Part shown: positions 1-55,224 of the stretch, piece by piece
How the letters are laid out: the number at the start of each line of letters is the position of its first letter
How positions within the stretch are numbered: the stretch's first letter is position 1
Origin: Chloroflexota bacterium
GTDB taxonomy: Bacteria; Chloroflexota; Dormibacteria; Dormibacterales; Dormibacteraceae
Length of the DNA stretch: 55,224 nucleotides
Reading direction: 5' to 3'
Assembly (NCBI GenBank): GCA_005881025.1
Contig: VBFO01000007.1
Location: 1 to 55,224, forward strand
Translations under genes and position numbers: made by a program
Notes under the pieces: model-generated
What the model saw: the letters and a program-made list of their open reading frames with translations, nothing else
Databases searched by the model: none
What the model was told of the DNA's origin: nothing

Positions 1-129
1 CAGCTCGCCGACCTGCCGTTGGGCGTTCTTCGACCGCTCGCGGAATCATTCGAGCCGCTGGTGCACGATGGCTTCCTGCGGCAATCGAGAGAAAGCCAGA
101 CGATTTCGCGCACACAGGCAGCACGCCGC

Positions 130-1095
130 CTAAGCGCTCGCCCTTACCTCTCTCATCGAGGCACCCGAGCCCCCGAACCTCACAGCTGTGATCTCGGCCA
201 GGATCCCAAGTGCTGTCTCCTCCGCCCCGCGGCCACCGAGGTCCAGGCCGATCGGCCCGTGCACGCGCCCAAGCTGGTCCTCGGTGAAACCTTCGCGGCG
301 CAGCGCATCAAATCGGTTCTGATTCGTCTTGCGGCTTCCGATCGCGCCGATGTAGCCGACCGGCTTGCCGAGCACCCCCCGCAGTGCAGGCAGATCGAAC
401 TTCGGGTCGTGAGTGAGGATGACCACGTAGGTGGAGCTGTCGAGCTTCAGCTTGGCCAGCGCCTCGTCCGGCCACGAGACGATCAGCTCGTCCGCATCTG
501 GAAAACGTTCATGCGTGGCGAACTTCGCCCGGGCGTCGATGACCGTGACCCGATAGCCCATCAGCTTGGCCAGGCGGTGCAGAGGAATCGCGATGTGGAT
601 GGCCCCGATGACGACGAGGTGTGGAGTCCTGCGGAACGGCTGGATGAACCAGTCGCCGTCTCGTCGGGCCAGGCCTGACATCTGCGGATCGCCCTCGACC
701 ACCTCGACCTCACCGCTGACCAGGTTGGTGCGCATCGTGGCGGGCTCGTCTTTTGCGAGCGCTGTGATCAAGCGCTTCTGCGCCGGTGCCAGGGGCTGCA
801 CGAAGACCTCGATGTGCCCGCCACAGGCAAGCCCGACCTCGAAGGCAACGTCGTCCGCGACACCGAAAGCGGCTATCTTCGGCCGGCCCGACTTCAGCAC
901 CTTCTGCGCCTCTTCGAAGACGGCGCCTTCGATGCACCCGTTGCTGACCGATCCGGCCATCTTCCCGGACCGCGTGACGGCCATGGTGGACCCGAGAGGA
1001 CGGGGGCTGGAGCCCCAGGTCTCGATCACAGTGGCGAGGGCGACCTCCTCACCGGCGTCGTTCCACTGCCGCAGCTCGTCAAGGATCTCGCGCAT
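130..1095 (-). CDS. XdhC/CoxI-family accessory protein (Mo-cofactor maturation/insertion for xanthine-dehydrogenase-family enzymes)
   Basis: 321-aa ORF. N-terminal XdhC_CoxI-like part ([19 protein letters not shown]). C-terminal Rossmann-like half ([31 protein letters not shown]). Last gene of the cox-type cluster on the minus strand. Confidence 0.85.
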
Positions 1096-1104
1096 CTCGG
1101 ATCG

Positions 1105-2265
1105 TTATACGCGCGTGGAGCGGCGATCAAGGCCCGCCAGCAGCCGGCCGAGATCGTCGAGGGCCTGCACGTTGTGCGCGGCGAGAAAGTCGTCGCAGTA
1201 CGGCAGGGCCGCCGCCATGCCACGCGTCAGCGGCTGATATCCCTCGGACCCGATGAGCGGGTTCAGCCATACCAGTCGATGCGCCGACCGGCGCAGGTGG
1301 ATCAGCTCGGCGGTCAGCTGGTCGGGGTCGCCCCGGTCCCAGCCGTCGCTGACGATGATGACGACCGCGCCGTGCCCGAGCACGCGCCGCGCCCAGTGGC
1401 GGTTGAAGTCGGCGAGGGCGTCGCCGATGCGAGTGCCGCCGCTGAAGTCGTGCACGCCTTTGCTGACAGCTTCGAGTGCCTTGTCGAGGTCGCGCTGCCG
1501 AAGCTGTCTGGTGATGCGCGTGAGCCGGGTCGAAAAAACGAACGCCTCGAGGTCCTCACGGCGCGCGATCGCGTAAGCGAAGATCATCAGCAGCCGCGAG
1601 TAGCGTTCCATCGAACCGCTTACGTCGCAGATCAACACCAATGGGCGACGCCGCAATCGAGGCCGCCTGCGGAACAGCTGCATCAGCTCTCCGCTCGAGC
1701 GGATGGCATGCCGAGCTGACCGCCGCAGGTCGATCGGTCCCGTCTTGCCTGCGCGCATTCGGCGCGTGCGTCGCTCGGCCACGCGCCATGCGGCCTGCTC
1801 CAGCAGACGCCTGACCTGCTCCGTCTCGTCCCATGTCATCTCCTCGAAGTCCTTCTGACGAAGTAGCTCCTCGGCGCTGTAGCCGCTCGAGGTTGCAGGC
1901 ACCGACCGCGCCTCCTGCTCGCGGCTCATCTGGGAGCTGCTCAAGCCGAGGGCGGCAGACCAGGCTGCTGCTCTCTCGGGCGACATCCGCAGCGGGCGAC
2001 TGCGGCCCGGGATGGCGCCGGCCGTGATGCGTGGATCGGGCGGCGCCCAGAAGATGTCGAATGCAGCCTCGAAGGTCGGGATGTCCTCCTTGCGGCTGAC
2101 GAACACCGAGCGCAGCGCGCCGCGGAAGTCGGTCTCGCGCTTGAGGTCGATGTAGGTCAGCGCGCGGGTGGCGTCGGTCAGGCGGCGGGGGCCGGCTTCG
2201 ATCCCAGAGTCGTGAAGCAGCCGCGCGAACGCGCCGAGGCGAGGGAGAAGGTCGGAGTCAGGCAC
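1105..2265 (-). CDS. coxE: VWA-domain CoxE-like protein
   Basis: 386-aa ORF. MIDAS-type motif LICDVSGSM. C-terminal vWA fold pattern. Overlaps the upstream MoxR ATPase gene by 8 nt, the classical CoxD/CoxE pairing. Confidence 0.8.
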   Translation of the reverse strand: MPDSDLLPRLGAFARLLHDSGIEAGPRRLTDATRALTYIDLKRETDFRGALRSVFVSRKEDIPTFEAAFDIFWAPPDPRITAGAIPGRSRPLRMSPERAAAWSAALGLSSSQMSREQEARSVPATSSGYSAEELLRQKDFEEMTWDETEQVRRLLEQAAWRVAERRTRRMRAGKTGPIDLRRSARHAIRSSGELMQLFRRRPRLRRRPLVLICDVSGSMERYSRLLMIFAYAIARREDLEAFVFSTRLTRITRQLRQRDLDKALEAVSKGVHDFSGGTRIGDALADFNRHWARRVLGHGAVVIIVSDGWDRGDPDQLTAELIHLRRSAHRLVWLNPLIGSEGYQPLTRGMAAALPYCDDFLAAHNVQALDDLGRLLAGLDRRSTRV

Positions 2266-3160
2266 CTCGAGCTTTCTCGACCATCGCCGGCACCTTTTCC
2301 CGCACGCGCTCCAGGTCTTCCTGGTACTTCAGGGCCGCACCGAGAGTGGCGTCGACGAGGGAGCTGTCGATGCGGGTCGCGCCCAAGGCCGCCAGAGAGC
2401 GGGCCCAGTCGAGCGTCTCGGCCACGCCCGGCACCTTGTACAGGTCCATCCCTCTCAGGCCCTGCACCAGCGCCGCCACCTCGCGGGCCAGCCCGTCTGC
2501 CGCCTCCGGCGCCCGCGCCCGCACGATCTCCACCTCTTTCTCGAGGTTGGGGTAGTCGATCCAGTGGTAGAGGCAGCGTCGTTTCAACGCGTCGTGCACC
2601 TCACGGGTGCGGTTGGAGGTGATGACCACAAACGGCGGCCGCTTGGCCTTGATGGTCCCCAGCTCTGGGATCGACACCTGGAAATCCGACAGCAGCTCGA
2701 GAAGAAAAGCCTCGAACTCCTCGTCTGAACGGTCGATCTCATCGATCAGGAGCACCGGTGGGACCGCGTCGTCGTTGTCGATGGCATCCAGGAGTGGACG
2801 CCGGAGCAGGAACTCGGGGCTGAAGATCTCGCGCTCAGCGGCGCGCCGGTCCTGCGTTTCGTCCAGCAGCCTGATGTGCAGCAGCTGCCGGGGGTAGTTC
2901 CACTCGTAGACGGCGTGCGCGAGGTCGATGCCCTCGTAGCACTGGAGGCGGATCAACCTCGCGTCCAGGACCTCCGCCATCACCTTGGCGGCCTCGGTCT
3001 TGCCTACCCCGGCCTCGCCCTCGATGAACAACGGCTTGTCGAGCTTGAGGGCCAGAAAGATCGCGGTTGCGAGTGCGCGATCGCCGATGTAGTGACGCTC
3101 AAGCAGCCTGGCTTCGACATCACCGATCTCGTTGATGCTCGTCGGCCTGGCGGTACCCAC
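2258..3160 (-). CDS. coxD: MoxR-type AAA+ ATPase, CoxD-like
   Basis: Walker A GEAGVGKTE and Walker B VLLIDEIDR. The ORF is open up to a GTG at 3235. I prefer the GTG at 3160 (MGTARPTSINEIGD...) because a perfect GC hairpin (3191-3210, gggggaggc/gcctccccc) lies upstream of it. Start uncertain. Confidence 0.8.
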   Translation of the reverse strand: MGTARPTSINEIGDVEARLLERHYIGDRALATAIFLALKLDKPLFIEGEAGVGKTEAAKVMAEVLDARLIRLQCYEGIDLAHAVYEWNYPRQLLHIRLLDETQDRRAAEREIFSPEFLLRRPLLDAIDNDDAVPPVLLIDEIDRSDEEFEAFLLELLSDFQVSIPELGTIKAKRPPFVVITSNRTREVHDALKRRCLYHWIDYPNLEKEVEIVRARAPEAADGLAREVAALVQGLRGMDLYKVPGVAETLDWARSLAALGATRIDSSLVDATLGAALKYQEDLERVREKVPAMVEKARGA

Positions 3161-3308
3161 GCAGGAAAGGGTACCGCCGGGACTTAGCACGGGGGAGGCA
3201 GGCCTCCCCCGTGGGACCCCCACCCTCCTCGCCACGACTGGGTGGCGCTTGGAAAGTGCACGCCGGCGGACGGCCGGAATGAATCCGGCCTGCTTGCGAC
3301 CCTAGCGT

Positions 3309-4289
3309 CTAGTCGTATGCGGGGTTGTCGACCGTCGCGTCGTAGAGGTAGGTGCCGCTGAAGGCCGTCCACTGCGGGGTGGAGATGCTGCAGCTCTTGG
3401 TCGTCGTGGTGCCGTGCGAGATGTCCGGCGAGATGGTCACCTTGCATGTGCCCAGCGAGCTCTGGTCAGCCTTGCTCGTGAGGGTGAAGGTCAGGACCGA
3501 CGGCGTGGACCCGGTCTTGGTGCCGCCCTTGTTGGCGATCACCGCCGAGATCACGCATGGGTCGTCGCAGCGGGACACGCTGATGGAGTTGACCGAGTAG
3601 TACGCGGGCCACGTGGATGGCTCGTCGATCTGCCAGACGTCGGTCGGCGCCGTGAGTCCAAAGCTCTTGCCGTAGTTGATGAACTCAAAGTCGCCGTTGC
3701 TCACGTCGGACACTGTCTTGCCAGGCTTGGTCTCCACCCGAACGAGGTGATAGGGCGATGCCTCGGTGATGTTCACGATCGTGTCGGACGTGGAGAGCTC
3801 TGCGGTGTCGGTGCCGTTGACGCTCACGTTGTCTTTCCGGCTGACGCCCAGGGTGTTCAGAAAGTTCGCCTTCACCTTTTGTGAGTCGGTGAACTGCGTA
3901 GTGTCGATCGGCGTCGCATCCTGGCTCGTGAACCACTTGTCGCCGACGGCGCGCGCCACCGATTGGCCGAACGGATCTGTGCCCACGGTGCTCGTCAGGA
4001 TGTCCTTGCTCTTGTAGTACGCCTTGCCCCCCACCTGGAGTAGCTCGAGATGGACCGCGTCCTGGTCGACCACCATGTCCGCGGCATCCGGCTTCTGGTA
4101 CTCGAGGTCGAACGTGTAGTTGTGTCCGCCAGTTGTGAATTTGCCCTTGACCTCGAAACCGGATGCGCTCGCCAGGTTGTCAGCGGCGCCGTTGATGAGC
4201 TGCGAGGTCGAGGCCTGACCGATACCGAAAGGAAGACCACAAGCGGTCGCCATCAATCCCGCCACCGCGGCGACTAGAAAATTGCGCAT
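3309..4289 (-). CDS. Secreted protein or lipoprotein of unknown function
   Basis: 326-aa ORF with a signal peptide MRNFLVAAVAGLMATAC|G (weak lipobox) and an SD-like gagggga upstream. Ser/Thr-rich, beta-rich sequence with a Cys-containing C-terminal domain. No family recognised. Confidence 0.55.
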   Translation of the reverse strand: MRNFLVAAVAGLMATACGLPFGIGQASTSQLINGAADNLASASGFEVKGKFTTGGHNYTFDLEYQKPDAADMVVDQDAVHLELLQVGGKAYYKSKDILTSTVGTDPFGQSVARAVGDKWFTSQDATPIDTTQFTDSQKVKANFLNTLGVSRKDNVSVNGTDTAELSTSDTIVNITEASPYHLVRVETKPGKTVSDVSNGDFEFINYGKSFGLTAPTDVWQIDEPSTWPAYYSVNSISVSRCDDPCVISAVIANKGGTKTGSTPSVLTFTLTSKADQSSLGTCKVTISPDISHGTTTTKSCSISTPQWTAFSGTYLYDATVDNPAYD

Positions 4290-4302
4290 CGAAAATCCCC
4301 TC

Positions 4303-4338
4303 TGAAAAAAAGAATGGCCCGGCGAGATGCCGGGCCAT
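4303..4338 (-). terminator. Intrinsic terminator immediately after coxM
   Basis: On the minus-strand RNA, a 9-10 bp stem AUGGCCCGGC-aucuc-GCCGGGCCAU is followed by UCUUUUUUU. It lies 9 nt downstream of the coxM stop and about 20 nt upstream of the lipoprotein start. Confidence 0.6.
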
Positions 4339-4346
4339 CCTACAGG

Positions 4347-5153
4347 CTATTGCGCCTGCTCGATAGCTCTTTTCGTCAACACCCTGGCGAGGTGCTTCTT
4401 GTATTCCGGGCTGGCGCGCAGGTCGCCGGCCGGGTTGAGGCCGTCGGATGCGTGCTGCGCCGCCTCCTCGGGCTTGGCGCCCTTCGCGAGCGCGTCCTCC
4501 ACCGCCTTGGCGCGCACCGGCGTCGGGCCGACATTGGTCAGGCCGACCCGCCAGTGACCGTCCACCTTCTGGGCTGCGGCTCCGACGATGGCCCAGTCGA
4601 ACAGGCGACGCCGGAACTTGATGTACTTGTGCGGCCCGTTGGCCACCGGGAACACGACCTCGGTGACTATCTCGTTGGCGGCGAGAGCCGTGGTGAAGAT
4701 GTCCTTGAAGAAATCGCGGGCCGGGATGGTGCGCTTGTTGGTCACGATGTCGGCGTCGAGCATCAGCGCGAGCGTGGGGTAGTCCCCCGCCGCATCGCCG
4801 TGCGCGATCACCCCGCCCATCGTGCCCATGTTGCGGACCTGGTTGTCACCCACCTCGGCTGCGACCTCCGCGAGGATCGGAAGCGATTCCTTGACCGTCT
4901 GCGAGCTATGAATCTGGACGTGCCGGGCGAGCGCTCCGACATGCAGCTTGGAGCCCTTGACCTCGATGTGATCGAGACCCTTGATGCCGTTGATGTCGAC
5001 CAGCGCCTTCGGCTGCGCCAGACGCAGGCGCATGAGCGGGATGAGGCTGTGGCCGCCGGCCAGCACCTTGGCGTCCTCGCCAAGCCTGTCCAGCAGCTTG
5101 ACCGCCTCGTCGACGGAGGAGGCCTTCGCGTATTCGAATGCGGCGGGGATCAC
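4347..5153 (-). CDS. coxM: Xanthine-dehydrogenase-family / CO-dehydrogenase-like medium subunit (FAD-binding)
   Basis: 268-aa ORF. FAD_binding_5 pattern (LAGGHSLIPLMRLRL). CO_deh_flav_C-like C-terminus. 4-nt overlap with the coxL stop. Confidence 0.9.
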   Translation of the reverse strand: MIPAAFEYAKASSVDEAVKLLDRLGEDAKVLAGGHSLIPLMRLRLAQPKALVDINGIKGLDHIEVKGSKLHVGALARHVQIHSSQTVKESLPILAEVAAEVGDNQVRNMGTMGGVIAHGDAAGDYPTLALMLDADIVTNKRTIPARDFFKDIFTTALAANEIVTEVVFPVANGPHKYIKFRRRLFDWAIVGAAAQKVDGHWRVGLTNVGPTPVRAKAVEDALAKGAKPEEAAQHASDGLNPAGDLRASPEYKKHLARVLTKRAIEQAQ

Positions 5154-7507
5154 TTGCGCGCCTCCTTGATCTGATTCCAGAGTCTGTCGGGCGTCGCCGG
5201 CATGTCCACATGCTTGATGCCGAGCGGCGAGACCGCGTCGCAGATCGCATTGATGATCGCGGCGGTGGCGGCGATGGTCCCAGCCTCCCCGATGCCCTTG
5301 ACTCCGAGCTCGTTGGTCGGGCTGGGCGTGATGGTCCGGTCGAGCTGGATGTTCGGGATCTCATTCATGGATGGGATCGTGTAATCGAGGAACGTCGCAG
5401 AGCGCAGCTGGCCATCCTGGTCGTAGACCATCTCCTCGTACAGTGCCTGCCCAATGCTCTGGGCGATGCCGCCATGCAGCTGGCCGTCCACGATCATCGG
5501 GTTGATGATGTTTCCGCAGTCGTCGACCGCGACGTACTTGGTGATCTGCGCGTTACCGGTCTCGGCGTCCACCTCGACGGCGCAGATGTGGGCGCCGAAC
5601 GGCCACACGAAGTTGGGCGGCTCGAAATAAGCCACCGCCTCCAACCCCTGCTCGAGCCCGGCAGGTAGCTGGCCGTACGCCGCGAAGGCAACCTCTCCAA
5701 ACGCCTTCGACTTGTCGGGCGCGCCCTTGACGTGGAACTTGCCCTGGTCGAAGACTATGTCCTCCTCAGCCGCCTCGAGGATGTGGGCCGCGACTTTCTT
5801 GCCCTTCTCGACCACCTTGGCGCAGGCGCGATTGATCGCGACTCCGCCCACCGCCAGCGTGCGGGAACCATAGGTGCCGTAGCCGAAGCCCGGCCCCTCG
5901 TTGGTGTCGCCGTGGCGGATGTCGATCTGTTCGATCGGGACGCCAAGCGCGTCGGCGGCGATCTGAGCGTGAGTCGTGTCGTTGCCCTGGCCGTGGTTGT
6001 GGGTGCCGACATAGATGCTTACCCCGCCGGCCGGGTGGACCTTGACCTGGGCCGACTCGGACAGCACCACGCCGCCGGTCGCCGGTCCGGTGACCGCGCC
6101 GGGCCCCAGGCCGCAGATCTCGATCCAGGTCGAAAGACCGATGCCGACGAGCTTGCCCTGCTTGCGGGCTTCCGCCTGCTCGCGCCGCATCTGGTCGTAG
6201 CCGAACAGCTTCAGCGCCTTGTCGAGGCTGGCGTTGTAATCGCCGGAGTCCATGACCAGCCCGAAGTTCTGCGTGAACGGGAACTCCTCTTTGGCGGGAA
6301 AGTTCTTGCGGCGCAGCTCGACGGGGTCCATCTTCAGCTCGACCGCGAGCAGATCGATCATCCGCTCCGCGACGTGGGTGGCCTCGGGTCGTCCTGCCCC
6401 GCGGTAAGGGTCGGTCGTGATCTTGTTGGTGAGCACGCCGATCGAGCGCGATGAGATGGCCTTCCACTTATAGGCGCCGCCCGCGAGCAGGCAGGCGCAT
6501 GTCTGGAAGGCTCCGAAGGTTCCGATGTAGGCGCCGCAGTCAAGCAGCTGGGTGACGCGCATGCCGAGGAGCGTGCCGTCCTTCTTGGCCGAGGCTTCTA
6601 CGTCATATATCTGTCCGCGGCCGGCGTAGGCGTTCTGCACCGCCTCGGTGCGGGTCTCGGTCCATTTGACAGGTCGCTCGACCAGCTTGGACACCGCCGG
6701 CACGAGGTAGTCCTCGGGGTAGGGGCTGATCTTGGAACCGAAACCGCCGCCGACGTCATGGGAGACGACGCGCACCGAGTGCTCGCCCATCCCCAGCGCG
6801 CCAGACACGAACAGCCGGATCCAGTGCGGGTTCTGCGTGGACATCCACATGGTCAGGCGCTTGTCGAACGGGTCGTACTCCGCCATGACGACTCGGCTCT
6901 CGATCGCGTTCGGCGATAGGCGCCGCTGGAGGATGCGCTGCTTGACCACGACGTCTGCGGTCTTGAAAGCTTCCTCGGTCGCTTCCCACGGAACGTAGGT
7001 CGCGTCCCAGGCGATGTTGTCGGGCTGGTCGGTGTGAGCCTTGGGGCTGCCCGGCTTCATCGCTTCCTCGATCTCCATCACCGCGGGCAGCGGGTCGTAC
7101 TCGACGTCGACAAGCTGGGCTGCGTCCGCAGCCTGGTAGCGCTGCTCGGCCACGACCACCGCGACCGGCTCGCCCTGGTAGCAGACCTCCTCGCGCGCGA
7201 TCGGATAGCGCGGTGGGTTCACCTTCTTGTCAGGAGCGAAAACAGGAGCCACCGGGTGGGTGGCCGGGCCGGCGATGATGTCCTTGAAGTCCTGGGCCGT
7301 GAAGACCCCCAGGACGCCGGGCGACTTCTTGGCCGCCTCGACTCCGATGCTCTTGATCCTCGCGTGCGCATGCGGGCTCCTGACCACCGCCAGATGGACC
7401 AGGCCGGTCCTCGTCAGGTCATCCGTGTAGCGCCCGTGTCCGGTGATGAGTCGCGGATCCTCGCGGCGATGGATCTTGGCTCCGACGAGCTGGGAGACCG
7501 CCATCAC
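5150..7507 (-). CDS. coxL: Molybdopterin-binding large subunit, form-II CoxL-like (xanthine dehydrogenase family)
   Basis: 785-aa ORF with aldehyde-oxidase/xanthine-DH a/b-hammerhead and MoCo domains. The active-site loop reads ...[13 protein letters not shown]..., the AYRGAGR type rather than the AYxCSFR of bona fide form-I CO dehydrogenase. Confidence 0.9.
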
Positions 7508-8019
7508 TCACCTCCCGCGGTGACTGCGGACCGGCCGGCGGTCGTAGACGCGCCGCCCATGACCTTGGCGGCCGACTGGACCGACTTGACGATGTTCACA
7601 TAACCGGTGCAGCGGCAGAGGTTCCCCTCGAGCCCGCGCCGGATCTCGTCCTCGGTCGGGTTCGGGTTCTGCTCTAGCAGGTAAGCGGCCGCCATGATGA
7701 AACCGGGCGTGCAGTAGCCGCACTGCAGCCCGTGCTCGTCCCAGAAAGCCTGCTGGATGGGATGCAGCTTGCCTTCCTTGGCCAGGCCCTCGATAGTGGT
7801 CAGGTTGCGGCCGTCCGCCTGGACGGCAAACATCGTGCAGCTCTTGATCGCCTTGCCGTCGACGTGGATCGTGCAGGCGCCGCACTGGCTCGTATCGCAG
7901 CCGATGTGCGTGCCGGTCAGGCCCACTACGTCCCGTAAGTAGTGCACGAGCAGCAGGCGCGCCTCGACCTCATGCTCGTGCTTCCGCCCATTGATGGTGA
8001 CTGCGACCTTGTGCTTCAT
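7504..8019 (-). CDS. coxS: [2Fe-2S] small subunit of the xanthine-DH/CODH family
   Basis: 171-aa ORF with two cluster motifs: [15 protein letters not shown] and LQCGYCTPG...CRCTGY. ATGA overlap with coxL. Confidence 0.9.
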
Positions 8020-8138
8020 CGGCTCCTCCCTAGCTAGCGGGTTGCTCCGTCAGAGCGCGGGACGGCGCCATCGAGCGCCTTTGCCTCGCAAAACCGAACC
8101 GTAACGAACTCTACTATTCGGCTACTTTTACAGTTGAA

Positions 8139-8735
8139 ATGCAACTGGAAAATTCATTCACGGTCACCGCGCCGCCGGAGCGGGTATTCGCGTACCTGCT
8201 GGACGTGAACAAGGTCGTCGGCTGCGTTCCCGGGGCCGAGCTGACGGAGGTCGTCGACGACACGACCTTCAAGGGCAAGGTCAAGATCAAGGTGGGCCCG
8301 ATCACCGTCGCGTACAGCGGAACAGCTCGCATCACCGGCAGGGATGACTCCGGGCACTCGGCCACCCTCGAAGCCGAGGGTAGGGAGACCACGGGCCAGG
8401 GCTCTGCCCGGGCGAAGGCCCTGATGGCGGTGACCGCGGATGGGGACGGCTCGATCGTTCGGATCACCACCGACTACACAGTCGCCGGCCGGGTGGCCCA
8501 GTTCGGCCGCGGAGTGATGGAGGACGTGTCGCGGCGCATCGTCAACGAGATGGCGAGCTGCATCAAAGCCAACGTCGAGGGCGCGAACCGTCCTGCCACG
8601 CCTGCGGCCGGATCAACTGGCCGGCAGGAAGAGCCGCCTCAGCAGGTGACCGCGCCGCCCATCAACGCGGTCTCCCTTTTCTTCCAGGTCCTGTGGACAG
8701 GGATCCGGCGCGCCTTGGGAGGAAGGCCGACCTAG
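8139..8735 (+). CDS. coxG: SRPBCC-fold CoxG-family protein
   Basis: 198-aa ORF. Typical CoxG start MQLENSFTVTAPPERVFAYLLDVNKVVGCVPGAE... Divergent from coxS. Confidence 0.8.
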   Translation: MQLENSFTVTAPPERVFAYLLDVNKVVGCVPGAELTEVVDDTTFKGKVKIKVGPITVAYSGTARITGRDDSGHSATLEAEGRETTGQGSARAKALMAVTADGDGSIVRITTDYTVAGRVAQFGRGVMEDVSRRIVNEMASCIKANVEGANRPATPAAGSTGRQEEPPQQVTAPPINAVSLFFQVLWTGIRRALGGRPT

Positions 8736-8738
8736 CCC

Positions 8739-9248
8739 TTACCCCAGGAATAGGGCGAGCATGTGCTCGCGGTTGACCCAGATGTTGGGCTGGGTCCACG
8801 CCTTGCCGGCGACGTTGACGATGGTGACGGTGGCCTCGACGATCTGGAAGAACCTGGCCTTGAGCAGGAGTTCCGAGTGCATCTCCGGCGCTGCCGCCTT
8901 CGGAAACTCAACGAACCCGCTGACCAGGAAGCTTGAGGCCTGGAACATCGCGTAGCGGCGGATCATCTCCATCACCTGGTCCGGCGGTGGCGGCTCCGGC
9001 TCGATGGTGCGGATGCCGCCGATCAGGGCCTTGTTGAACAGTCCTTCGGGCACGCCGTTGAGCGGGACCGCGCCCGGCAGCAGCGGCTCAGCAGAGATGT
9101 TGTGAAGATGGAACAGGGGCTCGGGGTCGATCATGGTCTCGCGCAGACGGCCACGAACCTGTATCTCGGCGGTCAGGCGCTCATACGCCGTGAGCACGTC
9201 GACTTTGGTCCAGGGTGAGGGGACTCCCAGAGAGCCAGAGCTTTGCAT
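8739..9248 (-). CDS. Hypothetical protein (169 aa)
   Basis: C-terminal part of the 454-aa ORF 8739..10103. Only the part from the ATG at 9248 (MQSSGSLGVPSPW...) is free of overlap with the amidase gene, and it has protein-like composition. No family recognised. Confidence 0.5.
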   Translation of the reverse strand: MQSSGSLGVPSPWTKVDVLTAYERLTAEIQVRGRLRETMIDPEPLFHLHNISAEPLLPGAVPLNGVPEGLFNKALIGGIRTIEPEPPPPDQVMEMIRRYAMFQASSFLVSGFVEFPKAAAPEMHSELLLKARFFQIVEATVTIVNVAGKAWTQPNIWVNREHMLALFLG

Positions 9249-9290
9249 GTCGGCTGGATGGTATCGAACCGACTGCGAGAATTCACGTTG

Positions 9291-10442
9291 ATGAGGCTCG
9301 AAGAAGCCAGGAGGCAGATTCGAGAGCGCTCGGACCTGCACGCGTTCATATCGATCTCCACCGAAGAGGGCGAGGGGACGGTGGTGGCGGTGAAGGACCT
9401 GATCGACGTGAAAGGCATGGCGACCACCGCCGGAGGCGTCATCCTCCCGCCAGATCCGGCCGCCTCGGACGCCCCGATGATCGCGACCCTCCGCCGGCAG
9501 GGCTGCGTGATGGTCGGGAAGACGAACCTGCACGAGTTTGCTTACGGGGTCACCAGCGTCAACCCTCACTACGGAGCGGTGCTGAACCCTCACGACCCGA
9601 CCCGCGTCGCCGGCGGCTCTTCCGGAGGTTCGGCGGTGGCCGTCGCGGCCGGGATGTGCGACTGGGCGATCGGCACCGACACCGGAGGATCGATCCGGAT
9701 CCCAGCCTCGTTGTGTGGCGTCGTCGGTTTCAAGCCGAAGCTCGGCACGATTACGACCGAGGGCGTCTTCCCGCTGAGCAAGTCGCTCGATACGGTGGGA
9801 CCGATGGCGAGCGACGTGGCGTCGGTCGCGCGTGCGTTCGGCCAGATGAGCGCAGGCAGCGATCAGGCTCTGGAGACGCCGCGTCCGCGGCTGGCGGTGC
9901 CGAAGGGCTGGGTTCGGGACCTGGATGAGACCACGGAGTGGGCCTGGCGTCGTGTGTCGGCGGGATTGCCCGAGGTCGATTTCGTTGAGCACTCGGTGCT
10001 GTTCACCACCGGCCTCACGATCCTCCTCGTCGAGGCGGCTGCTGTTCACGGCCGGTGGGCCGCTGAGCATCCGGAGAGCTACGGCCCCGACGTGCTGGCG
10101 CACATCCGCCGAGGCATGGAAGTTCCGGCTGCCGAGTACGAACGCGCGATCTCGAGCCTGAGCGAGCTGCGAGCGGCAGCACAGCGGTCGATGGAGGATA
10201 TCGACGCCCTCCTGCTGCCGGCGACCGCGATCGTGGCGCCGCCGGTGGCCGCGGGCAACGAGGCGCGCGAGCCGCTCGCTCGGTTCACGCGGCCCTTCAA
10301 CACCACCGGCCAGCCAGTGGTGGCCATCCCGGCTCCGACAGCCGGGCTGCCGGTGGGGATGCAGGTCGTCGGGCGCACGAATGAGGGCGCCCTTGCGGCG
10401 GCGGCATGGCTCGAAGCCGAATGGCGAGGGCTGACGGCTTGA
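9291..10442 (+). CDS. Amidase-signature family amidase
   Basis: Signature GGSSGGSAVAVAAGMCDWAIGTDTGGSIRIPASLCGVVGFKPKLG. I prefer the ATG at 9291 (MRLEEARRQIRERSDLHAFISI) over the TTG at 9243, which would overlap the divergent gene start. Confidence 0.85.
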   Translation: MRLEEARRQIRERSDLHAFISISTEEGEGTVVAVKDLIDVKGMATTAGGVILPPDPAASDAPMIATLRRQGCVMVGKTNLHEFAYGVTSVNPHYGAVLNPHDPTRVAGGSSGGSAVAVAAGMCDWAIGTDTGGSIRIPASLCGVVGFKPKLGTITTEGVFPLSKSLDTVGPMASDVASVARAFGQMSAGSDQALETPRPRLAVPKGWVRDLDETTEWAWRRVSAGLPEVDFVEHSVLFTTGLTILLVEAAAVHGRWAAEHPESYGPDVLAHIRRGMEVPAAEYERAISSLSELRAAAQRSMEDIDALLLPATAIVAPPVAAGNEAREPLARFTRPFNTTGQPVVAIPAPTAGLPVGMQVVGRTNEGALAAAAWLEAEWRGLTA

Positions 10443-11257
10443 AGTCCAAGGACCTCTACCCGGCTGTCTTCAGCCGGTACGCCGAGGTGTATCAGAAGCG
10501 GCTGGAGAGCATCATGTCGCGCCGAGAGTCGAGAAGCCGTCTGCGCCTGATCGAGCTGGTCGGCGCGCAGCCCGGGATGCGGATCATCGATCTGGCTTGC
10601 GGTCCCGGGACGCTGACGCGAGTCCTCGCCGCCGACGTCACGCCGGGTGGCGAGGTGGTGGGCGTCGATCTGGCGCCGGGAATGGTTGAGCTGGCCAGGA
10701 GATCGTCCCCGCCCAACGCCTCTTTCGAGGTGATGGACATCGAACACCTCGCCTTTGCCGATGGGGTCTTCGACGCAGCGGTCTGCGGTCACGGCCTCCA
10801 GTTCGTGCCCGACCTGGACCAGGCTCTGCGCGAGACGCGGCGGGTGCTGCGGCAGGGCGGCACGTTTGCCGCCAGCGTCCCTTTGTCAGGACTCAAGGAG
10901 TCGGTGTGGGAGCTCATCGACTCGGTGGTCGATCGCCATTTGCCGCCGCCGCCGGAGATCGCCGATGCGCGCGAGACGAGGGCCACCGTCCGGGATGCCG
11001 GTGCGCTCGAGTCCGCTGCCGCAGGGGCCGGATTCGGTGAGGTGAGTGTCGAGGCAATCGAAGAAGCGGTCGTGTGGGAGTCGGCCGAGCAGCTGGTCTC
11101 GATGTTCATGGGCTGGTGGGACTTCGCATACCGAATCGAGGGTCTTGACGAGCGTTCCCGTCAAGCCTTCATGGATGAGGCCACCGAGGTCGTGCGTAGG
11201 CAGCACCCGGGCGCGATCAAGACGGTCGGAAGGAACCTCGTCCTTTCCGCACGCTGA
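10406..11257 (+). CDS. Class I SAM-dependent methyltransferase
   Basis: Motif I RIIDLACGPGTL and a Methyltransf_11-like pattern. An alternative TTG start at 10439 would overlap the amidase stop (TTGA). Confidence 0.8.
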   Translation: MARSRMARADGLKSKDLYPAVFSRYAEVYQKRLESIMSRRESRSRLRLIELVGAQPGMRIIDLACGPGTLTRVLAADVTPGGEVVGVDLAPGMVELARRSSPPNASFEVMDIEHLAFADGVFDAAVCGHGLQFVPDLDQALRETRRVLRQGGTFAASVPLSGLKESVWELIDSVVDRHLPPPPEIADARETRATVRDAGALESAAAGAGFGEVSVEAIEEAVVWESAEQLVSMFMGWWDFAYRIEGLDERSRQAFMDEATEVVRRQHPGAIKTVGRNLVLSAR

Positions 11258-11280
11258 TGAGCGGCGCCGCTCACTGAGTC

Positions 11281-11353
11281 GCACGGTTGGCACCAAACAA
11301 GCGGAATCAGGGCCTCGGTAAAGCACGGTAGGCACCAAACGGGCGGAACCGGG
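11281..11353. repeat. Two tandem copies of a 31-nt unit (period 42 nt)
   Basis: gcacggttggcaccaaacaagcggaatcagg (11281-11311) versus gcacggtaggcaccaaacgggcggaaccggg (11323-11353). 26 of 31 positions are identical. Lies between convergent genes. Confidence 0.7.
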
Positions 11354-11367
11354 ACGTTTGCGATTAC

Positions 11368-11397
11368 AAAAAAGGCCGGCCGCCACAGCGACCGGCC
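11368..11397 (-). terminator. Intrinsic terminator of the cold-shock gene
   Basis: Minus-strand RNA GGCCGGUCGC-UGUG-GCGGCCGGCC (10-bp stem including one G-U pair) followed by UUUUUU. It lies 16 nt after the csp stop. Confidence 0.75.
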
Positions 11398-11412
11398 GCT
11401 CAAGAGCTCTGG

Positions 11413-11616
11413 CTACGCGAGCTTGATTCGGTTCGCGCGAGGACCTTTCTGGCTCGGCTCGATCTCGAAGCTGACCCGCTCGCCGCCGGCGAGGGAGTCG
11501 AAGTTCACGCTCGAGTCGAGGCCGGTTCGGTGGAAGAAGTACTCCCGACCGTCCTCGGCTGCGATGAAGCCGAAACCGCGGTCCGATACCAGCTTCTTGA
11601 TGGTGCCTGTCGGCAT
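11413..11616 (-). CDS. csp: Cold-shock protein (CSD, CspA family)
   Basis: 67 aa from the ATG at 11616: MPTGTIKKLVSDRGFGFIAAEDGREYFFH... with RNP1 (GFGFI) and RNP2 (YFFH) motifs. SD GGAG lies 7 nt upstream. Confidence 0.9.
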   Translation of the reverse strand: MPTGTIKKLVSDRGFGFIAAEDGREYFFHRTGLDSSVNFDSLAGGERVSFEIEPSQKGPRANRIKLA

Positions 11617-11626
11617 CTGAAACTCC

Positions 11627-11670
11627 TCTTCTCGAAAGCAATCCACGAACGCACGGCCCTTTCGAGAAGA
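11627..11670 (-). promoter_or_regulatory. 12-bp perfect hairpin in the csp 5' leader, abutting the SD
   Basis: 11627-11638 (tcttctcgaaag) is the exact reverse complement of 11659-11670. The loop is 20 nt. In the mRNA the 3' arm ends directly at the GGAG SD. Confidence 0.5.
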
Positions 11671-11744
11671 TCGACGACCGCGGCGGACGATCGCCCGCTT
11701 CGGGCGACGCTCCTACAGTACCACGGCCTCCCGAGGGTGCCAGC

Positions 11745-12590
11745 TCAAGCGGCCAGGAGCAGCACGCCGAGCAGCGTCGAGGCCGCGCCGGCGAGCTTGA
11801 GCCCCGCCGCCTTGCGTTCCCCCAGGCGCCAGATCCCCCAGATCGCGACGGCCACGATCGCCGTCTCTCGCACCGGAGCGACCACCGCGAGCGGAGCCAG
11901 GTAAAGAGCCGCCAGCACGAGCAGATAGGCGCCCCACGAGATCACACCGATAAGCGCGCCCTGGCGCCACGAGATCGCCCCGGCGTCTTGCGGGCGCGTC
12001 CGAAATCGCGCCCCGAATCGAATCGAGATGGCCATGCCGGTCGCCATGAGCACGATCAAGACCCACCCGTAAAACCACGGCGCTGTAAGCCTCACCCCGA
12101 CCCTGTCCACTGCCGTGTAGCTCGCGATCGCAACGCCGGTGAGCAGCGCCGGAAGCGTGGCCTTGGCGCTGGTTTGCGGAAGCGTCACCGCCAGGATGCC
12201 AGCCAGCAGCAAACCGACTCCAATGAGCTGGGCGCTGGAGAGGCGTTCGCCAAGCACACCGAGCCCTATGCCGACAGCCAGCAGTGGTGCCGAGCCCCGA
12301 GCGATCGGGTACACGACCGACAGCTCGCCGCGCGCATAGGCCGACGAAAGCAGCCACATGTAGGCGACCTCGAGCACGGCCGACGCTGACACGAAACCCA
12401 GAGTCGCGAGGCTGAAAGCCGGCCGAAACGCGACGTAGGCGATGATCGCGGGCACCGTCATGATCGCGGCGGCCGCCAAGGTCGAGCGATAGAACGCGAT
12501 CAGCGGGTCGGCGCTGGTTTTGACCAGCACGTTCCACGTTCCGTGCATCGCCGCCGCGACCAGCGCGAGCGCGATGGCGACGAGGATCAC
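11745..12590 (-). CDS. DMT-superfamily (EamA-like) transporter
   Basis: 281-aa, about 10-TM hydrophobic protein with a two-fold EamA-like repeat pattern. Confidence 0.8.
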   Translation of the reverse strand: MILVAIALALVAAAMHGTWNVLVKTSADPLIAFYRSTLAAAAIMTVPAIIAYVAFRPAFSLATLGFVSASAVLEVAYMWLLSSAYARGELSVVYPIARGSAPLLAVGIGLGVLGERLSSAQLIGVGLLLAGILAVTLPQTSAKATLPALLTGVAIASYTAVDRVGVRLTAPWFYGWVLIVLMATGMAISIRFGARFRTRPQDAGAISWRQGALIGVISWGAYLLVLAALYLAPLAVVAPVRETAIVAVAIWGIWRLGERKAAGLKLAGAASTLLGVLLLAA

Positions 12591-12628
12591 GCCCGAACTT
12601 TAGTGCGACAATCGACTCGGGTCGGGGC

Positions 12629-14209
12629 ATGCCGAAAGCTCATTACGAGCCGCTCTCCGGGTTCGACACGTGGTTCCTCTATGGCGAAAGGCATGAGGCC
12701 CCGCTGCACATCGGAGCCGCCTACATCTTCGAGGGCCGAACGCAGACCAAGGGAGGTCGAGGCGCGCTAGGACTCGCGCGCACCATCGAGGAACGGCTTC
12801 ACCTCGTTCCCCGCTATCGACAGAAGCTGCTTTGGGCTCCTGTCAATCTCGGGCAACCGGTGTGGGTTGACGATCCCGACTTCGATCTGTCTTTTCACGT
12901 CAGGAGAGCGGCTCTCGCAAGTCCCGGCGACGACGACAGGCTGCGCGACTACGTCGCTCGCGTTTTTGCGCGTCCGCTCGACCTCAACAAGCCCCTGTGG
13001 GAGATGACGATCATCGAGGGGCTGACCGAGGGCAGAGTCGCCGTTGTCAGCAAGGTGCATCACGCCATGGTCGACGGGATCTCGACGCTGGACATCGCCA
13101 CACTGCTGCTCGACCCCGGGCCTGATCCGGCGAAGTACGGACGGCCCAAGCGCTGGAAGCCGCGGCCTGCACCAAGCCGAGGCGAGCTCTTGCGGCAAAC
13201 CGTCGACCGGCTTTCGCCCGCCGAGTGGGTGAAGAGCGTCATAAGGTTGCGGCCCCAGCAGCTCGTCGCAGCGGTGATGCAATCACCCTGGGCCGGCGGC
13301 GTACAACTTGCTCTCTCCTGGCTGCGACCTGGCGAGCCGATGTTTTTCAACCGGCCGATCGGTCCTCACCGCCGCGTGCACTCAGTCAAGGTCCCGCTGC
13401 AGTCGCTGAAGGACATCAAGAACTCATTCGGCGGAACGGTGAACGATGCGGTGCTCGCGGTTATTGGTGAGGCGATCTCGCGCTGGCTGTACGAGCGTGG
13501 CGAAGCAGTGCCCGAAACGCTGCGCGTCTTCGCGCCCGTAAGCGTGCGGGACGACAGCCAGCGTTACCAGCTCGGCAACCTCGTCAGCGCGATGGTGGTG
13601 GACGTACCGCTGGCGCCCATGCTGCCCAAGGACCGAATGAATCTCGTCACCACCAACACCGGCGACCTGAAGCGTTCGCGCGCAGCGGTCGCCGCACGCA
13701 CGCTCACGCACATTGCCAACTGGGCGCCCGCCACCCTGCAAGGGCTGGCCGGCCGCGCCATGACATCGCAGCTGCAGTGGTCGCCGCAATCGATCGTGAA
13801 CATCGTGGCCACGAACATCCCCGGACCGCAGTTCCCGTTCTATACGGGCGGCGCCGAGCTCATCGAGGTCTGGCCGTTCGTCTCGATCTATCACTCGCTC
13901 GGGCTGAACATCGCGATCGTCTCCTACAACGGAAGCGTCTTCTTCGGCCTGCTCGCAGATCGGGACCTGGTCCCCGACCTTGCTGACTTCGCCCGCCACC
14001 TCGAGCAATCGGTCATCGAGTTTCGCGGCGCTGCCGTGGCGAAACCCGCTGTCCGGCGGCGCTCAAGGCGAGCGACGCGGCCTCGCCAGCAGGCGTCCGA
14101 GCAGCCGGTAGACCTCGGGGTTGACGATCATTCCGTTGTGGCTGCCCCAAACGGACATCGCGGGGATGTCGGGACGGAGGCAGCTGCGAAAGTTCACGAC
14201 GTCGTCTGA
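12629..14209 (+). CDS. Wax ester synthase / diacylglycerol acyltransferase (WS/DGAT)
   Basis: Catalytic HHAMVDGIS (HHxxxDG) motif and a typical N-terminus (PLSGFDTWFLYGE). The last 50 or so codons overlap the convergent hydrolase gene. Confidence 0.85.
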   Translation: MPKAHYEPLSGFDTWFLYGERHEAPLHIGAAYIFEGRTQTKGGRGALGLARTIEERLHLVPRYRQKLLWAPVNLGQPVWVDDPDFDLSFHVRRAALASPGDDDRLRDYVARVFARPLDLNKPLWEMTIIEGLTEGRVAVVSKVHHAMVDGISTLDIATLLLDPGPDPAKYGRPKRWKPRPAPSRGELLRQTVDRLSPAEWVKSVIRLRPQQLVAAVMQSPWAGGVQLALSWLRPGEPMFFNRPIGPHRRVHSVKVPLQSLKDIKNSFGGTVNDAVLAVIGEAISRWLYERGEAVPETLRVFAPVSVRDDSQRYQLGNLVSAMVVDVPLAPMLPKDRMNLVTTNTGDLKRSRAAVAARTLTHIANWAPATLQGLAGRAMTSQLQWSPQSIVNIVATNIPGPQFPFYTGGAELIEVWPFVSIYHSLGLNIAIVSYNGSVFFGLLADRDLVPDLADFARHLEQSVIEFRGAAVAKPAVRRRSRRATRPRQQASEQPVDLGVDDHSVVAAPNGHRGDVGTEAAAKVHDVV

Positions 14210-15007
14210 ACGCGTGTAGATAGAGGTAGTCGGCACCGCCGGCGGCTGGCGCAGGTCGTGGGCAAATCTGCCCTCGGAATGAAACCGGCGGCCGAAACGC
14301 AGCTGGTTGGCCGTCTTCACGACGCCCACCGCCACGTTCGTCAGAGCCGCGACGTCGAACTGGTCCGCGAAAGGTGAGCCGAGCCCGATCACCTGCTCGA
14401 CCGAATCGGGCACGCGGGACGAGAGCACCTTCGAAAGCACTCCGCCTCGGCTGTGGCCGACAAAGCTGACCCGCGACCCGGTTTCCTCTCGCACCTGCTT
14501 CAGGCGACCGCGCAGGGCGGCGATGAGATGCTCGGAGTGCGCCACGTTGAGCTGAATGCCAGACAGAAAGGATCGATAACCGACACGCTGCAGCCAGCTA
14601 TGAAGCACCATCAGCGACCAGTCACCGGAAAGAAAACCCGGCACCAGCAGGACAGGGCGGCCGTCGCCGTGCGGAACGCCGCGCCCACGCAGCACAGGGT
14701 CGCGCACGAGCGCGGTCATCTCCCTGAGGGCCAACGGATCCCAGAGCTTCACTCGCTCTGGGATGGTAGGTTGATGGCCCGCCGGACAGGCCTCTACGCG
14801 GTATAGATAGTTCCGTCCGGCGCGACCTCGACCTTGATCGAGGGCAGCGGAGTCAGGGCGGGCGGTTTCCGGGGGGTGCCTATACAGACAGTATGTTAAG
14901 CTGCGGTTGTTGGGAGCGCTCGAGACTCGTGCGTCGATCCTGAAGGCGGCCAGGGAACTCATCGTGGCGGCTCCGCCAGGGGCTGCGACTCCCAGCCTTG
15001 GATCCAT
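14063..15007 (-). CDS. Lipase-like alpha/beta hydrolase (paralog A)
   Basis: LLVPGFLSGDW..., nucleophile elbow GHSRGG, ...TRSDDVV..., ...GSHNGM... Roughly half of aligned residues match ORF 16375..17172 by eye. Start uncertain: ATG at 15007, 14962 or 14719. The first two overlap the TetR gene start. Confidence 0.7.
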   Translation of the reverse strand: MDPRLGVAAPGGAATMSSLAAFRIDARVSSAPNNRSLTYCLYRHPPETARPDSAALDQGRGRAGRNYLYRVEACPAGHQPTIPERVKLWDPLALREMTALVRDPVLRGRGVPHGDGRPVLLVPGFLSGDWSLMVLHSWLQRVGYRSFLSGIQLNVAHSEHLIAALRGRLKQVREETGSRVSFVGHSRGGVLSKVLSSRVPDSVEQVIGLGSPFADQFDVAALTNVAVGVVKTANQLRFGRRFHSEGRFAHDLRQPPAVPTTSIYTRSDDVVNFRSCLRPDIPAMSVWGSHNGMIVNPEVYRLLGRLLARPRRSP

Positions 15008-15449
15008 CGCCGGACGGGCGGGGGTGTCGCGGCTCAGCGTCTACCACCACTTCGGCTCGAAGGCTGGGCTCGAGACGGCTATCGCCGCCGCGGCGCCGGC
15101 GATCGTGACCACCGCCGGGCAGGCCGCCGGGAGCAGTCCGCAGGATCTAGTTCGACTCCGTGTCGCGGGAGCCTGCGAGCGGTGGGCGGCCGACCCTGCC
15201 CTGTTTCGCCGCCTGCCCGCCGCCGGCAGAGATTCGGATCACGAGGCCGACCGCCAGCTTGCCCTGGCTCTGGCCGGCGCTGATCTCCTCCGGCCGGGCT
15301 GCTCCCTGAAGGAGGCCGAGGATGTGATCAGCCTTGTCGCTTCATTTGAGGCCTTCGACAGGATGCACGGCGACGGCCGCCGGTCGGTCCACGCCGTGGT
15401 CGAGATCCTGATCCGCCTGGCAGGCTCGATCCTCGCCTCCCGGCCCTAG
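14907..15449 (+). CDS. TetR/AcrR-family transcriptional regulator
   Basis: N-terminal HTH pattern TRASILKAARELI...SLGSIAGRAGVSRLSVYHHFGSKAGL. TTG start. Confidence 0.8.
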   Translation: MLGALETRASILKAARELIVAAPPGAATPSLGSIAGRAGVSRLSVYHHFGSKAGLETAIAAAAPAIVTTAGQAAGSSPQDLVRLRVAGACERWAADPALFRRLPAAGRDSDHEADRQLALALAGADLLRPGCSLKEAEDVISLVASFEAFDRMHGDGRRSVHAVVEILIRLAGSILASRP

Positions 15450-15459
15450 AATTGACGCG

Positions 15460-16350
15460 TTGCGCCATAAGGTCGTCGACCTGGACGGGCCTGTCCACTT
15501 TCTCGACTTCGGTGGCGAGGGAAACCCCCTGCTCATGGTCCACGGGCTGGGCGGCAACGCGCTCAACTGGATGGCGGTCGGACCGGCGCTCTCAGAGCGT
15601 CATCACACCCTTGCGATCGACCTCGCGGGCTTTGGCCAGACCCCCCTGTTCCACCGCTCAGCGGCGGTCGGCGCCAACGCAGAGCTGGTGACTGCGTTTA
15701 TCGAGCAGGTCTTCGACGAGCCAGTGACCCTGATGGGCAACTCCATGGGTGGCCACATCTCGATCCTGGTCGCGGCCGACCACCCCGGCTGGATCGAGAA
15801 GCTGGTGCTCGTCGACCCCGCGGTCCCCGGCGTGCATGTACGGAGGCCGGAGCCCGCGATGCTCGGCGTGATGGCGGCGCTGTCCGTCCCCGGACTCGCG
15901 GAAACCCTACTCGACCGCCGGGTTCGCCTCCTGGGACCGGAACGGCTGGTGATGGAGACCCTCGAGCTGGTTTGCGCGGATCCCAGCCGGGTGAGCGGCG
16001 AGATCATTTCGGCCCACGTTCGCCTCACAGCCGAGCGTGCAAGCCTGGGCAGCCAGAACAGTCGCGCGTTCCTCCAGGCCAGTCGCTCGATCGGGCTTCG
16101 GATGGCGGACCCACGCTTCTGGGCGCATGCGCGGCGCGTGAAGGCGCCCACCCTGGTCATCCATGGCGACAAGGATCGGCTCATCCCGATCGCCTCGGCA
16201 CGCGACCTCGTGCGCCGTCTGCCGGAGTGGCAGCTCGACGTGCTCGAGGGCGTGGGACACGTGCCCATGATGGAAACGCCCGAGCAATTCTTGAGGGCCT
16301 TGAACCCCTGGCTGGCGTATAAAATTGCGCGGACCGCCGCGATCTCTTAA
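15460..16350 (+). CDS. Alpha/beta-fold hydrolase (MhpC/BioH-like)
   Basis: LLMVHGLGGNALNW, nucleophile GNSMGG, HGDKDRLIP, GHVPMMETPEQF. Confidence 0.85.
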   Translation: MRHKVVDLDGPVHFLDFGGEGNPLLMVHGLGGNALNWMAVGPALSERHHTLAIDLAGFGQTPLFHRSAAVGANAELVTAFIEQVFDEPVTLMGNSMGGHISILVAADHPGWIEKLVLVDPAVPGVHVRRPEPAMLGVMAALSVPGLAETLLDRRVRLLGPERLVMETLELVCADPSRVSGEIISAHVRLTAERASLGSQNSRAFLQASRSIGLRMADPRFWAHARRVKAPTLVIHGDKDRLIPIASARDLVRRLPEWQLDVLEGVGHVPMMETPEQFLRALNPWLAYKIARTAAIS

Positions 16351-16374
16351 CGGAGCTGCACTCAACACCACACC

Positions 16375-17172
16375 TTGGCCACGGCCTCAGACGCACATGT
16401 AAGACGGCGGAACCGCTGGGAAGAGATCGCAGCGTCGATGCTTCCCGACCTCCGCCATCTCGGCCGCTGGGATCCTGTGCCCCCCATGTGGCTGGAAGGC
16501 CGCTTTTATCTCGAGTACATCCGGCTCATCCGCAACCCGGTCTTCCGCGGCATCGATGTGCCGCCGGGCCTCGGCCGGCCGGTCATCCTGATCCCCGGTT
16601 TTCTGGCTGGAGACTGGACACTGCGCACCCCGTTTCACTGGCTTCGGCGCATCGGCTACCGCCCAAAGATGGCCGGTGTCGCCTTCAACGTCATGTACTC
16701 CGAGGTGATGTTGCGGCCGCTGATCGATTCGCTGGTCGCGCTGCATCGTCGCACCGGAGCTCGGGTCTCGCTGGTCGGGCACAGCCGCGGAGGGGTGCTT
16801 GCGAAGGTGCTGGCGCATCGCAAGCCTGAGCTGATCGAGCAGGTGATCACGCTCGGCTCGCCTTTGAGCGATCCATTCGACATACATCCGCTGACCATGG
16901 CGGGCGTGCGCGCCGCGCACGTTTTCAACGTCATGCGCTACGGCCATCCAGCGTCGGTCGAGATGCGCTTCCTCCGCGACCTGGCGGCGCCACCGAAGGT
17001 GCCGACGACCTCGCTTTATTCGCGATCGGACGGCGTCGTGAACTGGAAGGCGTGCCTGCGATCGGACATCAACGCGATCGAGGTGCAGGGGAGCCACGTC
17101 GGCCTAGCGCTCAACCCGGAGGTCTACCGCATCCTCGCGCACATGCTGCCGGCGCCATGGAGGGTCCGCTAG
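16375..17172 (+). CDS. Lipase-like alpha/beta hydrolase (paralog B)
   Basis: ILIPGFLAGDW, GHSRGG, SRSDGVV, GSHVGL. Clear paralog of 14063..15007. Confidence 0.8.
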   Translation: MATASDAHVRRRNRWEEIAASMLPDLRHLGRWDPVPPMWLEGRFYLEYIRLIRNPVFRGIDVPPGLGRPVILIPGFLAGDWTLRTPFHWLRRIGYRPKMAGVAFNVMYSEVMLRPLIDSLVALHRRTGARVSLVGHSRGGVLAKVLAHRKPELIEQVITLGSPLSDPFDIHPLTMAGVRAAHVFNVMRYGHPASVEMRFLRDLAAPPKVPTTSLYSRSDGVVNWKACLRSDINAIEVQGSHVGLALNPEVYRILAHMLPAPWRVR

Positions 17173-17183
17173 CGGTCTCGTAA

Positions 17184-17287
17184 GATCGTTGCGAACGCGG
17201 GAGCTCGCGAACTTTCGGGGGCTGAGAGGGCGCCGCCGCGCCGACCGCATGAACCTGAACTGGGTAATGCCAGCGGAGGGACGGATC
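17184..17287 (+). promoter_or_regulatory. TPP (THI-box) riboswitch
   Basis: GGGGGCUGAGA (17217-17227) ... GAACCUGAAC-UGGGUAAUGCCAGCG-GAGGGA (17251-17281) matches the conserved TPP aptamer core. It ends 6 nt before the ATG at 17288, and the conserved GGAGGGA doubles as the SD. The 5' boundary is approximate. Confidence 0.85.
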
Positions 17288-18661
17288 ATGGGCGACGTCG
17301 TCGCACCGAGCGGCACCGACTCATTCGGTCAGATCGAACGCCGTGGCGTCGAGGCCATCCCGGCCGCCGAAAGGCATGGCCGTCCGCGTGACCTTGCATT
17401 CCTGTGGGCGGGAGCGTTTGTCAACTACGCGAGCCTTTTCACTGCCAGCCTGCTGACGACCTACTACGGGCTCGGGGTTTGGGATGGGCTCGTCGCCACC
17501 GTGATCGGGACCGTGACGGCTGCTCTGATCCTCGGGCTGCTCAGCAACACGGGCCCTCGTTCCGGACTACCACAGATCATCTTCACCCGCTCGATCTTCG
17601 GGCTGCGGGGTTCATACGCCGGTGCGGCCCTGACCCTGTTCCTCGCCGTTGGATGGTTTGCGGTCGACTGCGTGATCGCGGCGCAGGCCGGCGCACAGCT
17701 CGTCGGTGGAGGCGGACGCGCGCTCACCTTCGGGCTGGTGGTGGTGATCGCGATCGTCAGCGTCGCCGTGGCCGTGTACGGACACCAGACGATCAGCGTC
17801 CTCGAGAGGTACGGCGCGATTGCGTTCGCGGCGCTGTCGGGCGCACTCTTCGTTTTCCTGGCGCCTCAGTTCCACTGGGGCCAGGGACCTACCATCGCGG
17901 GCACTGACTATCCAGGCGCGTTCGTTCTCGGCGCGATGACTTGCTTTGCCCTCGTCGCTTCCTGGTTCCCGTTCGCGAGCGACTATTCGCGTTATCTACC
18001 TGCTTCCAGCGCGGCGCGGTCGGTGTCATTCTGGCCCGCGGCCGGGGTGGTGCTGCCGATGGTCTTGCTGGGCATCTTCGGTCTGCTCCTGCCCACGATC
18101 GACACCGGCCTCGCGGCCCAACAGGGAGTGCTTGCGGTGGTCAGCGCTTACGCCCCGCCATGGGTGGCGGCGCCGTTCTTCGTGTTCGTGGTCCTGGGCG
18201 AGATCTGGGCCAACTATCTGGACGTCTACACCGCCGGCCTCGTCCTGCTGGCCATGGGCGTCAAGCTGCAGAGGTGGCAGAGCGCGCTTGGCTGCGGCAT
18301 CCTGGGCAGCGCCCTGGCCGCATACGCAGTGCTCGTCAGCGACTTCCACATCGCCTACGAGGACTTTTTGATCCTCACGTACCTGTGGGCCCCCGCCTGG
18401 GCGGCGGTGGTGTTGCTGAGCTTCTTCGTATTTGAGCGTCGAGTGCGGCCAGGGGTGGCTGTCGGGGCCTGGTTCGCCGGCACCATCGCCAGCCTGGCCT
18501 TCGTGAACTACGACAACCTCTTCGGCAACATCGTCGCCGGCCCGGCTTTCTTCAACCACGGACTGATCGCGGGGCTGCATGGCGCCGACCTCAGCGGAGT
18601 GGTCAGCGTGGCGGTCGCGGCGCTGAGCTACGCGGCCATGCGGCGCGTGTCCGCGACGTGA
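17288..18661 (+). CDS. cytX: NCS1-family (purine-cytosine permease-like) transporter, probable hydroxymethylpyrimidine transporter
   Basis: About 12-TM protein. N-terminus [33 protein letters not shown] is typical of the cytosine/HMP permease family. It sits behind the TPP riboswitch and overlaps thiD by 4 nt. The 17189 start in the ORF track would read through the riboswitch. Confidence 0.8.
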
Positions 18662-19461
18662 AGCTGCCGGTCGCGCTCACCATCGCAGGATCCGATTCTG
18701 GCGGCGGCGCCGGCATCCAGGCCGACCTGAAGACCTTTGCCGTCCTTGGTGTGCACGGGACCTCGGCCATCACAGCGGTCACTGCGCAGAACACTGTCGA
18801 CGTCACCGACGTCGTGGAGATGTCTGCTCAGTCGGTGAGGGGGCAGATCGACGCAGTCGTCCTGGATCTGGGGGTCGATGCGGCAAAGACCGGCATGCTG
18901 TCGTCGGCCGAGATCATCCGGACGGTTGCCCAGGCCGTGCGCGAGCACGGTATCGCGAAGCTCGTCGTCGATCCGGTCATGGTGGCGAAGAGCGGCGCCA
19001 AATTGCTTCGTGACGACGCGGTGGATGTGCTTCGCAAGCGTCTGGTTCCGCTGGCGGCGGTCTTGACCCCAAACCTGCCTGAGGCTGAGGTCCTGCTGGG
19101 CAGAGCCATCAGCAGCCTCGACGACCGGCACGCGGCAGTGCGTGACCTCCTCGCGCTCGGCGCTCGCGCTGTAGTGCTGAAAGGAGGTCATGCAGAAGGC
19201 GACGCCCTGGACATCTACTGGGACGGGTCGGAGATGGTGGAGCTGACAGCCCATCGCATCGAGACCCGCAACACCCATGGAAGCGGATGCGTGTTCTCGG
19301 CCGCTATCGCGGCGGGCCTCGCACGAGGCATGGAGACGCTGCCCGCGGTCTCGGCCGCCAAGCGCTTCATCACCGACGCCATCGAGCACTCGCTCGAGCT
19401 GGGTCATGGCCACGGACCGGTAAATCCCGCATTCAGCCTGGATCCCGAGGCCGGGCGCTGA
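18658..19461 (+). CDS. thiD: Hydroxymethylpyrimidine / phosphomethylpyrimidine kinase
   Basis: [41 protein letters not shown]... and ...[18 protein letters not shown]. Confidence 0.9.
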
Positions 19462-19502
19462 CGCAACCATCCCGCGGAAAGCCCGTTTAAGCTCTACGGG
19501 TC

Positions 19503-20432
19503 ATGCCTCGAACCAGGAAGCCTCGACAGAGCGTGGATCCGGACGAATCAGCTTCAAATCAGGCTGCGAACCGGCCTCCCGCGGATGACCGAGCCGAAGG
19601 CGAGGGCACGGAGAACCGGCCGTCTCAGCTGGACCAGATCAGGGCTGCCATCGCCAAACAACCGGCGGCCGCAGACGAGATGCCTGAGCTCCCCGCGCCC
19701 GGGTCGCAAGAAGCACCGGAGCTCGGGGCCCACGTGGAGGAGCCCAGTCCGCCGGAGGCGGCCGAGCCCGCTCAGCCCGTCGCCGCGCCGTCCTCGGTCT
19801 GGGTCCCTCCCCCGACCCATCCACCACAGCCACCTCAGCCGCCACCTCAGCCCCCACGTGTGGGGGGATCGCCGATGGGCACGAGGTCGAGCCTGGCGCT
19901 TGGAATCGTGCTGGTGGTGGTAGGCGCCTTCTTTCTCGTGATGCGCATCTACGACATCGACCTGAGCACCTACGGCTGGCCCCTTTACGTCATCATCCCG
20001 GGCCTCACGCTGCTGGTTGTCGGCTTCGTGAGCCTGGGCACGGGCGCGATCATCCCCGGCGGCATCTTGACCATGACCGGCCTTGTGCTCGCCTACCAGA
20101 ACAGCACCGGTGATTGGGCCAGCTGGTCGTACGCGTGGGCGCTCGTCCTGCCGGGTGGAGTGGGCCTTGGCATCTTTCTCGCCGGCCTGCGCGATCGCGA
20201 CCAGAAGCAGCTGCGACAGGGCCGTTCTTTGATCTTCTGGTCGGTGCTGATATTCATGATCGGATTCGTTTTCTTCGAGTCGATACTCAACGTCAGCGGG
20301 GTCGACTACGGCATCGTCGGGCGCGCCGCCTTGCCGGCGCTTCTGATCGTGATCGGAGTGATGCTGCTCGTGCGGAACTTCCGGCGGCAGCGGGCCGTCG
20401 CGCCTAAACCGAGCGCCCCGCCAACGTCCTGA
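19503..20432 (+). CDS. Membrane protein with a long Pro-rich disordered N-terminus
   Basis: 309 aa. The first 125 or so aa are Pro/Ala/Glu-rich (PPPTHPPQPPQPPPQPP). About 6 TM helices follow. No family assigned with confidence. Confidence 0.6.
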   Translation: MPRTRKPRQSVDPDESASNQAANRPPADDRAEGEGTENRPSQLDQIRAAIAKQPAAADEMPELPAPGSQEAPELGAHVEEPSPPEAAEPAQPVAAPSSVWVPPPTHPPQPPQPPPQPPRVGGSPMGTRSSLALGIVLVVVGAFFLVMRIYDIDLSTYGWPLYVIIPGLTLLVVGFVSLGTGAIIPGGILTMTGLVLAYQNSTGDWASWSYAWALVLPGGVGLGIFLAGLRDRDQKQLRQGRSLIFWSVLIFMIGFVFFESILNVSGVDYGIVGRAALPALLIVIGVMLLVRNFRRQRAVAPKPSAPPTS

Positions 20433-21468
20433 CCCGCCCGGCGAGCTGGTCGCGGCTCATCTGGTAGCCGATGCCGGCGCGGTACTCCCTGAACCCGAGC
20501 TTGTGGTTGATCGCAAGCATCGGTCCATTGGAGTTCGCGTTGCCGGTCGAGATCCACTCGACCTCCGGATAGCGACGATGGATCCGATCGAGCATCAAGG
20601 CCTTGATCCACTTGCCGATCCCCCGACCGCGCGTCTCCGGCCGCACACCCGTGAACATCTGCTCCACGATCGTGGGTCGATGCGGCGCCCAGGCCACGTC
20701 GGTCATGCCTGAGATGGTGCCGTCAGGCTCCCTGGTCAGGACGAGGTGGTGGACCTCTTGCAAGAGGTCCATGCGCTCGTACCAGTTGCGGAGCTGGGCG
20801 GCGGTGATCACCACCTCGCCGTGGTCCAGGTCGTCGAACGGCATCGTGTTCAGCAGGGCCGCCAGCTGTGGAGCAAACTCGTCCCACATCGACTCGGGAG
20901 GATGGTCGTCGTAGACCTCGAGCTTGGTGTGGGGCGAGCGGACCGGACCATCGTCGATCCAGCTCTGAACCATCTGCCAGTCCACGTCCGCCAGTCGCAG
21001 GCGGTTCTCGGCACCCCAGATCTTGGGCTCCGCGCCGAGCCACTTCAGGAATTCGTGGCCGGAGTCCTCCTCGGCGTCGCAGCTGAGGACTGTGCATCCA
21101 TGCCTGTCCATGAGCTCGAGCACCAGCGGCAGCCATGACCTTCCGATCCCTTGCCTCCGGTGATCGCGTCCGACCTCGGCCATCGCCTCGAAGAGGTGAT
21201 GGTTCTGTTCATAGCCGGGAGCTCCGGGCTTGACGCTGGTGGCCGTGAACCAGCTCAGCATCCGACCGCCATCGGAGATCTCGTAACGATGGATGATGTC
21301 GAAAGGCCGCTCGTGCTTCATGTACTGCTCTTCGAGCTCGTCCGGGCGAACGGGATCGTCCGGCCGCGTCTCGGCGTGGCGCTCATGCCGGAAGGCGTGG
21401 TAACGCCGCCAGAAATCGGCATCAGCGGAATTCGGGTCCACCTCGACAGGTACCAGGTTTTTGACCAT
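20404..21468 (-). CDS. Tandem-GNAT N-acetyltransferase
   Basis: Two acetyl-CoA-binding-type motifs, RRQGIGRSW and TRGRGIGKWI, in a 354-aa protein. An alternative GTG start lies at 21441. Confidence 0.75.
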   Translation of the reverse strand: MVKNLVPVEVDPNSADADFWRRYHAFRHERHAETRPDDPVRPDELEEQYMKHERPFDIIHRYEISDGGRMLSWFTATSVKPGAPGYEQNHHLFEAMAEVGRDHRRQGIGRSWLPLVLELMDRHGCTVLSCDAEEDSGHEFLKWLGAEPKIWGAENRLRLADVDWQMVQSWIDDGPVRSPHTKLEVYDDHPPESMWDEFAPQLAALLNTMPFDDLDHGEVVITAAQLRNWYERMDLLQEVHHLVLTREPDGTISGMTDVAWAPHRPTIVEQMFTGVRPETRGRGIGKWIKALMLDRIHRRYPEVEWISTGNANSNGPMLAINHKLGFREYRAGIGYQMSRDQLAGRVRTLAGRSV

Positions 21469-22234
21469 GCCTGAGGATCATCCTCCCACAACCGATGGCG
21501 AGCGCCGATTCAAGGTCGGGGTCACCATCCATCCGCAGCAGTGCACCATCACCGAGCTGCGCGATGCGTGGCGGAGAGCCGATGAGCTCGGGGTGGACAG
21601 CATCTGGTTCTGGGACCACTTTTTTCCTCTCTATGGAGACCCCGAAGGCAATCAGTTCGAGTGTTGGTCCCTCCTCGCGGCAGCTGCCATTGACACGCGG
21701 GCGCCGCAGATCGGGCCGATGGTCAGCGCCATCGGCTATCGCAACCCGGACCTGATCGCTTACATGGCAGGGACGATCGACCAGTTGTCGGGCGGACGCT
21801 TCGTGCTGGGGCTGGGCGCCGGATGGTTCGAGCGCGATTACACCGAGTATGGATTTCAGTTCGGAGAGGTTCGCGATCGGCTGCGGACCTTGAAGCAGGC
21901 ATTGCCGAGGATCCGGGCGCGTGTCGACCGGCTGAAGCCGGGGCCCGCGGGGCGGATGCCGATCCTCATCGGCGGTGGCGGCGAGAAGGTCACGCTGCGG
22001 CTGGTGGCAGAGCATGCGCAGATGTGGAACGCGCTCGGCTCGCCAGACGAGTACGCCCGGAAGTCCGAGATCCTCGACGGGTACTGCCGGCAGATCGGGC
22101 GCGATCCGAAGGAGATCGAGCGCACGGCCAACGTCACGCTGCGCTCAGATAGGGAGATCGACGAGTGGCTGGAGGCGGGACTCCAGCATTTCGTGCTGCG
22201 GCGTTCGACACCAAGCAGCTGGAGAAGGTGCTGA
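21461..22234 (+). CDS. LLM-class (luciferase-like) F420-dependent-type oxidoreductase
   Basis: FKVGVTIHPQQ...ELGVDSIWFWDHFFPLYGDP...GRFVLGLGAGWFERDYTEYGF. Start is the TTG at 21461 or the ATG at 21467. The 3' end may be frameshifted (see findings). Confidence 0.8.
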   Translation: MTMPEDHPPTTDGERRFKVGVTIHPQQCTITELRDAWRRADELGVDSIWFWDHFFPLYGDPEGNQFECWSLLAAAAIDTRAPQIGPMVSAIGYRNPDLIAYMAGTIDQLSGGRFVLGLGAGWFERDYTEYGFQFGEVRDRLRTLKQALPRIRARVDRLKPGPAGRMPILIGGGGEKVTLRLVAEHAQMWNALGSPDEYARKSEILDGYCRQIGRDPKEIERTANVTLRSDREIDEWLEAGLQHFVLRRSTPSSWRRC

Positions 22235-22361
22235 AGCTGTCTCGGTAAAGGCCCTGGTGAGTGCTCTGGAGCACAAGGCGGTCAAGGTCCATTTGTGGCC
22301 CGCGCACTAACGCACGCGACCAGGCCCGCCTACGATGACGACACCACACCCTCTTCGCGGC

Positions 22362-22403
22362 GCGAGCCTCCACCCGAAATGGGCGGGGGCTCGCTCTCTT
22401 TTT
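22362..22403 (+). terminator. Probable intrinsic terminator after the LLM gene
   Basis: GCGAGCCUCCACCC-gaaau-GGGCGGGGGCUCGC, followed by UCUCUUUUU. Confidence 0.55.
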
Positions 22404-22431
22404 CCCTGCCGAGTGGCGGAAAGCCGACTGG

Positions 22432-23791
22432 CTACGCCGCCTTGACCGCGGTAACCAGCTTCGTCAGCGAGTCCTTCGCGTCCCCGAAGAACATGATCGT
22501 TTTCGGGTCGTACATCAGGTCGTTGTCTATGCCTGCAAATCCCGGGCGCATCGACCTCTTCATGAACACGATGTTCTTGGCCTGGTCGGCATTCAGGATC
22601 GGCATGCCATAGATCGGACTGCCCGGCGATGATCGCGCCGCCGGGTTGACAACGTCATTCGCGCCCACCACGAGCACGACGTCTGCGTCCCTGAACTGGT
22701 CGTTGATCTCGTCCATCTCCTTCAGCTGCTCATAGGGCACGTTGGCCTCAGCCAGCAGCACGTTCATGTGCCCCGGCATCCTTCCAGCCACGGGATGGAT
22801 TCTCGAGCAGGTCCGCCAGCTCGCGGACCGCGTGCTGCGCCTGCGCCACCGCCAGCCCATAGCCCGGCACGATGATCACGCGCCGCGAGTAAGCGAGCAA
22901 GGTGGCGAGGTCCTCGGCGGAGCCGGCGCGGACAGAACGCGCCTCTTTTCCGCCCGCGGCGGCCGTGCCTGTCCGCACCTTGCCGAACGCGCCGAACAAC
23001 ACATTGCCGAGGGACCTGCCCATGGCGTCGCTCATGAGCTTGGTCAGCAAGCTACCTGACGCTCCAACCAGGGTCCCCGCGACGATCAGCGCGAAGTTGT
23101 TCAGCGTGAAACCGCTGGCCGCGACCGCAAGGCCGGTGAACGCGTTTAGAAGTGAGATCACCACCGGCATGTCGGCGCCACCAATCGGCAGCACGAACGC
23201 GACGCCAAGGATCAGCGCGAGCACCATCAGCGCGACGAAAGAGAACGGGATCGATGCGATCACCAGCACTGCGACGACAAATCCGATGATCAGCGCCGCG
23301 AGGAGCCCGTTCACCAGTTGCTGGCCCGGATAGGTGATCGGGGTCCCGGTCATCAGCTCCTGCAGCTTGGCGAACGCGACCATGCTGCCCGCGAACGAGA
23401 TCGACCCGATCACGATGCTGAACACGCTCGGGAACGCCTCTGCGAACGGTGGGCGGGTACCGAAAGTCAGCAGCTCTGACACCGCCACCAGCGCCGCCGC
23501 CCCACCGCCCACGCCATTGAACAGGGCGACCATCTGCGGGATCGCGGTCATCTTCACCATCCGCGCTCCAAAGGCTCCGATCAACGCGCCGACGGCGACG
23601 CCTACGCCGATGATCACCAACCCGGCCGTCGTGAAATGCAGCAACGGCAGCGTGGCTCCGAGCGCGATCACCATGCCCGCCGCAGCGGTGAAGTTGCCGT
23701 TCCGGGCGCCCTTCGGCGAGCTCAGCTGCTTGAGGCCGAGGATGAACAGCACCGCGGCCATTAGATAGGCGAGAGCGATCGCGAGATTCAT
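22432..23791 (-). pseudogene. pntB: NAD(P) transhydrogenase subunit beta, reading frame broken by an internal deletion
   Basis: ORF 22748..23791 encodes the TM domain plus ...VIIVPGYGLAVAQAQHAVRELADLLE. ORF 22432..22860 encodes, in another frame, [33 protein letters not shown]...GDAKDSL. The two parts meet at about 22801. Confidence 0.75.
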
Positions 23792-24099
23792 CTGGTTGCG
23801 GTCGACTTGGGTGCCGCGGCTCGTCCTTTGAACATCTCCAGCATCCGGTCGGTGACCACGAATCCGCCCACCACGTTCGTGGTGGCGAGGATCACCGCGA
23901 CCAGTCCCAACGCGATGGTCAACGGCGAGTCCGCGCCGGCGGCGATGACGATCGCGCCGACCAGGATGATGCCGTGGATGGCATTCGTGCCCGACATCAG
24001 TGGGGTATGCAGGATGGTTGGCACCTTGGAGATGACCTCGATGCCGACGAAGATCGCAAGCACGAAGTAGGTGACCTCGGTCAGCAGCTCGTTGCTCAT
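23788..24099 (-). CDS. pntAB: NAD(P) transhydrogenase subunit alpha part 2 (membrane)
   Basis: 103 aa from the ATG at 24099 (MSNELLTEVTYFVLAIFVGIEVISKVP...). ATGA overlap with pntAA and 4-nt overlap with pntB. Confidence 0.85.
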   Translation of the reverse strand: MSNELLTEVTYFVLAIFVGIEVISKVPTILHTPLMSGTNAIHGIILVGAIVIAAGADSPLTIALGLVAVILATTNVVGGFVVTDRMLEMFKGRAAAPKSTATR

Positions 24100-25229
24100 G
24101 AGGCCGCGGCCAGCAGTTGCTTCGCGCGCTCGCTCACTATCTCGCCGCCATGAGTCACGCACGCGCCCTTGGTGATCTCGTCTTGGAAATCGAGGTTGAT
24201 CGCTCCGTCTTTCACCAGGTGCAGCAAGAGATTGGCGACGTTGCGTGCATAAAGCTGGCTGGCGTGCAGCGGCATCGTGGACGGAACGTTGCGCGTGCCG
24301 ATGATCAGGACGCCGCCAACATCCGTGTCCTTGCCGGCCTGAGTCAGCTCGACGTTTCCCCCTGACTCCGCCGCGAGGTCGACGACCACGGATCCTGGAC
24401 GCATGCCTCTCACCATGTCCGCAGTCACCAGCAGTGGGGCGCGGCGCCCAGGTACGGCGGCAGTCGTGATCACGACGTCGGACTTGGCGATGTGCTCGCC
24501 GATCAGCTCTCGCTGCTTGCGGAGAAACTCCTCGGACTGCTCGCGTGCGTATCCGCCCTCACCTTCCTGCGCCTCCAGAGCCAGCTCGATGAAGGCGGCG
24601 CCGAGGGACTGCACCTCTTCTTTCACGACTGGGCGCACGTCGTAGGCGGAGACGACCGCTCCCAACCGGCGCGCGGTGGCGATCGCCTGCAGGCCCGCGA
24701 CTCCCGCGCCCATGACCAGCACCCGCGCCGGAGCCACAGTGCCGGCCGCGGTCATCATCATCGGGAAGAACTTCCCCAGCCGCTCCGCCGCCATCAGCAC
24801 GGACTTGTAGCCCGCAGCCGAGGCTTGAGATGAAAGCGCGTCCATCGACTGCGCGCGCGAGATGCGTGGTACGAGCTCGAGGCTGAAAGCCGTAACGCCC
24901 TGCTTGGCGAGCGCTCGCACGATGTCGGCCTGTGTGGCGGGCTGCAGGAAGCTGACCAGGACCGCGCCCGCTCTCACCAGCCCCGCCTCTGCCACCGAAG
25001 GCGCCTGGACCTTCAACACCGCGTCCGCGTCGCGCAGCAGATCCGATATGCCACCGACGACGCGCACCCCCGTGGTCCGGTAAGCCTCATCGGACAGGTA
25101 GGCGGCTGCACCGGCGCCCGCCTCGACGCTGACCTGGAGGCCGGCCGCGATCAGCTTGGTGGCGGTGTCCGGGACCAGGGCCACGCGGCGCTCATCCGCC
25201 GCGGTCTCTTTGGGGGTCGCAACCTTCAC
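24096..25229 (-). CDS. pntAA: NAD(P) transhydrogenase subunit alpha part 1 (AlaDH-like dI domain)
   Basis: The GTG at 25229 gives MKVATPKETAADERRVALVPD... Rossmann motif VMGAGVAGLQAIATARRLGA. The ORF-track start at 25313 would abut korA. Confidence 0.85.
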   Translation of the reverse strand: MKVATPKETAADERRVALVPDTATKLIAAGLQVSVEAGAGAAAYLSDEAYRTTGVRVVGGISDLLRDADAVLKVQAPSVAEAGLVRAGAVLVSFLQPATQADIVRALAKQGVTAFSLELVPRISRAQSMDALSSQASAAGYKSVLMAAERLGKFFPMMMTAAGTVAPARVLVMGAGVAGLQAIATARRLGAVVSAYDVRPVVKEEVQSLGAAFIELALEAQEGEGGYAREQSEEFLRKQRELIGEHIAKSDVVITTAAVPGRRAPLLVTADMVRGMRPGSVVVDLAAESGGNVELTQAGKDTDVGGVLIIGTRNVPSTMPLHASQLYARNVANLLLHLVKDGAINLDFQDEITKGACVTHGGEIVSERAKQLLAAAS

Positions 25230-25312
25230 AAGCAATGGGAATGTAGCGGAACGCCTAAGCCGCCATCCGCGGCACACGACCCGCGTAGACTCATTGATCC
25301 GCCATACCCTCA

Positions 25313-27118
25313 ATGACCGAACCCATCGTCAACGACCTCACCATCCAGGCCGCAACTGTCAACGGCTCAGGTAGCCAGACCGCCAATCTCGTGTTGACTC
25401 GCGCGATCTTCAAGATGGGTGTTCCCGTCGCGCCCAAGAACGTCTTTCCCTCCAACATCGAAGGCCTGCCCACGTGGTACCAGCTGCGAGTCACGCCCGA
25501 GGGCTACATGGCGCGCTCGGATCGGGTGGACATCCTGGTCGCGTTCAACGCCGCGACCTGGCGCGATGACTTGGGTACCGTCAGGCCCGGCGGGGTCGTC
25601 ATCCACGAGGAGTCCTACTCGACCGCGGACGCCCGCACCGACGTGACCTACTACGCTGTCCCGTTCTCCAAGCTCGCCAAGTCAAAGATCCCCAACGAGA
25701 CACTGCGCAAGCAGCTCGCCAACATGATCTACGTCGGCGTCGTGGCCGGCGTTCTGAGCATCCCTTGGGAAGCGATCGAACATGGCGTGAAGCGCCAGTT
25801 CCTGTCCAAGCCGAAAGCCGTGCAGGTGAACCTCGATGCAGTGAAGGTCGGCCTCGACTACTGGCAGGACAACTTCTCCAAGCAGGATCCCTACCGGCTG
25901 GAGCCGATGACCGGAGTCGTGGAGGGCAAGGCGCTTGTCGAGGGCAACCAGGCCGCGGCGCTGGGCGCGCTCATGGGTGGCGTGACGGTCGCAGCCTGGT
26001 ACCCGATCACCCCCTCGTCCTCTCTTTGTGAGTACCTGATCGCCTACTCGGACCGCTTTCGTACCGATGCCAAGACCGGCGAGAAGCGCATCGCCGTGGT
26101 GCAGGCAGAGGACGAGCTGGCGGCGGTCGGGATGGCAATCGGAGCCTCATGGGCGGGCGCTCGCGCGATGACCTCGACCTCAGGCCCGGGCATCTCGCTG
26201 ATGGCGGAGTTCGCCGGCCTCGCCTATTACGCCGAGGTGCCAGTCGTGATTTTCGACATCCAGCGCATCGGTCCGTCGACCGGACTTCCCACGCGAACCT
26301 CGCAGGGCGACATAAGTTTCGCCTACACGATCTCCCACGGAGACACCAAGCACCTGGTTCTGCTCCCCGGTACGGTGGAGGAGTGCTACGAGTTCGGCCG
26401 CGACGCATTCGATTACGCCGACCGCTTCCAGACCGCCGTGTTCGTGCTCTCCGACCTGGACCTCGGAATGAACCTGTGGATGACACCGTCGTTCAGCTAT
26501 CCAGACAAGCCGTTTGACCGCGGCAAGGTGCTGAGCAAGGCCGACCTGGAAAAGCTGGGCGGCGAGTGGGGCCGATACCAGGACGTCGACGGCGACGGCA
26601 TCACATACCGCACGCTGCCCGGGACCGATCACCCCTCGGCCGGGTACTTCACTCGCGGCTCAGGCCACGACGAGCATGCGCGCTACACCGAGCGCGCGGA
26701 TGCCTATGCGCGGAACATGGATCGCCTCAGCAAGAAATTCGAGACCGCGCGGAAGGCGCTGCCCGCGCCGGTGACCGACGAGAGCGCCGGGTCTGCGATC
26801 GGGCTCATCGCCTTCGGCTCCACCAACGCCGCCGTCGTCGAGGCACGCCAGACTCTCGTGGAGGCCGGCCGGCCCGTCGACTACATGCGCTTGCGCGCGC
26901 TTCCGCTGTCGGTCGAGGTGGCGGAGTTTGTGGAGCGCCACGAGCACGTGTACGTCGTGGAGCAGAATCGTGACGGCCAGATGTTCGACCTCATCAAGCT
27001 CGCGCTGCCGCCCGACCTGACGGGACGCCTGCGCTCGATCCGCCACTACGACGGCCAGCCGATCCCGGCCGAGGCCATCACCGAACCCCTGCTCCAATCG
27101 GAGGCTGTCGCTATATGA
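25313..27118 (+). CDS. korA: 2-oxoacid:ferredoxin (acceptor) oxidoreductase subunit alpha
   Basis: 601 aa with a fused gamma+alpha domain pattern: TIQAATVNGSGSQTANLVL..., ...GNQAAALGALMGGVTVAAWYPITPSS... Confidence 0.85.
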   Translation: MTEPIVNDLTIQAATVNGSGSQTANLVLTRAIFKMGVPVAPKNVFPSNIEGLPTWYQLRVTPEGYMARSDRVDILVAFNAATWRDDLGTVRPGGVVIHEESYSTADARTDVTYYAVPFSKLAKSKIPNETLRKQLANMIYVGVVAGVLSIPWEAIEHGVKRQFLSKPKAVQVNLDAVKVGLDYWQDNFSKQDPYRLEPMTGVVEGKALVEGNQAAALGALMGGVTVAAWYPITPSSSLCEYLIAYSDRFRTDAKTGEKRIAVVQAEDELAAVGMAIGASWAGARAMTSTSGPGISLMAEFAGLAYYAEVPVVIFDIQRIGPSTGLPTRTSQGDISFAYTISHGDTKHLVLLPGTVEECYEFGRDAFDYADRFQTAVFVLSDLDLGMNLWMTPSFSYPDKPFDRGKVLSKADLEKLGGEWGRYQDVDGDGITYRTLPGTDHPSAGYFTRGSGHDEHARYTERADAYARNMDRLSKKFETARKALPAPVTDESAGSAIGLIAFGSTNAAVVEARQTLVEAGRPVDYMRLRALPLSVEVAEFVERHEHVYVVEQNRDGQMFDLIKLALPPDLTGRLRSIRHYDGQPIPAEAITEPLLQSEAVAI

Positions 27119-28137
27119 GCGCAACGTTGAACCGAGTCGGTCTGCCCCGCGATGCTTACAAGGGGGCGGCCACCACGCTGTGCGCCGGCTGCGGCCACAA
27201 CTCGATCACCAACCACATGATCAAGGCGCTGTACGAGCTGGGGATCGAGCCGCACCTGCTCGCGAAGATGTCGGGCATCGGCTGCTCGTCGAAGACGCCT
27301 GCCTACTTCGTCGAGACCGCCCACGGGTTCAACGGAGTCCACGGCCGCATGCCGTCCCTGACGACCGGCGCGCAGCTCGCCAACCGGCAGCTGATCATGC
27401 TCGGGGTCTCCGGCGACGGTGACACGGCGTCGATCGGGCTGGGCCAGTTCATGCACATGATCCGGCGGAACATCGACTGCACCTACATCATCGAGGACAA
27501 CGGAACTTACGGCCTGACCAAGGGTCAGTTCTCGGCCACAGCAGACCTCGGCTCGGTCCAGAAGAAGGGTGCAGTGAACACGTTCCAGCCCATCGATCCC
27601 TGCGCGGTCGCATTGGCGCTCGGCTGCTCGTTCGTCGCCCGCTCGTTCAGCGGTGACGGCAAGCAGGTGGTGCCGCTGATCAAGGCGGCCATCGCTCATC
27701 GGGGCACGGCTGTGCTCGACATCATCTCGCCCTGCGTGACGTTCAACGACCACGACGGGTCGACCAAGAGCTACAGCTGGGTCAAGGACCACGAAGAGTC
27801 GATCGCGGACGTCTCCTTCATCCCCTTCTTCGAAGAGGTTCACGTGGACTACGAGCCCGGGACTGTGCGCGACGTGACGCTGCACGACGGCTCCCACATC
27901 CTGCTCAAGAAGCTGGGCGAGGACCACGATCCCAACGACCGGCGCGCCGCCATGCACGTGATCGAAGAGGGACGCGCGGCCGGTCACCTCGTGACTGGTC
28001 TGCTCTACGTGGACCCCGACAGCGATGACTTCGCCACGACCGAGCACATCCCCTCCACCCCGCTCAAGGACCTCGCTGAAGGCCAGCTCCGGCTGACGCA
28101 AGACGAGTTCGCGCAGTTCATGTCGGAGTTCGCCTGA
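27115..28137 (+). CDS. korB: 2-oxoacid:ferredoxin oxidoreductase subunit beta (TPP-binding)
   Basis: CAGCGHNSI and GVSGDGDTASIGLGQFMHMIRRNIDCTYIIEDNGTYGLTKGQ. 4-nt overlap with korA. Confidence 0.85.
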   Translation: MSATLNRVGLPRDAYKGAATTLCAGCGHNSITNHMIKALYELGIEPHLLAKMSGIGCSSKTPAYFVETAHGFNGVHGRMPSLTTGAQLANRQLIMLGVSGDGDTASIGLGQFMHMIRRNIDCTYIIEDNGTYGLTKGQFSATADLGSVQKKGAVNTFQPIDPCAVALALGCSFVARSFSGDGKQVVPLIKAAIAHRGTAVLDIISPCVTFNDHDGSTKSYSWVKDHEESIADVSFIPFFEEVHVDYEPGTVRDVTLHDGSHILLKKLGEDHDPNDRRAAMHVIEEGRAAGHLVTGLLYVDPDSDDFATTEHIPSTPLKDLAEGQLRLTQDEFAQFMSEFA

Positions 28138-28193
28138 CACCACCGGCCGACCCGCCGGCGACTCCCCAGCAGCTGGCCAAAGGCGCGCGCCTG

Positions 28194-28778
28194 GTGGCCC
28201 GTCGCGACCCGGCGATGGCGAGGCTCATCAAGCGCGCCGGGCCCATCGAGCTGCGGGATCCGCTGGAGGACAGCTTCGCAGCCCTCGTCCGGTCGGTGAT
28301 GTACCAGCAGCTCGCCGGCGCTGCAGCCTCAGCGATCCACGGCCGCTTTTTGAAGCTCTTCACCGGCGCCCTCTCCCCTGCCGCCGTGCTCGCCCTTCCT
28401 GAGGGCGCGATGCGATCCGCCGGCGTGAGCGGTCCGAAGGTCGCCGCGATCACCGACCTCGCGCAGAAGATCAGCGACGGGACGGTCCCCGTCCATGACC
28501 TCGATGGGCTGACCGACGACGAGCTCGTGGCCCGGCTGGTCCAGGTCCGCGGTATCGGGCGCTGGACGGCGGAGATGTTCCTGATCTTCCAGCTCCGCCG
28601 CCTGGACGTCTGGCCCGTTGACGACTACGGCGTCCGCAAAGGCTGGGCGCTGGCGCACCGGCTGAAGGAGCCGCCCCCACCAAAGTTGCTCCAGGGCCAG
28701 GGTGACCAGTTCAGGCCTTACAGGACGGTGGCCGCGTGGTACTGCTGGAGGGCGGTGGACACGGTTCTCCCGACGTGA
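28194..28778 (+). CDS. HhH-GPD DNA glycosylase (AlkA / 3-methyladenine glycosylase II-like, short form)
   Basis: VRGIGRWTAEMFLIFQLRRLDVWPVDDYGVRKG (HhH plus a catalytic Asp region). The frame is open upstream of the GTG at 28194, so the start is uncertain. Confidence 0.75.
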   Translation: MARRDPAMARLIKRAGPIELRDPLEDSFAALVRSVMYQQLAGAAASAIHGRFLKLFTGALSPAAVLALPEGAMRSAGVSGPKVAAITDLAQKISDGTVPVHDLDGLTDDELVARLVQVRGIGRWTAEMFLIFQLRRLDVWPVDDYGVRKGWALAHRLKEPPPPKLLQGQGDQFRPYRTVAAWYCWRAVDTVLPT

Positions 28779-28782
28779 TGCC

Positions 28783-29448
28783 CTAGCGGGCATACCGGCG
28801 CCGCAGCTTCTCGATCTCTGAGTCGGTCATCGGCTTCCAGCCATAAGAGTCGAGGAACGCCCGTGCGTGGCCGGGGCCGTAGTTGTACTGCAGGGTCCAG
28901 ACGCCCGCGGCCAGGTCGACCTGCGGATCGCCCAGGCCGGCGCCTCCGACGTCGACCAGTGCTGAGAGCTCGCCGTCCTCGACGAGCACGTTGGGCAGGC
29001 AGTAGTCGCCGTGCACGAGCACATGGCCCGGCCCGGCCTCCCCGAACGGACAGCCGGTCCCATCGGTCGAGTGCAGCCCGCGCAGGATCTCGCCCAGCCG
29101 GGCGGCCATCGCCTCGGGCGTCCAGGGTATCGACCTGTCGTTGAGCGGCTGTCCACGCACCGCATGAGTGAGCAGCCAATCATCACCAAAGCCGTGGAAG
29201 AGCCCGATAAGCTGGGGAACGGGCCAGCGCCCACCCAGCCAGGCGAGCCTGTCCCGCTCGCCCTCCAGGTGGGCGGCGCGCTTGACATAGACGACACGCG
29301 TCTTGCCCTCCAGCCTCCAAACCGTTCCAGCCCAGCTCATCCACGCGAACTCATGACGCAGGTCGTCGCCGCCCAGCGCTTCTCGAACCGCTGCTCTCAC
29401 GACGTCGGGCATTCGCAGGCCGGTTGCCTCGTCTTTCACGCCGCTCAA
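28783..29448 (-). CDS. Aminoglycoside-phosphotransferase (APH) family kinase
   Basis: Brenner/APH motifs VLVHGDYCLPNVLVEDGELSALVDVGGAGLGDPQVDLA. Short (221 aa), and the substrate is unknown. Confidence 0.7.
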   Translation of the reverse strand: MSGVKDEATGLRMPDVVRAAVREALGGDDLRHEFAWMSWAGTVWRLEGKTRVVYVKRAAHLEGERDRLAWLGGRWPVPQLIGLFHGFGDDWLLTHAVRGQPLNDRSIPWTPEAMAARLGEILRGLHSTDGTGCPFGEAGPGHVLVHGDYCLPNVLVEDGELSALVDVGGAGLGDPQVDLAAGVWTLQYNYGPGHARAFLDSYGWKPMTDSEIEKLRRRYAR

Positions 29449-29504
29449 TCATCCAGTAGCATTGGCGCGGTCGCGACGCCTGGCGACTTTTGGGGGTGTG
29501 GTGA

Positions 29505-31205
29505 ATGGCAGTTCGACTACCCGAATCACCCGACGCGTTCAGCGAGGCCGTCTGGGACGACATCCGTCCTTATTACGAGGAGCTCGTCGAGCGCCCTCTC
29601 GATCGGGGAAACGTCGAGGAGTGGCTTTCCGACTGGTCCCAGCTCGACTCGCTGCTGTCCGAGGCGAGCGCTCTGGCCAGCTTCGCCTACACGTGCGATA
29701 CCGCCGACCCGGAGCGTGAGGCGGCACAACTGCGTCTTGGAAGCGAGATCGGGCCGAAGGCTCATCATCAGCGATCGCTGCTGCAGCGGCGTCTGGTGGA
29801 CCTGGACTATGTGAGGCCCGGACTGGAGACGATGGTCCAGCGGTTCGCCAATCAGTCCGAGATCTTCCGCGAGGCCAATGTGCCGCTGTTTGCGCAGCTT
29901 TCGAAGCTCGTTACCGAATGGTCGAAGGTCAACGGCGCGTTGACGGTGGACTGGAACGGCGATGAGAAGACGCCGGCGCAGCTGTTGCCCTATCTCGAGT
30001 CGGCCGACCGCCTCGAGCGCGAGCGGGCCTTCAAGCTTCGCGCCCAGGCTTACCTGCTCAAGCGGGACGTCCTGGTGAGGCTGTTCGATCGCATGTACGA
30101 CCTGCGTCAGGAGGTCGCACACAATGCCGGTTTCGCGAATTACCGCGATTTCGCCCACCGCGAGAAGAATCGCTTCGACTACACGCCGGACGATTGCCTT
30201 CGCTTCCATGCCGCAGTGGAGGAGTCGGTGCTTCCGGCGGTGGAGCGCATCCTGGAAAGGCGCAGACGGGACATGAGGCTTGACCGCCTACGCCCGTGGG
30301 ATACCGCAGTGGACCCCAAGGGCCGACCGCAGCTGAGACCGTTCGCGACCGCCGACGAGCTCGTCAGTCGCAGCGCCGCTGTGCTGGGCCACGTCGACAT
30401 CGATTTCCGGGGCTACGTGAACGCGATGGCCGACGCTGCTCTGCTCGACCTCGAAAACCGGAAAGCCAAAGCCCCTGGTGGCTATTCGTCGAGTCTCAAC
30501 TTCAGGCGGATGCCTCTCATCTTCATGAACGCGGTGGGCATCGACGACGACGTCCGCACGATGTTGCACGAGGCCGGTCACGCCTTCCATACGTTCGAGA
30601 CCTCACATCTGGCGCTCCTCTTCCAGCGCCATCCGGGGGCGGAGATGGCGGAGGTCGCGTCGATGAGCATGGAGCTGCTTTCAGCCCCATTCATCGCCGC
30701 CAAGGACGGCGGCTATTACACCGAGGATGAGGCTCGACGCTCCCGGACAGAGCTGCTGGAGGGGATCATCCTTTTCTTTCCTCATTGCGCGTCCGTTGAT
30801 GCGATGCAGCAGTGGATGTACACGAACCCGGAAGGTCGGGATCCCGACGCGCGTGACCAGAGGTGGCTCGAGCTGCGGAGGCGGTTCGAAGGCGATCGTG
30901 TCGACTGGTCAGGCCTCGACCAGGAGCGGATCGCGCGCTGGTACCAGCAGCCGCACTTCTTCGGCTATCCCTTCTATTACATCGAGTATGGGATCGCTCA
31001 GCTGGGTGCGCTGCAGGTGTGGCGGAACAGCCGGCGCGATCACAAGGACGCTGTGCGGCGATACCGATCGGCGCTCGCGCTCGGCGCGACCAGGAGGCTG
31101 CCTGAGCTGTTCGCGGCGGCGGGCGCACGCCTCATCTTCGACGCTGCCGGTATGCGCGAGCTCGTGGAGTCGGTCGAGGAGGAGCTCGCCCGCCTCGAGG
31201 CCTGA
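29505..31205 (+). CDS. pepF: M3B-family oligoendopeptidase F
   Basis: Zinc motif MLHEAGHAFH. 566 aa with PepF-like length and pattern. Confidence 0.85.
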   Translation: MAVRLPESPDAFSEAVWDDIRPYYEELVERPLDRGNVEEWLSDWSQLDSLLSEASALASFAYTCDTADPEREAAQLRLGSEIGPKAHHQRSLLQRRLVDLDYVRPGLETMVQRFANQSEIFREANVPLFAQLSKLVTEWSKVNGALTVDWNGDEKTPAQLLPYLESADRLERERAFKLRAQAYLLKRDVLVRLFDRMYDLRQEVAHNAGFANYRDFAHREKNRFDYTPDDCLRFHAAVEESVLPAVERILERRRRDMRLDRLRPWDTAVDPKGRPQLRPFATADELVSRSAAVLGHVDIDFRGYVNAMADAALLDLENRKAKAPGGYSSSLNFRRMPLIFMNAVGIDDDVRTMLHEAGHAFHTFETSHLALLFQRHPGAEMAEVASMSMELLSAPFIAAKDGGYYTEDEARRSRTELLEGIILFFPHCASVDAMQQWMYTNPEGRDPDARDQRWLELRRRFEGDRVDWSGLDQERIARWYQQPHFFGYPFYYIEYGIAQLGALQVWRNSRRDHKDAVRRYRSALALGATRRLPELFAAAGARLIFDAAGMRELVESVEEELARLEA

Positions 31206-31218
31206 GCTCTAGCCAGGG

Positions 31219-32175
31219 TCAGGACCCCGTGATGTCCCTCAGGGTCATACGAGGCCCGAAGCGAGGAGCTGACACGCCTTCCAGCATGAGCAGGCGGATC
31301 ACACGGGCTCGGTGCCCGCGGTAGGGCTCGAGCAGCTCGAGCATTCGCTCGTCGGTGGATCTGGAGGTCCCGTCAAATGCAAAACCGACCATGTGCGGCA
31401 GGTGGTAGTCGCCGATGGGGACCGCGTCGGCGTCGCCCAGAGCGACCTGGGCCACCTTGGCGGCGGTCCACGGACCGACGCCGGCGAAAGCTTCCAGTCG
31501 AGAGCGCGCGGAGGCGAGGTCCATGGACGCCGTCTCCTCGAGTCGTTTCGCGCTGCGCGCCGCGCGGATGATCACCTCGGCTCGCCTGCGCTCGATCCCG
31601 AACCGATGAAACGTCCAGTAGGGAGTACGAGCCAGGACCTCAGCTGCGGGAGGCACCCTCATCGGGAACGATCCCGGCGCAGGTGTCCCAAGCGCCATGA
31701 CCAGGGACCGGTAGGAGTGGTGCGCCGCGTCGGTTGGAACCTTCTGCCCGATGACAGTTGGTACAAGCGCCTCGAAGACTCCGAGGGATCTCGGCATCCG
31801 GAGGCCCGGGTGCCGGTGGCGGGCGGACGCCAATGCGCGATGTGCGGGCTGGAATCCAGAGTCGTCGTCGGTCTCACCACAGAGCTCGGGGGCATGCCGC
31901 GCAGCCCACGACGCGCCGGGCCCCCACGCCTCAAGCTCGACCGCGTTTTCGGAATGGTTGAGGTGGAGCGTCGCCGGACCATCCGGAGTCAGGGTCGCCC
32001 GCCACGCTTCCTGGCCTCGCACCTTCTGGCTCGGGCCCGAGCCAAAAGCCATCAGGGTCAGGCCGAGGTCGAGCGGCTTCGATGGACGGAAACGCGCGCT
32101 GACGTCCGGAGCGTCAGCCGCGATCCAGCGGGAGCTCCAGGCTGAAAGTGCTTCCTCTTCCAGGCTCGGACTCAA
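31219..32175 (-). CDS. HhH-GPD DNA glycosylase (3-methyladenine glycosylase 2 family, long form)
   Basis: FAGVGPWTAAKVAQVALGDADAVPIGDYHLPHMVG. The TTG start at 32175 overlaps the histidine-kinase 3' end by 62 nt. No canonical start occurs between it and the ATG at about 32043. Confidence 0.7.
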   Translation of the reverse strand: MSPSLEEEALSAWSSRWIAADAPDVSARFRPSKPLDLGLTLMAFGSGPSQKVRGQEAWRATLTPDGPATLHLNHSENAVELEAWGPGASWAARHAPELCGETDDDSGFQPAHRALASARHRHPGLRMPRSLGVFEALVPTVIGQKVPTDAAHHSYRSLVMALGTPAPGSFPMRVPPAAEVLARTPYWTFHRFGIERRRAEVIIRAARSAKRLEETASMDLASARSRLEAFAGVGPWTAAKVAQVALGDADAVPIGDYHLPHMVGFAFDGTSRSTDERMLELLEPYRGHRARVIRLLMLEGVSAPRFGPRMTLRDITGS

Positions 32176-33883
32176 CTGTCAGGTCACCATCATGCATGCG
32201 CGCGATCTCGCGCGAAAGCCACAGGCCGAGACCCGTTCCGGAGGTGTGTGCTGTCGCCTTGCTCTCGATGCGACCGAAACGTTTGAACAGCCGCGGCTGG
32301 TCCTCACTGGCGATGCCGATGCCATCGTCGATCACCGACAGCGTCGCCTGAGTGCCGTTGGGCTTGATCCGAACCAGGACTCGAGCCCCGGACGGTGAGT
32401 ACTTCACCGCATTGCTCACGAGGTTCCTGACCACCATCTGGAACCGGTCTGGGTCCACGTCTGCCCATACGGGCCGCGGCGGCATCTCCACCTTCAGCTC
32501 ATGGTCGGAGAGCAGGGGCCGAAGATTTTCGATGGCAGCGTGCGTGAGCTCCGTGATATCGCTCCGCTCCTTCTTGAGTGCCATGCGGCCGTCCTCCAGA
32601 CGCGAGGCCTCGATCATCTGCTCGAGCAACGAGGTGACCTCATCCGACTTGGCGATCAGCAATGGCAGCACCGACTTCGTCTTTGAGGGCAGATCGCCAA
32701 GCGAGCCGGCCGCGATCATCGTCAGGTAGCCCTTGATGACCGTCATCGGTCCGCGCAGCTCGTGCGATGCGATGTTCAAGAACTCGGACTTGGCTTTCTC
32801 GAGGGCCGCGAGCCGGTCTGTCAGGGATACCCGGTCCAGGCCCGCGGTGATGCTGCCTGCGTACTGCCGAAGCCGGAACACCTCGTCCTGCCCGAACAGC
32901 GGGGTGAAAGGTCCGGCGACGATCGTCATCGAACCCCTGCCCTGCTCGAGCTCAAGCGGCAAGACGAGGGTCGAGTGACTTGCCGGCGCATGCGCTGCAT
33001 GCTGGGCCGCCTCTTCGACGGTGATCCCGCGCGCGACCAGGATCGACCCGTCTGAGTCGACGATGAAAGCACCGGCACCCCCGACCAGGCGCGTCGACCA
33101 CTCGAGCGCCCTTTCTGCGAGCGAGGCGCGATCGGGGCTGTAGAGAAGGAGGTCATGCAGGGCACGCCTGAACTCGTCCTCCTCGGGCTGGCTCCAGAGC
33201 CGGCGAAGCCACACCGGCGGAGAGAAGCTCGCGTAGAGAAGAGGCACGACAAGCAGCGCGACGATGTCCGTGGCAAATACCACGCCTTCGTTTTGAGTGA
33301 TGGAGCTCGCGACCGTGCCGACTACGACCACAACGATCAGGCCGGCGTATCCGAGGCTGAGCGCGCGGAGCCGAGAGCCCTCCACCGCCGGCCGGCCGAT
33401 CGACGCCCTGCCCAGCCTGAAGATTGGCTCCGCGACACAGACAATCCACGTCGCCACGACCGCCGACAGCGCCACCACCTGGAATGGCGTGTGTACGACA
33501 CCGGGGTCGGATGGCAGTCCGGCGACGATCCCTACGGCTCCGACGATCGCGATGCCGACCGTGATGATCGCTCGAGCGGAGGCGCCGAGCGGGATGAGCG
33601 AGTCTCGAAAGAGGAGCAGGAAGTAGCCCGAGAACAGGAAGATCACCAGCGCAACGTCCGTGATCACCTGGGGGCCGACTCCAAAGTGCCCGGCGTTCGG
33701 CCCGATGAGGACGACCAGGGCCAGGAAGACAAGGGCCAGGACCAGGTACGTTCGCTGCGCGTCGCGGTGCCGGACCCAGTCGGCCAGGGTGGCCAGCGCC
33801 AGCAACCCGAACGCGACCTGGATCGCAACGCTCAGGTCCTGGAGCATGACGGTCATCCGCAGGAGGATACTCGATGACGACAT
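32114..33883 (-). CDS. Sensor histidine kinase with a multi-TM N-terminal domain
   Basis: H-box SHELRGPMTVIKGY, N-box LVSNAVKYSP, G1 DDGIGI, G2 GTGLGLWL. The N-terminal 270 or so aa form about 6-7 TM helices. Start is the ATG at 33883 or 33856. The longer ORF to 34048 overlaps the ChrB-like gene. Confidence 0.8.
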   Translation of the reverse strand: MSSSSILLRMTVMLQDLSVAIQVAFGLLALATLADWVRHRDAQRTYLVLALVFLALVVLIGPNAGHFGVGPQVITDVALVIFLFSGYFLLLFRDSLIPLGASARAIITVGIAIVGAVGIVAGLPSDPGVVHTPFQVVALSAVVATWIVCVAEPIFRLGRASIGRPAVEGSRLRALSLGYAGLIVVVVVGTVASSITQNEGVVFATDIVALLVVPLLYASFSPPVWLRRLWSQPEEDEFRRALHDLLLYSPDRASLAERALEWSTRLVGGAGAFIVDSDGSILVARGITVEEAAQHAAHAPASHSTLVLPLELEQGRGSMTIVAGPFTPLFGQDEVFRLRQYAGSITAGLDRVSLTDRLAALEKAKSEFLNIASHELRGPMTVIKGYLTMIAAGSLGDLPSKTKSVLPLLIAKSDEVTSLLEQMIEASRLEDGRMALKKERSDITELTHAAIENLRPLLSDHELKVEMPPRPVWADVDPDRFQMVVRNLVSNAVKYSPSGARVLVRIKPNGTQATLSVIDDGIGIASEDQPRLFKRFGRIESKATAHTSGTGLGLWLSREIARMHDGDLTVESEPGRGSTFSLELPLDRG

Positions 33884-33905
33884 TCCGACGACAGGGGTAG
33901 AAGAA

Positions 33906-34355
33906 ATGAGGTGGGTGACTCGAAAGAACGCCAGCGTGGACCGGATCGCGTGTCCATGGCTGATCAAAAGATTCGTCGACCCTGAGGCCGAGTTCCTGTA
34001 CGTGCCCGTCGGTGAGGTGGCGTCAGCGGCTGAACGGCAGGGCGCCATCCCCTACGACGTGAGCGGGGCGGAGCTCGGCCACGTCGACGGCAGGTGCAGC
34101 TTCGAGTCGGTGATCCTGAAGTACAACCTGAAGGACCCGGCGCTGGACCGGCTGGCGATGATCGTGCATGGGGCCGACGTGACGGCCGACGTGAACATCA
34201 CGCCGGAGGCAGCGGGTCTCAAAGCGATCGCGCATGGCTTCGCGATGGTCCATGGCGACAACGACAAGCTCAAGATCGAGCTGGAGACGCCCCTCTACGA
34301 CGCGCTCTATGCGTGGTGCCAGCACGAGGTGGGCCGGGTCAAGCAGCCTGCCTGA
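33906..34355 (+). CDS. ChrB C-terminal-domain protein (chromate-resistance-associated)
   Basis: 149 aa from the ATG at 33906: MRWVTRKNASVDRIACPWLIKRFVDPEAEFLYVP..., which is characteristic of the ChrB C-terminal domain. Confidence 0.7.
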   Translation: MRWVTRKNASVDRIACPWLIKRFVDPEAEFLYVPVGEVASAAERQGAIPYDVSGAELGHVDGRCSFESVILKYNLKDPALDRLAMIVHGADVTADVNITPEAAGLKAIAHGFAMVHGDNDKLKIELETPLYDALYAWCQHEVGRVKQPA

Positions 34356-34570
34356 ACGCGTTGTATCAAGCACCAGCCGAAGTACAGGTGGAAGGCGTCA
34401 ACCCCTTGCCGGACTCGACGTGGTCCGTACTCCCGCCTGCCGGTGCGGCGGCCTGATCTAAATCCCTGACTCCGCCTGTTGGACGCTTCAAGCGTCAGTT
34501 GCCATCGGATCGGGGGGAATGAGAACCAGATGCCACCCCCCTCGGGGATTTGCGGAGGTCGCCAGCACGA

Positions 34571-34619
34571 CTGACTCTGGATCAGAAGGTTGAAGGTTCG
34601 AATCCTTCCTCCCCAGCCA
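34571..34619 (+). repeat. Partial tRNA-Gln (positions 27-75, anticodon stem to CCA), att-like remnant
   Basis: Exact reverse complement of 36772..36820, the 3' 49 nt of the intact tRNA-Gln. The upstream 26-28 nt cannot form an acceptor or D arm. Confidence 0.85.
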
Positions 34620-34659
34620 CAACGCCGATCAGGGCGAAGATGCCTTCCGTGATGGCGGC

Positions 34660-35157
34660 ATGTATGGCTGGTCGGCAGCGACGTTACCCTCTTGTCGAAT
34701 GAGCAGTTCCTTTCACCTCGGCAACGAATCGTCGTCATACGTCGCGGTTGAGGTATCGGAGCGTCAACATCCGCATACGACTGACTTTTGGGATGCCAAT
34801 TGGGTCGTCTCTACAGTCGAGGTCGCTGCAGGCCCTTGGAGAGGGCGCTACCCGGCGAGCTTGCGCAGTGAAGAGTTCGCAACTTTCCGAGACCAGCTCA
34901 CGCGGTTGTACAACGACACCGGCGCCGGTCCAGCAAAGTTTGACTCCATGGAACCCTGGCTCCGCCTGACAGTCGAGCGAACGGACCGACTTGGTCACAT
35001 TAGCGTGGTCGGTGAAGCGCGGATGGAGCCATTCTTCGATCGCCACAACATCCTGCAGTTCGTGATCGAGCTCGACCAGAGCTTCGTGCCAGAGGCGCTT
35101 CGAGGCCTTGCTGAAATTCTTGAGGAGTTTCCTGTAATTGGCTCGCCGGACGATTAG
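34660..35157 (+). CDS. Hypothetical protein, possibly an immunity-type protein (WapI/DUF5959-like pattern)
   Basis: 165-aa ORF (alternative ATG at 34699). Visibly A/T-richer than its neighbours. Pattern ...DFWDANWVVSTVEVAAGPWRGRY...SLRSEEFATFRDQLTRLY...MEPWLRLTVER...VIELDQSFVPEALRGL resembles immunity proteins of polymorphic toxin systems. This comes from memory, not from a search. Confidence 0.45.
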   Translation: MYGWSAATLPSCRMSSSFHLGNESSSYVAVEVSERQHPHTTDFWDANWVVSTVEVAAGPWRGRYPASLRSEEFATFRDQLTRLYNDTGAGPAKFDSMEPWLRLTVERTDRLGHISVVGEARMEPFFDRHNILQFVIELDQSFVPEALRGLAEILEEFPVIGSPDD

Positions 35158-35299
35158 ACGAGCGCGCCTATGGGTGCCCCTCTCGATTCCGGGGAGTTTC
35201 GGTGGCGGAGCCGCCCGGCAGCACCTCAACCCGGCGATCCGATGGCAACTACTCCGCAGCTGATCACACGAGGTTCAGTCGAGTTTCGGTGGCTGCGAG

Positions 35300-35371
35300 G
35301 TTCTGAAACCGAGCCCCTAAAGTCCAAGACTCGAATACAAAATCTGGACTCTAGGGGTCGAAGTTCAGAAC
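35300..35371. repeat. Long imperfect inverted repeat (about 27-bp arms, A/T-rich 16-nt loop)
   Basis: gttctgaaaccgagcccctaaagtcca ... tctggactctaggggtcgaagttcagaac. Confidence 0.6.
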
Positions 35372-35372
35372 A

Positions 35373-35415
35373 GTGGCTGGCGGTCTGAAGTGGCTGGGGC
35401 CTGAGGTGGCTGGGG
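35373..35415. repeat. Three tandem GTGGCTGG(GG) units (period 16-17 nt) at the left flank of the IS
   Basis: gtggctggcggtctgaa / gtggctggggcctgag / gtggctgggg. GTGGCTGGGG is the complement of the tRNA-Gln 3' end CCCCAGCCA(C). Confidence 0.6.
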
Positions 35416-36771
35416 TGTCGACCTTCGGGTGATGTGTCACGGAGCTACTTCGGGTGATGTGTCGCACTTCGTCTGAATCTATCTCCTCCGGGGCGCCGTG
35501 CTGTCGGCATGCAGTTTGCGGACAGGGCCCTTGCTGGTTCGAGCCACCGTCTTGAGCAACTCGTTGCCCACCCAGAACTGAAGCAGGCCGTCCGTCACGA
35601 GCACATCGCAGGCGCTGCCACCGAAGTGTTTGCCCACGCTGACCTGCTGGTAGCCGACGCTCACGAGTCCATTGCTAGCCACCCTTCGGCTGACCCACTG
35701 CTCGCCATTGCGCTCGGGCCGCGGAGTCAGGCGATGCCGCGGCTGGTCGTCGCCGGCATGGAAGCGGCTCTCCGGGGTGGCGTCGAACAACCCCTGATGC
35801 GGACGCTGGGTGTTGTAGTAGCTAACCCATTCGTTCAGCGCCTCCTGTGCTGTCTTCAAGGTCTTGAAGACCTGCCGAGTGTCGAACTCGACTCGAAGGG
35901 TCTTGTGAAAGCGCTCGATCTTTCCGGTCGTGGTCGGCGAGCGCGGCTGGGTCAGGATGTGGTCGACACCGTTCTCGCGACAGATGCGGTCGAACAGCAC
36001 CTCGACCGGCGGTTGTGCGAAGCGGCCGGTGAAGACCTTTCCGTTGTCGGTCAGGACCTGGGCAGGCAGACCATAGGTATTCAGAGCTGAACTGAACCCG
36101 TCGCAGACCGACTGGGTTCGCTCCCTGGCCATTAGCCTCGCCGAGACGCAGTACCTCGAGTGGTCGTCAACGCCGGTCAGCGCCTTGGCTGAGGTCCCGT
36201 CAGCCAAGAGAAAGCCATGGACTAGGTCGAACTGCCAGAGCTCCATCGGCGCCCCTCTCTCCCAGCGCTTCCAGGTTTCCCGCCGCCTCTGTCGGCTGAT
36301 GGGGTCGATGACCGCAGCTCGGACCAGGCAGCGATAGACAGCTGACTCCGAGGGCGCGGCCTCGACCCGCTTGCGCGCCAACTCAAAGGCGATTCGGCGC
36401 GCTCCCCAGTAAGGGCGTGACCGGCGCATCTCGAGCACCATCGCCTCCACTGCCGCCGGCATCTGATGCGGGCTTTGGGCCGGCCGGTGCGACCGATTGT
36501 TCAAGCCTTCGAGTCCGTCACCCTCATAACGCAACAGCCACCGGTGCATCGTTCGCCTGGACACGCCCCAGTCGGTAGCCACCTCGCTCACTGTCCGACC
36601 ATCGCCAATTACTGCCAGGACCGCCTTGTACCTCTGCTCAGTCACGCTCATCTCCCTCATGCGCGGGAGCGTGACAAATCAGCCGAAGTAGGTGTGACAC
36701 ATCAGCCGAAGGCGTGTGACGCATCAGGCGAAGGCCTTTTGGGACCTATCAGCCGAACTTGCACAACGTAA
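35416..36771 (-). mobile_element. IS481-family insertion sequence (about 1.35 kb)
   Basis: Single transposase ORF. Imperfect terminal IRs: left tgtcgaccttcgggtgatgtg, right (rc, from 36765) tgtgcaagttcggctgatagg. Multiple subterminal 18-nt repeats GTGAC(A/G)NATCAG(C/G)CGAAG: 36671-88, 36694-711, 36716-33, a partial copy at 36744-58, and inverted copies at 35423-40 and 35449-66. The exact ends are uncertain. Confidence 0.75.
35479..36660 (-). CDS. IS481-family transposase (HTH plus DDE/integrase core)
   Basis: 393 aa. N-terminal HTH (SVTEQRYKAVLAVIGDGRTVSEVATDWGVSRRTMHRWLLRYEGDGLEGL). rve core (WQFDLVHGF...TDNGKVFTG...). C-terminal YNTQRPHQGL. Confidence 0.9.
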   Translation of the reverse strand: MREMSVTEQRYKAVLAVIGDGRTVSEVATDWGVSRRTMHRWLLRYEGDGLEGLNNRSHRPAQSPHQMPAAVEAMVLEMRRSRPYWGARRIAFELARKRVEAAPSESAVYRCLVRAAVIDPISRQRRRETWKRWERGAPMELWQFDLVHGFLLADGTSAKALTGVDDHSRYCVSARLMARERTQSVCDGFSSALNTYGLPAQVLTDNGKVFTGRFAQPPVEVLFDRICRENGVDHILTQPRSPTTTGKIERFHKTLRVEFDTRQVFKTLKTAQEALNEWVSYYNTQRPHQGLFDATPESRFHAGDDQPRHRLTPRPERNGEQWVSRRVASNGLVSVGYQQVSVGKHFGGSACDVLVTDGLLQFWVGNELLKTVARTSKGPVRKLHADSTAPRRR

Positions 36772-36846
36772 TGGCTGGGGAGGAAGGATTCGAACCTTCA
36801 ACCTTCTGATCCAGAGTCAGCTGCGCTACCGTTGCGCCACTCCCCA
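36772..36846 (-). tRNA. tRNA-Gln (anticodon CUG)
   Basis: Hand-folded cloverleaf, 75 nt: UGGGGAG-UG-GCGC-AACGGUA-GCGC-A-GCUGA-CUCUGGA-UCAGA-AGGUU-GAAGG-UUCGAAU-CCUUC-CUCCCCA-G-CCA. U1:A72 and G73 are typical of bacterial tRNA-Gln. The CCA is encoded. Confidence 0.9.
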
Positions 36847-36921
36847 AGCGCCCGACTTTCGAGCGTACTAGGACGTTTGAGCTCGAGTCGGCCGGCGGCC
36901 CATTCTAAGTGGCCGCTGAGA

Positions 36922-37296
36922 CTAAGGCCGCTTGCTCCCTTTCGGGGCTCCGCCCAGCTCGATCGGCCGCGTGCTCATCTCGATGGACAGGGCGGGTGGC
37001 GCACCCATCAGTCGATCGAAGGTCTCCTTCAGCAGCTCCTTGGCCCGGTAGAAGTTGACAGCCCACCCAACGCCGAAGACCCGATCGCTGAACAGGCGTT
37101 CTGAATCCGGGTTCCAGTAGGCTGCGCGGATCTTGGCCCAAGTCGGCGGCCGGAAATCGTAAGGAACCATGCCGAGTACACGGCCGTGCCACGTTCGTTC
37201 CTCTTCCGGCTTGGCAAGCTCAGTGGCGATGGCGGCCACGACCAGTGCGATCACTGTCAGGCGTACAACTCGACGCATGCCGCGCATAGCCCCCAT
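36922..37296 (-). CDS. DUF5808-like small membrane protein
   Basis: 124 aa from the ATG at 37296 (alternatives at 37287 and 37278). One N-terminal TM segment, then GMVPYDFRPPTWAKIRAAYWNPDSERLFSDRVFGVGWAVNF. The longer ORF to 37692 is antisense to yvcK. Confidence 0.6.
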   Translation of the reverse strand: MGAMRGMRRVVRLTVIALVVAAIATELAKPEEERTWHGRVLGMVPYDFRPPTWAKIRAAYWNPDSERLFSDRVFGVGWAVNFYRAKELLKETFDRLMGAPPALSIEMSTRPIELGGAPKGSKRP

Positions 37297-37362
37297 ACTG
37301 GAAACAGAGCGTAGCCCACAGTAACTGTGCACGTCTTGAACACGTTGAGGCAAGCGGGGTAG

Positions 37363-38637
37363 ATGGCCAAGAGGCTCCAAACGACGGCGCGCTGGTTGCG
37401 CTGGCTCACGCCCGGTCTCGAGATCAAGCGTTGGCTTCTGCTGTTGATGGTGGCGGAGCTGGTGCTGGTCCTTGGTGCCGCGTACGCCCTGAAAGAGCTC
37501 TATCAGACGGCAACACTGCCGTACCAGTTCTACTACATCACACTCCAGTTCTGGCCTTACTGGGCGCGCGCGGCGGTCTTCGGAGTGCTGGGTGTTGGCC
37601 TGCTTGCCTTCAGCTACCTGAAGCTCACGCAGTCGGTGCTCGGCCCCTTCCTGCCTGGCGTGAACGCCGGCAGCATCGTCGAAGTCATCCACGCATTCCG
37701 CCTCCGGGGTCGGGGGCCCCGCATCGTCGCCATCGGCGGCGGGACTGGAATGAGCACCCTGTTGCGCGGCCTCAAAACCTACACGTCCAACCTGTCTGCG
37801 ATCCTCACCGTCGCCGACGACGGCGGCTCGTCAGGGCGACTGCGCGACGAGTATCGGGTCCTGCCACCTGGCGACTTTCGACAGTGCCTCATCGCCCTGG
37901 CCGACGCAGAGCCGCTCATGAAGCAGCTCTTCGATCACCGGTTCAAGGAAGGCTCGCTCGATGGTCACTCGTTTGGAAACCTTTTCATCATGGCAATGGC
38001 CGACGTGACCGGAAACTTCGAGCACGCGCTGCGCGAATCAGGCAAGGTGCTGGCGGTCAAGGGCACCATCGTGCCCTCGACCCTCCAGGACGTGACCCTG
38101 GTCGCATCGATCAACGGCAGCAACGTCGAGGGTGAGTCGAAGATCCCCAAGCAGAACGGGCGCATCAGCCAGGTGTTCCTGAAGCCTGACGGTGCGCAGG
38201 TGAACCCCGAAGCAACTCAGGCGATCCTCGCCGCGGAGCTGATAGTGATCGGTCCCGGCTCCCTCTACACCTCCATCCTGCCAAACCTTCTGGTCGAGGG
38301 AATGGTGGAGGCCATCAAGGCCTCGCCCGCGCTCAAGCTCCTGGTCTGCAACCTCGCTTCACAAACGGGCGAGACCGACGGCTACGGTGTCGACGACTAC
38401 CTGCATGTGATCCAGGATCACGTGGGCGGGAATCTTTTCGACTTCGTACTGGTCAACTCGAATCACTCTCATATGCCGACGGGAGGTCAGACACAGGTCA
38501 TCTTCAAGGCCGAGGACGCCGCCAAGAACGCGAATGTTCGGTTCATCGCCGCCGACGTAGTCAACGTCAGGATCCCCTCGCACCACGACCCTGACAAGCT
38601 GGCTCGCGTGATCATGCGGAAGGTGTGGCAGGCGTAG
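37363..38637 (+). CDS. yvcK: YvcK/CofD-family (UPF0052, gluconeogenesis-factor-like) protein with an N-terminal TM extension
   Basis: RIVAIGGGTGMSTLLRGLKTYTSNLSAILTVADDGGSSGRLRDEY...PPGDFRQCLIALAD. It is preceded by about 95 aa containing 2-3 predicted TM helices. Confidence 0.85.
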   Translation: MAKRLQTTARWLRWLTPGLEIKRWLLLLMVAELVLVLGAAYALKELYQTATLPYQFYYITLQFWPYWARAAVFGVLGVGLLAFSYLKLTQSVLGPFLPGVNAGSIVEVIHAFRLRGRGPRIVAIGGGTGMSTLLRGLKTYTSNLSAILTVADDGGSSGRLRDEYRVLPPGDFRQCLIALADAEPLMKQLFDHRFKEGSLDGHSFGNLFIMAMADVTGNFEHALRESGKVLAVKGTIVPSTLQDVTLVASINGSNVEGESKIPKQNGRISQVFLKPDGAQVNPEATQAILAAELIVIGPGSLYTSILPNLLVEGMVEAIKASPALKLLVCNLASQTGETDGYGVDDYLHVIQDHVGGNLFDFVLVNSNHSHMPTGGQTQVIFKAEDAAKNANVRFIAADVVNVRIPSHHDPDKLARVIMRKVWQA

Positions 38638-39493
38638 CCGAGGCCGGCGCCGGCGCCATGCGCCTGGAAACAACCTCAACGATCGCCGCCGCCACCGCCA
38701 CATAGAGGAAGCCGTCGAGAGCGTCGACCACGTAGTGCTCACCGAGATACACGATCGAGACCCCGACGGCGAGGGTCCAGACGATCAGCCCGATTGAGAG
38801 GGCGCGGTAGCGAGACCAGGCGTACACGGCCGCCAGCGCCGGGAACGCCGCATGCAGTGACGGGAAGGCCGCGAACTGGTTGGGATTGAAGCTGTGATAT
38901 ATGTCCGAGACGAAGTACTGGCTGTCCCAGAGGGCCTCGACAGTCTTGTTGTTGATCTTCACCACCTGGTCCGGGAGCTGATACCAGGGCGGCGCGCTTG
39001 GCCAGAACAGGTAGGTCGCAAAAGCGATGAAGCACATCAGCAGGAGCGCGGCCACGAATCTCCTGTAGTGCTCGCGGCTGTTCACCCAGAAGAAGAACCC
39101 GACGACTATCGGCAGCGGGAAGTGCATGAAGTAGAAAAACATCGCCGCGACGTCCTGCCAGCCGACGACGCCAGGGTGATAAAAGGCGTGCTGTAACACC
39201 AATGTCGGGATCGTGCCTCCGAACACTGCCCTTTCGAATCCCGAGAGATCATGAGGCGGGAACCCGGTCTTGGACGCGAATCCCCGCATTGCCTCATACG
39301 CGAAGAACAGGACCAGAAACGGAAGCCAGTCGATGATGAAGCTGCGTCCGCGGCCAAGGGCGATCGCGATCAAAAGCAGAGCCAGGACTACCCACTCGGG
39401 CTCGATCGAGATCCCGCGCCATAGCATCACGCCGAAGATCAGCGATAGATACGTGGCGCTGCCGATGAGGGTCAGGCGTGACCGTGGCAGCAA
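38612..39493 (-). CDS. PAP2-superfamily membrane protein (PAP2_C / inositolphosphotransferase-like)
   Basis: FPSLHAAFP and GEHYVVDALDG motifs, multi-TM. Start taken as the TTG at 39493, 11 nt after the RidA stop. Alternative GTG/ATG at 39430/39427. Confidence 0.7.
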   Translation of the reverse strand: MLPRSRLTLIGSATYLSLIFGVMLWRGISIEPEWVVLALLLIAIALGRGRSFIIDWLPFLVLFFAYEAMRGFASKTGFPPHDLSGFERAVFGGTIPTLVLQHAFYHPGVVGWQDVAAMFFYFMHFPLPIVVGFFFWVNSREHYRRFVAALLLMCFIAFATYLFWPSAPPWYQLPDQVVKINNKTVEALWDSQYFVSDIYHSFNPNQFAAFPSLHAAFPALAAVYAWSRYRALSIGLIVWTLAVGVSIVYLGEHYVVDALDGFLYVAVAAAIVEVVSRRMAPAPASATPATPSA

Positions 39494-39504
39494 AGCTTCT
39501 CTAG

Positions 39505-39981
39505 CTAGTTGGTGCGAACAATCGCCACAGCCGTGATCTCCACGGTCACCGAGAAAGGAAGCGCGCTGGCTCCGACTGCCGCCCTTGTATGCCTCCCAGC
39601 CTCTCCCAGCACCTCGACCATCAGGTCGGACGCCGCGTTCATGACCTTGGGCTGATCGCCAAAGTCTTCGGTGCACAGCACGAAACCGTTCAGCTGCATC
39701 AGTTGTTCGATGTTGGTGAGCCCAGCCGCGCCTTCGATCTGGGCCAGCACGTTCAGTGCGCAGGCGCGCGCCGCCTCCTGCGCCTGCTCCACGCTCACCT
39801 GGTCGGGGCAGCGACCCGTCATTCGCTGCCCGTCCCTGGAGGAAACCTGTCCGGCGATGTACAGGAGGGCGCGTCCTTCACCGATCGGAACGAGGCGAGT
39901 TGGAACATATGAGGCCAGGGCCGCCGGCGGCTTCGGAAGCGTCAGGCCGAGGTCGCGCAGGCGATCGTGCGGTGTCCCCAC
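39505..39981 (-). CDS. RidA/YjgF-family protein
   Basis: ...ALLYIAGQVS...VSVEQAQEAARACALNVLAQIE...GRHTRAAVGASALPFSVTVEITAVA. Start taken as the GTG at 39981, just after the upstream gene's stop. Confidence 0.8.
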   Translation of the reverse strand: MGTPHDRLRDLGLTLPKPPAALASYVPTRLVPIGEGRALLYIAGQVSSRDGQRMTGRCPDQVSVEQAQEAARACALNVLAQIEGAAGLTNIEQLMQLNGFVLCTEDFGDQPKVMNAASDLMVEVLGEAGRHTRAAVGASALPFSVTVEITAVAIVRTN

Positions 39982-39991
39982 GTCGGTTACG

Positions 39992-41242
39992 TTAGCTGCG
40001 GCGGCTGCGGAACTGCGAGACCGCGGCCAGGACGATGACCACAACCGCCCCGATTCCCAAAGCGATGTACGGCGCCTGGGATGACAGGACCATCTTGGCG
40101 AGGTCAAACGGTGAGCCACCGGACGTATCAGTCCGGGCCGCGGTGGCAGGTGTCGGAACCACGAATCCCGATGGCGGCTGTGGAGTGCCGCCAGTGTCGT
40201 GATAGGCCCACAGCATCGATGTGTGGTCCGAAGCCCTGAATGTCGCGACGTAGAGCAGGGGCAGCTCATCGCTCGACATTGCCAGCGCTGTCACTGAAGA
40301 AAGAGGCGGCTGGAGAGAGCTGAAGTGTTTGCCCGAATCGCCTGTCGCCCACAGTCCGCCAGAGCCCGCCCCACCGCCATCACTCGCGACATAGAAGCGG
40401 TCGAAATGCGTAGATGTGAAATTCGCGAGCGTGTAATCGGTGGAAGGAAGCAGGAGCCCCCCGCTGAGCGCTGTGAAGGTCGCGCCATTGTCGGCGGAGA
40501 TGAACAGGCCGGAGTTGGTGCCGAGCAGGATCGGTCTCACCTGCGACTTGTTGGGCAGCGGGCCGGCCGCCAGGCGCGTGACGATGGTCCCGCTGACCGC
40601 CGGCTTGAGTGTGGTCCAGGTTGTGCCGGCGTCGACGCTCTGATAGAGCGGGATCCCCGCCGAGCCGCCCGAATCGCCTCCAGCGAGAAGCCTGATGGGT
40701 GTGTTCACGGCGGCTATGGCCACAGTGTCGATGCTCACAGTGGAAAGACCTGATTGCATCCATGAGGCGCCGTCGATGCTGCTGTAAACGCCGCGATCTG
40801 TACCCGCGAACATTATCGATCGCGCAAATCCGAAGGCGCGGACCGCGCGGCCGTCGAGCCCGGCGGCGTTACTCCAGTGCACGCCCGCGTCTCCACTTAC
40901 AAGGGCACCGGCCCCGCGTGTTCCTGCGACGATGAACCCGGGGTTGAAAGGGCTGTACGAGATCGTGAGGATGCCTGACTTACCCGCGTGCACCTTCGTC
41001 CACTTCACACCACCGTCCAGGCTGCGATAGAGGTCGCCCTGGCCATTGCCTGCAACCACTGCCTCGTCATTGGTCGGATTCACGGCGAGAGCGAACACGG
41101 GCAGCTGACCGGTGCCCGGGATCGGAGTCAACGCGACCCATGTTGAGGGCGCGAGACTCGAGGCCATCGCCACCGTCGATGCGATGGCGATGAAAGGCAC
41201 CGATGCCAACGTCGCGAGAAGACGTCTGGGGAGAAGCGACAA
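39992..41242 (-). CDS. Secreted BNR/Asp-box repeat beta-propeller protein with a C-terminal TM anchor (Ycf48/sialidase-like fold)
   Basis: Signal peptide. Repeated SxDxGxxW/F motifs: SLDGGVKWTKV, SGDAGVHWSNA, SIDGASWMQ, SVDAGTTWTTL, SADNGATFTAL, TGDSGKHFSSL. C-terminal hydrophobic helix followed by RSRRS. Confidence 0.7.
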   Translation of the reverse strand: MSLLPRRLLATLASVPFIAIASTVAMASSLAPSTWVALTPIPGTGQLPVFALAVNPTNDEAVVAGNGQGDLYRSLDGGVKWTKVHAGKSGILTISYSPFNPGFIVAGTRGAGALVSGDAGVHWSNAAGLDGRAVRAFGFARSIMFAGTDRGVYSSIDGASWMQSGLSTVSIDTVAIAAVNTPIRLLAGGDSGGSAGIPLYQSVDAGTTWTTLKPAVSGTIVTRLAAGPLPNKSQVRPILLGTNSGLFISADNGATFTALSGGLLLPSTDYTLANFTSTHFDRFYVASDGGGAGSGGLWATGDSGKHFSSLQPPLSSVTALAMSSDELPLLYVATFRASDHTSMLWAYHDTGGTPQPPSGFVVPTPATAARTDTSGGSPFDLAKMVLSSQAPYIALGIGAVVVIVLAAVSQFRSRRS

Positions 41243-41329
41243 GAGACTGCGGGTATCTTAATGGCCGAGCAACTGCGCGCCCATCCGAGTTCGGGTCGAA
41301 CCTGGAGCCCGATTACCTAGAATTCGCGT

Positions 41330-42346
41330 GTGCTGGCAGTTGGATATGTGGGCCGCGCGCTGGACAAGGCAGCGTTCCGCCCCGATACGCTTCCGGACGA
41401 CCTGGTCATCGGCCTGGCGCTGACGCCGACCGTGATCGCGGGTCTCATCTTCTTCAAGCTCGCGGCGCTGGAGATGCTCGTGGTCGCGCTCATCGTCGGC
41501 ATCGTGGCGCAGCTGGTGTGCCGGTACCTGTTTCGCAAGTTCATCCCCAGGCCGGAAGCCAGCCCCTTGATCGCGGCCATCTTCGGAATCGCACTTGTTG
41601 GACCCGGTGCGTCGCTGCTCATCTCGGTCGAGGTCGCGCTGCTCGCGGTCGTGCTCGAAGTGCTGCGGGCACGCTACACGCCGGCGGTTCATGCGCAACC
41701 CGGGCTGATCGCTTATGCATGCATCGCACTCGTGACGCGGGGCGCACCCTTCGCATACCTGAATCCCGCCGGCTCAGGGAGTCCTCTGGATCCAATCGGG
41801 ATCTGGCGCCTCTTTCCTCCAGGCGCCGCACCGATTGATCCGATCAAACTCTATGTGGGCAACGTGCCCGGGCCTGTGTTCGCCACCTCGTTGATGGCGA
41901 TCGTCGTCGGTGTCGCATGGCTCGCGTACGCAAAGCGCCTCAGTCCCGTGGTGACGCTTGGATTCCTGCTTGGCGCCATCGTGCCCGCGGCGATCTATCA
42001 CTGGGATTTCCTGTTTCAGCTGGACAGCGGACCCCTGTGGTTCGTGGGCGCGCTCATCCTCTCCGACCGGCGGCTGCTGCCGGGGTCATGGGCGAGCCGT
42101 CCAATCCTCGGGTTCGCGGCCGGAATCATCTCGCTTGGCCTCCGTAACCGCGGCTACGGCATCGAAGCTGCATTCTTCACGGTGGCTGGGCTGCAAGCAT
42201 TCATCGCCCTCGTGGTGGTCCTGGTCTGGACGGTGACTGGAACTTCGCGGCGACGGGAGCGCGGACGCCTGCTGCGAAAGCGGGACGAGCAGCTCCGCGC
42301 GATCAACCGGGAAGAGGAGCCGACCGGCCCGAGCGCTGTCGCTTAG
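41330..42346 (+). CDS. Polytopic membrane protein, weakly RnfD/NqrB-like
   Basis: 338 aa, about 8-9 TM, Gly/Ala-rich helices. The family call is tentative. GTG start. Confidence 0.45.
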   Translation: MLAVGYVGRALDKAAFRPDTLPDDLVIGLALTPTVIAGLIFFKLAALEMLVVALIVGIVAQLVCRYLFRKFIPRPEASPLIAAIFGIALVGPGASLLISVEVALLAVVLEVLRARYTPAVHAQPGLIAYACIALVTRGAPFAYLNPAGSGSPLDPIGIWRLFPPGAAPIDPIKLYVGNVPGPVFATSLMAIVVGVAWLAYAKRLSPVVTLGFLLGAIVPAAIYHWDFLFQLDSGPLWFVGALILSDRRLLPGSWASRPILGFAAGIISLGLRNRGYGIEAAFFTVAGLQAFIALVVVLVWTVTGTSRRRERGRLLRKRDEQLRAINREEEPTGPSAVA

Positions 42347-42372
42347 GCGGAAGATTGATCACCCTCACCCCG

Positions 42373-42394
42373 CCCTCTCCCTCAAGGGAGAGGG
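42373..42394. terminator. Perfect 9-bp hairpin between convergent genes (no U-tract)
   Basis: ccctctccc-tcaa-gggagaggg. Confidence 0.4.
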
Positions 42395-42396
42395 GG

Positions 42397-43533
42397 TTAG
42401 GCGACCGAAAACTTCTCCAGCTTCGCGCCCAGCGCGCCGGCGATGGTCTCGGCGCGCTCGCCTGCGGCCTTGACGACACGGGCCGGCAAAGACGCGAATG
42501 GCTTGAGCTCGACGCGCACCTTCTGTTTGGCGACGGTGTGCGACCAGACGCCCAGCACGCGGCCGTCCACGAGCACGACTGGCGATATCCACCCGGCCAC
42601 GCGGCTTACCTTCCAGCGATGGATCTTGTCGAAGAGGTGGTCGCGAGTTGCATGGCCCATGAGGTAGGGATCGAAGCCGGGCAGAAGCTGCACCGAAGGA
42701 CGCTGTGAGTTTTTTCGCAGGCGCTTCAGGTCCTCGCCGAGCATCTGTGCCTTCTGGCCCTCCACGCTTACGGTGACGACCTTTTCATCGAGAGCCTTCC
42801 AGGCGGCGGTGCCGACGCCAAGCCAGGCGCCCCACCAGCGCGTGAAGTCCTGCTTAGTTGCCGGCCCATAAGCGCTCAAGTACCGTTCCGCGGCCGCCAC
42901 AGTTGCCTTCTCAGGGTCCATCTCCTTCCACGTGCCGAGCCAGGCCTGCGGACGGACGAACGTGACGCTCTGTCCGCGATTGGGACCGAAACAGAGCTGG
43001 CCTCTGCGCGCTGCAGGTTTGAGCACGCCTCCCCAGCCGGACCTGAGGATGCGAAGGACCGGCTCAGGCTGGTCACGTCCGACGGCCGCGATCAGCTCCT
43101 CGCGCGTCATCGGAGAGCCGTTGAGGGCACCGTCGATGCTGTCAAACAGCTTCGTCAGCTGGGCCTCGTTGACCTGCAGGTATTTGAGCCAGGCGTTCAG
43201 GTTCCGCAGGCCGTGAGCTCCCATGGCCGCTGCGAACATCGGCAGGTCTTTCGAGGGAATGAGGTGAAGAGTCCCGCGCATCAGCCAGGTCTTGACCAGC
43301 GACTTCTTCTTCCACAGGGCCTCGCGCACGTCTTCGACCGTGCAGTCGACCCGAACAGCGATCTGCAGCTCGGCGGTGGACATGACCTGCGCCTGGGCGC
43401 CACCGATGTCGCCCACAACCTGGGTCAGCCGTGCTTTGGGTGCACGCTCCAGCAGGTGGTGGCGCGCGAGCCGAAACGAATGCACATCCGCCCAGCTGAG
43501 CTCAGCCGCGGCCGGCGGCTCCTTGATTCTCAA
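42397..43533 (-). CDS. Winged-helix HTH_42 (DUF1006) protein, AlkZ/YcaQ-like crosslink-repair DNA glycosylase family
   Basis: 378 aa. N-terminus ...SFRLARHHLLERAP...VVGDIGGAQAQVMSTAELQIAVRV...SLVKTWLMRGTLHLIP is typical of the family. Confidence 0.75.
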   Translation of the reverse strand: MRIKEPPAAAELSWADVHSFRLARHHLLERAPKARLTQVVGDIGGAQAQVMSTAELQIAVRVDCTVEDVREALWKKKSLVKTWLMRGTLHLIPSKDLPMFAAAMGAHGLRNLNAWLKYLQVNEAQLTKLFDSIDGALNGSPMTREELIAAVGRDQPEPVLRILRSGWGGVLKPAARRGQLCFGPNRGQSVTFVRPQAWLGTWKEMDPEKATVAAAERYLSAYGPATKQDFTRWWGAWLGVGTAAWKALDEKVVTVSVEGQKAQMLGEDLKRLRKNSQRPSVQLLPGFDPYLMGHATRDHLFDKIHRWKVSRVAGWISPVVLVDGRVLGVWSHTVAKQKVRVELKPFASLPARVVKAAGERAETIAGALGAKLEKFSVA

Positions 43534-43552
43534 CCCAATCAGGAATTTTCCG

Positions 43553-44746
43553 TTACTGCGAGAACAGGGTCACGTCCTTCAGCTCGAAGCTCACGATGCC
43601 GTCGGCGCCGACGACGAACAGATCGACAGGAGCGAACCCACCGGTTTGTGGATATGCCGGGTCTAGCACGCCGATTGCAATTTGCGAGCCGCCCGGCTCG
43701 GCGAACGATCCCCAGTAACCAAAGGTGCTGTCTGGGCACGTCCAGATCGTCTGCCCGTCACTCCAGTTGACGATGCTCGGCGACTGCGCGCCACCGATCT
43801 GGGCCGCGACCACCAGGGCCCCATCCAACGAGAAGCCAAAGACCTCGCCCTCGAGCCGCTTGAGCACCGCTCCGCCAGGCCCGTATATGACGGTGTGGCC
43901 GGATCCGTCCGCCAAGGCGACGTACCTGCCGTCGTGGGATGCGGCGATGTAGCCACCAACTCCACCGGTCCACAACGTTCGACCGCTGGACAGCTGAACG
44001 ACCCAGAACTGCATGACTCCGATGCCCTGGCCGCCCGACTGATACACGACCGCGCGGTCACCGCCTGGGCTGCAAGCGACGACCGACGGCCCGCCGCCGT
44101 CGTGGCTGGCCGGCTTGAAGCTACCTACCCGCGCCACGTTTCTCGGGGATTTGCCCACCTCGGTGAGCTGGAGCTCTCCCGGGCTGCTCATATCGCGTGA
44201 GGCGGTGCGCACCACAGAGCAGTAGCTTCGACCGTCGTCCGACCAGAACACGCCCACATTTATCGGATCGAAGGTGGCCAGCACCGCGCCGTGGCGATCT
44301 CGGATTTCGTTGGAAGCGGCGTACAGAGTGCCTTGCGGGTTGGGGATGCCGCCGTTGGCGGCGCCCGTGCCGATCCTGCCAGATGTCTTGCCGTCCCAGG
44401 TGACGCCGTCGACCTGGTCGAAGTTAGCCGGGTCGTGATAGACGATCACTGGGGTCGAGTCGGAGACGTTCAGCGCGTTCTGGAGCGGAGTCGGTGAGGC
44501 GCTGGCCTTGGGCGTGGTGCCCGGCACCGTCTGGGGATGGATGTTCCCTCGCACCAGCGCGAAGGTGCCGATCACGAGCGCCGCGATCAGGACGGCGGCG
44601 ATGCCTGCGGCCCACTGGACGCGGCGGCTCACCGACTCCCGGGCCGCGAGCCCATCCTGCATGAGACGGTGACGCGCGTCGCCGACCTCACCGAGCTTCG
44701 CTTGCTGCCGGTCGAAGCCGCCACGAATGTCGTCACGGAGAGTCAT
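43553..44746 (-). CDS. Putative anti-sigma / sensor protein: short cytoplasmic N-terminus, one TM segment, extracytoplasmic beta-propeller-like domain
   Basis: Start overlaps the ECF sigma stop (TGATG). TM segment WAAGIAAVLIAALVIGTFALV. The C-terminal 300 or so aa are Gly/Ser/Val-rich with repeated ...DG..VA...G... blades (TolB/WD40-like). Confidence 0.5.
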   Translation of the reverse strand: MTLRDDIRGGFDRQQAKLGEVGDARHRLMQDGLAARESVSRRVQWAAGIAAVLIAALVIGTFALVRGNIHPQTVPGTTPKASASPTPLQNALNVSDSTPVIVYHDPANFDQVDGVTWDGKTSGRIGTGAANGGIPNPQGTLYAASNEIRDRHGAVLATFDPINVGVFWSDDGRSYCSVVRTASRDMSSPGELQLTEVGKSPRNVARVGSFKPASHDGGGPSVVACSPGGDRAVVYQSGGQGIGVMQFWVVQLSSGRTLWTGGVGGYIAASHDGRYVALADGSGHTVIYGPGGAVLKRLEGEVFGFSLDGALVVAAQIGGAQSPSIVNWSDGQTIWTCPDSTFGYWGSFAEPGGSQIAIGVLDPAYPQTGGFAPVDLFVVGADGIVSFELKDVTLFSQ

Positions 44747-45267
44747 CAGATGTCCTCCTCGAGGAGTCCCGGCCTCAAGCGCTTGCAGGCGCGGTAGATG
44801 CGGCCCTTGGCAGCGGCGCCGGAGATGCCCAATGCAGTCCCTATCTCATCGACGGAGAGATCGAGGTAGAAGCGCATGAACAGCACCTGCCGGTCGGCCA
44901 TCGGCAATTTTTCGAGCTCGCGCTCGAGGTCCAGCCGCTCGACGTGAGACTCGGCGGGCTTTCCCGGCTGGAACACCAAGGGAATGCGCACCGTGCTGAA
45001 CCACCTCGTCCGGCGCACGTTCCGGCACTGGTTGGCGACGATCGCCAGGAACCACGGCCGGACCTGGCTCCGGTCGCGCAGCCGCGACAGGCTGCGCCAG
45101 GCCTTGGTGATCGCGTCCTGAGTCGCGTCCTCGGCCTCCGAGCGGTTGCCGAGCATCGAGAACGCCAGCCGGAGGCCAGGCTCGACGAGCGGCCCGATCA
45201 GGGCTTCGAACTCCTGCTCGGCCTCCCGGGCCGGCTCGGCGGTCATGGCGTGGACCACATCATTCAA
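44746..45267 (-). CDS. ECF-type RNA polymerase sigma-70 factor
   Basis: Region 2 (DATQDAITKAWRSLSRLRD...PWFLAIVANQCRNVRR) and region 4 (LPMADRQVLFMRFYLDLSVDEIGTALGISGAAAKGRIYRA). Confidence 0.85.
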   Translation of the reverse strand: MNDVVHAMTAEPAREAEQEFEALIGPLVEPGLRLAFSMLGNRSEAEDATQDAITKAWRSLSRLRDRSQVRPWFLAIVANQCRNVRRTRWFSTVRIPLVFQPGKPAESHVERLDLERELEKLPMADRQVLFMRFYLDLSVDEIGTALGISGAAAKGRIYRACKRLRPGLLEEDI

Positions 45268-45297
45268 GACACCCGAAACCAGCCGCCGGTTACACGG

Positions 45298-46587
45298 TCA
45301 GTCGAAGAGCTTGCGGCCCCGGGTCACGAACTGGTCCCGGCGGGGCCCAGTGCCTACGAGCTCGATCGGCGTGGCTATGAGCTCGCCGACCCGTTCGATG
45401 TAGTCGCGGCACTGGGCGGGTAGATCGTCCCAGCACTTGGCGGCTCCGATCTCCGACTGCCACCCTGGCATCTCGTCGTACATCGGCTCGCAGTGCTTGT
45501 AATGGGAGATGTTCGCGAGCGGATGGTCGTGCACCTGGCCACGGAATCGGTAGCCGGTGCAGATCTTCAGGAGCGGCTGGTCGTCGAGTATGTCGAGCCG
45601 CATCAGGGCTGCGACGCTGACGCCGTTAAGGCGGCAGGAGTAGCGAGCGACCGCGGCATCGAACCACCCGATACGTCTTGGGCGCCCGGTGACGGTGCCG
45701 AACTCGTGCCCGCGCTCGCGGATCTGGTCCCCCACGTCGTCGGTGAGCTCGGACGGAAAGGGCCCGTAGCCGACGCGCGACGTGTAGGCCTTGAACACGC
45801 CAATCGTCAGGTCAACCTTGGTCGGAGGGATGCCACTTCCGGTGAGCGCGCCGCCGGCGCTGGGGTTGGAGCTGGTGACGTATGGATAGGTTCCAAAGTC
45901 GAGGTCGAGCATGGTCGCCTGGGCCCCCTCGAGGAGGATGTTGGCCTTCCGGTCCAGCGCTTCCTGGATGAGTGGGAATGTGTCCTTGATGTAGGGGTCG
46001 AGCTGCTTCGCGTACCCCATGTACTCGCCGACCATGCTTTCCCAGTCGTAGGGCTCGCCGCCATAGAGCTTGGTCAGGATCGGGTTCTTGACCTGGTCGA
46101 CCACGAAGGCGAGCTTCTTGCGCATGAAGCCTTCCTTCTGGAGGTCGCCGATGCGAAAGCCGATGCGCCTCACTTTGTCCGCGTAGGCGGGGCCGATTCC
46201 GCGCCAGGTGGTACCGAGGCGGTCGTCGCCGCGGACCTCCTCCTCGAGCTGGTCGAACAGCGGGTGGTAGCGCATGACCATGTGCGCTCGCTCGCTGACG
46301 ATGAGGTTCTTCGGCTCGATTCCGCGCTCGCGCAGCTGCGTGATCTCTTTCAGAAGCACTATCGGGTCGACCACCACGCCGTTGCCGATCACGCATGTGC
46401 ACTGCGGGTAGAGGATCCCCGACGGGATGAGCTGGAACTTGAACTCGCCGTCCTCGGTGATGACGGTGTGCCCGGCGTTGTTGCCGCCCTGGGACCGGAT
46501 GACCATGTCCGCTTTGGCCGCGAGGTAGTCGATGACCTTGCCTTTGCCCTCGTCGCCCCACTGGCCGCCGACCAGGATGATGACCAC
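45298..46587 (-). CDS. purA: Adenylosuccinate synthase
   Basis: MVIILVGGQWGDEGKGKVIDYLA..., GNNAGHTV, TTWRGIGPAY. GTG start with SD agaggaag. Confidence 0.95.
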   Translation of the reverse strand: MVIILVGGQWGDEGKGKVIDYLAAKADMVIRSQGGNNAGHTVITEDGEFKFQLIPSGILYPQCTCVIGNGVVVDPIVLLKEITQLRERGIEPKNLIVSERAHMVMRYHPLFDQLEEEVRGDDRLGTTWRGIGPAYADKVRRIGFRIGDLQKEGFMRKKLAFVVDQVKNPILTKLYGGEPYDWESMVGEYMGYAKQLDPYIKDTFPLIQEALDRKANILLEGAQATMLDLDFGTYPYVTSSNPSAGGALTGSGIPPTKVDLTIGVFKAYTSRVGYGPFPSELTDDVGDQIRERGHEFGTVTGRPRRIGWFDAAVARYSCRLNGVSVAALMRLDILDDQPLLKICTGYRFRGQVHDHPLANISHYKHCEPMYDEMPGWQSEIGAAKCWDDLPAQCRDYIERVGELIATPIELVGTGPRRDQFVTRGRKLFD

Positions 46588-46799
46588 TGGTCTTCCTCTT
46601 ACTCCGTGCCCGGCTCGGGGCGCCTCGTCTCCAGGTTGTAGAAGCGGGTGTGGTCCCGGCGGAACTTGAGCTCGATCATGCCGGTCGGGCCATTGCGGTG
46701 CTTGGCGACGATGACCTCCGCGATGCCAGGCCTCTCATCAGCCTTGTAGTACTCAGGCCTATAAAGAAACATCACGGGATCTGAATCCTGCTCGATGCT

Positions 46800-46832
46800 G
46801 TTGTGGACCACCAAGTCGTTCGCAACGAAGTT
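46800..46832 (-). other. 11-codon C-terminal relic of a second DnaB intein (NFVANDLVVHN)
   Basis: It reads NFVANDLVVHN directly followed by SIEQD. Compare the Synechocystis DnaB mini-intein C-terminus ...HNFVANDIIVHN|SIEQD (from memory). Confidence 0.7.
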
Positions 46833-47329
46833 TCGCGGAGGTCACTCAGGATTGGTCGTTTGTCCGGGCGTTGCTCGGGTGCACGGCTCAGCTGTGAGAT
46901 GGCGATCACAGGGATCCTGAGCTCTCGAGCCAGCCCCTTCAGTGCTCGGGAGATTGATGAGACCTCCTGAACGCGGTTGTCGTCCCCGCGCGAGCGGCCA
47001 TGCATCAGCTGCAAGTAGTCGACCAGGATCATGTCGATGCCGTGTCGCATCTTTGCCTGTCGGGCCTTGAGCTGAAGGGTCAATTCATCCATGACCGGCG
47101 TGTCGTCGATGTAGATCGCAGCCTCGCCAAGCGGCCCGAGCGCATTGGACACACGATCGAACTCGGACTCTGTCAAAAGCCCTCTGTGCAAGCGCTGGGC
47201 GTCGATTTGGGCCTGCTCTGTCAGCAGGCGTTCGGTGAGCTGTTCCTTCGACATCTCGAGGCTGAAGATGGCGATCGACTTCTTCGTTTCAAGTGCGGCA
47301 TGCAGCCCGATGTTGAGAGCGAGAGAAGT

Positions 47330-48549
47330 GTTGTGGACGAGGATGTCCTGCGCCACGAAATTGCCAGTCTCTGGAACCGCGAGGTCATAAACCTGGTGCT
47401 CGCCGGTAGGGATGATCGAAACGACCTCATCCCAATAGATCTGGTCACTGGCTAGCTGCGAAAGGCGGCGGTCGCGCAGGACGTCGGCGTAATTCGCAAG
47501 CCGGCCTTGTGTGATGCCCCGGGACCGATGCGGATTGAAGCCACGAAGACCGGCGCCTCTTTCGCCCGCAAGGACTGAGAGTTGTGTGACGGTCAGGCCG
47601 CGAGCGTGAGCTGACGCGCGAATGTCTTCCCAGATCTGTGGTGGGACTTGACCAATGTTGCTGGGTCGCGGCTCGGTGAATGACTTGAAACGGTTTGCCT
47701 TCTCATCTCCCTTTGGTAGCGCTCAACCGAAGCCGGCTCCGTGATCTCAACTCGCCAGCACCGATCCTTCTTCTTCCACAGCTTCGCGACGATTCCGAAG
47801 CGGACGAGAGCATGGTGAAGGTCTTCCGCGAGACCCTGGGATGCGACCGCGAACTCAATTCGCGGATAGCCACCCAATGAATACACAGTTCCATCGCAGC
47901 TCATGAGGGTCTTGATGAACTCAAGCAATCTCGAACGGTCCCAACGCCAGGCGCACTCGGGAAACCGCTTGGCATCGGACAGCTTGCCCATGAGGCCAAA
48001 TTCGCGCAGCCACTGAGCCAGCGGGTTCTTGAGGCGACCGCCTGTACGTGGCCCGGCAGAGTAGTACGTGATGCGGTGCCGTCTGACGTGAAGAGTCGGA
48101 AAGTGGCGCGAGATTTGGTCCATGAAGTCGCCGACAAGAACTGGATCAGAGTTCGTAAAGCCCGGCGTAGCCGCGGTCAGGCTGCCTTCGGCGATGAAGT
48201 AGGCGAGCAGTCGAACCTGTCCGAAGTCCATTGAACCGTCTGTGCCAAAGCAGTTGACTGCGCGCGGCACCGCGATCCGATCACCAATGACGATGTCGTG
48301 CAGCGGTTGCCATCCTGTAACCGTGAGAAATGGGTGGTGGCCTGTCACTTCGACGGAACGACCGGTGCGCGTCGTGACCTTGAAGCAGGGTTTGACGCCG
48401 CTGTCGACCCATGCGCCGATTTCGTTTGGTTTGATGCGCCCGTCCCAGGAGAAACCGTGGATTCTGGGTAGCTGTCGCTCGACTGCGTCCTGGATTGTCA
48501 GACGCTCGCCCGTGGCAATATTGATAACAAGACTATCATACTTTAGGCA
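47330..48549 (-). mobile_element. DnaB intein with a LAGLIDADG homing-endonuclease domain, inserted in the Walker A loop (GK|T)
   Basis: Block A CLKYDSLVINI, block B VTGHHPF, LAGLIDADG-like LLAYFIAEGSL and FIKTLMSCDGTVY, blocks F/G IYWDEVVSIIPTGEHQVYDLAVPETGNFVAQDILVHN, then Thr. Length is 1220 nt, which is not divisible by 3. Confidence 0.85.
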
Positions 48550-49218
48550 CTTACCCATCGCGGGTCTTCCCGCGACGATGATCAGGTCCGAGTCCTTGAA
48601 CCCGCCCGTCATCCGATCCAGGTCATGGAACCCTGACGGAACGCCGATGACTCCCTGACCGCTCTCCATCTGCAGCGAGATCCGCTCCATCGCCGGACCG
48701 AGCAGGTCATAAAGCTTGGCCAGCTCGCGCTGGTCGCGGTCGTCCGCGACACCGAACACGAGCGACTGCGCCTGGTTGATCGCCTCCTCGGCTTCGACCG
48801 AGTCGTCGTAACCGAACCCGGCGATGTTGCCCCCCGCCGAGATCAGACGCCGCTTGTAAGCCTTCTCCTTGACGATGCGGCCGTAGTACTCGATGTTGGC
48901 CGCGGTCGGGACCGACCCCTGCATCGACGCGAGCTGAGCGCGGCCGCCCACGCGTTCGAGCAAACCCATCCCCTGCAGCTGTGACGCGAGCGTGACGTTG
49001 TCGATCGGCTCTCCGGCCGCGAACAGGTCGAGTGCCGCCCGATAGATCTGGCCGTTGTTCTCGCGATAGAAGTCCTCGGGATGAAGGAACTGGAGGACCT
49101 TGGCAATCGACAGCGGATCGAGAAGGATGGACCCGAGCACGGACATCTCCGCGTCAAGGTCGTGCGGTGGCACCCTTCCGGGTGTTAGTGCGATGGTCGC
49201 CATCGAGCTCTGTCGGCC

Positions 49219-49668
49219 CTAGCGGTCCTGGGTCACGATCAGGTTGACGTGGGCGGTCACATCCCGATGAAGCTTGAGTGGAACCTGGTGCTCACCAAGG
49301 GTCTTGATGGGTTCCCTGATGTCGATCTTGTGCCGGTCGATGTCGACCCGGTGCTGGGCCTTGAGGGCGACGGCCACATCCTGGTTGGTGATGGAGCCGA
49401 ACGCCTTGTCCTCGGCTCCGATCTTCAGACGAACAACAACCGTCTTGTTGCCGATCTCGTCCGCCAGCGCCTGAGCCTCCACCCTGTCCTTCGTCTCGCG
49501 TCGGCTCACAGCCTCGCGCAGACGCTTGGACTCGGTTTCGACACCCCGAAGCGCCGGCACCGCCAGCTTGCGCGGAAACAGGAAGTTGCGACCATAGCCG
49601 TCGGCGACCTCCTTGATGTCACCGGCCTTGCCGACGTTGTCTATGTCCTTGGTCAGCATCACGCGCAC
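49219..49668 (-). CDS. rplI: 50S ribosomal protein L9
   Basis: The GTG at 49668 gives MRVMLTKDIDNVGKAGDIKEVADGYGRNFLFPRKLA... Conserved rplI-dnaB synteny. Confidence 0.9.
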   Translation of the reverse strand: MRVMLTKDIDNVGKAGDIKEVADGYGRNFLFPRKLAVPALRGVETESKRLREAVSRRETKDRVEAQALADEIGNKTVVVRLKIGAEDKAFGSITNQDVAVALKAQHRVDIDRHKIDIREPIKTLGEHQVPLKLHRDVTAHVNLIVTQDR

Positions 49669-49672
49669 GTCC

Positions 49673-50089
49673 CTAGCCCTCCGCCACCGATGGATATGAA
49701 TCGTCTGCAACTCCGCCCGCGATCCGTCTTCTCACTCGCCTGACCACCCTTCTGGTCCCGTGGCGGGCGGCCGCGACAGTATCTCGGAGGTCGTGATCGA
49801 ACATGCTGTCCTTCGCGCTCAGCGAAGCCAGATGCTCACGGCGAATTTCCTCTGGACACGCTTCGATGAACGTCTGAACAGCAAGCAGCCCGAGCGCGAG
49901 CATGTCCAGCTCACCCAGCACTGGGATCCAGGCCGGGAAGTCGATAGGGCTGACGATGACCGCCAGGGCCGCCAGCAGAACCGCCTTCGGAGCTGCCGGC
50001 ACGCGATCGTCGCGCAGCAGGCAGTAGGCGAGCTTGCCGTGTTTCGGCACCTCCACCAGAACCTGCATGGCACGCGAAATGAAAGGCAT
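49673..50089 (-). CDS. DUF1232 (YkvA-like) membrane protein
   Basis: ...AVLLAALAVIVSPIDFPAWIPVLGELDMLALGLLAVQTF... Confidence 0.7.
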   Translation of the reverse strand: MPFISRAMQVLVEVPKHGKLAYCLLRDDRVPAAPKAVLLAALAVIVSPIDFPAWIPVLGELDMLALGLLAVQTFIEACPEEIRREHLASLSAKDSMFDHDLRDTVAAARHGTRRVVRRVRRRIAGGVADDSYPSVAEG

Positions 50090-50233
50090 GGGGGCCGCAA
50101 CAGCCTAGCGCTTTTCAGGCTGCAAAGAGAACCTCCTTAACCACCCAATGTAGGCAACTTCCCGTTGGTGCGCGCCGGAGGAGCGGCCGAGGCACGTCGC
50201 CTCTTTCGGCGCGGACCACGATAGCCTTGCGCC

Positions 50234-51505
50234 GTGAGCTCGGCCGTGGCCCTGGCGCCAGGCACCGCGCGGTTTGGAAATCTGAGGCACACGGCTCTCA
50301 GCGCGTTCTGGTTCGGCAACTTCTTCCTCTGGCAGCCATTGACCACCGTCGTCATCCAGAACCAGATCGACGCCGTCGTCCCCAAGGCCAACCAGGGCAC
50401 CGCGATCGGCCTTGCCGTGAGCATTGGCGGGCTCTTTGCGATGACCATCCCCCCGATCGTCGGTGCGATCTCGGACCGGCTGAACACGCCCTTCGGACGC
50501 CGGCGCCCGATCATGGTCGGGGCCACCCTCCTGACTCTACCCGGCCTGCTGGTGCTGGCGACCGCGAGCACCTATCCGCAGATCGTCATCGGCTACGCCT
50601 GGGTGCAGTTCTTCTTCAACGCCGCCGGTGCGGCCTTCGCGGGCATCATCCCCGACGTCGTCCCCGCTCAGGATTTCGGCCGCGCCAGCGGGTTTCTGGC
50701 CACCATGGTCCAGCTTGGCAGTGGCGCGGGCCTCTTCGCCAACACCATCTTCACCGGCACTCACCTGGACCGCTGGATCTATCTCGCGTTCGCGGTCGTG
50801 ATGGTCTTGACGCTGATCCCGACCTCGCTCGCAGCTTCGGGAGAAGGATCGCAACCCCTTCCGCCTCGTGTTCACCGGCCGCCACGCGCCGCGATTCATG
50901 AGTTCTTCAGGCCCATGCTCGGTGGCGACTTTGCGTGGGTGATCTTCACTCGTTTCTTCGTCTCTGCCGGCATCACAGCCGTCGCCTACTACCTGAACAA
51001 CTTCTTCCGCGACGTGGTTGGCGTCTCGGACCCTGGTCAGTTCACCTCCGTCTGGTTTCTGGTCGTGCTCCTGGTCGCGATACCTTTCGGACTCGCGGGC
51101 GGCTACTTCTCAGACCGTCTCCATAAGCGCAAGGTCTTCGTCTTCGCCAGCGGAGGCTTCCAGGCGTTGGTGGCGCTCATCTTCATCGCCTTCTTTCCGA
51201 AGGCCATCCCGATCGTCTTTGTGCTGGGTGCCGCTTACGGCATCGGCTACGGGCTTTACTACGCAGTCGACTGGGCGCTCGCCTGCGACACGCTGCCTGA
51301 TCGCGCCAGCAGCGCCAAGGACATGGGCCTCTTCCACATCGCGCTGACGCTGCCGCAGTTCGTGGTCCCTTTCTTCGCGGGACCTGCGCTCGACCACTTC
51401 AATGCTGTCTCACCCAACCTGGGTTACCGGGTCGTGTTCGCGAGCGCGATCGTGCTGCTCGCGATCGGCACTGTCTTCGTGAGCCGCATCCGATCGGTCG
51501 GCTGA
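50234..51505 (+). CDS. MFS transporter
   Basis: 423 aa, about 12 TM. The loop motif ...GAISDRLNTPFGRRRP... between TM2 and TM3 is typical of MFS. Confidence 0.8.
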   Translation: MSSAVALAPGTARFGNLRHTALSAFWFGNFFLWQPLTTVVIQNQIDAVVPKANQGTAIGLAVSIGGLFAMTIPPIVGAISDRLNTPFGRRRPIMVGATLLTLPGLLVLATASTYPQIVIGYAWVQFFFNAAGAAFAGIIPDVVPAQDFGRASGFLATMVQLGSGAGLFANTIFTGTHLDRWIYLAFAVVMVLTLIPTSLAASGEGSQPLPPRVHRPPRAAIHEFFRPMLGGDFAWVIFTRFFVSAGITAVAYYLNNFFRDVVGVSDPGQFTSVWFLVVLLVAIPFGLAGGYFSDRLHKRKVFVFASGGFQALVALIFIAFFPKAIPIVFVLGAAYGIGYGLYYAVDWALACDTLPDRASSAKDMGLFHIALTLPQFVVPFFAGPALDHFNAVSPNLGYRVVFASAIVLLAIGTVFVSRIRSVG

Positions 51506-52750
51506 TCGCGCGCTCCTCACTGCGACCAGGCTCGCGATCCAGATCGCGCTGACCCCGATGACCCCGAGCTCCGCCATCAGCCGCAGCACCGTCACGTTCG
51601 GATAGCCGGAAAGCAGGAGCGTCTGGAAGTACTTGTGGGCGGGGCCGATGAGCAGCCAGCCGCTGCTCACAGCCGCCAGCACCGCCCAACGGCGATTGCG
51701 AACGCTCCATTCGATCAGCACCAGCATCGGGAGCAGCAACAAGACCAGGTGAGTGCCCCACGAGTAGCTTGCGATGAGGGGGCCCGCGGCCACCATCGCG
51801 CTCGCCTCCAGCGCTCGAGCAGAGCGGTTGAGGGCGGGCCGCCGCAGGACCCAGAACGTGACCACCAGCACCGCGATCGAAATCACAAGCGTGATGACCC
51901 GCGCCGCCGGCGGAGAGTCGCGATCAGCGCCCAGGAAGGTCGCGGGGTCGAAAAGACGGGCCACCGTCCCGCCGGGCGAGTGATTCTCGAACAGGCCGGT
52001 CCCGGCCGACAGGACGGGCGCGACTTTCAACAGGTACTCGGGCAGGTACTGCGGCACCGCCAGCAGCCACAGGGCCAGTCCGGCCGCCCCAGCGCCGATC
52101 ACCATCCGCCAGCGCCGTCCCCAGATCAGCAGCAGACCGAGCGGGCCCTGCAGCAGCTTCACGGCCACTGCCGCGCCAAGCGCCACCCCGCCCCACCAGC
52201 GGTCGCCCGCCACCCAACCCAGAAGCCAGATCCCGGACAGGCCGAGCAGGACGAGGTTGACCTGCCCTTCATCGAAATTGGCTGCCACCGGCTCGAAGCT
52301 GATCGTGACCAGGACGAGCAACGACACCATTTGCCAGCTCCGAACATGCAGCGCACGGAGGGTCGCGACCACGAACACCGCCAGCGACAGCTGCAGCACC
52401 GCGATGACGACGATCAGCTGGACGGCGGCTGCCTGGTGCACGAGGGGCTGCAGCATCCAGGCCACCGGTGGCGGCGTCACGTACTGGGCGCCGGCCAGCG
52501 GCAGAGGCACGAAGCCGCCAGAAGCGTTGCCGCCACAGGCCTGGATCGCGCACAGGTCGTAGGGGTCCTGGCCCGCAGCGATCCTGGCCGCTGCCGCCAG
52601 GTAGTTCTCGCTGAGGTCGCCGGGCACAACGCCGAGGGCAAGCGGTAGGACGAGCGTCCGCCAGATGTAGACAAACCCGATCGGCACGCCCGCGAGCACG
52701 AGCAGAAGGGCGCGAAAGCTGGCGTTTTCGAGCGGGAAGGGTCGAGCCAC
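51410..52750 (-). CDS. Polytopic glycosyltransferase, GT87/DUF2029-like
   Basis: 446 aa, at least 10 TM, with an N-terminal loop (...DPYDLCAIQACGGN...). The pattern resembles actinobacterial DUF2029 mannosyltransferases. GTG start. 96-nt convergent overlap with the MFS gene. Confidence 0.65.
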   Translation of the reverse strand: MARPFPLENASFRALLLVLAGVPIGFVYIWRTLVLPLALGVVPGDLSENYLAAAARIAAGQDPYDLCAIQACGGNASGGFVPLPLAGAQYVTPPPVAWMLQPLVHQAAAVQLIVVIAVLQLSLAVFVVATLRALHVRSWQMVSLLVLVTISFEPVAANFDEGQVNLVLLGLSGIWLLGWVAGDRWWGGVALGAAVAVKLLQGPLGLLLIWGRRWRMVIGAGAAGLALWLLAVPQYLPEYLLKVAPVLSAGTGLFENHSPGGTVARLFDPATFLGADRDSPPAARVITLVISIAVLVVTFWVLRRPALNRSARALEASAMVAAGPLIASYSWGTHLVLLLLPMLVLIEWSVRNRRWAVLAAVSSGWLLIGPAHKYFQTLLLSGYPNVTVLRLMAELGVIGVSAIWIASLVAVRSARSADRSDAAHEDSADREQHDRAREHDPVTQVG

Positions 52751-52830
52751 GCGCCGGAATTATCCGGGCGGGGGCTTCATTCCAAGCTGCCAGACATGAA
52801 TCCGGCCTGAGCGCTACGTGATTGTCTGGT

Positions 52831-52867
52831 CAAAAAAATGAGGCGGCACCGCAGCGGGCACCGCCTC
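52831..52867 (-). terminator. Strong intrinsic terminator with no upstream minus-strand CDS
   Basis: Minus-strand RNA GAGGCGGUGCC-CGCUGC-GGUGCCGCCUC forms an 11-bp stem. Its two G-U pairs form only on this strand. AUUUUUUUG follows. It lies about 80 nt upstream of the GT87 start. Confidence 0.65.
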
Positions 52868-53080
52868 GAGCTGGTTTTCACCGGGTGACACGCTTATTGG
52901 TTTCTGCGCCGCTTTACGGCCGTTGCCTCTTGTGGAGGCCAACCTTTGCGTGGACCGATCAGTGAATCCAGCTATTGCGTGCGTTCACGTTGCGACGATC
53001 CAGCGGGACCTGTCAAGTGGTTTGTTTTCCCAGCACACGCAGGGAGCAAAATGGAGTGAGCTTCAGGTGGAGGTGAGCCG

Positions 53081-54721
53081 GTGAGCGAGCTCAGCTACGT
53101 GCAGGGCGCCAGCAACGTTCCACTGGTCGGCGAGCCGATCTTCCACAACCTCCGTCGGACCGCCGCCAGGTTCGGTGATCGCGATGCGCTGGTCGTCCCG
53201 CCCCAGGACTACCGGGCCACCTACAGCCAGCTGGTCGAGCAGTGCGAGGCCGCCGGCCGCGGGCTGATGGCTCGTGGCGTCAAGAAAGGGGACCGGGTCG
53301 GTATCTGGTCGCCGAATCGCTACGAGTGGGTTGTCGTCCAGTACGCCACCGCAGCGATCGGCGCAATCCTGGTCAACATCAACCCGGCCTACCGGACCTC
53401 TGAGCTCGAGTACGCCTTGAACCAGTCCGGGACCGGCTTCCTGATCCTGGCCAAAGGCTTCCGGCAGGCCGACTACCGGGCAATGCTCGCGGAGGTCAAA
53501 GGCCGCTGCCCGGACCTCAAGGAAGCCCTTGTGCTCGAGGACAGTTGGGATGCGCTGCTGCGTGATGCCGCCAGGTCAAGCCTGGAGGAGCTTCGCGAGC
53601 GAGAGGAGTCGCTTCAGTTCGACGATCCGATCAACATCCAGTACACATCAGGCACGACCGGCTTCCCAAAGGGCGCGACGCTGACGCACCACAACATCCT
53701 CAACAACGCCTTCTTTATCGGGGAGACGCTCAAGTACTCCGAGCGGGATCGCGTTTGCATCCCGGTTCCGTTCTATCACTGCTTCGGCATGGTGCTGGGC
53801 AACCTCGCGTGCACGTCACACGGCGCGGCGATGGTGATCCCGGGCGAGGCCTATGACCCGCTGGCGGTCATGGAGACGGTGCAGAAGGAGCGCTGCACTT
53901 CGCTGTATGGCGTGCCGACCATGTTCATCGGTGAGCTGGAGCACCCCCGATTCAAAGAGTTCGACTTCACCTCGCTGCGCACCGGCATCATGGCCGGCTC
54001 GCCTTGCCCGGTGGAGGTCATGAAGAAGGTGCAGACGGTCATGCACATTCCAGAGATGACGATCGCCTACGGGATGACAGAGACATCGCCGGTGTCGACT
54101 CAGTGCGCCACCGATGATCCACTCGAGAAGCGGGTCTCGACCGTCGGGCGTGTGCATCCTCACGTGGAGATCAAGATCGTCGACCCGGCCACCGGAGCGG
54201 TGGTTCCGCGCGGCACGCCGGGTGAGCTCTGCAGCCGTGGCTACATGGTCATGCTCGGCTACTGGAACAACGAGGAAGCCACCCGTCAAGCAATCGATGC
54301 CGCACGCTGGATGCACACGGGCGATCTGGCCACGATGGACGAGGACGGTTACCTCAACATCGTCGGCCGGATCAAGGACATGATCATTCGCGGGGGCGAG
54401 AACATCTATCCGCGCGAGGTCGAGGAGTTCTTGTACGGGCATCCGCAGATCGCGGACGTGCAGGTGATCGGCATCCCTTCGGAGAAATACGGCGAAGAGG
54501 TCATGGCTTGGGTGAAGCTGCGCGAGGGCGGCAGCGTGTCAGGCGACGAGCTCGCGACCTGGTGCAAGGGCAAGATCGCGAGCTACAAGATCCCTCGGCA
54601 CTGGAAGTTCGTGGATGGATTTCCCATGACCGTCACGGGCAAGATCCAGAAATTCAAGATGCGCGAGGTTTCGATCGAGGAGCTGGGGCTGGAGAAGGCA
54701 GCAGGGGTCCGGACGGCGTAA
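53081..54721 (+). CDS. AMP-dependent synthetase/ligase (acyl-CoA synthetase)
   Basis: AMP-binding signature [20 protein letters not shown]. ...[38 protein letters not shown]..., ...[13 protein letters not shown] start with SD ggaggtg. Confidence 0.9.
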
Positions 54722-54784
54722 GCCCTTCGCCTTCTGAGCTATATGAGACCGCCGTGAGACTGTCAGTGAGAGTAGTCACCTGGC

Positions 54785-55224
54785 ATGCTGCGCCCTATGG
54801 GCAAGCAGCTGCACGAGGGTCGCAAGTCGCCCACTGGACCGCTGTGGTGGATTGTCATCGCCCCCCTTGTCACCGTCCCGGCGACGCAGGCCTGGACAGC
54901 CGGAATCGCGCAGTCAGACGCCTGCACGGTCAGCCACGACTTCCTTGGCGGGGCAGCACTGTGCCCTACCGAAACGCTTGCGGTGGCGCTCGCGCCCGGA
55001 CTGATCAACCTGGTGCCGGCGCTCTGGTTGCCCTTCGGGCAAGCCGTCAGGAAAACAGCGGTGGTTGCGACGGCGCTCGGGCTGGCACGCTTCCTGGTTC
55101 CCCTCGCGGCGCTACTCACCTCGGGTCCGGATGCCAGCGTCAGCTGGGGATTCTTCCCGGTGTACCCGAACGAGCCATCCATTCTGGTTGCGAGCGTTGG
55201 ATTGTGGTTGATCAGCGTGTTGGC
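54785..55224 (+). CDS. Membrane protein, 5' partial (runs off the window)
   Basis: Open frame from the ATG at 54785 to the window end with high GC3 and TM-like segments: MLRPMGKQLHEGRKSPTGPLWWIVIAPLVTVPA...ALWLPFGQAV...LVASVGLWLISVL. It is absent from the ORF track because it has no stop. I prefer it over the antisense ORF 54763..55182. Confidence 0.5.
   Translation, partial: MLRPMGKQLHEGRKSPTGPLWWIVIAPLVTVPATQAWTAGIAQSDACTVSHDFLGGAALCPTETLAVALAPGLINLVPALWLPFGQAVRKTAVVATALGLARFLVPLAALLTSGPDASVSWGFFPVYPNEPSILVASVGLWLISVL

Follow-up and report, generated by a model that had tools for sequence, protein, structure and literature searches.

An inverted 49-nt partial copy of tRNA-Gln, a WapI-family immunity gene and an IS481-family element at a tRNA-Gln locus of Candidatus Dormibacterota

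The window analysed here, a 55,224-nucleotide stretch of contig VBFO01000007.1 (assembly GCA_005881025.1), carries on its minus strand an intact tRNA-Gln(CUG) gene (36772-36846), which was called by ARAGORN and scored 67.1 bits against the Rfam tRNA model. On the plus strand, with 2152 nt between the two arms, lies a partial copy of the same tRNA (34571-34619), CTGACTCTGGATCAGAAGGTTGAAGGTTCGAATCCTTCCTCCCCAGCCA, which corresponds to nt 27-75, from the anticodon stem to the CCA; it resembles an att core but is inverted relative to the gene. An earlier sequence-only reading had described such an exact inverted 49-mer with its minus-strand copy inside an intact tRNA-Gln(CUG), and both points were confirmed: direct reading and a pattern search showed 34571-34619 to be the exact reverse complement of 36772-36820 with 0 mismatches. 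No match to the 49-mer pair appeared in 100 shuffles, none being expected by chance, and a repeat search extended the pair to 61 nt at 92% identity. The 49-nt copy has the same sequence in every same-species contig that covers 34571-34619, and 61 of 63 related loci have a tRNA-Gln with 100% identity to this one.

The plus-strand 49-mer is not a gene. ARAGORN and Rfam did call it as a whole tRNA (34543-34619), barely above threshold (29.9 bits for the copy against an Rfam cut-off of 29, where the real gene reaches 67.1), and Rfam marks non-standard pairs in the copy's acceptor stem, in its D stem and at the top of its anticodon stem. These full-length calls are made possible by the degenerate flank at 34543-34570 (plus strand), which by Rfam and by its pairing is not a functional 5' half and which has a weak similarity to the 5' half of the real tRNA-Gln (shuffle p about 0.011). 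The copy fails as a functional tRNA gene in the pairing and score of its cloverleaf, and also in its presence at the orthologous position in relatives.

Between the arms we found only two credible genes, encoding a WapI-family protein and an IS transposase, in agreement with the earlier statement that this interval holds no integrase. The window likewise gave no integrase match; tblastn searches of its whole length with three tyrosine integrases from related islands returned a best E-value of 0.098. What had been described as an A/T-richer orphan ORF does have a slightly lower G+C content (0.58-0.61 for the ORF region against 0.63-0.69 nearby), but it is not an unknown orphan: the gene, the cargo of this patch (34699-35157, plus strand, 152 residues), encodes a WapI-family immunity protein (PF24716, E-value 5.5e-28; 98.3 bits against a cut-off of 27, covering profile positions 2-138 of 138). 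The gene in fact begins at the ATG at 34699, since this 152-residue form is the one found in homologs (n = 17, 39-96% identity) and by gene callers. The interval contains no toxin-like ORF that could be its cognate toxin, its neighbors being ChrB_C and the IS, and WapI is therefore an orphan immunity gene. The partial tRNA copy and WapI together are bracketed exactly by a 21-nt inverted repeat, found by repeat search, with its left arm, AGTTGCCATCGGATCGGGGGG, at 34497-34517 (plus strand) and its right arm at 35230-35250 (minus strand); the arms are 90% complementary and share an exact 16-nt core. We considered whether this repeat is the terminus of a dispersed element and rejected the idea, as a metagenome scan returned only this locus and three chance matches in coding DNA; among 136 fetched loci there was no further copy, and the other loci had no related motif or arm. 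The arm beside the plus-strand copy (34497-34570) also shows the motif AGTTGCCATCGGATCG. A scan of 34200-37000 found no promoters or terminators, and RNA and DNA folds of the flank and the repeat region gave z-scores of -1.3 and -1.9, which told us little beyond the hairpin described below.

The second gene belongs to an IS481-family element of 1350 bp (35416-36765, minus strand), with the ends TGTGCAAG...GTCGACA, which we delimited by setting the copies from four tRNA loci against an IS-free allele. Its transposase gene (35479-36660, minus strand) has Pfam matches to rve (5e-15), rve_3 (1.5e-20), HTH_32 (2.1e-15) and LZ_Tnp_IS481 (6.4e-8), which bears out the family assignment made from the letters alone; the element thus has the DDE transposase with HTH and leucine zipper, the TGT ends with target duplication and the occurrence at multiple loci that characterize the family. 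The terminal inverted repeats (TGTGCAAGTTCGG and TGTCGACCTTCGG) begin with TGT, in line with the TGT/ACA ends of IS481 elements (PMC11406308). Subterminal repeats of 18 nt occur four times at the end where the transposase starts (IRL) and twice at the other (IRR). The target duplication is 15 bp and perfect at locus L010, 16 bp with one mismatch at L002, and 9 bp in the window, where the last 9 nt of tRNA-Gln (36772-36780) are repeated at 35407-35415; a 9-nt overlap in the IS-free contig L133 is consistent with this duplication. A search for further IS copies, which the sequence-only reading had suggested, was productive: an identical transposase adjoins tRNA-Lys(CUU), tRNA-Lys(UUU) and tRNA-His as well as tRNA-Gln. 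The insertion point lies 5-8 nt past the CCA (12 in one case), always in the same orientation and with the tRNA preserved. In the window the spacer between the IS end and the CCA is 6 nt (36766-36771, ACGTAA on the plus strand); it differs between samples, and the spacers seen at this same tRNA are CCTCA, CCTCAG, CCTCAGG, CCTCAGTG, CCTCATG and TTACGT. The tRNA-Gln site is occupied by the IS in some samples and empty in others, and the IS-free allele, present in three samples (L012, L013 and L133), keeps the inverted arrangement. Tn7-like elements home to tRNA genes (PMC11406308); we found no description in the searchable literature of tRNA-end targeting by IS481-family elements, nor of insertion sequences in Dormibacterota.

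The structured repeats that had been noted in the interval are indeed present, and they consist of tRNA-end insertion footprints and a hairpin resembling a miniature of a second IS. A repeat search resolved the former (35374-35415, minus strand) into three tandem copies of the tRNA 3'-terminal CC(C/G)CAGCCA plus 6-7 nt, with a period of about 16 nt, and each duplication made by the elements in question takes in the final 9 nt of the tRNA and about 6 nt more. This array, which in the IS-free allele lies immediately beside the tRNA and has similar counterparts in four relatives (L023, L033, L038 and L044), is a set of target-site duplications retained from earlier insertions. The hairpin (35300-35371) is a near-perfect 72-nt structure, GTTCTGAAAC...GTTCAGAAC, recognized from the sequence and its DNA fold, with GTGGCTG on both sides; at its termini it is similar to TCTGAAACTGACGG, an end of the IS that occupies the same site in L134, and it probably derives, as a miniature or a solo end, from a second element of the IS481 family that targets tRNA ends.

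Comparison with related loci showed a conserved gene order of M3 peptidase, AlkA-like, histidine kinase, (ChrB_C), a variable region, tRNA-Gln, DUF5808 and CofD; because synteny is kept on both sides, the change is local. Nothing in 80 related loci corresponds to the region 34360-36771 except for the tRNA-derived stretch 34571-~34633, and, that stretch aside, neither WapI nor any match to 34360-35420 was found in any of the 80. The interval was thus absent from relatives, as expected of inserted DNA at this tRNA, and no exact empty site was found within the same species. Eleven relatives carry between them 13 long partial tRNA-Gln copies 0.6-6.8 kb downstream of the gene, mostly of nt 30/31-75 (nt 22-75 in L064 and nt 34-73 in L068), and all are direct repeats; among the related loci compared, an inverted copy is found only in this species. 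A conserved arm, about 110-145 nt long, stands before 12 of the 13 direct copies (nhmmer E-values of 2e-16 to 1e-38), and together the copies and the arm make up a classical att-repeat architecture. We rejected homology between this arm and the flank of the plus-strand copy: an nhmmer profile of the 12 arms had no match in the window at E<10, the same profile recovering all relatives (2e-16 to 1e-38). In a post hoc comparison by eye, the spacing of two CAG(A/T)TGCC motifs in the anticodon-side flank (34496 and 34529, 33 nt apart, the second starting 46 nt before CTCTGG) looked like that of two TCAGAYGCGG motifs in relatives, which are about 31 nt apart and about 50 nt before CTCTGG. Directly after an identical tRNA-Gln lies a provirus that has a Phage_integrase gene, and with the direct partial copies of the 11 relatives it upholds the earlier suggestion that this tRNA 3' segment serves as an att core. 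The tRNA-Gln 3' end is a phylum-wide insertion hotspot. Its islets often come without an integrase. No recombinase was among the 25 commonest families listed for 78 ORFs in the relatives' flanks, tblastn with three integrases gave no match in their variable regions, and L056 has a 0.6-kb tRNA-Gln islet with a direct partial copy, one SCO4226-like gene and no integrase.

WapI homologs with 56-63% identity were also found in islands at another tRNA, 115-120 nt from partial tRNA-Pro copies. Some of these islands have an integrase (L099 and L102/L103), and one 1.24-kb islet (L107) does not. WapI in the tRNA-Pro islands has its 5' end towards the anticodon side of the partial copy; in the window this end faces the CCA side of the plus-strand copy, 79 nt away. 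The DNA flanking WapI was rejected as a homolog of the arms of these islands (best p 0.04 before correction, in 15 tests). WapA-type toxins include tRNases. A functional tie between the tRNA fragment and WapI was nevertheless set aside as a primary reading, as the homologs adjoin tRNA-Pro fragments through ordinary integration.

We cautiously favor, at somewhat better than even probability, the view that the plus-strand 49-mer is the core of an att repeat left by a small tRNA-Gln-targeted islet that carried WapI and was later rearranged. As in an att repeat, the copy covers the 3' part of a tRNA from the anticodon region to the CCA, and the DNA it brackets is absent from relatives; unlike one, it is not in direct orientation and has no integrase within the bracketed DNA. 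That WapI homologs elsewhere adjoin partial tRNA-Pro copies within tRNA-integrated islands supports an island scar. A tyrosine recombinase, since lost or acting in trans, would have moved the islet into tRNA-Gln and so introduced the WapI-family gene; on integration the tRNA 3' part carried by the element (anticodon region to CCA) would rebuild the gene, and the displaced copy would normally stay at the far end as a direct repeat. We infer that a later local rearrangement turned this copy around, with or without WapI, a candidate for the flip being an inversion with the two arms of the 21-nt inverted repeat (34497-34517 and 35230-35250) as its end points; alternatively, the fragment may have entered reversed by an illegitimate event. 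IS481-family elements have since struck the real tRNA end repeatedly and left behind the footprints, the hairpin as a probable relic, and the IS now seen there. As conservative site-specific integration gives direct repeats, this island reading needs an extra, unobserved event, and with WapI facing the CCA side the arrangement is no simple mirror of the known one. Also weighing against it, no integrase was found in the interval, in the window or, among the families listed, in the relatives' flanks. The presumed ancestral direct arrangement occurs in none of the same-species contigs.

The sequence-only reading had proposed a decayed integrative island later inverted or rearranged, possibly through the IS, and while the hotspot and the WapI cargo favor its island part, the role given to the IS does not hold: IS-free alleles from three samples have the same inverted arrangement, which makes the IS an independent insertion of later date and not the cause of the inversion. 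For the same reason, and because the elements duplicate 9-16 bp and not 49 bp, we consider it very unlikely that the inverted copy was made by a tRNA-end-targeting IS, for example through an adjacent inversion as the element transposed within one molecule, or through recombination between inverted copies of the IS that have since disappeared. The site has been used by at least two IS481-family lineages, in opposite insertion orientations, and a weak match to the subterminal repeat, CAGCCGAAGTACAGGTG (34374-34390, p about 0.01-0.02), lies between ChrB_C and the copy; this relic match, however, is at background level (ungapped 37/100 against a maximum of 41 elsewhere). A model combining the IS relic with un-flipping (an inversion of 34459-34626 between GGCCTGATC and GATCAGGGC), under which the relic would lie at the exact IS-to-CCA distance, was likewise rejected, the 17-nt match having a p of about 0.01 and the rest of the 100 nt being at background. 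Still further from acceptance, indeed extremely improbable, is a vertically inherited second, convergent tRNA-Gln gene now truncated or decaying. The threshold-level full-length calls and the weak resemblance of the 5' flank to the real 5' half (p about 0.011) speak for it, but each of the 63 related Dormibacterota loci extending to this site has exactly one tRNA-Gln, none has a convergent partner, and the flanking DNA is lineage-specific; moreover, identity drops sharply from 49/49 in the 3' part to a weak match in the 26-nt 5' half, an abrupt change that misfits uniform decay. This alternative, also raised by the earlier reading, is thereby refuted.

Two other explanations concern the bracketed segment itself. 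One takes 34497-35250 as a foreign piece of ~750 bp, containing a tRNA-Gln 3' fragment and WapI from another member of the Dormibacterota, that would have entered by transposition or illegitimate recombination rather than by att x att, its orientation being accidental. The inverted repeat bracketing exactly the copy and WapI, the lower G+C of the patch and the phylum-wide identity of tRNA-Gln (the 61 of 63 loci above) all suit this idea, since a fragment from any relative would match perfectly; we nonetheless regard it as fairly unlikely, as there is no target-site duplication at the repeat ends, the motif is not repeated elsewhere (in the metagenome scan or the 136 fetched loci) and no transposase is associated with the piece. 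The other, which we think unlikely, is that the 49-nt arms recombine, by homologous recombination or with an integrase in trans, so that an interval of 0.8-2.15 kb exists in both orientations within the population, with WapI at times just downstream of the real tRNA-Gln. One contig, L120, runs from the tRNA-Gln 5' half on the DUF5808 and CofD side through the 49-mer into CAACGCC...WapI, with 449 nt at 100% identity, and this is exactly the junction predicted from a flip between the arms. It is, however, one such contig of about 12 on that side among the matches listed, the reciprocal junction is absent from about 20 contigs that read through the plus-strand copy into WapI, and there is no recombinase gene nearby. 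Two contigs (L113 and L124) break inside the 49-mer, which indicates that assemblers struggle here; when an iterative assembler works at small k, a 49-nt repeat can yield chimeras, and L120 may be one of these. Quite unlikely, in our estimate, is the more specific proposal that the 49-nt halves are the sites of a DNA switch, flipped by a recombinase in trans or by recombination between the arms. WapI and the neighboring inserts would then alternate between a silent position behind the pseudo-tRNA and one 79 nt downstream of a strongly transcribed tRNA-Gln, an invertible cassette that combines a tRNA gene with the attachment site of an integrase, with L120 as the second isomer. If the segment really inverts, this would be a new way to build a genetic switch from an att site.

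The inverted tRNA half itself, as an att scar in the wrong orientation, would be a small curiosity, and the IS at 35416-36765 is more interesting. At least three kinds of mobile DNA land at a single tRNA 3' end in the uncultured soil phylum Candidatus Dormibacterota: att-flanked islets, often without their own integrase; two IS481-family lineages; and the miniature derivatives of the latter. Both lineages insert a few bases past the CCA and restore the tRNA end by target duplication, and the tandem footprints are a record of past cycles of insertion and loss. If confirmed, tRNA-end homing by a single-protein DDE insertion sequence would offer a compact natural system for position-specific, gene-sparing insertion.

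Several known systems invite comparison. The RtT repeats of E. coli tyrT (RF00391) consist of partial tRNA-Tyr 3' ends that recur downstream of the gene; the locus here also reiterates tRNA 3' ends downstream, with a weak match of 20.9 bits, but RtT repeats are direct and tandem, and 20.9 bits lies far below the family threshold of 45 and does not speak for membership. Members of the IS481 family have a DDE transposase, TGT...ACA ends and duplications of 4-15 bp per ISfinder. The rve, rve_3, HTH and LZ_Tnp_IS481 matches, the TGT ends and the perfect 15-bp duplication at L010 agree with this; unlike the family, the present element is position-specific for tRNA ends and has multiple 18-nt subterminal repeats and a variable junction spacer. 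Besides the Tn7-like elements, transposons that reach tRNA genes with a different machinery include type V-K CRISPR-associated transposons, the eukaryotic Ty3 and the Dictyostelium TRE elements. The IS here is a single-gene DDE element with no TnsC/TniQ, guide RNA or RNA polymerase III link, but it shares with them a fixed short distance from an intact tRNA gene, a defined orientation and the use of a safe harbor. Integrase-less, att-flanked mini-islands are cis-mobilizable elements, as are the CIMEs of Streptococcus; the patch resembles the mini-islands L107 and L056 in its few cargo genes, its lack of a recombinase and the partial tRNA copy beside the cargo (WapI also in L107), and differs in that their copy is direct and the L107 WapI faces the anticodon side, whereas here the copy is inverted and WapI faces the CCA side. 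Islands and prophages that occupy tRNA 3' parts are inserted by tyrosine recombinases, with an att identity block that starts in the anticodon loop or stem and runs up to the CCA, a mode of integration reportedly described by Reiter et al. in 1989 and by Williams in 2002. The copies here depart from these in being inverted, with no integrase and with an arm not homologous to the relatives' arms; like them, the locus has an identity block (nt 27-75) ending exactly at the CCA, a lineage-specific patch of lower G+C with accessory cargo and a tRNA-Gln at which 11 relatives have direct copies of the att type and a provirus with an integrase is also found.

The 49-mer CTGACTCTGGATCAGAAGGTTGAAGGTTCGAATCCTTCCTCCCCAGCCA occurs twice in the window, at 34571–34619(+) and 36772–36820(−), where no such pair is expected by chance; the inverted repeat described in the sequence-only reading is confirmed and is exact on both strands, with 0 mismatches. 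The minus copy comprises nt 27–75 of the intact tRNA-Gln(CUG) at 36772–36846(−), called by ARAGORN and scoring 67.1 bits in Rfam. The stretch ending in the plus copy, 34543–34619, was also called as a whole tRNA by both ARAGORN and Rfam, only at threshold (29.9 bits, cut-off 29) and with non-standard pairs in the acceptor stem, D stem and top of the anticodon stem of the Rfam model; its 5′ flank weakly resembles the 5′ half of the real gene (shuffle p ~0.011). RtT RNA, the E. coli tyrT repeat, which likewise closes with part of a tRNA 3′ end, matches 34498–34622(+) weakly and below threshold (20.9 bits, cut-off 45); the match probably reflects just this tRNA-like tail.

A scan for relatives with the neighbouring CofD protein, one genome per species, identified 80 loci (81–94% identity), mainly soil MAGs that bear the label Candidatus Dormibacterota or Chloroflexi, with a kept gene order: M3 peptidase, AlkA-like, histidine kinase, (ChrB_C), variable DNA, tRNA-Gln(−), DUF5808 and CofD. 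Each of the 63 loci extending to this site carries a single tRNA-Gln(CUG), which in 61 cases is 100% identical, and none has a convergent second gene; the alternative that the plus copy is a truncated second, convergent tRNA-Gln is therefore refuted. Window positions 34360–35420 had no match in the 80 relatives except for the tRNA-derived stretch (34571–~34633), and the WapI-family gene of the interval is missing from all 80. Many related contigs (L017, L041, L045, L050, L059, L089 and others) break off at the tRNA-Gln 3′ end or only a few bases from it, as would fit repeats or strain variation at this point throughout the phylum.

Comparison with these relatives supports reading the 49-mer as an island scar. 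Eleven of them (L019, L021, L024, L027, L038, L044, L056, L062, L064, L067 and L068) carry 13 long partial tRNA-Gln copies 0.6–6.8 kb downstream of the gene, all direct repeats and mostly of nt 30/31–75 (22–75 in L064, 34–73 in L068). A conserved arm of ~110–145 nt, in which TCAGAYGCGG and AATTC motifs recur, precedes 12 of the 13 and is 72–85% identical between genomes that otherwise differ there; an nhmmer arm profile detected the relatives' arms at E-values of 2e-16 to 1e-38 and also matched part of the motif near the tRNA-proximal end in 8 other loci. Copies and arms are arranged as attR and attL arms are. Between tRNA-Gln and the direct copies lies varied cargo (e.g., one SCO4226-like gene in the 0.6-kb islet of L056), sometimes in tandem (L021, L024, L027), with no recombinase among the Pfam families listed or by tblastn, and this arm-bounded cargo of 0.6–6.8 kb resembles islets of a cassette type mobilised in trans. 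In an IMG/VR provirus, a Phage_integrase immediately follows a tRNA-Gln identical to that of the window; tyrosine-recombinase elements therefore do use this gene. Eight relatives (L017, L026, L042, L064, L074, L079, L086 and L087) have a palindrome of the type ACTATATGTGG...CCACATATAGCC immediately after the CCA, within the first 45 nt, followed ~60–100 nt further on by part of the arm motif in six (not L017 and L042); the palindrome probably represents this islet family's arm on the tRNA-proximal side.

The interval between the two 49-mers has a G+C content of 0.58–0.61, versus 0.63–0.69 in its surroundings. Its ORF encodes a WapI-family immunity protein (PF24716, E 5.5e-28), whose start was placed at 34699 (152 aa) on the basis of its homologues and of the gene calls for other contigs, and the IS481-family element at 35416–36765(−) encodes its transposase at 35479–36660(−). 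As the sequence-only reading had stated, the interval has no integrase, and tblastn with three integrases from related islands found no match in the window. Elsewhere in the window a TPP riboswitch at 17187–17300(+) scored just above the Rfam threshold (54.6 vs 54.3 bits), and a scan of 40 large ORFs identified the DnaB C-terminal helicase domain in two separate ORFs and the N-terminal domain in one; the gene encoding DnaB is possibly split, or interrupted (perhaps by an intein).

That reading had also proposed a decayed island later inverted or rearranged, possibly through the IS. The island scar gains from the comparative evidence; the role of the IS in the inversion is not supported, as IS-free alleles in three samples (L012, L013, L133) keep the inverted copy. 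ChrB_C, the pseudo-tRNA(+) and WapI(+) are present in all same-species contigs (98–100% identity) from at least 12 samples. In the IS-free allele the footprint array directly abuts tRNA-Gln, and the window differs from it by exactly 1356 nt (the 1350-bp IS and a 6-nt spacer), with TGGCTGGGG flanking both sides; the IS is an event later than the inverted arrangement. A possible IS-end relic upstream of the plus copy was not robust. Another contig, L106, 98% identical to the window and carrying the pseudo-tRNA and a WapI of 96% identity, diverges after 35274 (L106:880–911 compared with the window from 35275 onward), a further breakpoint lying between WapI and the footprints.

A single step of conservative site-specific recombination cannot leave both cores intact and inverted, so the arrangement requires a further event. 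The plus copy and WapI are bracketed exactly by an inverted repeat of 21 nt (34497–34517 and 35230–35250), whose motif was not borne out as a dispersed repeat, and undoing an inversion between its two arms would make the copy direct and place WapI beyond it, after its CCA end. The predicted adjacency is found in contig L120, in which the real tRNA-Gln end is followed by CAACGCC and WapI. L120 could represent a strain with the ancestral arrangement, the outcome of a flip at the 49-nt arms or a chimera produced by assembly at the repeat. Against its being a real isomer, ~20 contigs reading through the plus copy into WapI include neither a reciprocal nor an ancestral junction, and some contigs are interrupted within the 49-mer.

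The IS itself has a specific choice of target, with copies (window 35416–36765; L002, L004, L009, L010, L129, L130) at no fewer than four different tRNA genes. The IRL, the end at the start of the transposase gene, lies 5–8 nt past the CCA of tRNA-Gln(CUG), tRNA-Lys(CUU) and tRNA-Lys(UUU) in copies with identical transposase, and 12 nt past that of tRNA-His(GUG), in identical orientation at all four. Past the IRR, the opposite end, the sequence resumes with the tRNA's last 9 nt and native downstream bases; insertion duplicates these 9 nt and ~6 nt more (15 bp, perfect, in L010; 16 bp, one mismatch, in L002) and leaves the tRNA intact. Tandem units of CC(C/G)CAGCCA plus 6–7 nt at 35374–35415, and similar ones in L023, L033, L038 and L044, are best read as retained duplications, and diverged IRL-like ends lacking a transposase lie 5–7 nt past tRNA-Gln-type ends in L019 (twice), L021, L049, L073, L078 and L080. 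The spacer between the tRNA-Gln CCA and IRL (36766–36771 in the window; same junction in L001, L006–L008, L118, L119, L122, L123, L126) varies by sample (CCTCA, CCTCAG, CCTCAGG, CCTCAGTG, CCTCATG, TTACGT) and the native flank is kept on the opposite side. The variation may come from repeated independent insertions or from junction bases carried over. In several contigs the left flank of an IS copy continues into the right flank of a different copy, joining tRNA-Gln, IS, tRNA-Lys duplication and sigma-70 (L001, L003, L006, L118) or WapI, IS and tRNA-Lys or tRNA-His (L129, L130); one belongs to a deposited MAG (VBGX01000108.1). Either misassembly across the 1.35-kb repeat or genuine recombination of IS copies could account for them. 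At the same point past the tRNA-Gln end, another strain (L134, 946–1543) has, in opposite orientation, a second, distinct IS481-family element that shares 32% protein identity with the first and is 87% identical to an element in L037 (4125–5130); the termini of the 72-nt hairpin at 35300–35371 resemble the end of this second element, and the hairpin looks like a miniature derivative of it. We found no description of tRNA-end homing by the IS481 family in the literature, and consider these elements, together with the integrase-less, att-flanked islets of the phylum, the more notable results.

The WapI gene has 17 homologues (39–96% identity). In L102/L103 (56% identity) the integrase of a tRNA-Pro island adjoins the tRNA and WapI occupies the opposite end of the island, separated by ~120 nt from a partial tRNA-Pro copy in direct orientation; L099 (62%) has the order integrase, partial tRNA-Pro, 115 nt and WapI, and L107 (63%) a 1.24-kb islet without integrase, consisting of partial tRNA-Pro, arm, WapI, small ORFs, arm and tRNA-Pro. 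Integration therefore repeatedly places WapI beside a tRNA fragment. No arm homology was detectable between these islands and the island type of the window. The tRNA-Pro islands have a direct copy, with the WapI 5′ end toward the anticodon side of that copy, whereas the copy of the window is inverted, with WapI turned toward the CCA side at a distance of 79 nt.

Follow-up and report, generated by a model that had tools for sequence, protein, structure and literature searches.

The window, meaning the whole 55,224-nt stretch of DNA analysed here, which is a complete NCBI contig, carries a dnaB gene on its minus strand (49203..46599, delimited by three-frame translation and Pfam matches), with rplI (49668..49219) as its upstream neighbour and purA (46587..45298) downstream. 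This rplI-dnaB-purA arrangement is a conserved locus, the same one that houses the single dnaB of relatives. A search of the window for another dnaB, or for a relocated N-terminal half of the intein, found none. In a codon-usage gene map of the contig, the middle piece of dnaB was the only piece flagged, and indel noise along the whole contig was not seen, though comparison with other contigs brought out a split pntB and two small private deletions.

Reading in the direction of transcription, the N-extein (48550..49203, minus strand; Pfam DnaB and DnaB_C) comprises the N-terminal domain, the linker, and the start of the ATPase domain as far as the P-loop residues GRPAMGK. It is followed by an intein inserted at the P-loop (47330..48549, minus strand; Pfam Intein_splicing and LAGLIDADG_3), which contains a LAGLIDADG endonuclease domain and has the boundaries GK|CLKYDSL...AQDILVHN|TSLALN; its length is 1220 nt in the window versus 1233 nt (411 aa) in intact alleles. 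Next come the middle extein, TSLALN...PILSDLRE (46832..47329, minus strand), and an intein remnant, NFVANDLVVHN (46800..46832, minus strand), which represents the last 11 codons of a 133-aa class-1 mini-intein and has the A of the final Glu codon in common with the middle extein. The C-extein, SIEQDSDPVMF...PEPGTE (46599..46799, minus strand; Pfam), contributes 66 aa and the stop codon.

Three-frame translation distributes these pieces over three reading frames with two premature stops. The N-extein and the opening portion of the P-loop intein lie in frame A, which runs into a stop at 47595..47593. The closing portion of the same intein (...NFVAQDILVHN|TSLALN) is read in frame B, together with the middle extein as far as LSDLRE, and this frame terminates at 46774..46772. 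Frame C opens with NFVANDLVVHN and continues through SIEQDSDPVMF... to the natural stop at 46601..46599. The two lesions responsible shift the frame in the same direction. No single frame of the window gives a full-length match to the DnaB model TIGR00665, the matching residues being split over all three, whereas the intact DnaB of the same species scores 512 bits against it (cut-off 385).

At the H4 site, LSDLRE occupies 46849..46832 on the minus strand (E codon 46834-46832), and the remnant, one frame off, is followed by SIEQD. The last A of the Glu codon and the next 32 nt (46831..46800) read AAC TTC GTT GCG AAC GAC TTG GTG GTC CAC AAC, and the same frame runs on through SIEQDSDPVMFLYRPEYY... 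to the natural stop; the remnant therefore shares its frame with the C-extein but not with the upstream part of the gene. The premature TGA that closes the middle-extein frame (46772..46774, minus strand) lies 58 nt past the junction. In the Pfam DnaB_C profile, the upstream piece extends to position 198 and the downstream piece begins at 194, and the host protein lacks only the residues SG at the break.

Base-by-base alignment to an intact allele shows that 373 nt, dnaB positions 2385-2757, are missing at a junction between 46832 and 46833 on the minus strand (window 46833 corresponds to position 8384, and 46832 to 8758, of the intact contig L081). The loss begins with the third base of the Glu codon, takes in both codons for Ser-Gly, and extends over 122 codons from the start of the mini-intein, Cys1 and RATANH among them. 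In blastn comparisons with related genomes, the alignment breaks exactly between 46833 and 46832. The junction sequence, CGCGA|AACTTCGTT, contains no N run and at most 1 nt of microhomology, and no copy of the deleted mini-intein DNA lies elsewhere in the window.

What does remain of the intein can be assigned with precision. All 33 nt are identical to the 3′ end of the intact 133-aa intein in contig MNDY01000236.1, which rules out a chance resemblance. The remnant sits exactly between LSDLRE and SIEQD, at the conserved host site, and retains the C-terminal His-Asn with the nucleophile at position +1 (...VVHN|S). The N-terminal splicing region (blocks A and B, with Cys1 and the TxxH motif) is absent from the window, and no single open reading frame (ORF) passes through N-extein, intein, and C-extein, the frame shifting at 46833/46832 and closing at 46774..46772. 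Nor does the arrangement resemble a naturally split intein, in which separate ORFs with their own starts would each encode half of the Hint fold. Much of the first-pass annotation survives this scrutiny: three-frame translation reproduces its coordinates, its 32-nt reading at 46800-46834, and its upstream-frame stop at 46772, and alignment to the intact allele bears out that SG and the N-terminal splicing domain are gone and the frame is shifted. Its reading of the 11 codons as the terminal, block-G part of a DnaB intein inserted in motif H4 at RESG|S likewise holds, since the same-species allele ends ...KLHNFVANDLVVHN|SIEQD and the 33 identical nt fall within the region of that allele recognised by NCBIfam TIGR01443.

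The allele that serves as reference is found on MNDY01000236.1 (L081/L083), which is 99.3%–99.5% identical to the window over 14 kb. It encodes OLB94448.1 (P0124), a 996-aa DnaB with both inteins, made up of extein segments of 218, 168, and 66 residues, a P-loop intein of 411 aa, and a mini-intein of 133 aa (CLAGDTLIYLPD...KLHNFVANDLVVHN) inserted at RESG|S. The mini-intein matches the N-terminal NCBIfam model TIGR01445 over residues 1-77 and the C-terminal model TIGR01443 over residues 112-133, the remnant being the last 11 residues of the latter region. It also matches the solved DnaB mini-inteins of Npu (4O1R, E = 7e-42) and Ssp (1MI8, E = 4e-32).

Comparison with close relatives, as the first-pass annotation had proposed, finds the complete mini-intein at RESG|S: several other assemblies from the same population have flanks 99.3%–99.9% identical to those of the window and an intact 133-aa element. 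Seven contigs of the population are intact across the left junction, and five of these span the whole mini-intein (MNDY01000236.1, L082, L095, L096, and L097); coverage stops at dnaB position 2779 in L103 and at 2738 in L104. The broken gene, by comparison, is unique. Its 536-aa and 71-aa products occur in one contig only among about 15 billion proteins, and a degenerate pattern for the H4 junction gave 0 matches in JGI metagenome contigs. The 536-aa N-terminal product shares a 90% identity cluster with full-length DnaB proteins.

A second lesion, a private 13-nt deletion within the P-loop intein, is absent from the first-pass annotation; it breaks dnaB about 880 nt before the H4 site. Its junction lies at 47704..47705 on the minus strand (CGGTTGGATTGGC, codons for IGWIG), after dnaB position 1499, with the sequence GGGAGAT|GAGAAGG, and it is this deletion that carries the upstream frame into the stop at 47595..47593. 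The earlier expectation that the H4 lesion truncates DnaB by about 66 residues is thus right as to the frame break and wrong in treating it as the sole defect, the gene being already broken upstream. Eight independent contigs are intact at dnaB position 1500.

The 13-nt deletion falls at a switch between haplotypes. A SNP-dense block (47712-48014; 23 mostly synonymous SNPs in 300 nt) stops 6 nt short of the junction, beyond which 550 nt are free of SNPs. The SNP-dense haplotype (B) is real, because the MEGAHIT contig L085 carries it too; L085 is the sole contig found with the B haplotype and ends at dnaB position 1356. A 27-mer of this haplotype taken from beside the deletion gave 0 matches in the search for the junction elsewhere, and therefore no independent contig of that haplotype spans the 13-nt site. 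More broadly, SNPs relative to a 99.4%-identical sibling contig cluster strongly in the P-loop intein (47712-48616) and in purA (45681-46411), and 55 of the 56 differences between L096 and L081 lie within the P-loop intein. On these comparisons the P-loop intein is the variable part of an otherwise near-clonal locus, and the clustering of SNPs suggests either exchange of intein alleles between strains or mosaic assembly.

The exteins, by contrast with the frame, are pristine. At the columns that do not vary among 16 relatives, their 450 residues include 0 private replacements; for most relatives the figure is 0-3, the exceptions being the divergent L011 and the partial L001. The N-extein protein is identical to that of OLB94448.1, its five differences from L081 at the DNA level all being synonymous, and the middle extein differs by one synonymous SNP. 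Six of the seven extein SNPs relative to L081 are silent; the seventh changes Leu to Pro at 46777, a variant also present in the JGI contig L096, whose intein is intact. The flanks carry ordinary haplotypes (2064T, as in L082 and L097, and 2813C, as in L096), and the excess of private non-conservative changes that would mark a decaying pseudogene is not seen.

Other assemblies of the population falter in the same gene. At least 10 independent contigs end inside dnaB (at positions 797, 1040, 1062, 1133, 1194, 1356, 1366, 2199, 2738, and 2779), and raw scaffolds carry N gaps within it. Of these ends, 2738 and 2779 fall on either side of the deletion's right edge (2757, for the 373-nt lesion), each within about 20 nt. 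No independent contig was found to end exactly at the left edge (2384/2385), where the only irregularity is a private 1-nt deletion at dnaB 2369 in the MEGAHIT contig L095, 16 nt away. Another MEGAHIT contig, L103, has a private 1-nt deletion at dnaB 346, beside an N gap (297-328) in the raw scaffold L104. In the GTDB representative L010 (VBJE01000128.1), the region 4769-6300 is a chimeric dnaB in which intein-free and intein-bearing alleles are mixed: first comes a P-loop and extein segment free of any intein, next the middle of the P-loop intein, then N runs, after which that extein segment is repeated.

Larger private deletions occur in these assemblies as well. VBGX01000108.1 (L082/L092) has deletions of 111, 91, and about 82 nt, none with an N run, corresponding to window positions 48053-48162, 43199-43289, and 44621-44702. 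The 111-nt deletion, which is in frame and falls in the endonuclease domain of the P-loop intein, coincides exactly with an N gap in L084 and with the end of L087; the other two lie in two neighbouring genes. MNDY01000236.1 itself contains a 131-nt frameshifting deletion in an AMP-binding acyl-CoA synthetase gene (window 54019-54149) whose full 546 aa are preserved in the window and in five further contigs (L082 and L084-L087). Deletion-biased mutation is normal in bacteria, and the private deletions of the sibling contigs could in principle be real strain differences.

The window also shows a direct join outside dnaB. At 22202 it reads GCTGCGG|CGTTCGAC, where the raw scaffold L098 has GCTGCGG-N10-TGGCCAAGC-CGTTCGAC, that is, a 10-N gap and 9 further bases that the window lacks, which indicates that the contig contains joins without N runs at scaffold gaps. 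It likewise lacks 21 nt at 22800 relative to L098, in a stretch of L098 that holds a C6 run (G6 on the coding strand). In the same region the transhydrogenase gene pntB is split into two overlapping ORFs on the minus strand (22432..22767 and 22748..23791), covering positions 2-330 and 350-455 of the Pfam PNTB profile; the split recurs in the independent raw scaffold L098 (7099-8479).

Taken at face value, three reading frames and two premature stops would befit an old and slowly decaying dnaB pseudogene, a reading to which we give almost no credence: it is refuted by exteins free of private replacements at invariant columns and by a DNA identity of 99.3%–99.5% to the intact allele, with differences that are almost all synonymous. 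Only marginally less improbable is a functional arrangement, in which separate pieces are joined by trans-splicing, as in split inteins, or the ribosome undergoes programmed -1 frameshifting at both sites. The common direction of the two frame shifts and a TTG that could serve as start for the C-terminal piece at 46814 might speak for it. However, LSDLRE is not followed by any N-terminal fragment of an intein, a stretch of 11 residues cannot make up a Hint fold, and potential start codons (ATG, GTG, or TTG) are absent from the middle frame between 47722 and 47356 (366 nt). Inspection by eye reveals no slippery heptamer at either junction, and compared with an intact allele whose flanks are about 99% identical, each lesion is simply a deletion, so that the anatomy of the gene effectively refutes this proposal. 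Mutation of recent date is a more serious contender, albeit an unlikely one: a single strain would have undergone an imprecise 373-nt deletion of the mini-intein together with a real 13-nt deletion, leaving a dead dnaB allele. The fuller version of it, a soil Dormibacterota strain in which both deletions are real, dnaB is freshly killed, and 33 nt are left behind out of frame, is a shade more doubtful again. Loss of an intein is held to require precision, as the host protein is otherwise destroyed (PMC1654191, PMC6195587); if imprecise loss kills the host protein, then failed attempts should be expected at low frequency, and this might be one. A junction with no N run and at most 1 nt of microhomology is possible for deletions arising by end joining or slippage, and the flanks are those of ordinary strains. 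Against this, dnaB stands at its conserved locus with no second copy in the window, a pseudogene that the cell tolerates is unlikely to have two independent frameshifts and no other decay, the many further assemblies of the population contain neither lesion, and those same assemblies show many similar private deletions at positions of gaps or breaks. A dead allele would, moreover, be tolerable only with another replicative helicase, with several chromosome copies, or if the DNA derived from non-viable cells or relics.

The explanation that we favour, at a probability of roughly three in four, is that a scaffold-join or curation artefact at a strain-variable intein produced both lesions. They are private to one assembly while others of the population are intact, the exteins are undecayed, and sibling assemblies break or gap around dnaB; for these reasons a fault in the deposited record, arising from a local join or re-assembly error, appears to fit better than mutation. 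The first-pass description of an imprecise intein deletion caught in the act is correspondingly weakened, given that the lesion is unique to one contig, is accompanied by a second private frameshift, lies among undecayed exteins, and has counterparts in the private deletions of siblings. In the living organism, dnaB would most likely contain two complete inteins, the 411-aa P-loop endonuclease intein and the 133-aa H4 mini-intein, both of which would be spliced out to give a normal 452-aa helicase. Assembly of a strain-mixed soil metagenome would then have dropped 373 nt from the H4 intein and 13 nt from the P-loop intein, probably through the joining or 're-assembly', with no N run inserted, of contig pieces that ended at strain-variable branch points. 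On this view the 33-nt remnant would simply be the start of the downstream contig piece, and the 'relic' is most likely not a biological feature at all.

Contigs built from de Bruijn graphs normally hold only k-mers present in the reads, and an artefact of this kind therefore requires a scaffolding or curation step. A shortcut in the assembly graph between the two inteins of dnaB was considered and rejected, as the sequence words common to their C-terminal ends are only 8-9 nt long. The sibling scaffolds stem from a study that relied on IDBA-UD for assembly, after which 'scaffolding errors' in the bins were corrected and genes were called anew with Prodigal (PMC6784897); the correcting script fixes local errors or substitutes Ns (PMC5220378). 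The dnaB lesions resemble the local scaffolding errors of IDBA-UD and their correction by ra2.py (PMC5220378, PMC6784897) in being private, in lacking N runs, and in part, as at the right edge of the 373-nt deletion, in falling near places where sibling scaffolds have N gaps or ends. That the window itself went through IDBA-UD and this correction we infer from its near-identity to the sibling scaffolds and from the presence of its first-start ORF products in nr, and the step that made the joins would presumably lie within the same pipeline.

The underlying biology is of an ordinary and known kind, namely a DnaB whose P-loop contains an endonuclease intein and whose motif H4 contains a mini-intein, both polymorphic across Dormibacterota. 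The Npu and Ssp DnaB mini-inteins (4O1R, 1MI8, 6FRE/G/H) occupy the same RESG|S site in motif H4 and, like the intact same-species intein, are of class 1 (Cys1...HN|Ser+1). The latter aligns with 4O1R from end to end, terminating in ...LHNFVANDLVVHN where 4O1R has ...LHNFVANNIIVHN. The solved proteins, engineered or natural, are complete splicing domains, whereas the window keeps only the last 11 of 133 residues, out of frame. DnaB of Mycobacterium smegmatis also has two inteins at the same sites, DnaBi1 at the P-loop and DnaBi2 at H4, the sites being named 'b' and 'a', respectively (PMC6195587). In that species the endonuclease belongs to the H4 intein, and the one in the P-loop is a mini-intein of class 3 (PMC6195587); the distribution is reversed here, with a P-loop intein that has a LAGLIDADG domain and a Cys start and an H4 intein that is a mini-intein.

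Protein searches returned Dormibacterota DnaB proteins 85%–94% identical to that of the window, which fall into three groups at the H4 site: a clean RESGSIEQD junction, RESGAIEQD, and RESG|C...HN|SIEQD, in which the insert measures 133-170 residues. Representatives of GTDB species, at about 80% DNA identity and with the same gene order, have no intein, the P-loop intein only (409 aa), or the H4 intein only (427-429 aa). This last form contains a large insert at its centre that corresponds in size and position to a homing-endonuclease domain, and it ends LHNFVAGNVIxHN|SIEQD. Related Dormibacterota genomes display the empty, mini, and large-insert H4 states predicted by the homing cycle (Gogarten and Hilario 2006, PMC1654191). 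Loss in that cycle is precise and proceeds through recombination with an empty allele (PMC1654191), whereas the deletion in the window is imprecise, frameshifting, and probably not biological.

If the deletion were nevertheless real, it would show directly, as is rarely possible, why essential genes retain their inteins, imprecise loss destroying the host gene, and would constitute a natural case of the failed intein loss that theory calls lethal. It would also mean that the cell has a helicase in reserve, that its chromosome is present in several copies and heterozygous, or that dead cells contributed much of the DNA. The artefact reading has a more practical bearing: inteins that vary among co-existing strains break metagenome assemblies, and clean deletions free of Ns can mimic pseudogenes. 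A frameshifted essential gene in a metagenome-assembled genome should hence be verified against sibling assemblies or reads before it is interpreted.

Some further observations concern the H4 site in other proteins and the remainder of the window. About a quarter of related intein-free DnaB proteins read RESGAIEQD or RESGALEQD (P0005, P0007, P0009, and others). An intein at the H4 site needs Ser as the +1 nucleophile, and Ala in its place might leave the site unusable by the intein. Three proteins (P0060, P0090, and P0107, of source 'SRC') have odd junctions, RESGCLEQDSD, RESGAIAGDTP, and RESGCLEQDSPVHLPD, in which extein and intein residues are mixed; they are likely chimeras of protein-level assembly and were left out of the evidence. 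Elsewhere in the window, a pair of tRNA-Gln(CTG) genes, separated by about 2.2 kb, occupies opposite strands, at 34543-34619 (plus strand), which scores barely above the Rfam threshold, and at 36772-36846 (minus strand). A TPP riboswitch at 17187-17300 (plus strand) lies upstream of a 470-aa ORF, whose homologue in L098 is annotated as belonging to the Transp_cyt_pur family.

Follow-up and report, generated by a model that had tools for sequence, protein, structure and literature searches.

The dnaB gene of this contig is interrupted, and the question it raises is whether the interruption belongs to the organism or to the record. In the window, that is, the whole stretch of 55,224 nucleotides analyzed (contig VBFO01000007.1, positions 1 to 55,224), dnaB is located at 49203..46599 on the minus strand, to which all features of the gene described below belong, and is flanked by rplI (49219-49710) and purA (45298-46587). 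The gene as recorded has 2605 nt (1 mod 3), and its translation makes use of all three frames. The N-extein (48550..49203) comprises the N-terminal domain, the linker and, as far as the P-loop (...GRPAMGK), the first portion of the RecA-like domain, as seen in the translation and in the matches to Pfam DnaB (PF00772) and DnaB_C; the first part of the C-extein (TSLALNIG...ILSDLRE; 46833..47329), also delimited by translation and Pfam, is in a second frame; and its last part (SIEQDSDPVMF...PEPGTE and the stop codon; 46599..46799) is in a third frame, with a private Leu-to-Pro change inside. In the frame-repaired product, Pfam detected the DnaB, DnaB_C, Intein_splicing (E 3.9e-20) and LAGLIDADG_3 (E 8.9e-12) profiles.

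The relatives of the window dnaB come from MAGs of Candidatus Dormibacterota and from contigs of soil metagenomes, the closest protein (P0001) having 91% identity, and the locus, with the gene order rplI-dnaB-purA, is an ordinary chromosomal dnaB of a soil species of Candidatus Dormibacterota. In the naming used for DnaB inteins, the P-loop is site b and motif H4 includes sites a and c (PMC4760082; PMC6195587). The H4 insertion is here provisionally assigned to site a; sites a and c are two residues apart, and it takes the published alignment to separate them. The related loci carry no intein, an intein at b only, at a only, at b with a mini-intein at a, or at b with a full-length intein at a. 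Accordingly, the DnaB proteins have 452 aa when free of inteins and about 861 aa when the P-loop intein alone is present; those with both inteins have either about 995-1035 aa or 1270-1290 aa.

The P-loop (site b) intein, with its LAGLIDADG homing-endonuclease domain, occupies 47330..48549. The N-extein ends in ...IIVAGRPAMGK; Cys1 is at 48549-48547; and the intein ends in ...NFVAQDILVHN at 47330, followed by TSLALN, with Thr+1 read from 47329. The insertion lies between Lys and Thr, and its excision restores the GK/T of the Walker-A motif and the DnaB_C match. Block A (CLKYDSLVINI; 48517..48549) includes the Cys1 nucleophile, and block B (GRSVEVTGHHPFLT, with TxxH inside; 48322..48363) was placed by alignment to the Npu and Ssp DnaB inteins, with whose block B the segment VEVTGHHPFLT lines up. 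Two LAGLIDADG-like motifs with conserved acidic residues are situated between the Hint halves and delimit a putative endonuclease; the first (LLAYFIAEGSL; 48178..48210) keeps its Glu, and the second (EFIKTLMSCDGTV; 47884..47922), within the Pfam LAGLIDADG_3 stretch, keeps its Asp. Blocks F and G (IYWDEVVSIIPTGEHQVYDLAV...NFVAQDILVHN; 47330..47440) are legible in the second frame only. Among solved structures, the element most resembles the Npu and Ssp DnaB mini-inteins (PDB 4o1r, 6frg, 1mi8; E 1e-20 to 7e-19); it matches them over two separate segments, one for each half (N- and C-terminal) of the Hint domain. The Intein_splicing match exceeds the Pfam curated cut-off.

Since Cys1, TxxH, the two LAGLIDADG-like motifs, HN/T and the DnaB-intein matches are all present, the intein call is sound, and the element is, to judge from its sequence, a canonical class-1 intein with LAGLIDADG motifs in the Walker-A loop of DnaB. 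The sequence-only reading had described an intein in the dnaB P-loop from which splicing regains GK/T, and this is borne out by translation, Pfam and the PDB mini-intein matches; the blocks that it proposed agree with the alignment to the Npu and Ssp DnaB inteins at both ends, and the two LAGLIDADG motifs that it listed are present. It was also correct that the segment has 1220 nt, not a multiple of 3, and that the ORF 47593..49203 shares its frame with the N-terminal part and not with the C-terminal part (KGDEKANRF...ILVHN). A continuous frame with the exteins is absent in this record, where a 13-nt deletion breaks it, and present in the same-species contig L172 (GCA_001917445.1, MNDY01000236.1), whose allele of the intein has 1233 nt and encodes 411 aa.

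In host protein and Walker-A insertion point, the intein described here agrees with Mycobacterium smegmatis DnaBi1 and with the DnaB intein of M. leprae, and in this intein, as in other site b inteins, the +1 residue doubles as the Ser/Thr of the P-loop (PMC6195587; PMC4760082). A Thr at +1 has been described for the DnaB of Demetria terragena (Novikova et al. 2016, PMC4760082). On the other hand, M. smegmatis DnaBi1 is a class-3 mini-intein without endonuclease (PMC6195587), whereas the present one is assigned to class 1 by its Cys1, has the full LAGLIDADG complement and belongs to a Dormibacterota host.

The first break of the frame is at 47704..47705, inside this intein. It had been attributed to a one-base indel by a ccctttgg run near 47700-47720; alignment showed instead a deletion of 13 nt (CGGTTGGATTGGC lost) at 47704/47705, which shifts the frame and eliminates the conserved IGWIG. 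The junction reads GGGAGAT/GAGAAGG on the minus strand, and the 13 nt absent from the window appear in the alignment as GAGAT[CGGnTGGATnGGn]GAGAAG, so that the invariant E-IGWIG-EK is removed. The deletion was judged against 16 sequences, eight of them from distant intein-bearing relatives and eight from contigs of the same species. A single-base homopolymer sequencing error, as first proposed, would gain from the fact that one base added to an AAA run reopens the frame; however, 13 nt are missing in the alignment to the 16 relatives, the frame repaired in this way still lacks the invariant IGWI, about 50 other genes of the window show no single-base frameshifts, and the gene has a second break that corresponds to a loss of 373 nt. 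We regard such an error as highly implausible. A one-base repair of both breaks is ruled out by the aligned losses of 13 and 373 nt, and an error-prone long-read assembly by the lack of single-base frameshifts in the other genes.

The second break, overlooked in the sequence-only reading, is located 872 nt downstream of the 13-nt deletion, at 46832..46833. There, the frame passes from ...ILSDLRE to NFVANDLVVHN/SIEQDSD, the third frame, at 46832/46833, and the 373 nt lost comprise the extein Ser-Gly together with residues 1-122 of a mini-intein, of 133 aa in full, inserted in motif H4. What remains of this mini-intein are its last 11 residues, NFVANDLVVHN (block G; 46800..46832), a stub that agrees residue for residue with the 3' end of the complete mini-intein carried by L172 and by another contig of the species, L092 (Ga0209474_10015578). 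Inteins of 133-431 aa occupy motif H4 (RESG/SIEQD) in 22 related loci, and the 133-aa form is complete in L092, L172, L171, L161 and L162. The exact 33-mer spanning the 373-nt junction had 0 matches in the metagenome contigs. A private T-to-C change at 46777, 55 nt from this junction, replaces Leu by Pro (IEQDSD-P-VMF) at a residue that is V, L, I or M in all 138 related loci and in 196 of 197 proteins.

The H4 intein is, we presume, inserted at the same RESG/SIEQD position as the Ssp DnaB intein. The Ssp and Npu DnaB mini-inteins (PDB 1mi8, 4o1r, 6frg) end in NFVANDIIVHN, a near-match to the NFVANDLVVHN found here. M. smegmatis DnaBi2 and the M. tuberculosis (Mtu) DnaB intein are likewise at site a, in motif H4; DnaBi2 bears an endonuclease, in contrast to the 133-aa mini-intein of the present species, of which the record keeps block G only. 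The layout of P-loop and H4 insertions is the same as in the two-intein DnaB (sites a and b) of Actinobacteria and Cyanobacteria (PMC4760082; PMC6195587), although in M. smegmatis the mini-intein and the endonuclease-bearing intein are at the sites opposite to those observed here (PMC6195587). A dnaB whose P-loop carries an endonuclease intein and whose H4 motif carries a mini-intein is, then, an already known kind of object. From this anatomy, an intact gene would encode a 996-aa precursor with a 411-aa class-1 intein in the P-loop (GK/C...HN/T) and a 133-aa mini-intein in H4 (RESG/C...HN/S), and both would have to splice out to yield a 452-aa helicase.

An exact-protein look-up with the L9, sigma factor and PntAB sequences of the window found 23 further contigs of the same species. 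Among the same-species contigs (98-99% identical), eight of eight retain the 13 nt and five of five retain the 373 nt; both dnaB deletions are private to this record. L092 aligns to window positions 49767..44154 with 97.8-99.2% identity; it retains the 13 nt and has an intact 133-aa mini-intein exactly at the 373-nt gap of the window, and it presents an out-of-frame deletion of its own, of 14 nt, in the FGTDGS region of the P-loop intein (L092:1505-1525, corresponding to window 48236-48249). The union of the window and L092 has 2991 nt in one ORF of 996 aa. L172 encodes an uninterrupted DnaB of this same length, composed of the 411-aa P-loop intein, the 133-aa H4 mini-intein and 452 aa of extein, which differs from the window/L092 union in four residues. 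The earlier claim that the helicase cannot be made thus stands for the record as written and fails for the organism, since the species has this uninterrupted allele and the gene is under purifying selection.

The evidence for selection comes from the codon differences in dnaB between the window and L092, 30 of which are synonymous and five non-synonymous; 23 and four of these, respectively, are in the P-loop intein, the endonuclease domain included. This synonymous excess shows that dnaB and its intein are under purifying selection in the species. A long-standing pseudogene is excluded by this ratio.

It could be supposed that the gene is expressed despite its breaks, either by programmed -1 frameshifting or with its pieces joined by trans-splicing as a split intein. 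The break in natural split inteins falls near the site at which the endonuclease is inserted, and an ATG follows the 14-nt lesion of L092, two points that favor a split intein. Against both forms, the second break removes the extein Ser-Gly at H4 and leaves an 11-residue intein stub that cannot splice, and the lesions are conserved in no relative. No X_XXY_YYZ slippery heptamer was found in either frame-overlap zone, which leaves programmed -1 frameshifting unsupported; nor does the downstream frame contain an ATG, GTG or TTG between 47722 and 47356, upstream of block F, which speaks against a naturally split intein with its own start for each piece. We give very little credit to expression across the breaks.

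A more serious alternative is that the deletions are real and that the record holds a dead or decaying dnaB allele, be it a recently inactivated copy beside a functional helicase gene, a defective copy tolerated in a polyploid cell or the DNA of non-viable cells; its lesions might have arisen where recombination or homing joined DNA in the intein region. In favor of this alternative, three private lesions are gathered in 930 nt, namely the 13-nt deletion, the 373-nt deletion and the Leu-to-Pro change at a conserved site. However, dN/dS between strains is far below 1, which indicates that the gene is selected in the species, and an intact allele exists at 98-99% identity. The interrupted gene is, besides, at the canonical rplI-dnaB-purA site, no second dnaB was found in the window, and only one of 79 Dormibacterota MAGs has two dnaB loci.

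This MAG, SMAG_U2064 (DASVEP01; loci L039 and L080), is the sole one with two dnaB among 80 genome loci, and it has a copy with the H4 intein only and a copy with the P-loop intein. The pair could reflect either a bin in which strains are mixed or a genuine second copy.

In the P-loop intein of the window, a block of 305 nt (47710..48014; reference nt 1190 to 1494) has 23 private substitutions, mostly synonymous, with about 7.5% divergence, at sites where the seven or eight other contigs available mutually agree. The 3' edge of this block coincides with the 13-nt deletion, and further downstream the window resumes the common haplotype, which places the deletion at a haplotype switch. Such a switch is compatible with a dead allele as well, since the deletion at the haplotype boundary could be the end of an imprecise recombination.

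The dnaB gene of this species is a hot spot of assembly breakpoints. Nine of the ten contigs anchored on an identical L9 end inside dnaB, while eight of the ten extend at least 5 kb upstream; two of these L9-anchored contigs have N-runs within dnaB. The N-run of L162 starts at most 5 nt from the 14-nt deletion of L092, and two contigs, L163 and L164, stop at a distance of 20-50 nt from the 3' edge of the gap of 373 nt in the window. Our explanation for the hot spot is that strains with different intein contents and alleles occur together. Among the 160 related contigs compared, nine have a frame break in dnaB, and such breaks are also seen in about 1-5% of the flanking genes (purA, 1/123; rplI, 2/126; others, 2/47 to 3/56).

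Lesions of the same type were found elsewhere in the window. When about 50 other genes were scanned with Pfam, all presented full-length profile matches except pntB, the transhydrogenase beta subunit gene (22435-24133, minus strand), which is in two pieces (profile positions 2-330 and 339-455). It has a private out-of-frame deletion of 26 nt at 22800/22801 and, in comparison with Thermus thermophilus PntB (4o9u_B), lacks nine residues. A luciferase-like oxidoreductase gene (21461-22234, plus strand) has a private 10-nt deletion at 22201/22202 that changes its last 20 residues or so. Both genes, pntB with 461 aa, are intact in six same-species contigs. A sister scaffold, L175 (ERZ28573540 scaffold_225), differs from the window by three mismatches over 6.3 kb; it shows 10 consecutive N precisely where the oxidoreductase gene of the window has lost 10 nt and, at the pntB site, a different lesion, of 5 nt, beside a run of six G. 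The four private out-of-frame deletions of the window fall two by two, with 600 nt between the members of one pair and 872 nt between those of the other, a pattern expected of short contigs scaffolded between collapsed gaps. The presence of such lesions in unrelated genes, with a matching N-run or a different lesion in the sister scaffold, also weighs against a dead dnaB allele, which we consider unlikely, though worth keeping in view.

We therefore propose that the frame breaks are most likely artefacts of assembly or scaffolding, with a probability of roughly 0.78, a mechanism that we infer from the assembled contigs and not from reads. At a polymorphic locus that is hard to assemble, short contigs would have been abutted and the intervening gaps collapsed, with the loss of 13 and 373 nt; read in this way, the deletions would not be mutations of living cells. 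This proposal is supported by the intact allele in L172, by the private character of the lesions and by the purifying selection; by the haplotype switch at the 13-nt deletion, the breakpoint hot spot in dnaB and the like lesions in pntB and the oxidoreductase gene; and by the pairing of the lesions and the background of frame breaks in about 1-5% of the flanking genes. Some observations count against an artefact. The junctions have little or no microhomology, and De Bruijn assemblers rarely make junctions that lack read support; moreover, the private Leu-to-Pro change is at a site that is otherwise V/L/I/M in all related loci. For the private character of the lesions, by contrast, there is the weak evidence that the peptides of the out-of-frame tails had no match among 5.8 billion proteins, a set in which clustering at 90% identity may hide truncated members.

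Other contigs of the species have dnaB lesions of their own. L161 and L163 present distinct 1-nt deletions in the dnaB exteins (L161:7825 and L163:5801; dnaB reference nt 2369 and 345) and no indels in the 5.4 kb of upstream flank, and the flank of L092 is likewise free of frame lesions. The names of L161 and L163 have the 'k141_' style, which we take to indicate MEGAHIT, and L092 is a JGI contig. Lesions proper to L161, L163 and L092, from other assemblers and with a clean flank, would also fit real recurrent damage, and the fact that dnaB frame lesions differ among same-species contigs, with none in the 5.4 kb upstream, is in accordance with a dead allele too. If taken further, dnaB would be a hot spot of recurrent, independent out-of-frame lesions, all of them real; five of the contigs examined do carry five different dnaB lesion sets. 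Their source might be junctions left by intein recombination or homing, and multiple genome copies or another replicative helicase might allow cells to tolerate them. We find it improbable that all the lesions are real, and continue to prefer an artefact of assembly.

The locus adds a Dormibacterota example to the helicases with P-loop and H4 inteins, with the endonuclease intein in the P-loop and under purifying selection. Intein-bearing genes that vary between co-occurring strains, by presence or absence or by mosaic endonuclease alleles, are sites at which metagenome assemblies break. The main value of the case is one of caution, as frame breaks at such loci should lead to no inference of pseudogenes or recoding unless reads support them.

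Three in-frame deletions, of 111, 81 and 93 nt, distinguish L171 (VBGX01000108.1) from L172, at L171 positions 1829, 5566 and 6895. They affect the endonuclease domain of the P-loop intein, a hypothetical protein and an AlkZ-like glycosylase, three genes within 10 kb, and all are multiples of 3, which would be odd for an artefact.

In the window, an IS481-like transposase gene (rve, HTH_32, LZ_Tnp_IS481; 35482-36678, minus strand) is included in a stretch of lower GC (about 62%) at 34-40 kb, and L175 ends, by coordinate arithmetic, at about window position 35469, right at this element. The region 130-8735 encodes a carbon-monoxide dehydrogenase-type cluster composed of XdhC/CoxI, a CoxE-like VWA protein, an AAA ATPase, FAD-binding, molybdopterin and 2Fe-2S subunits, and CoxG, all with full-length Pfam matches.
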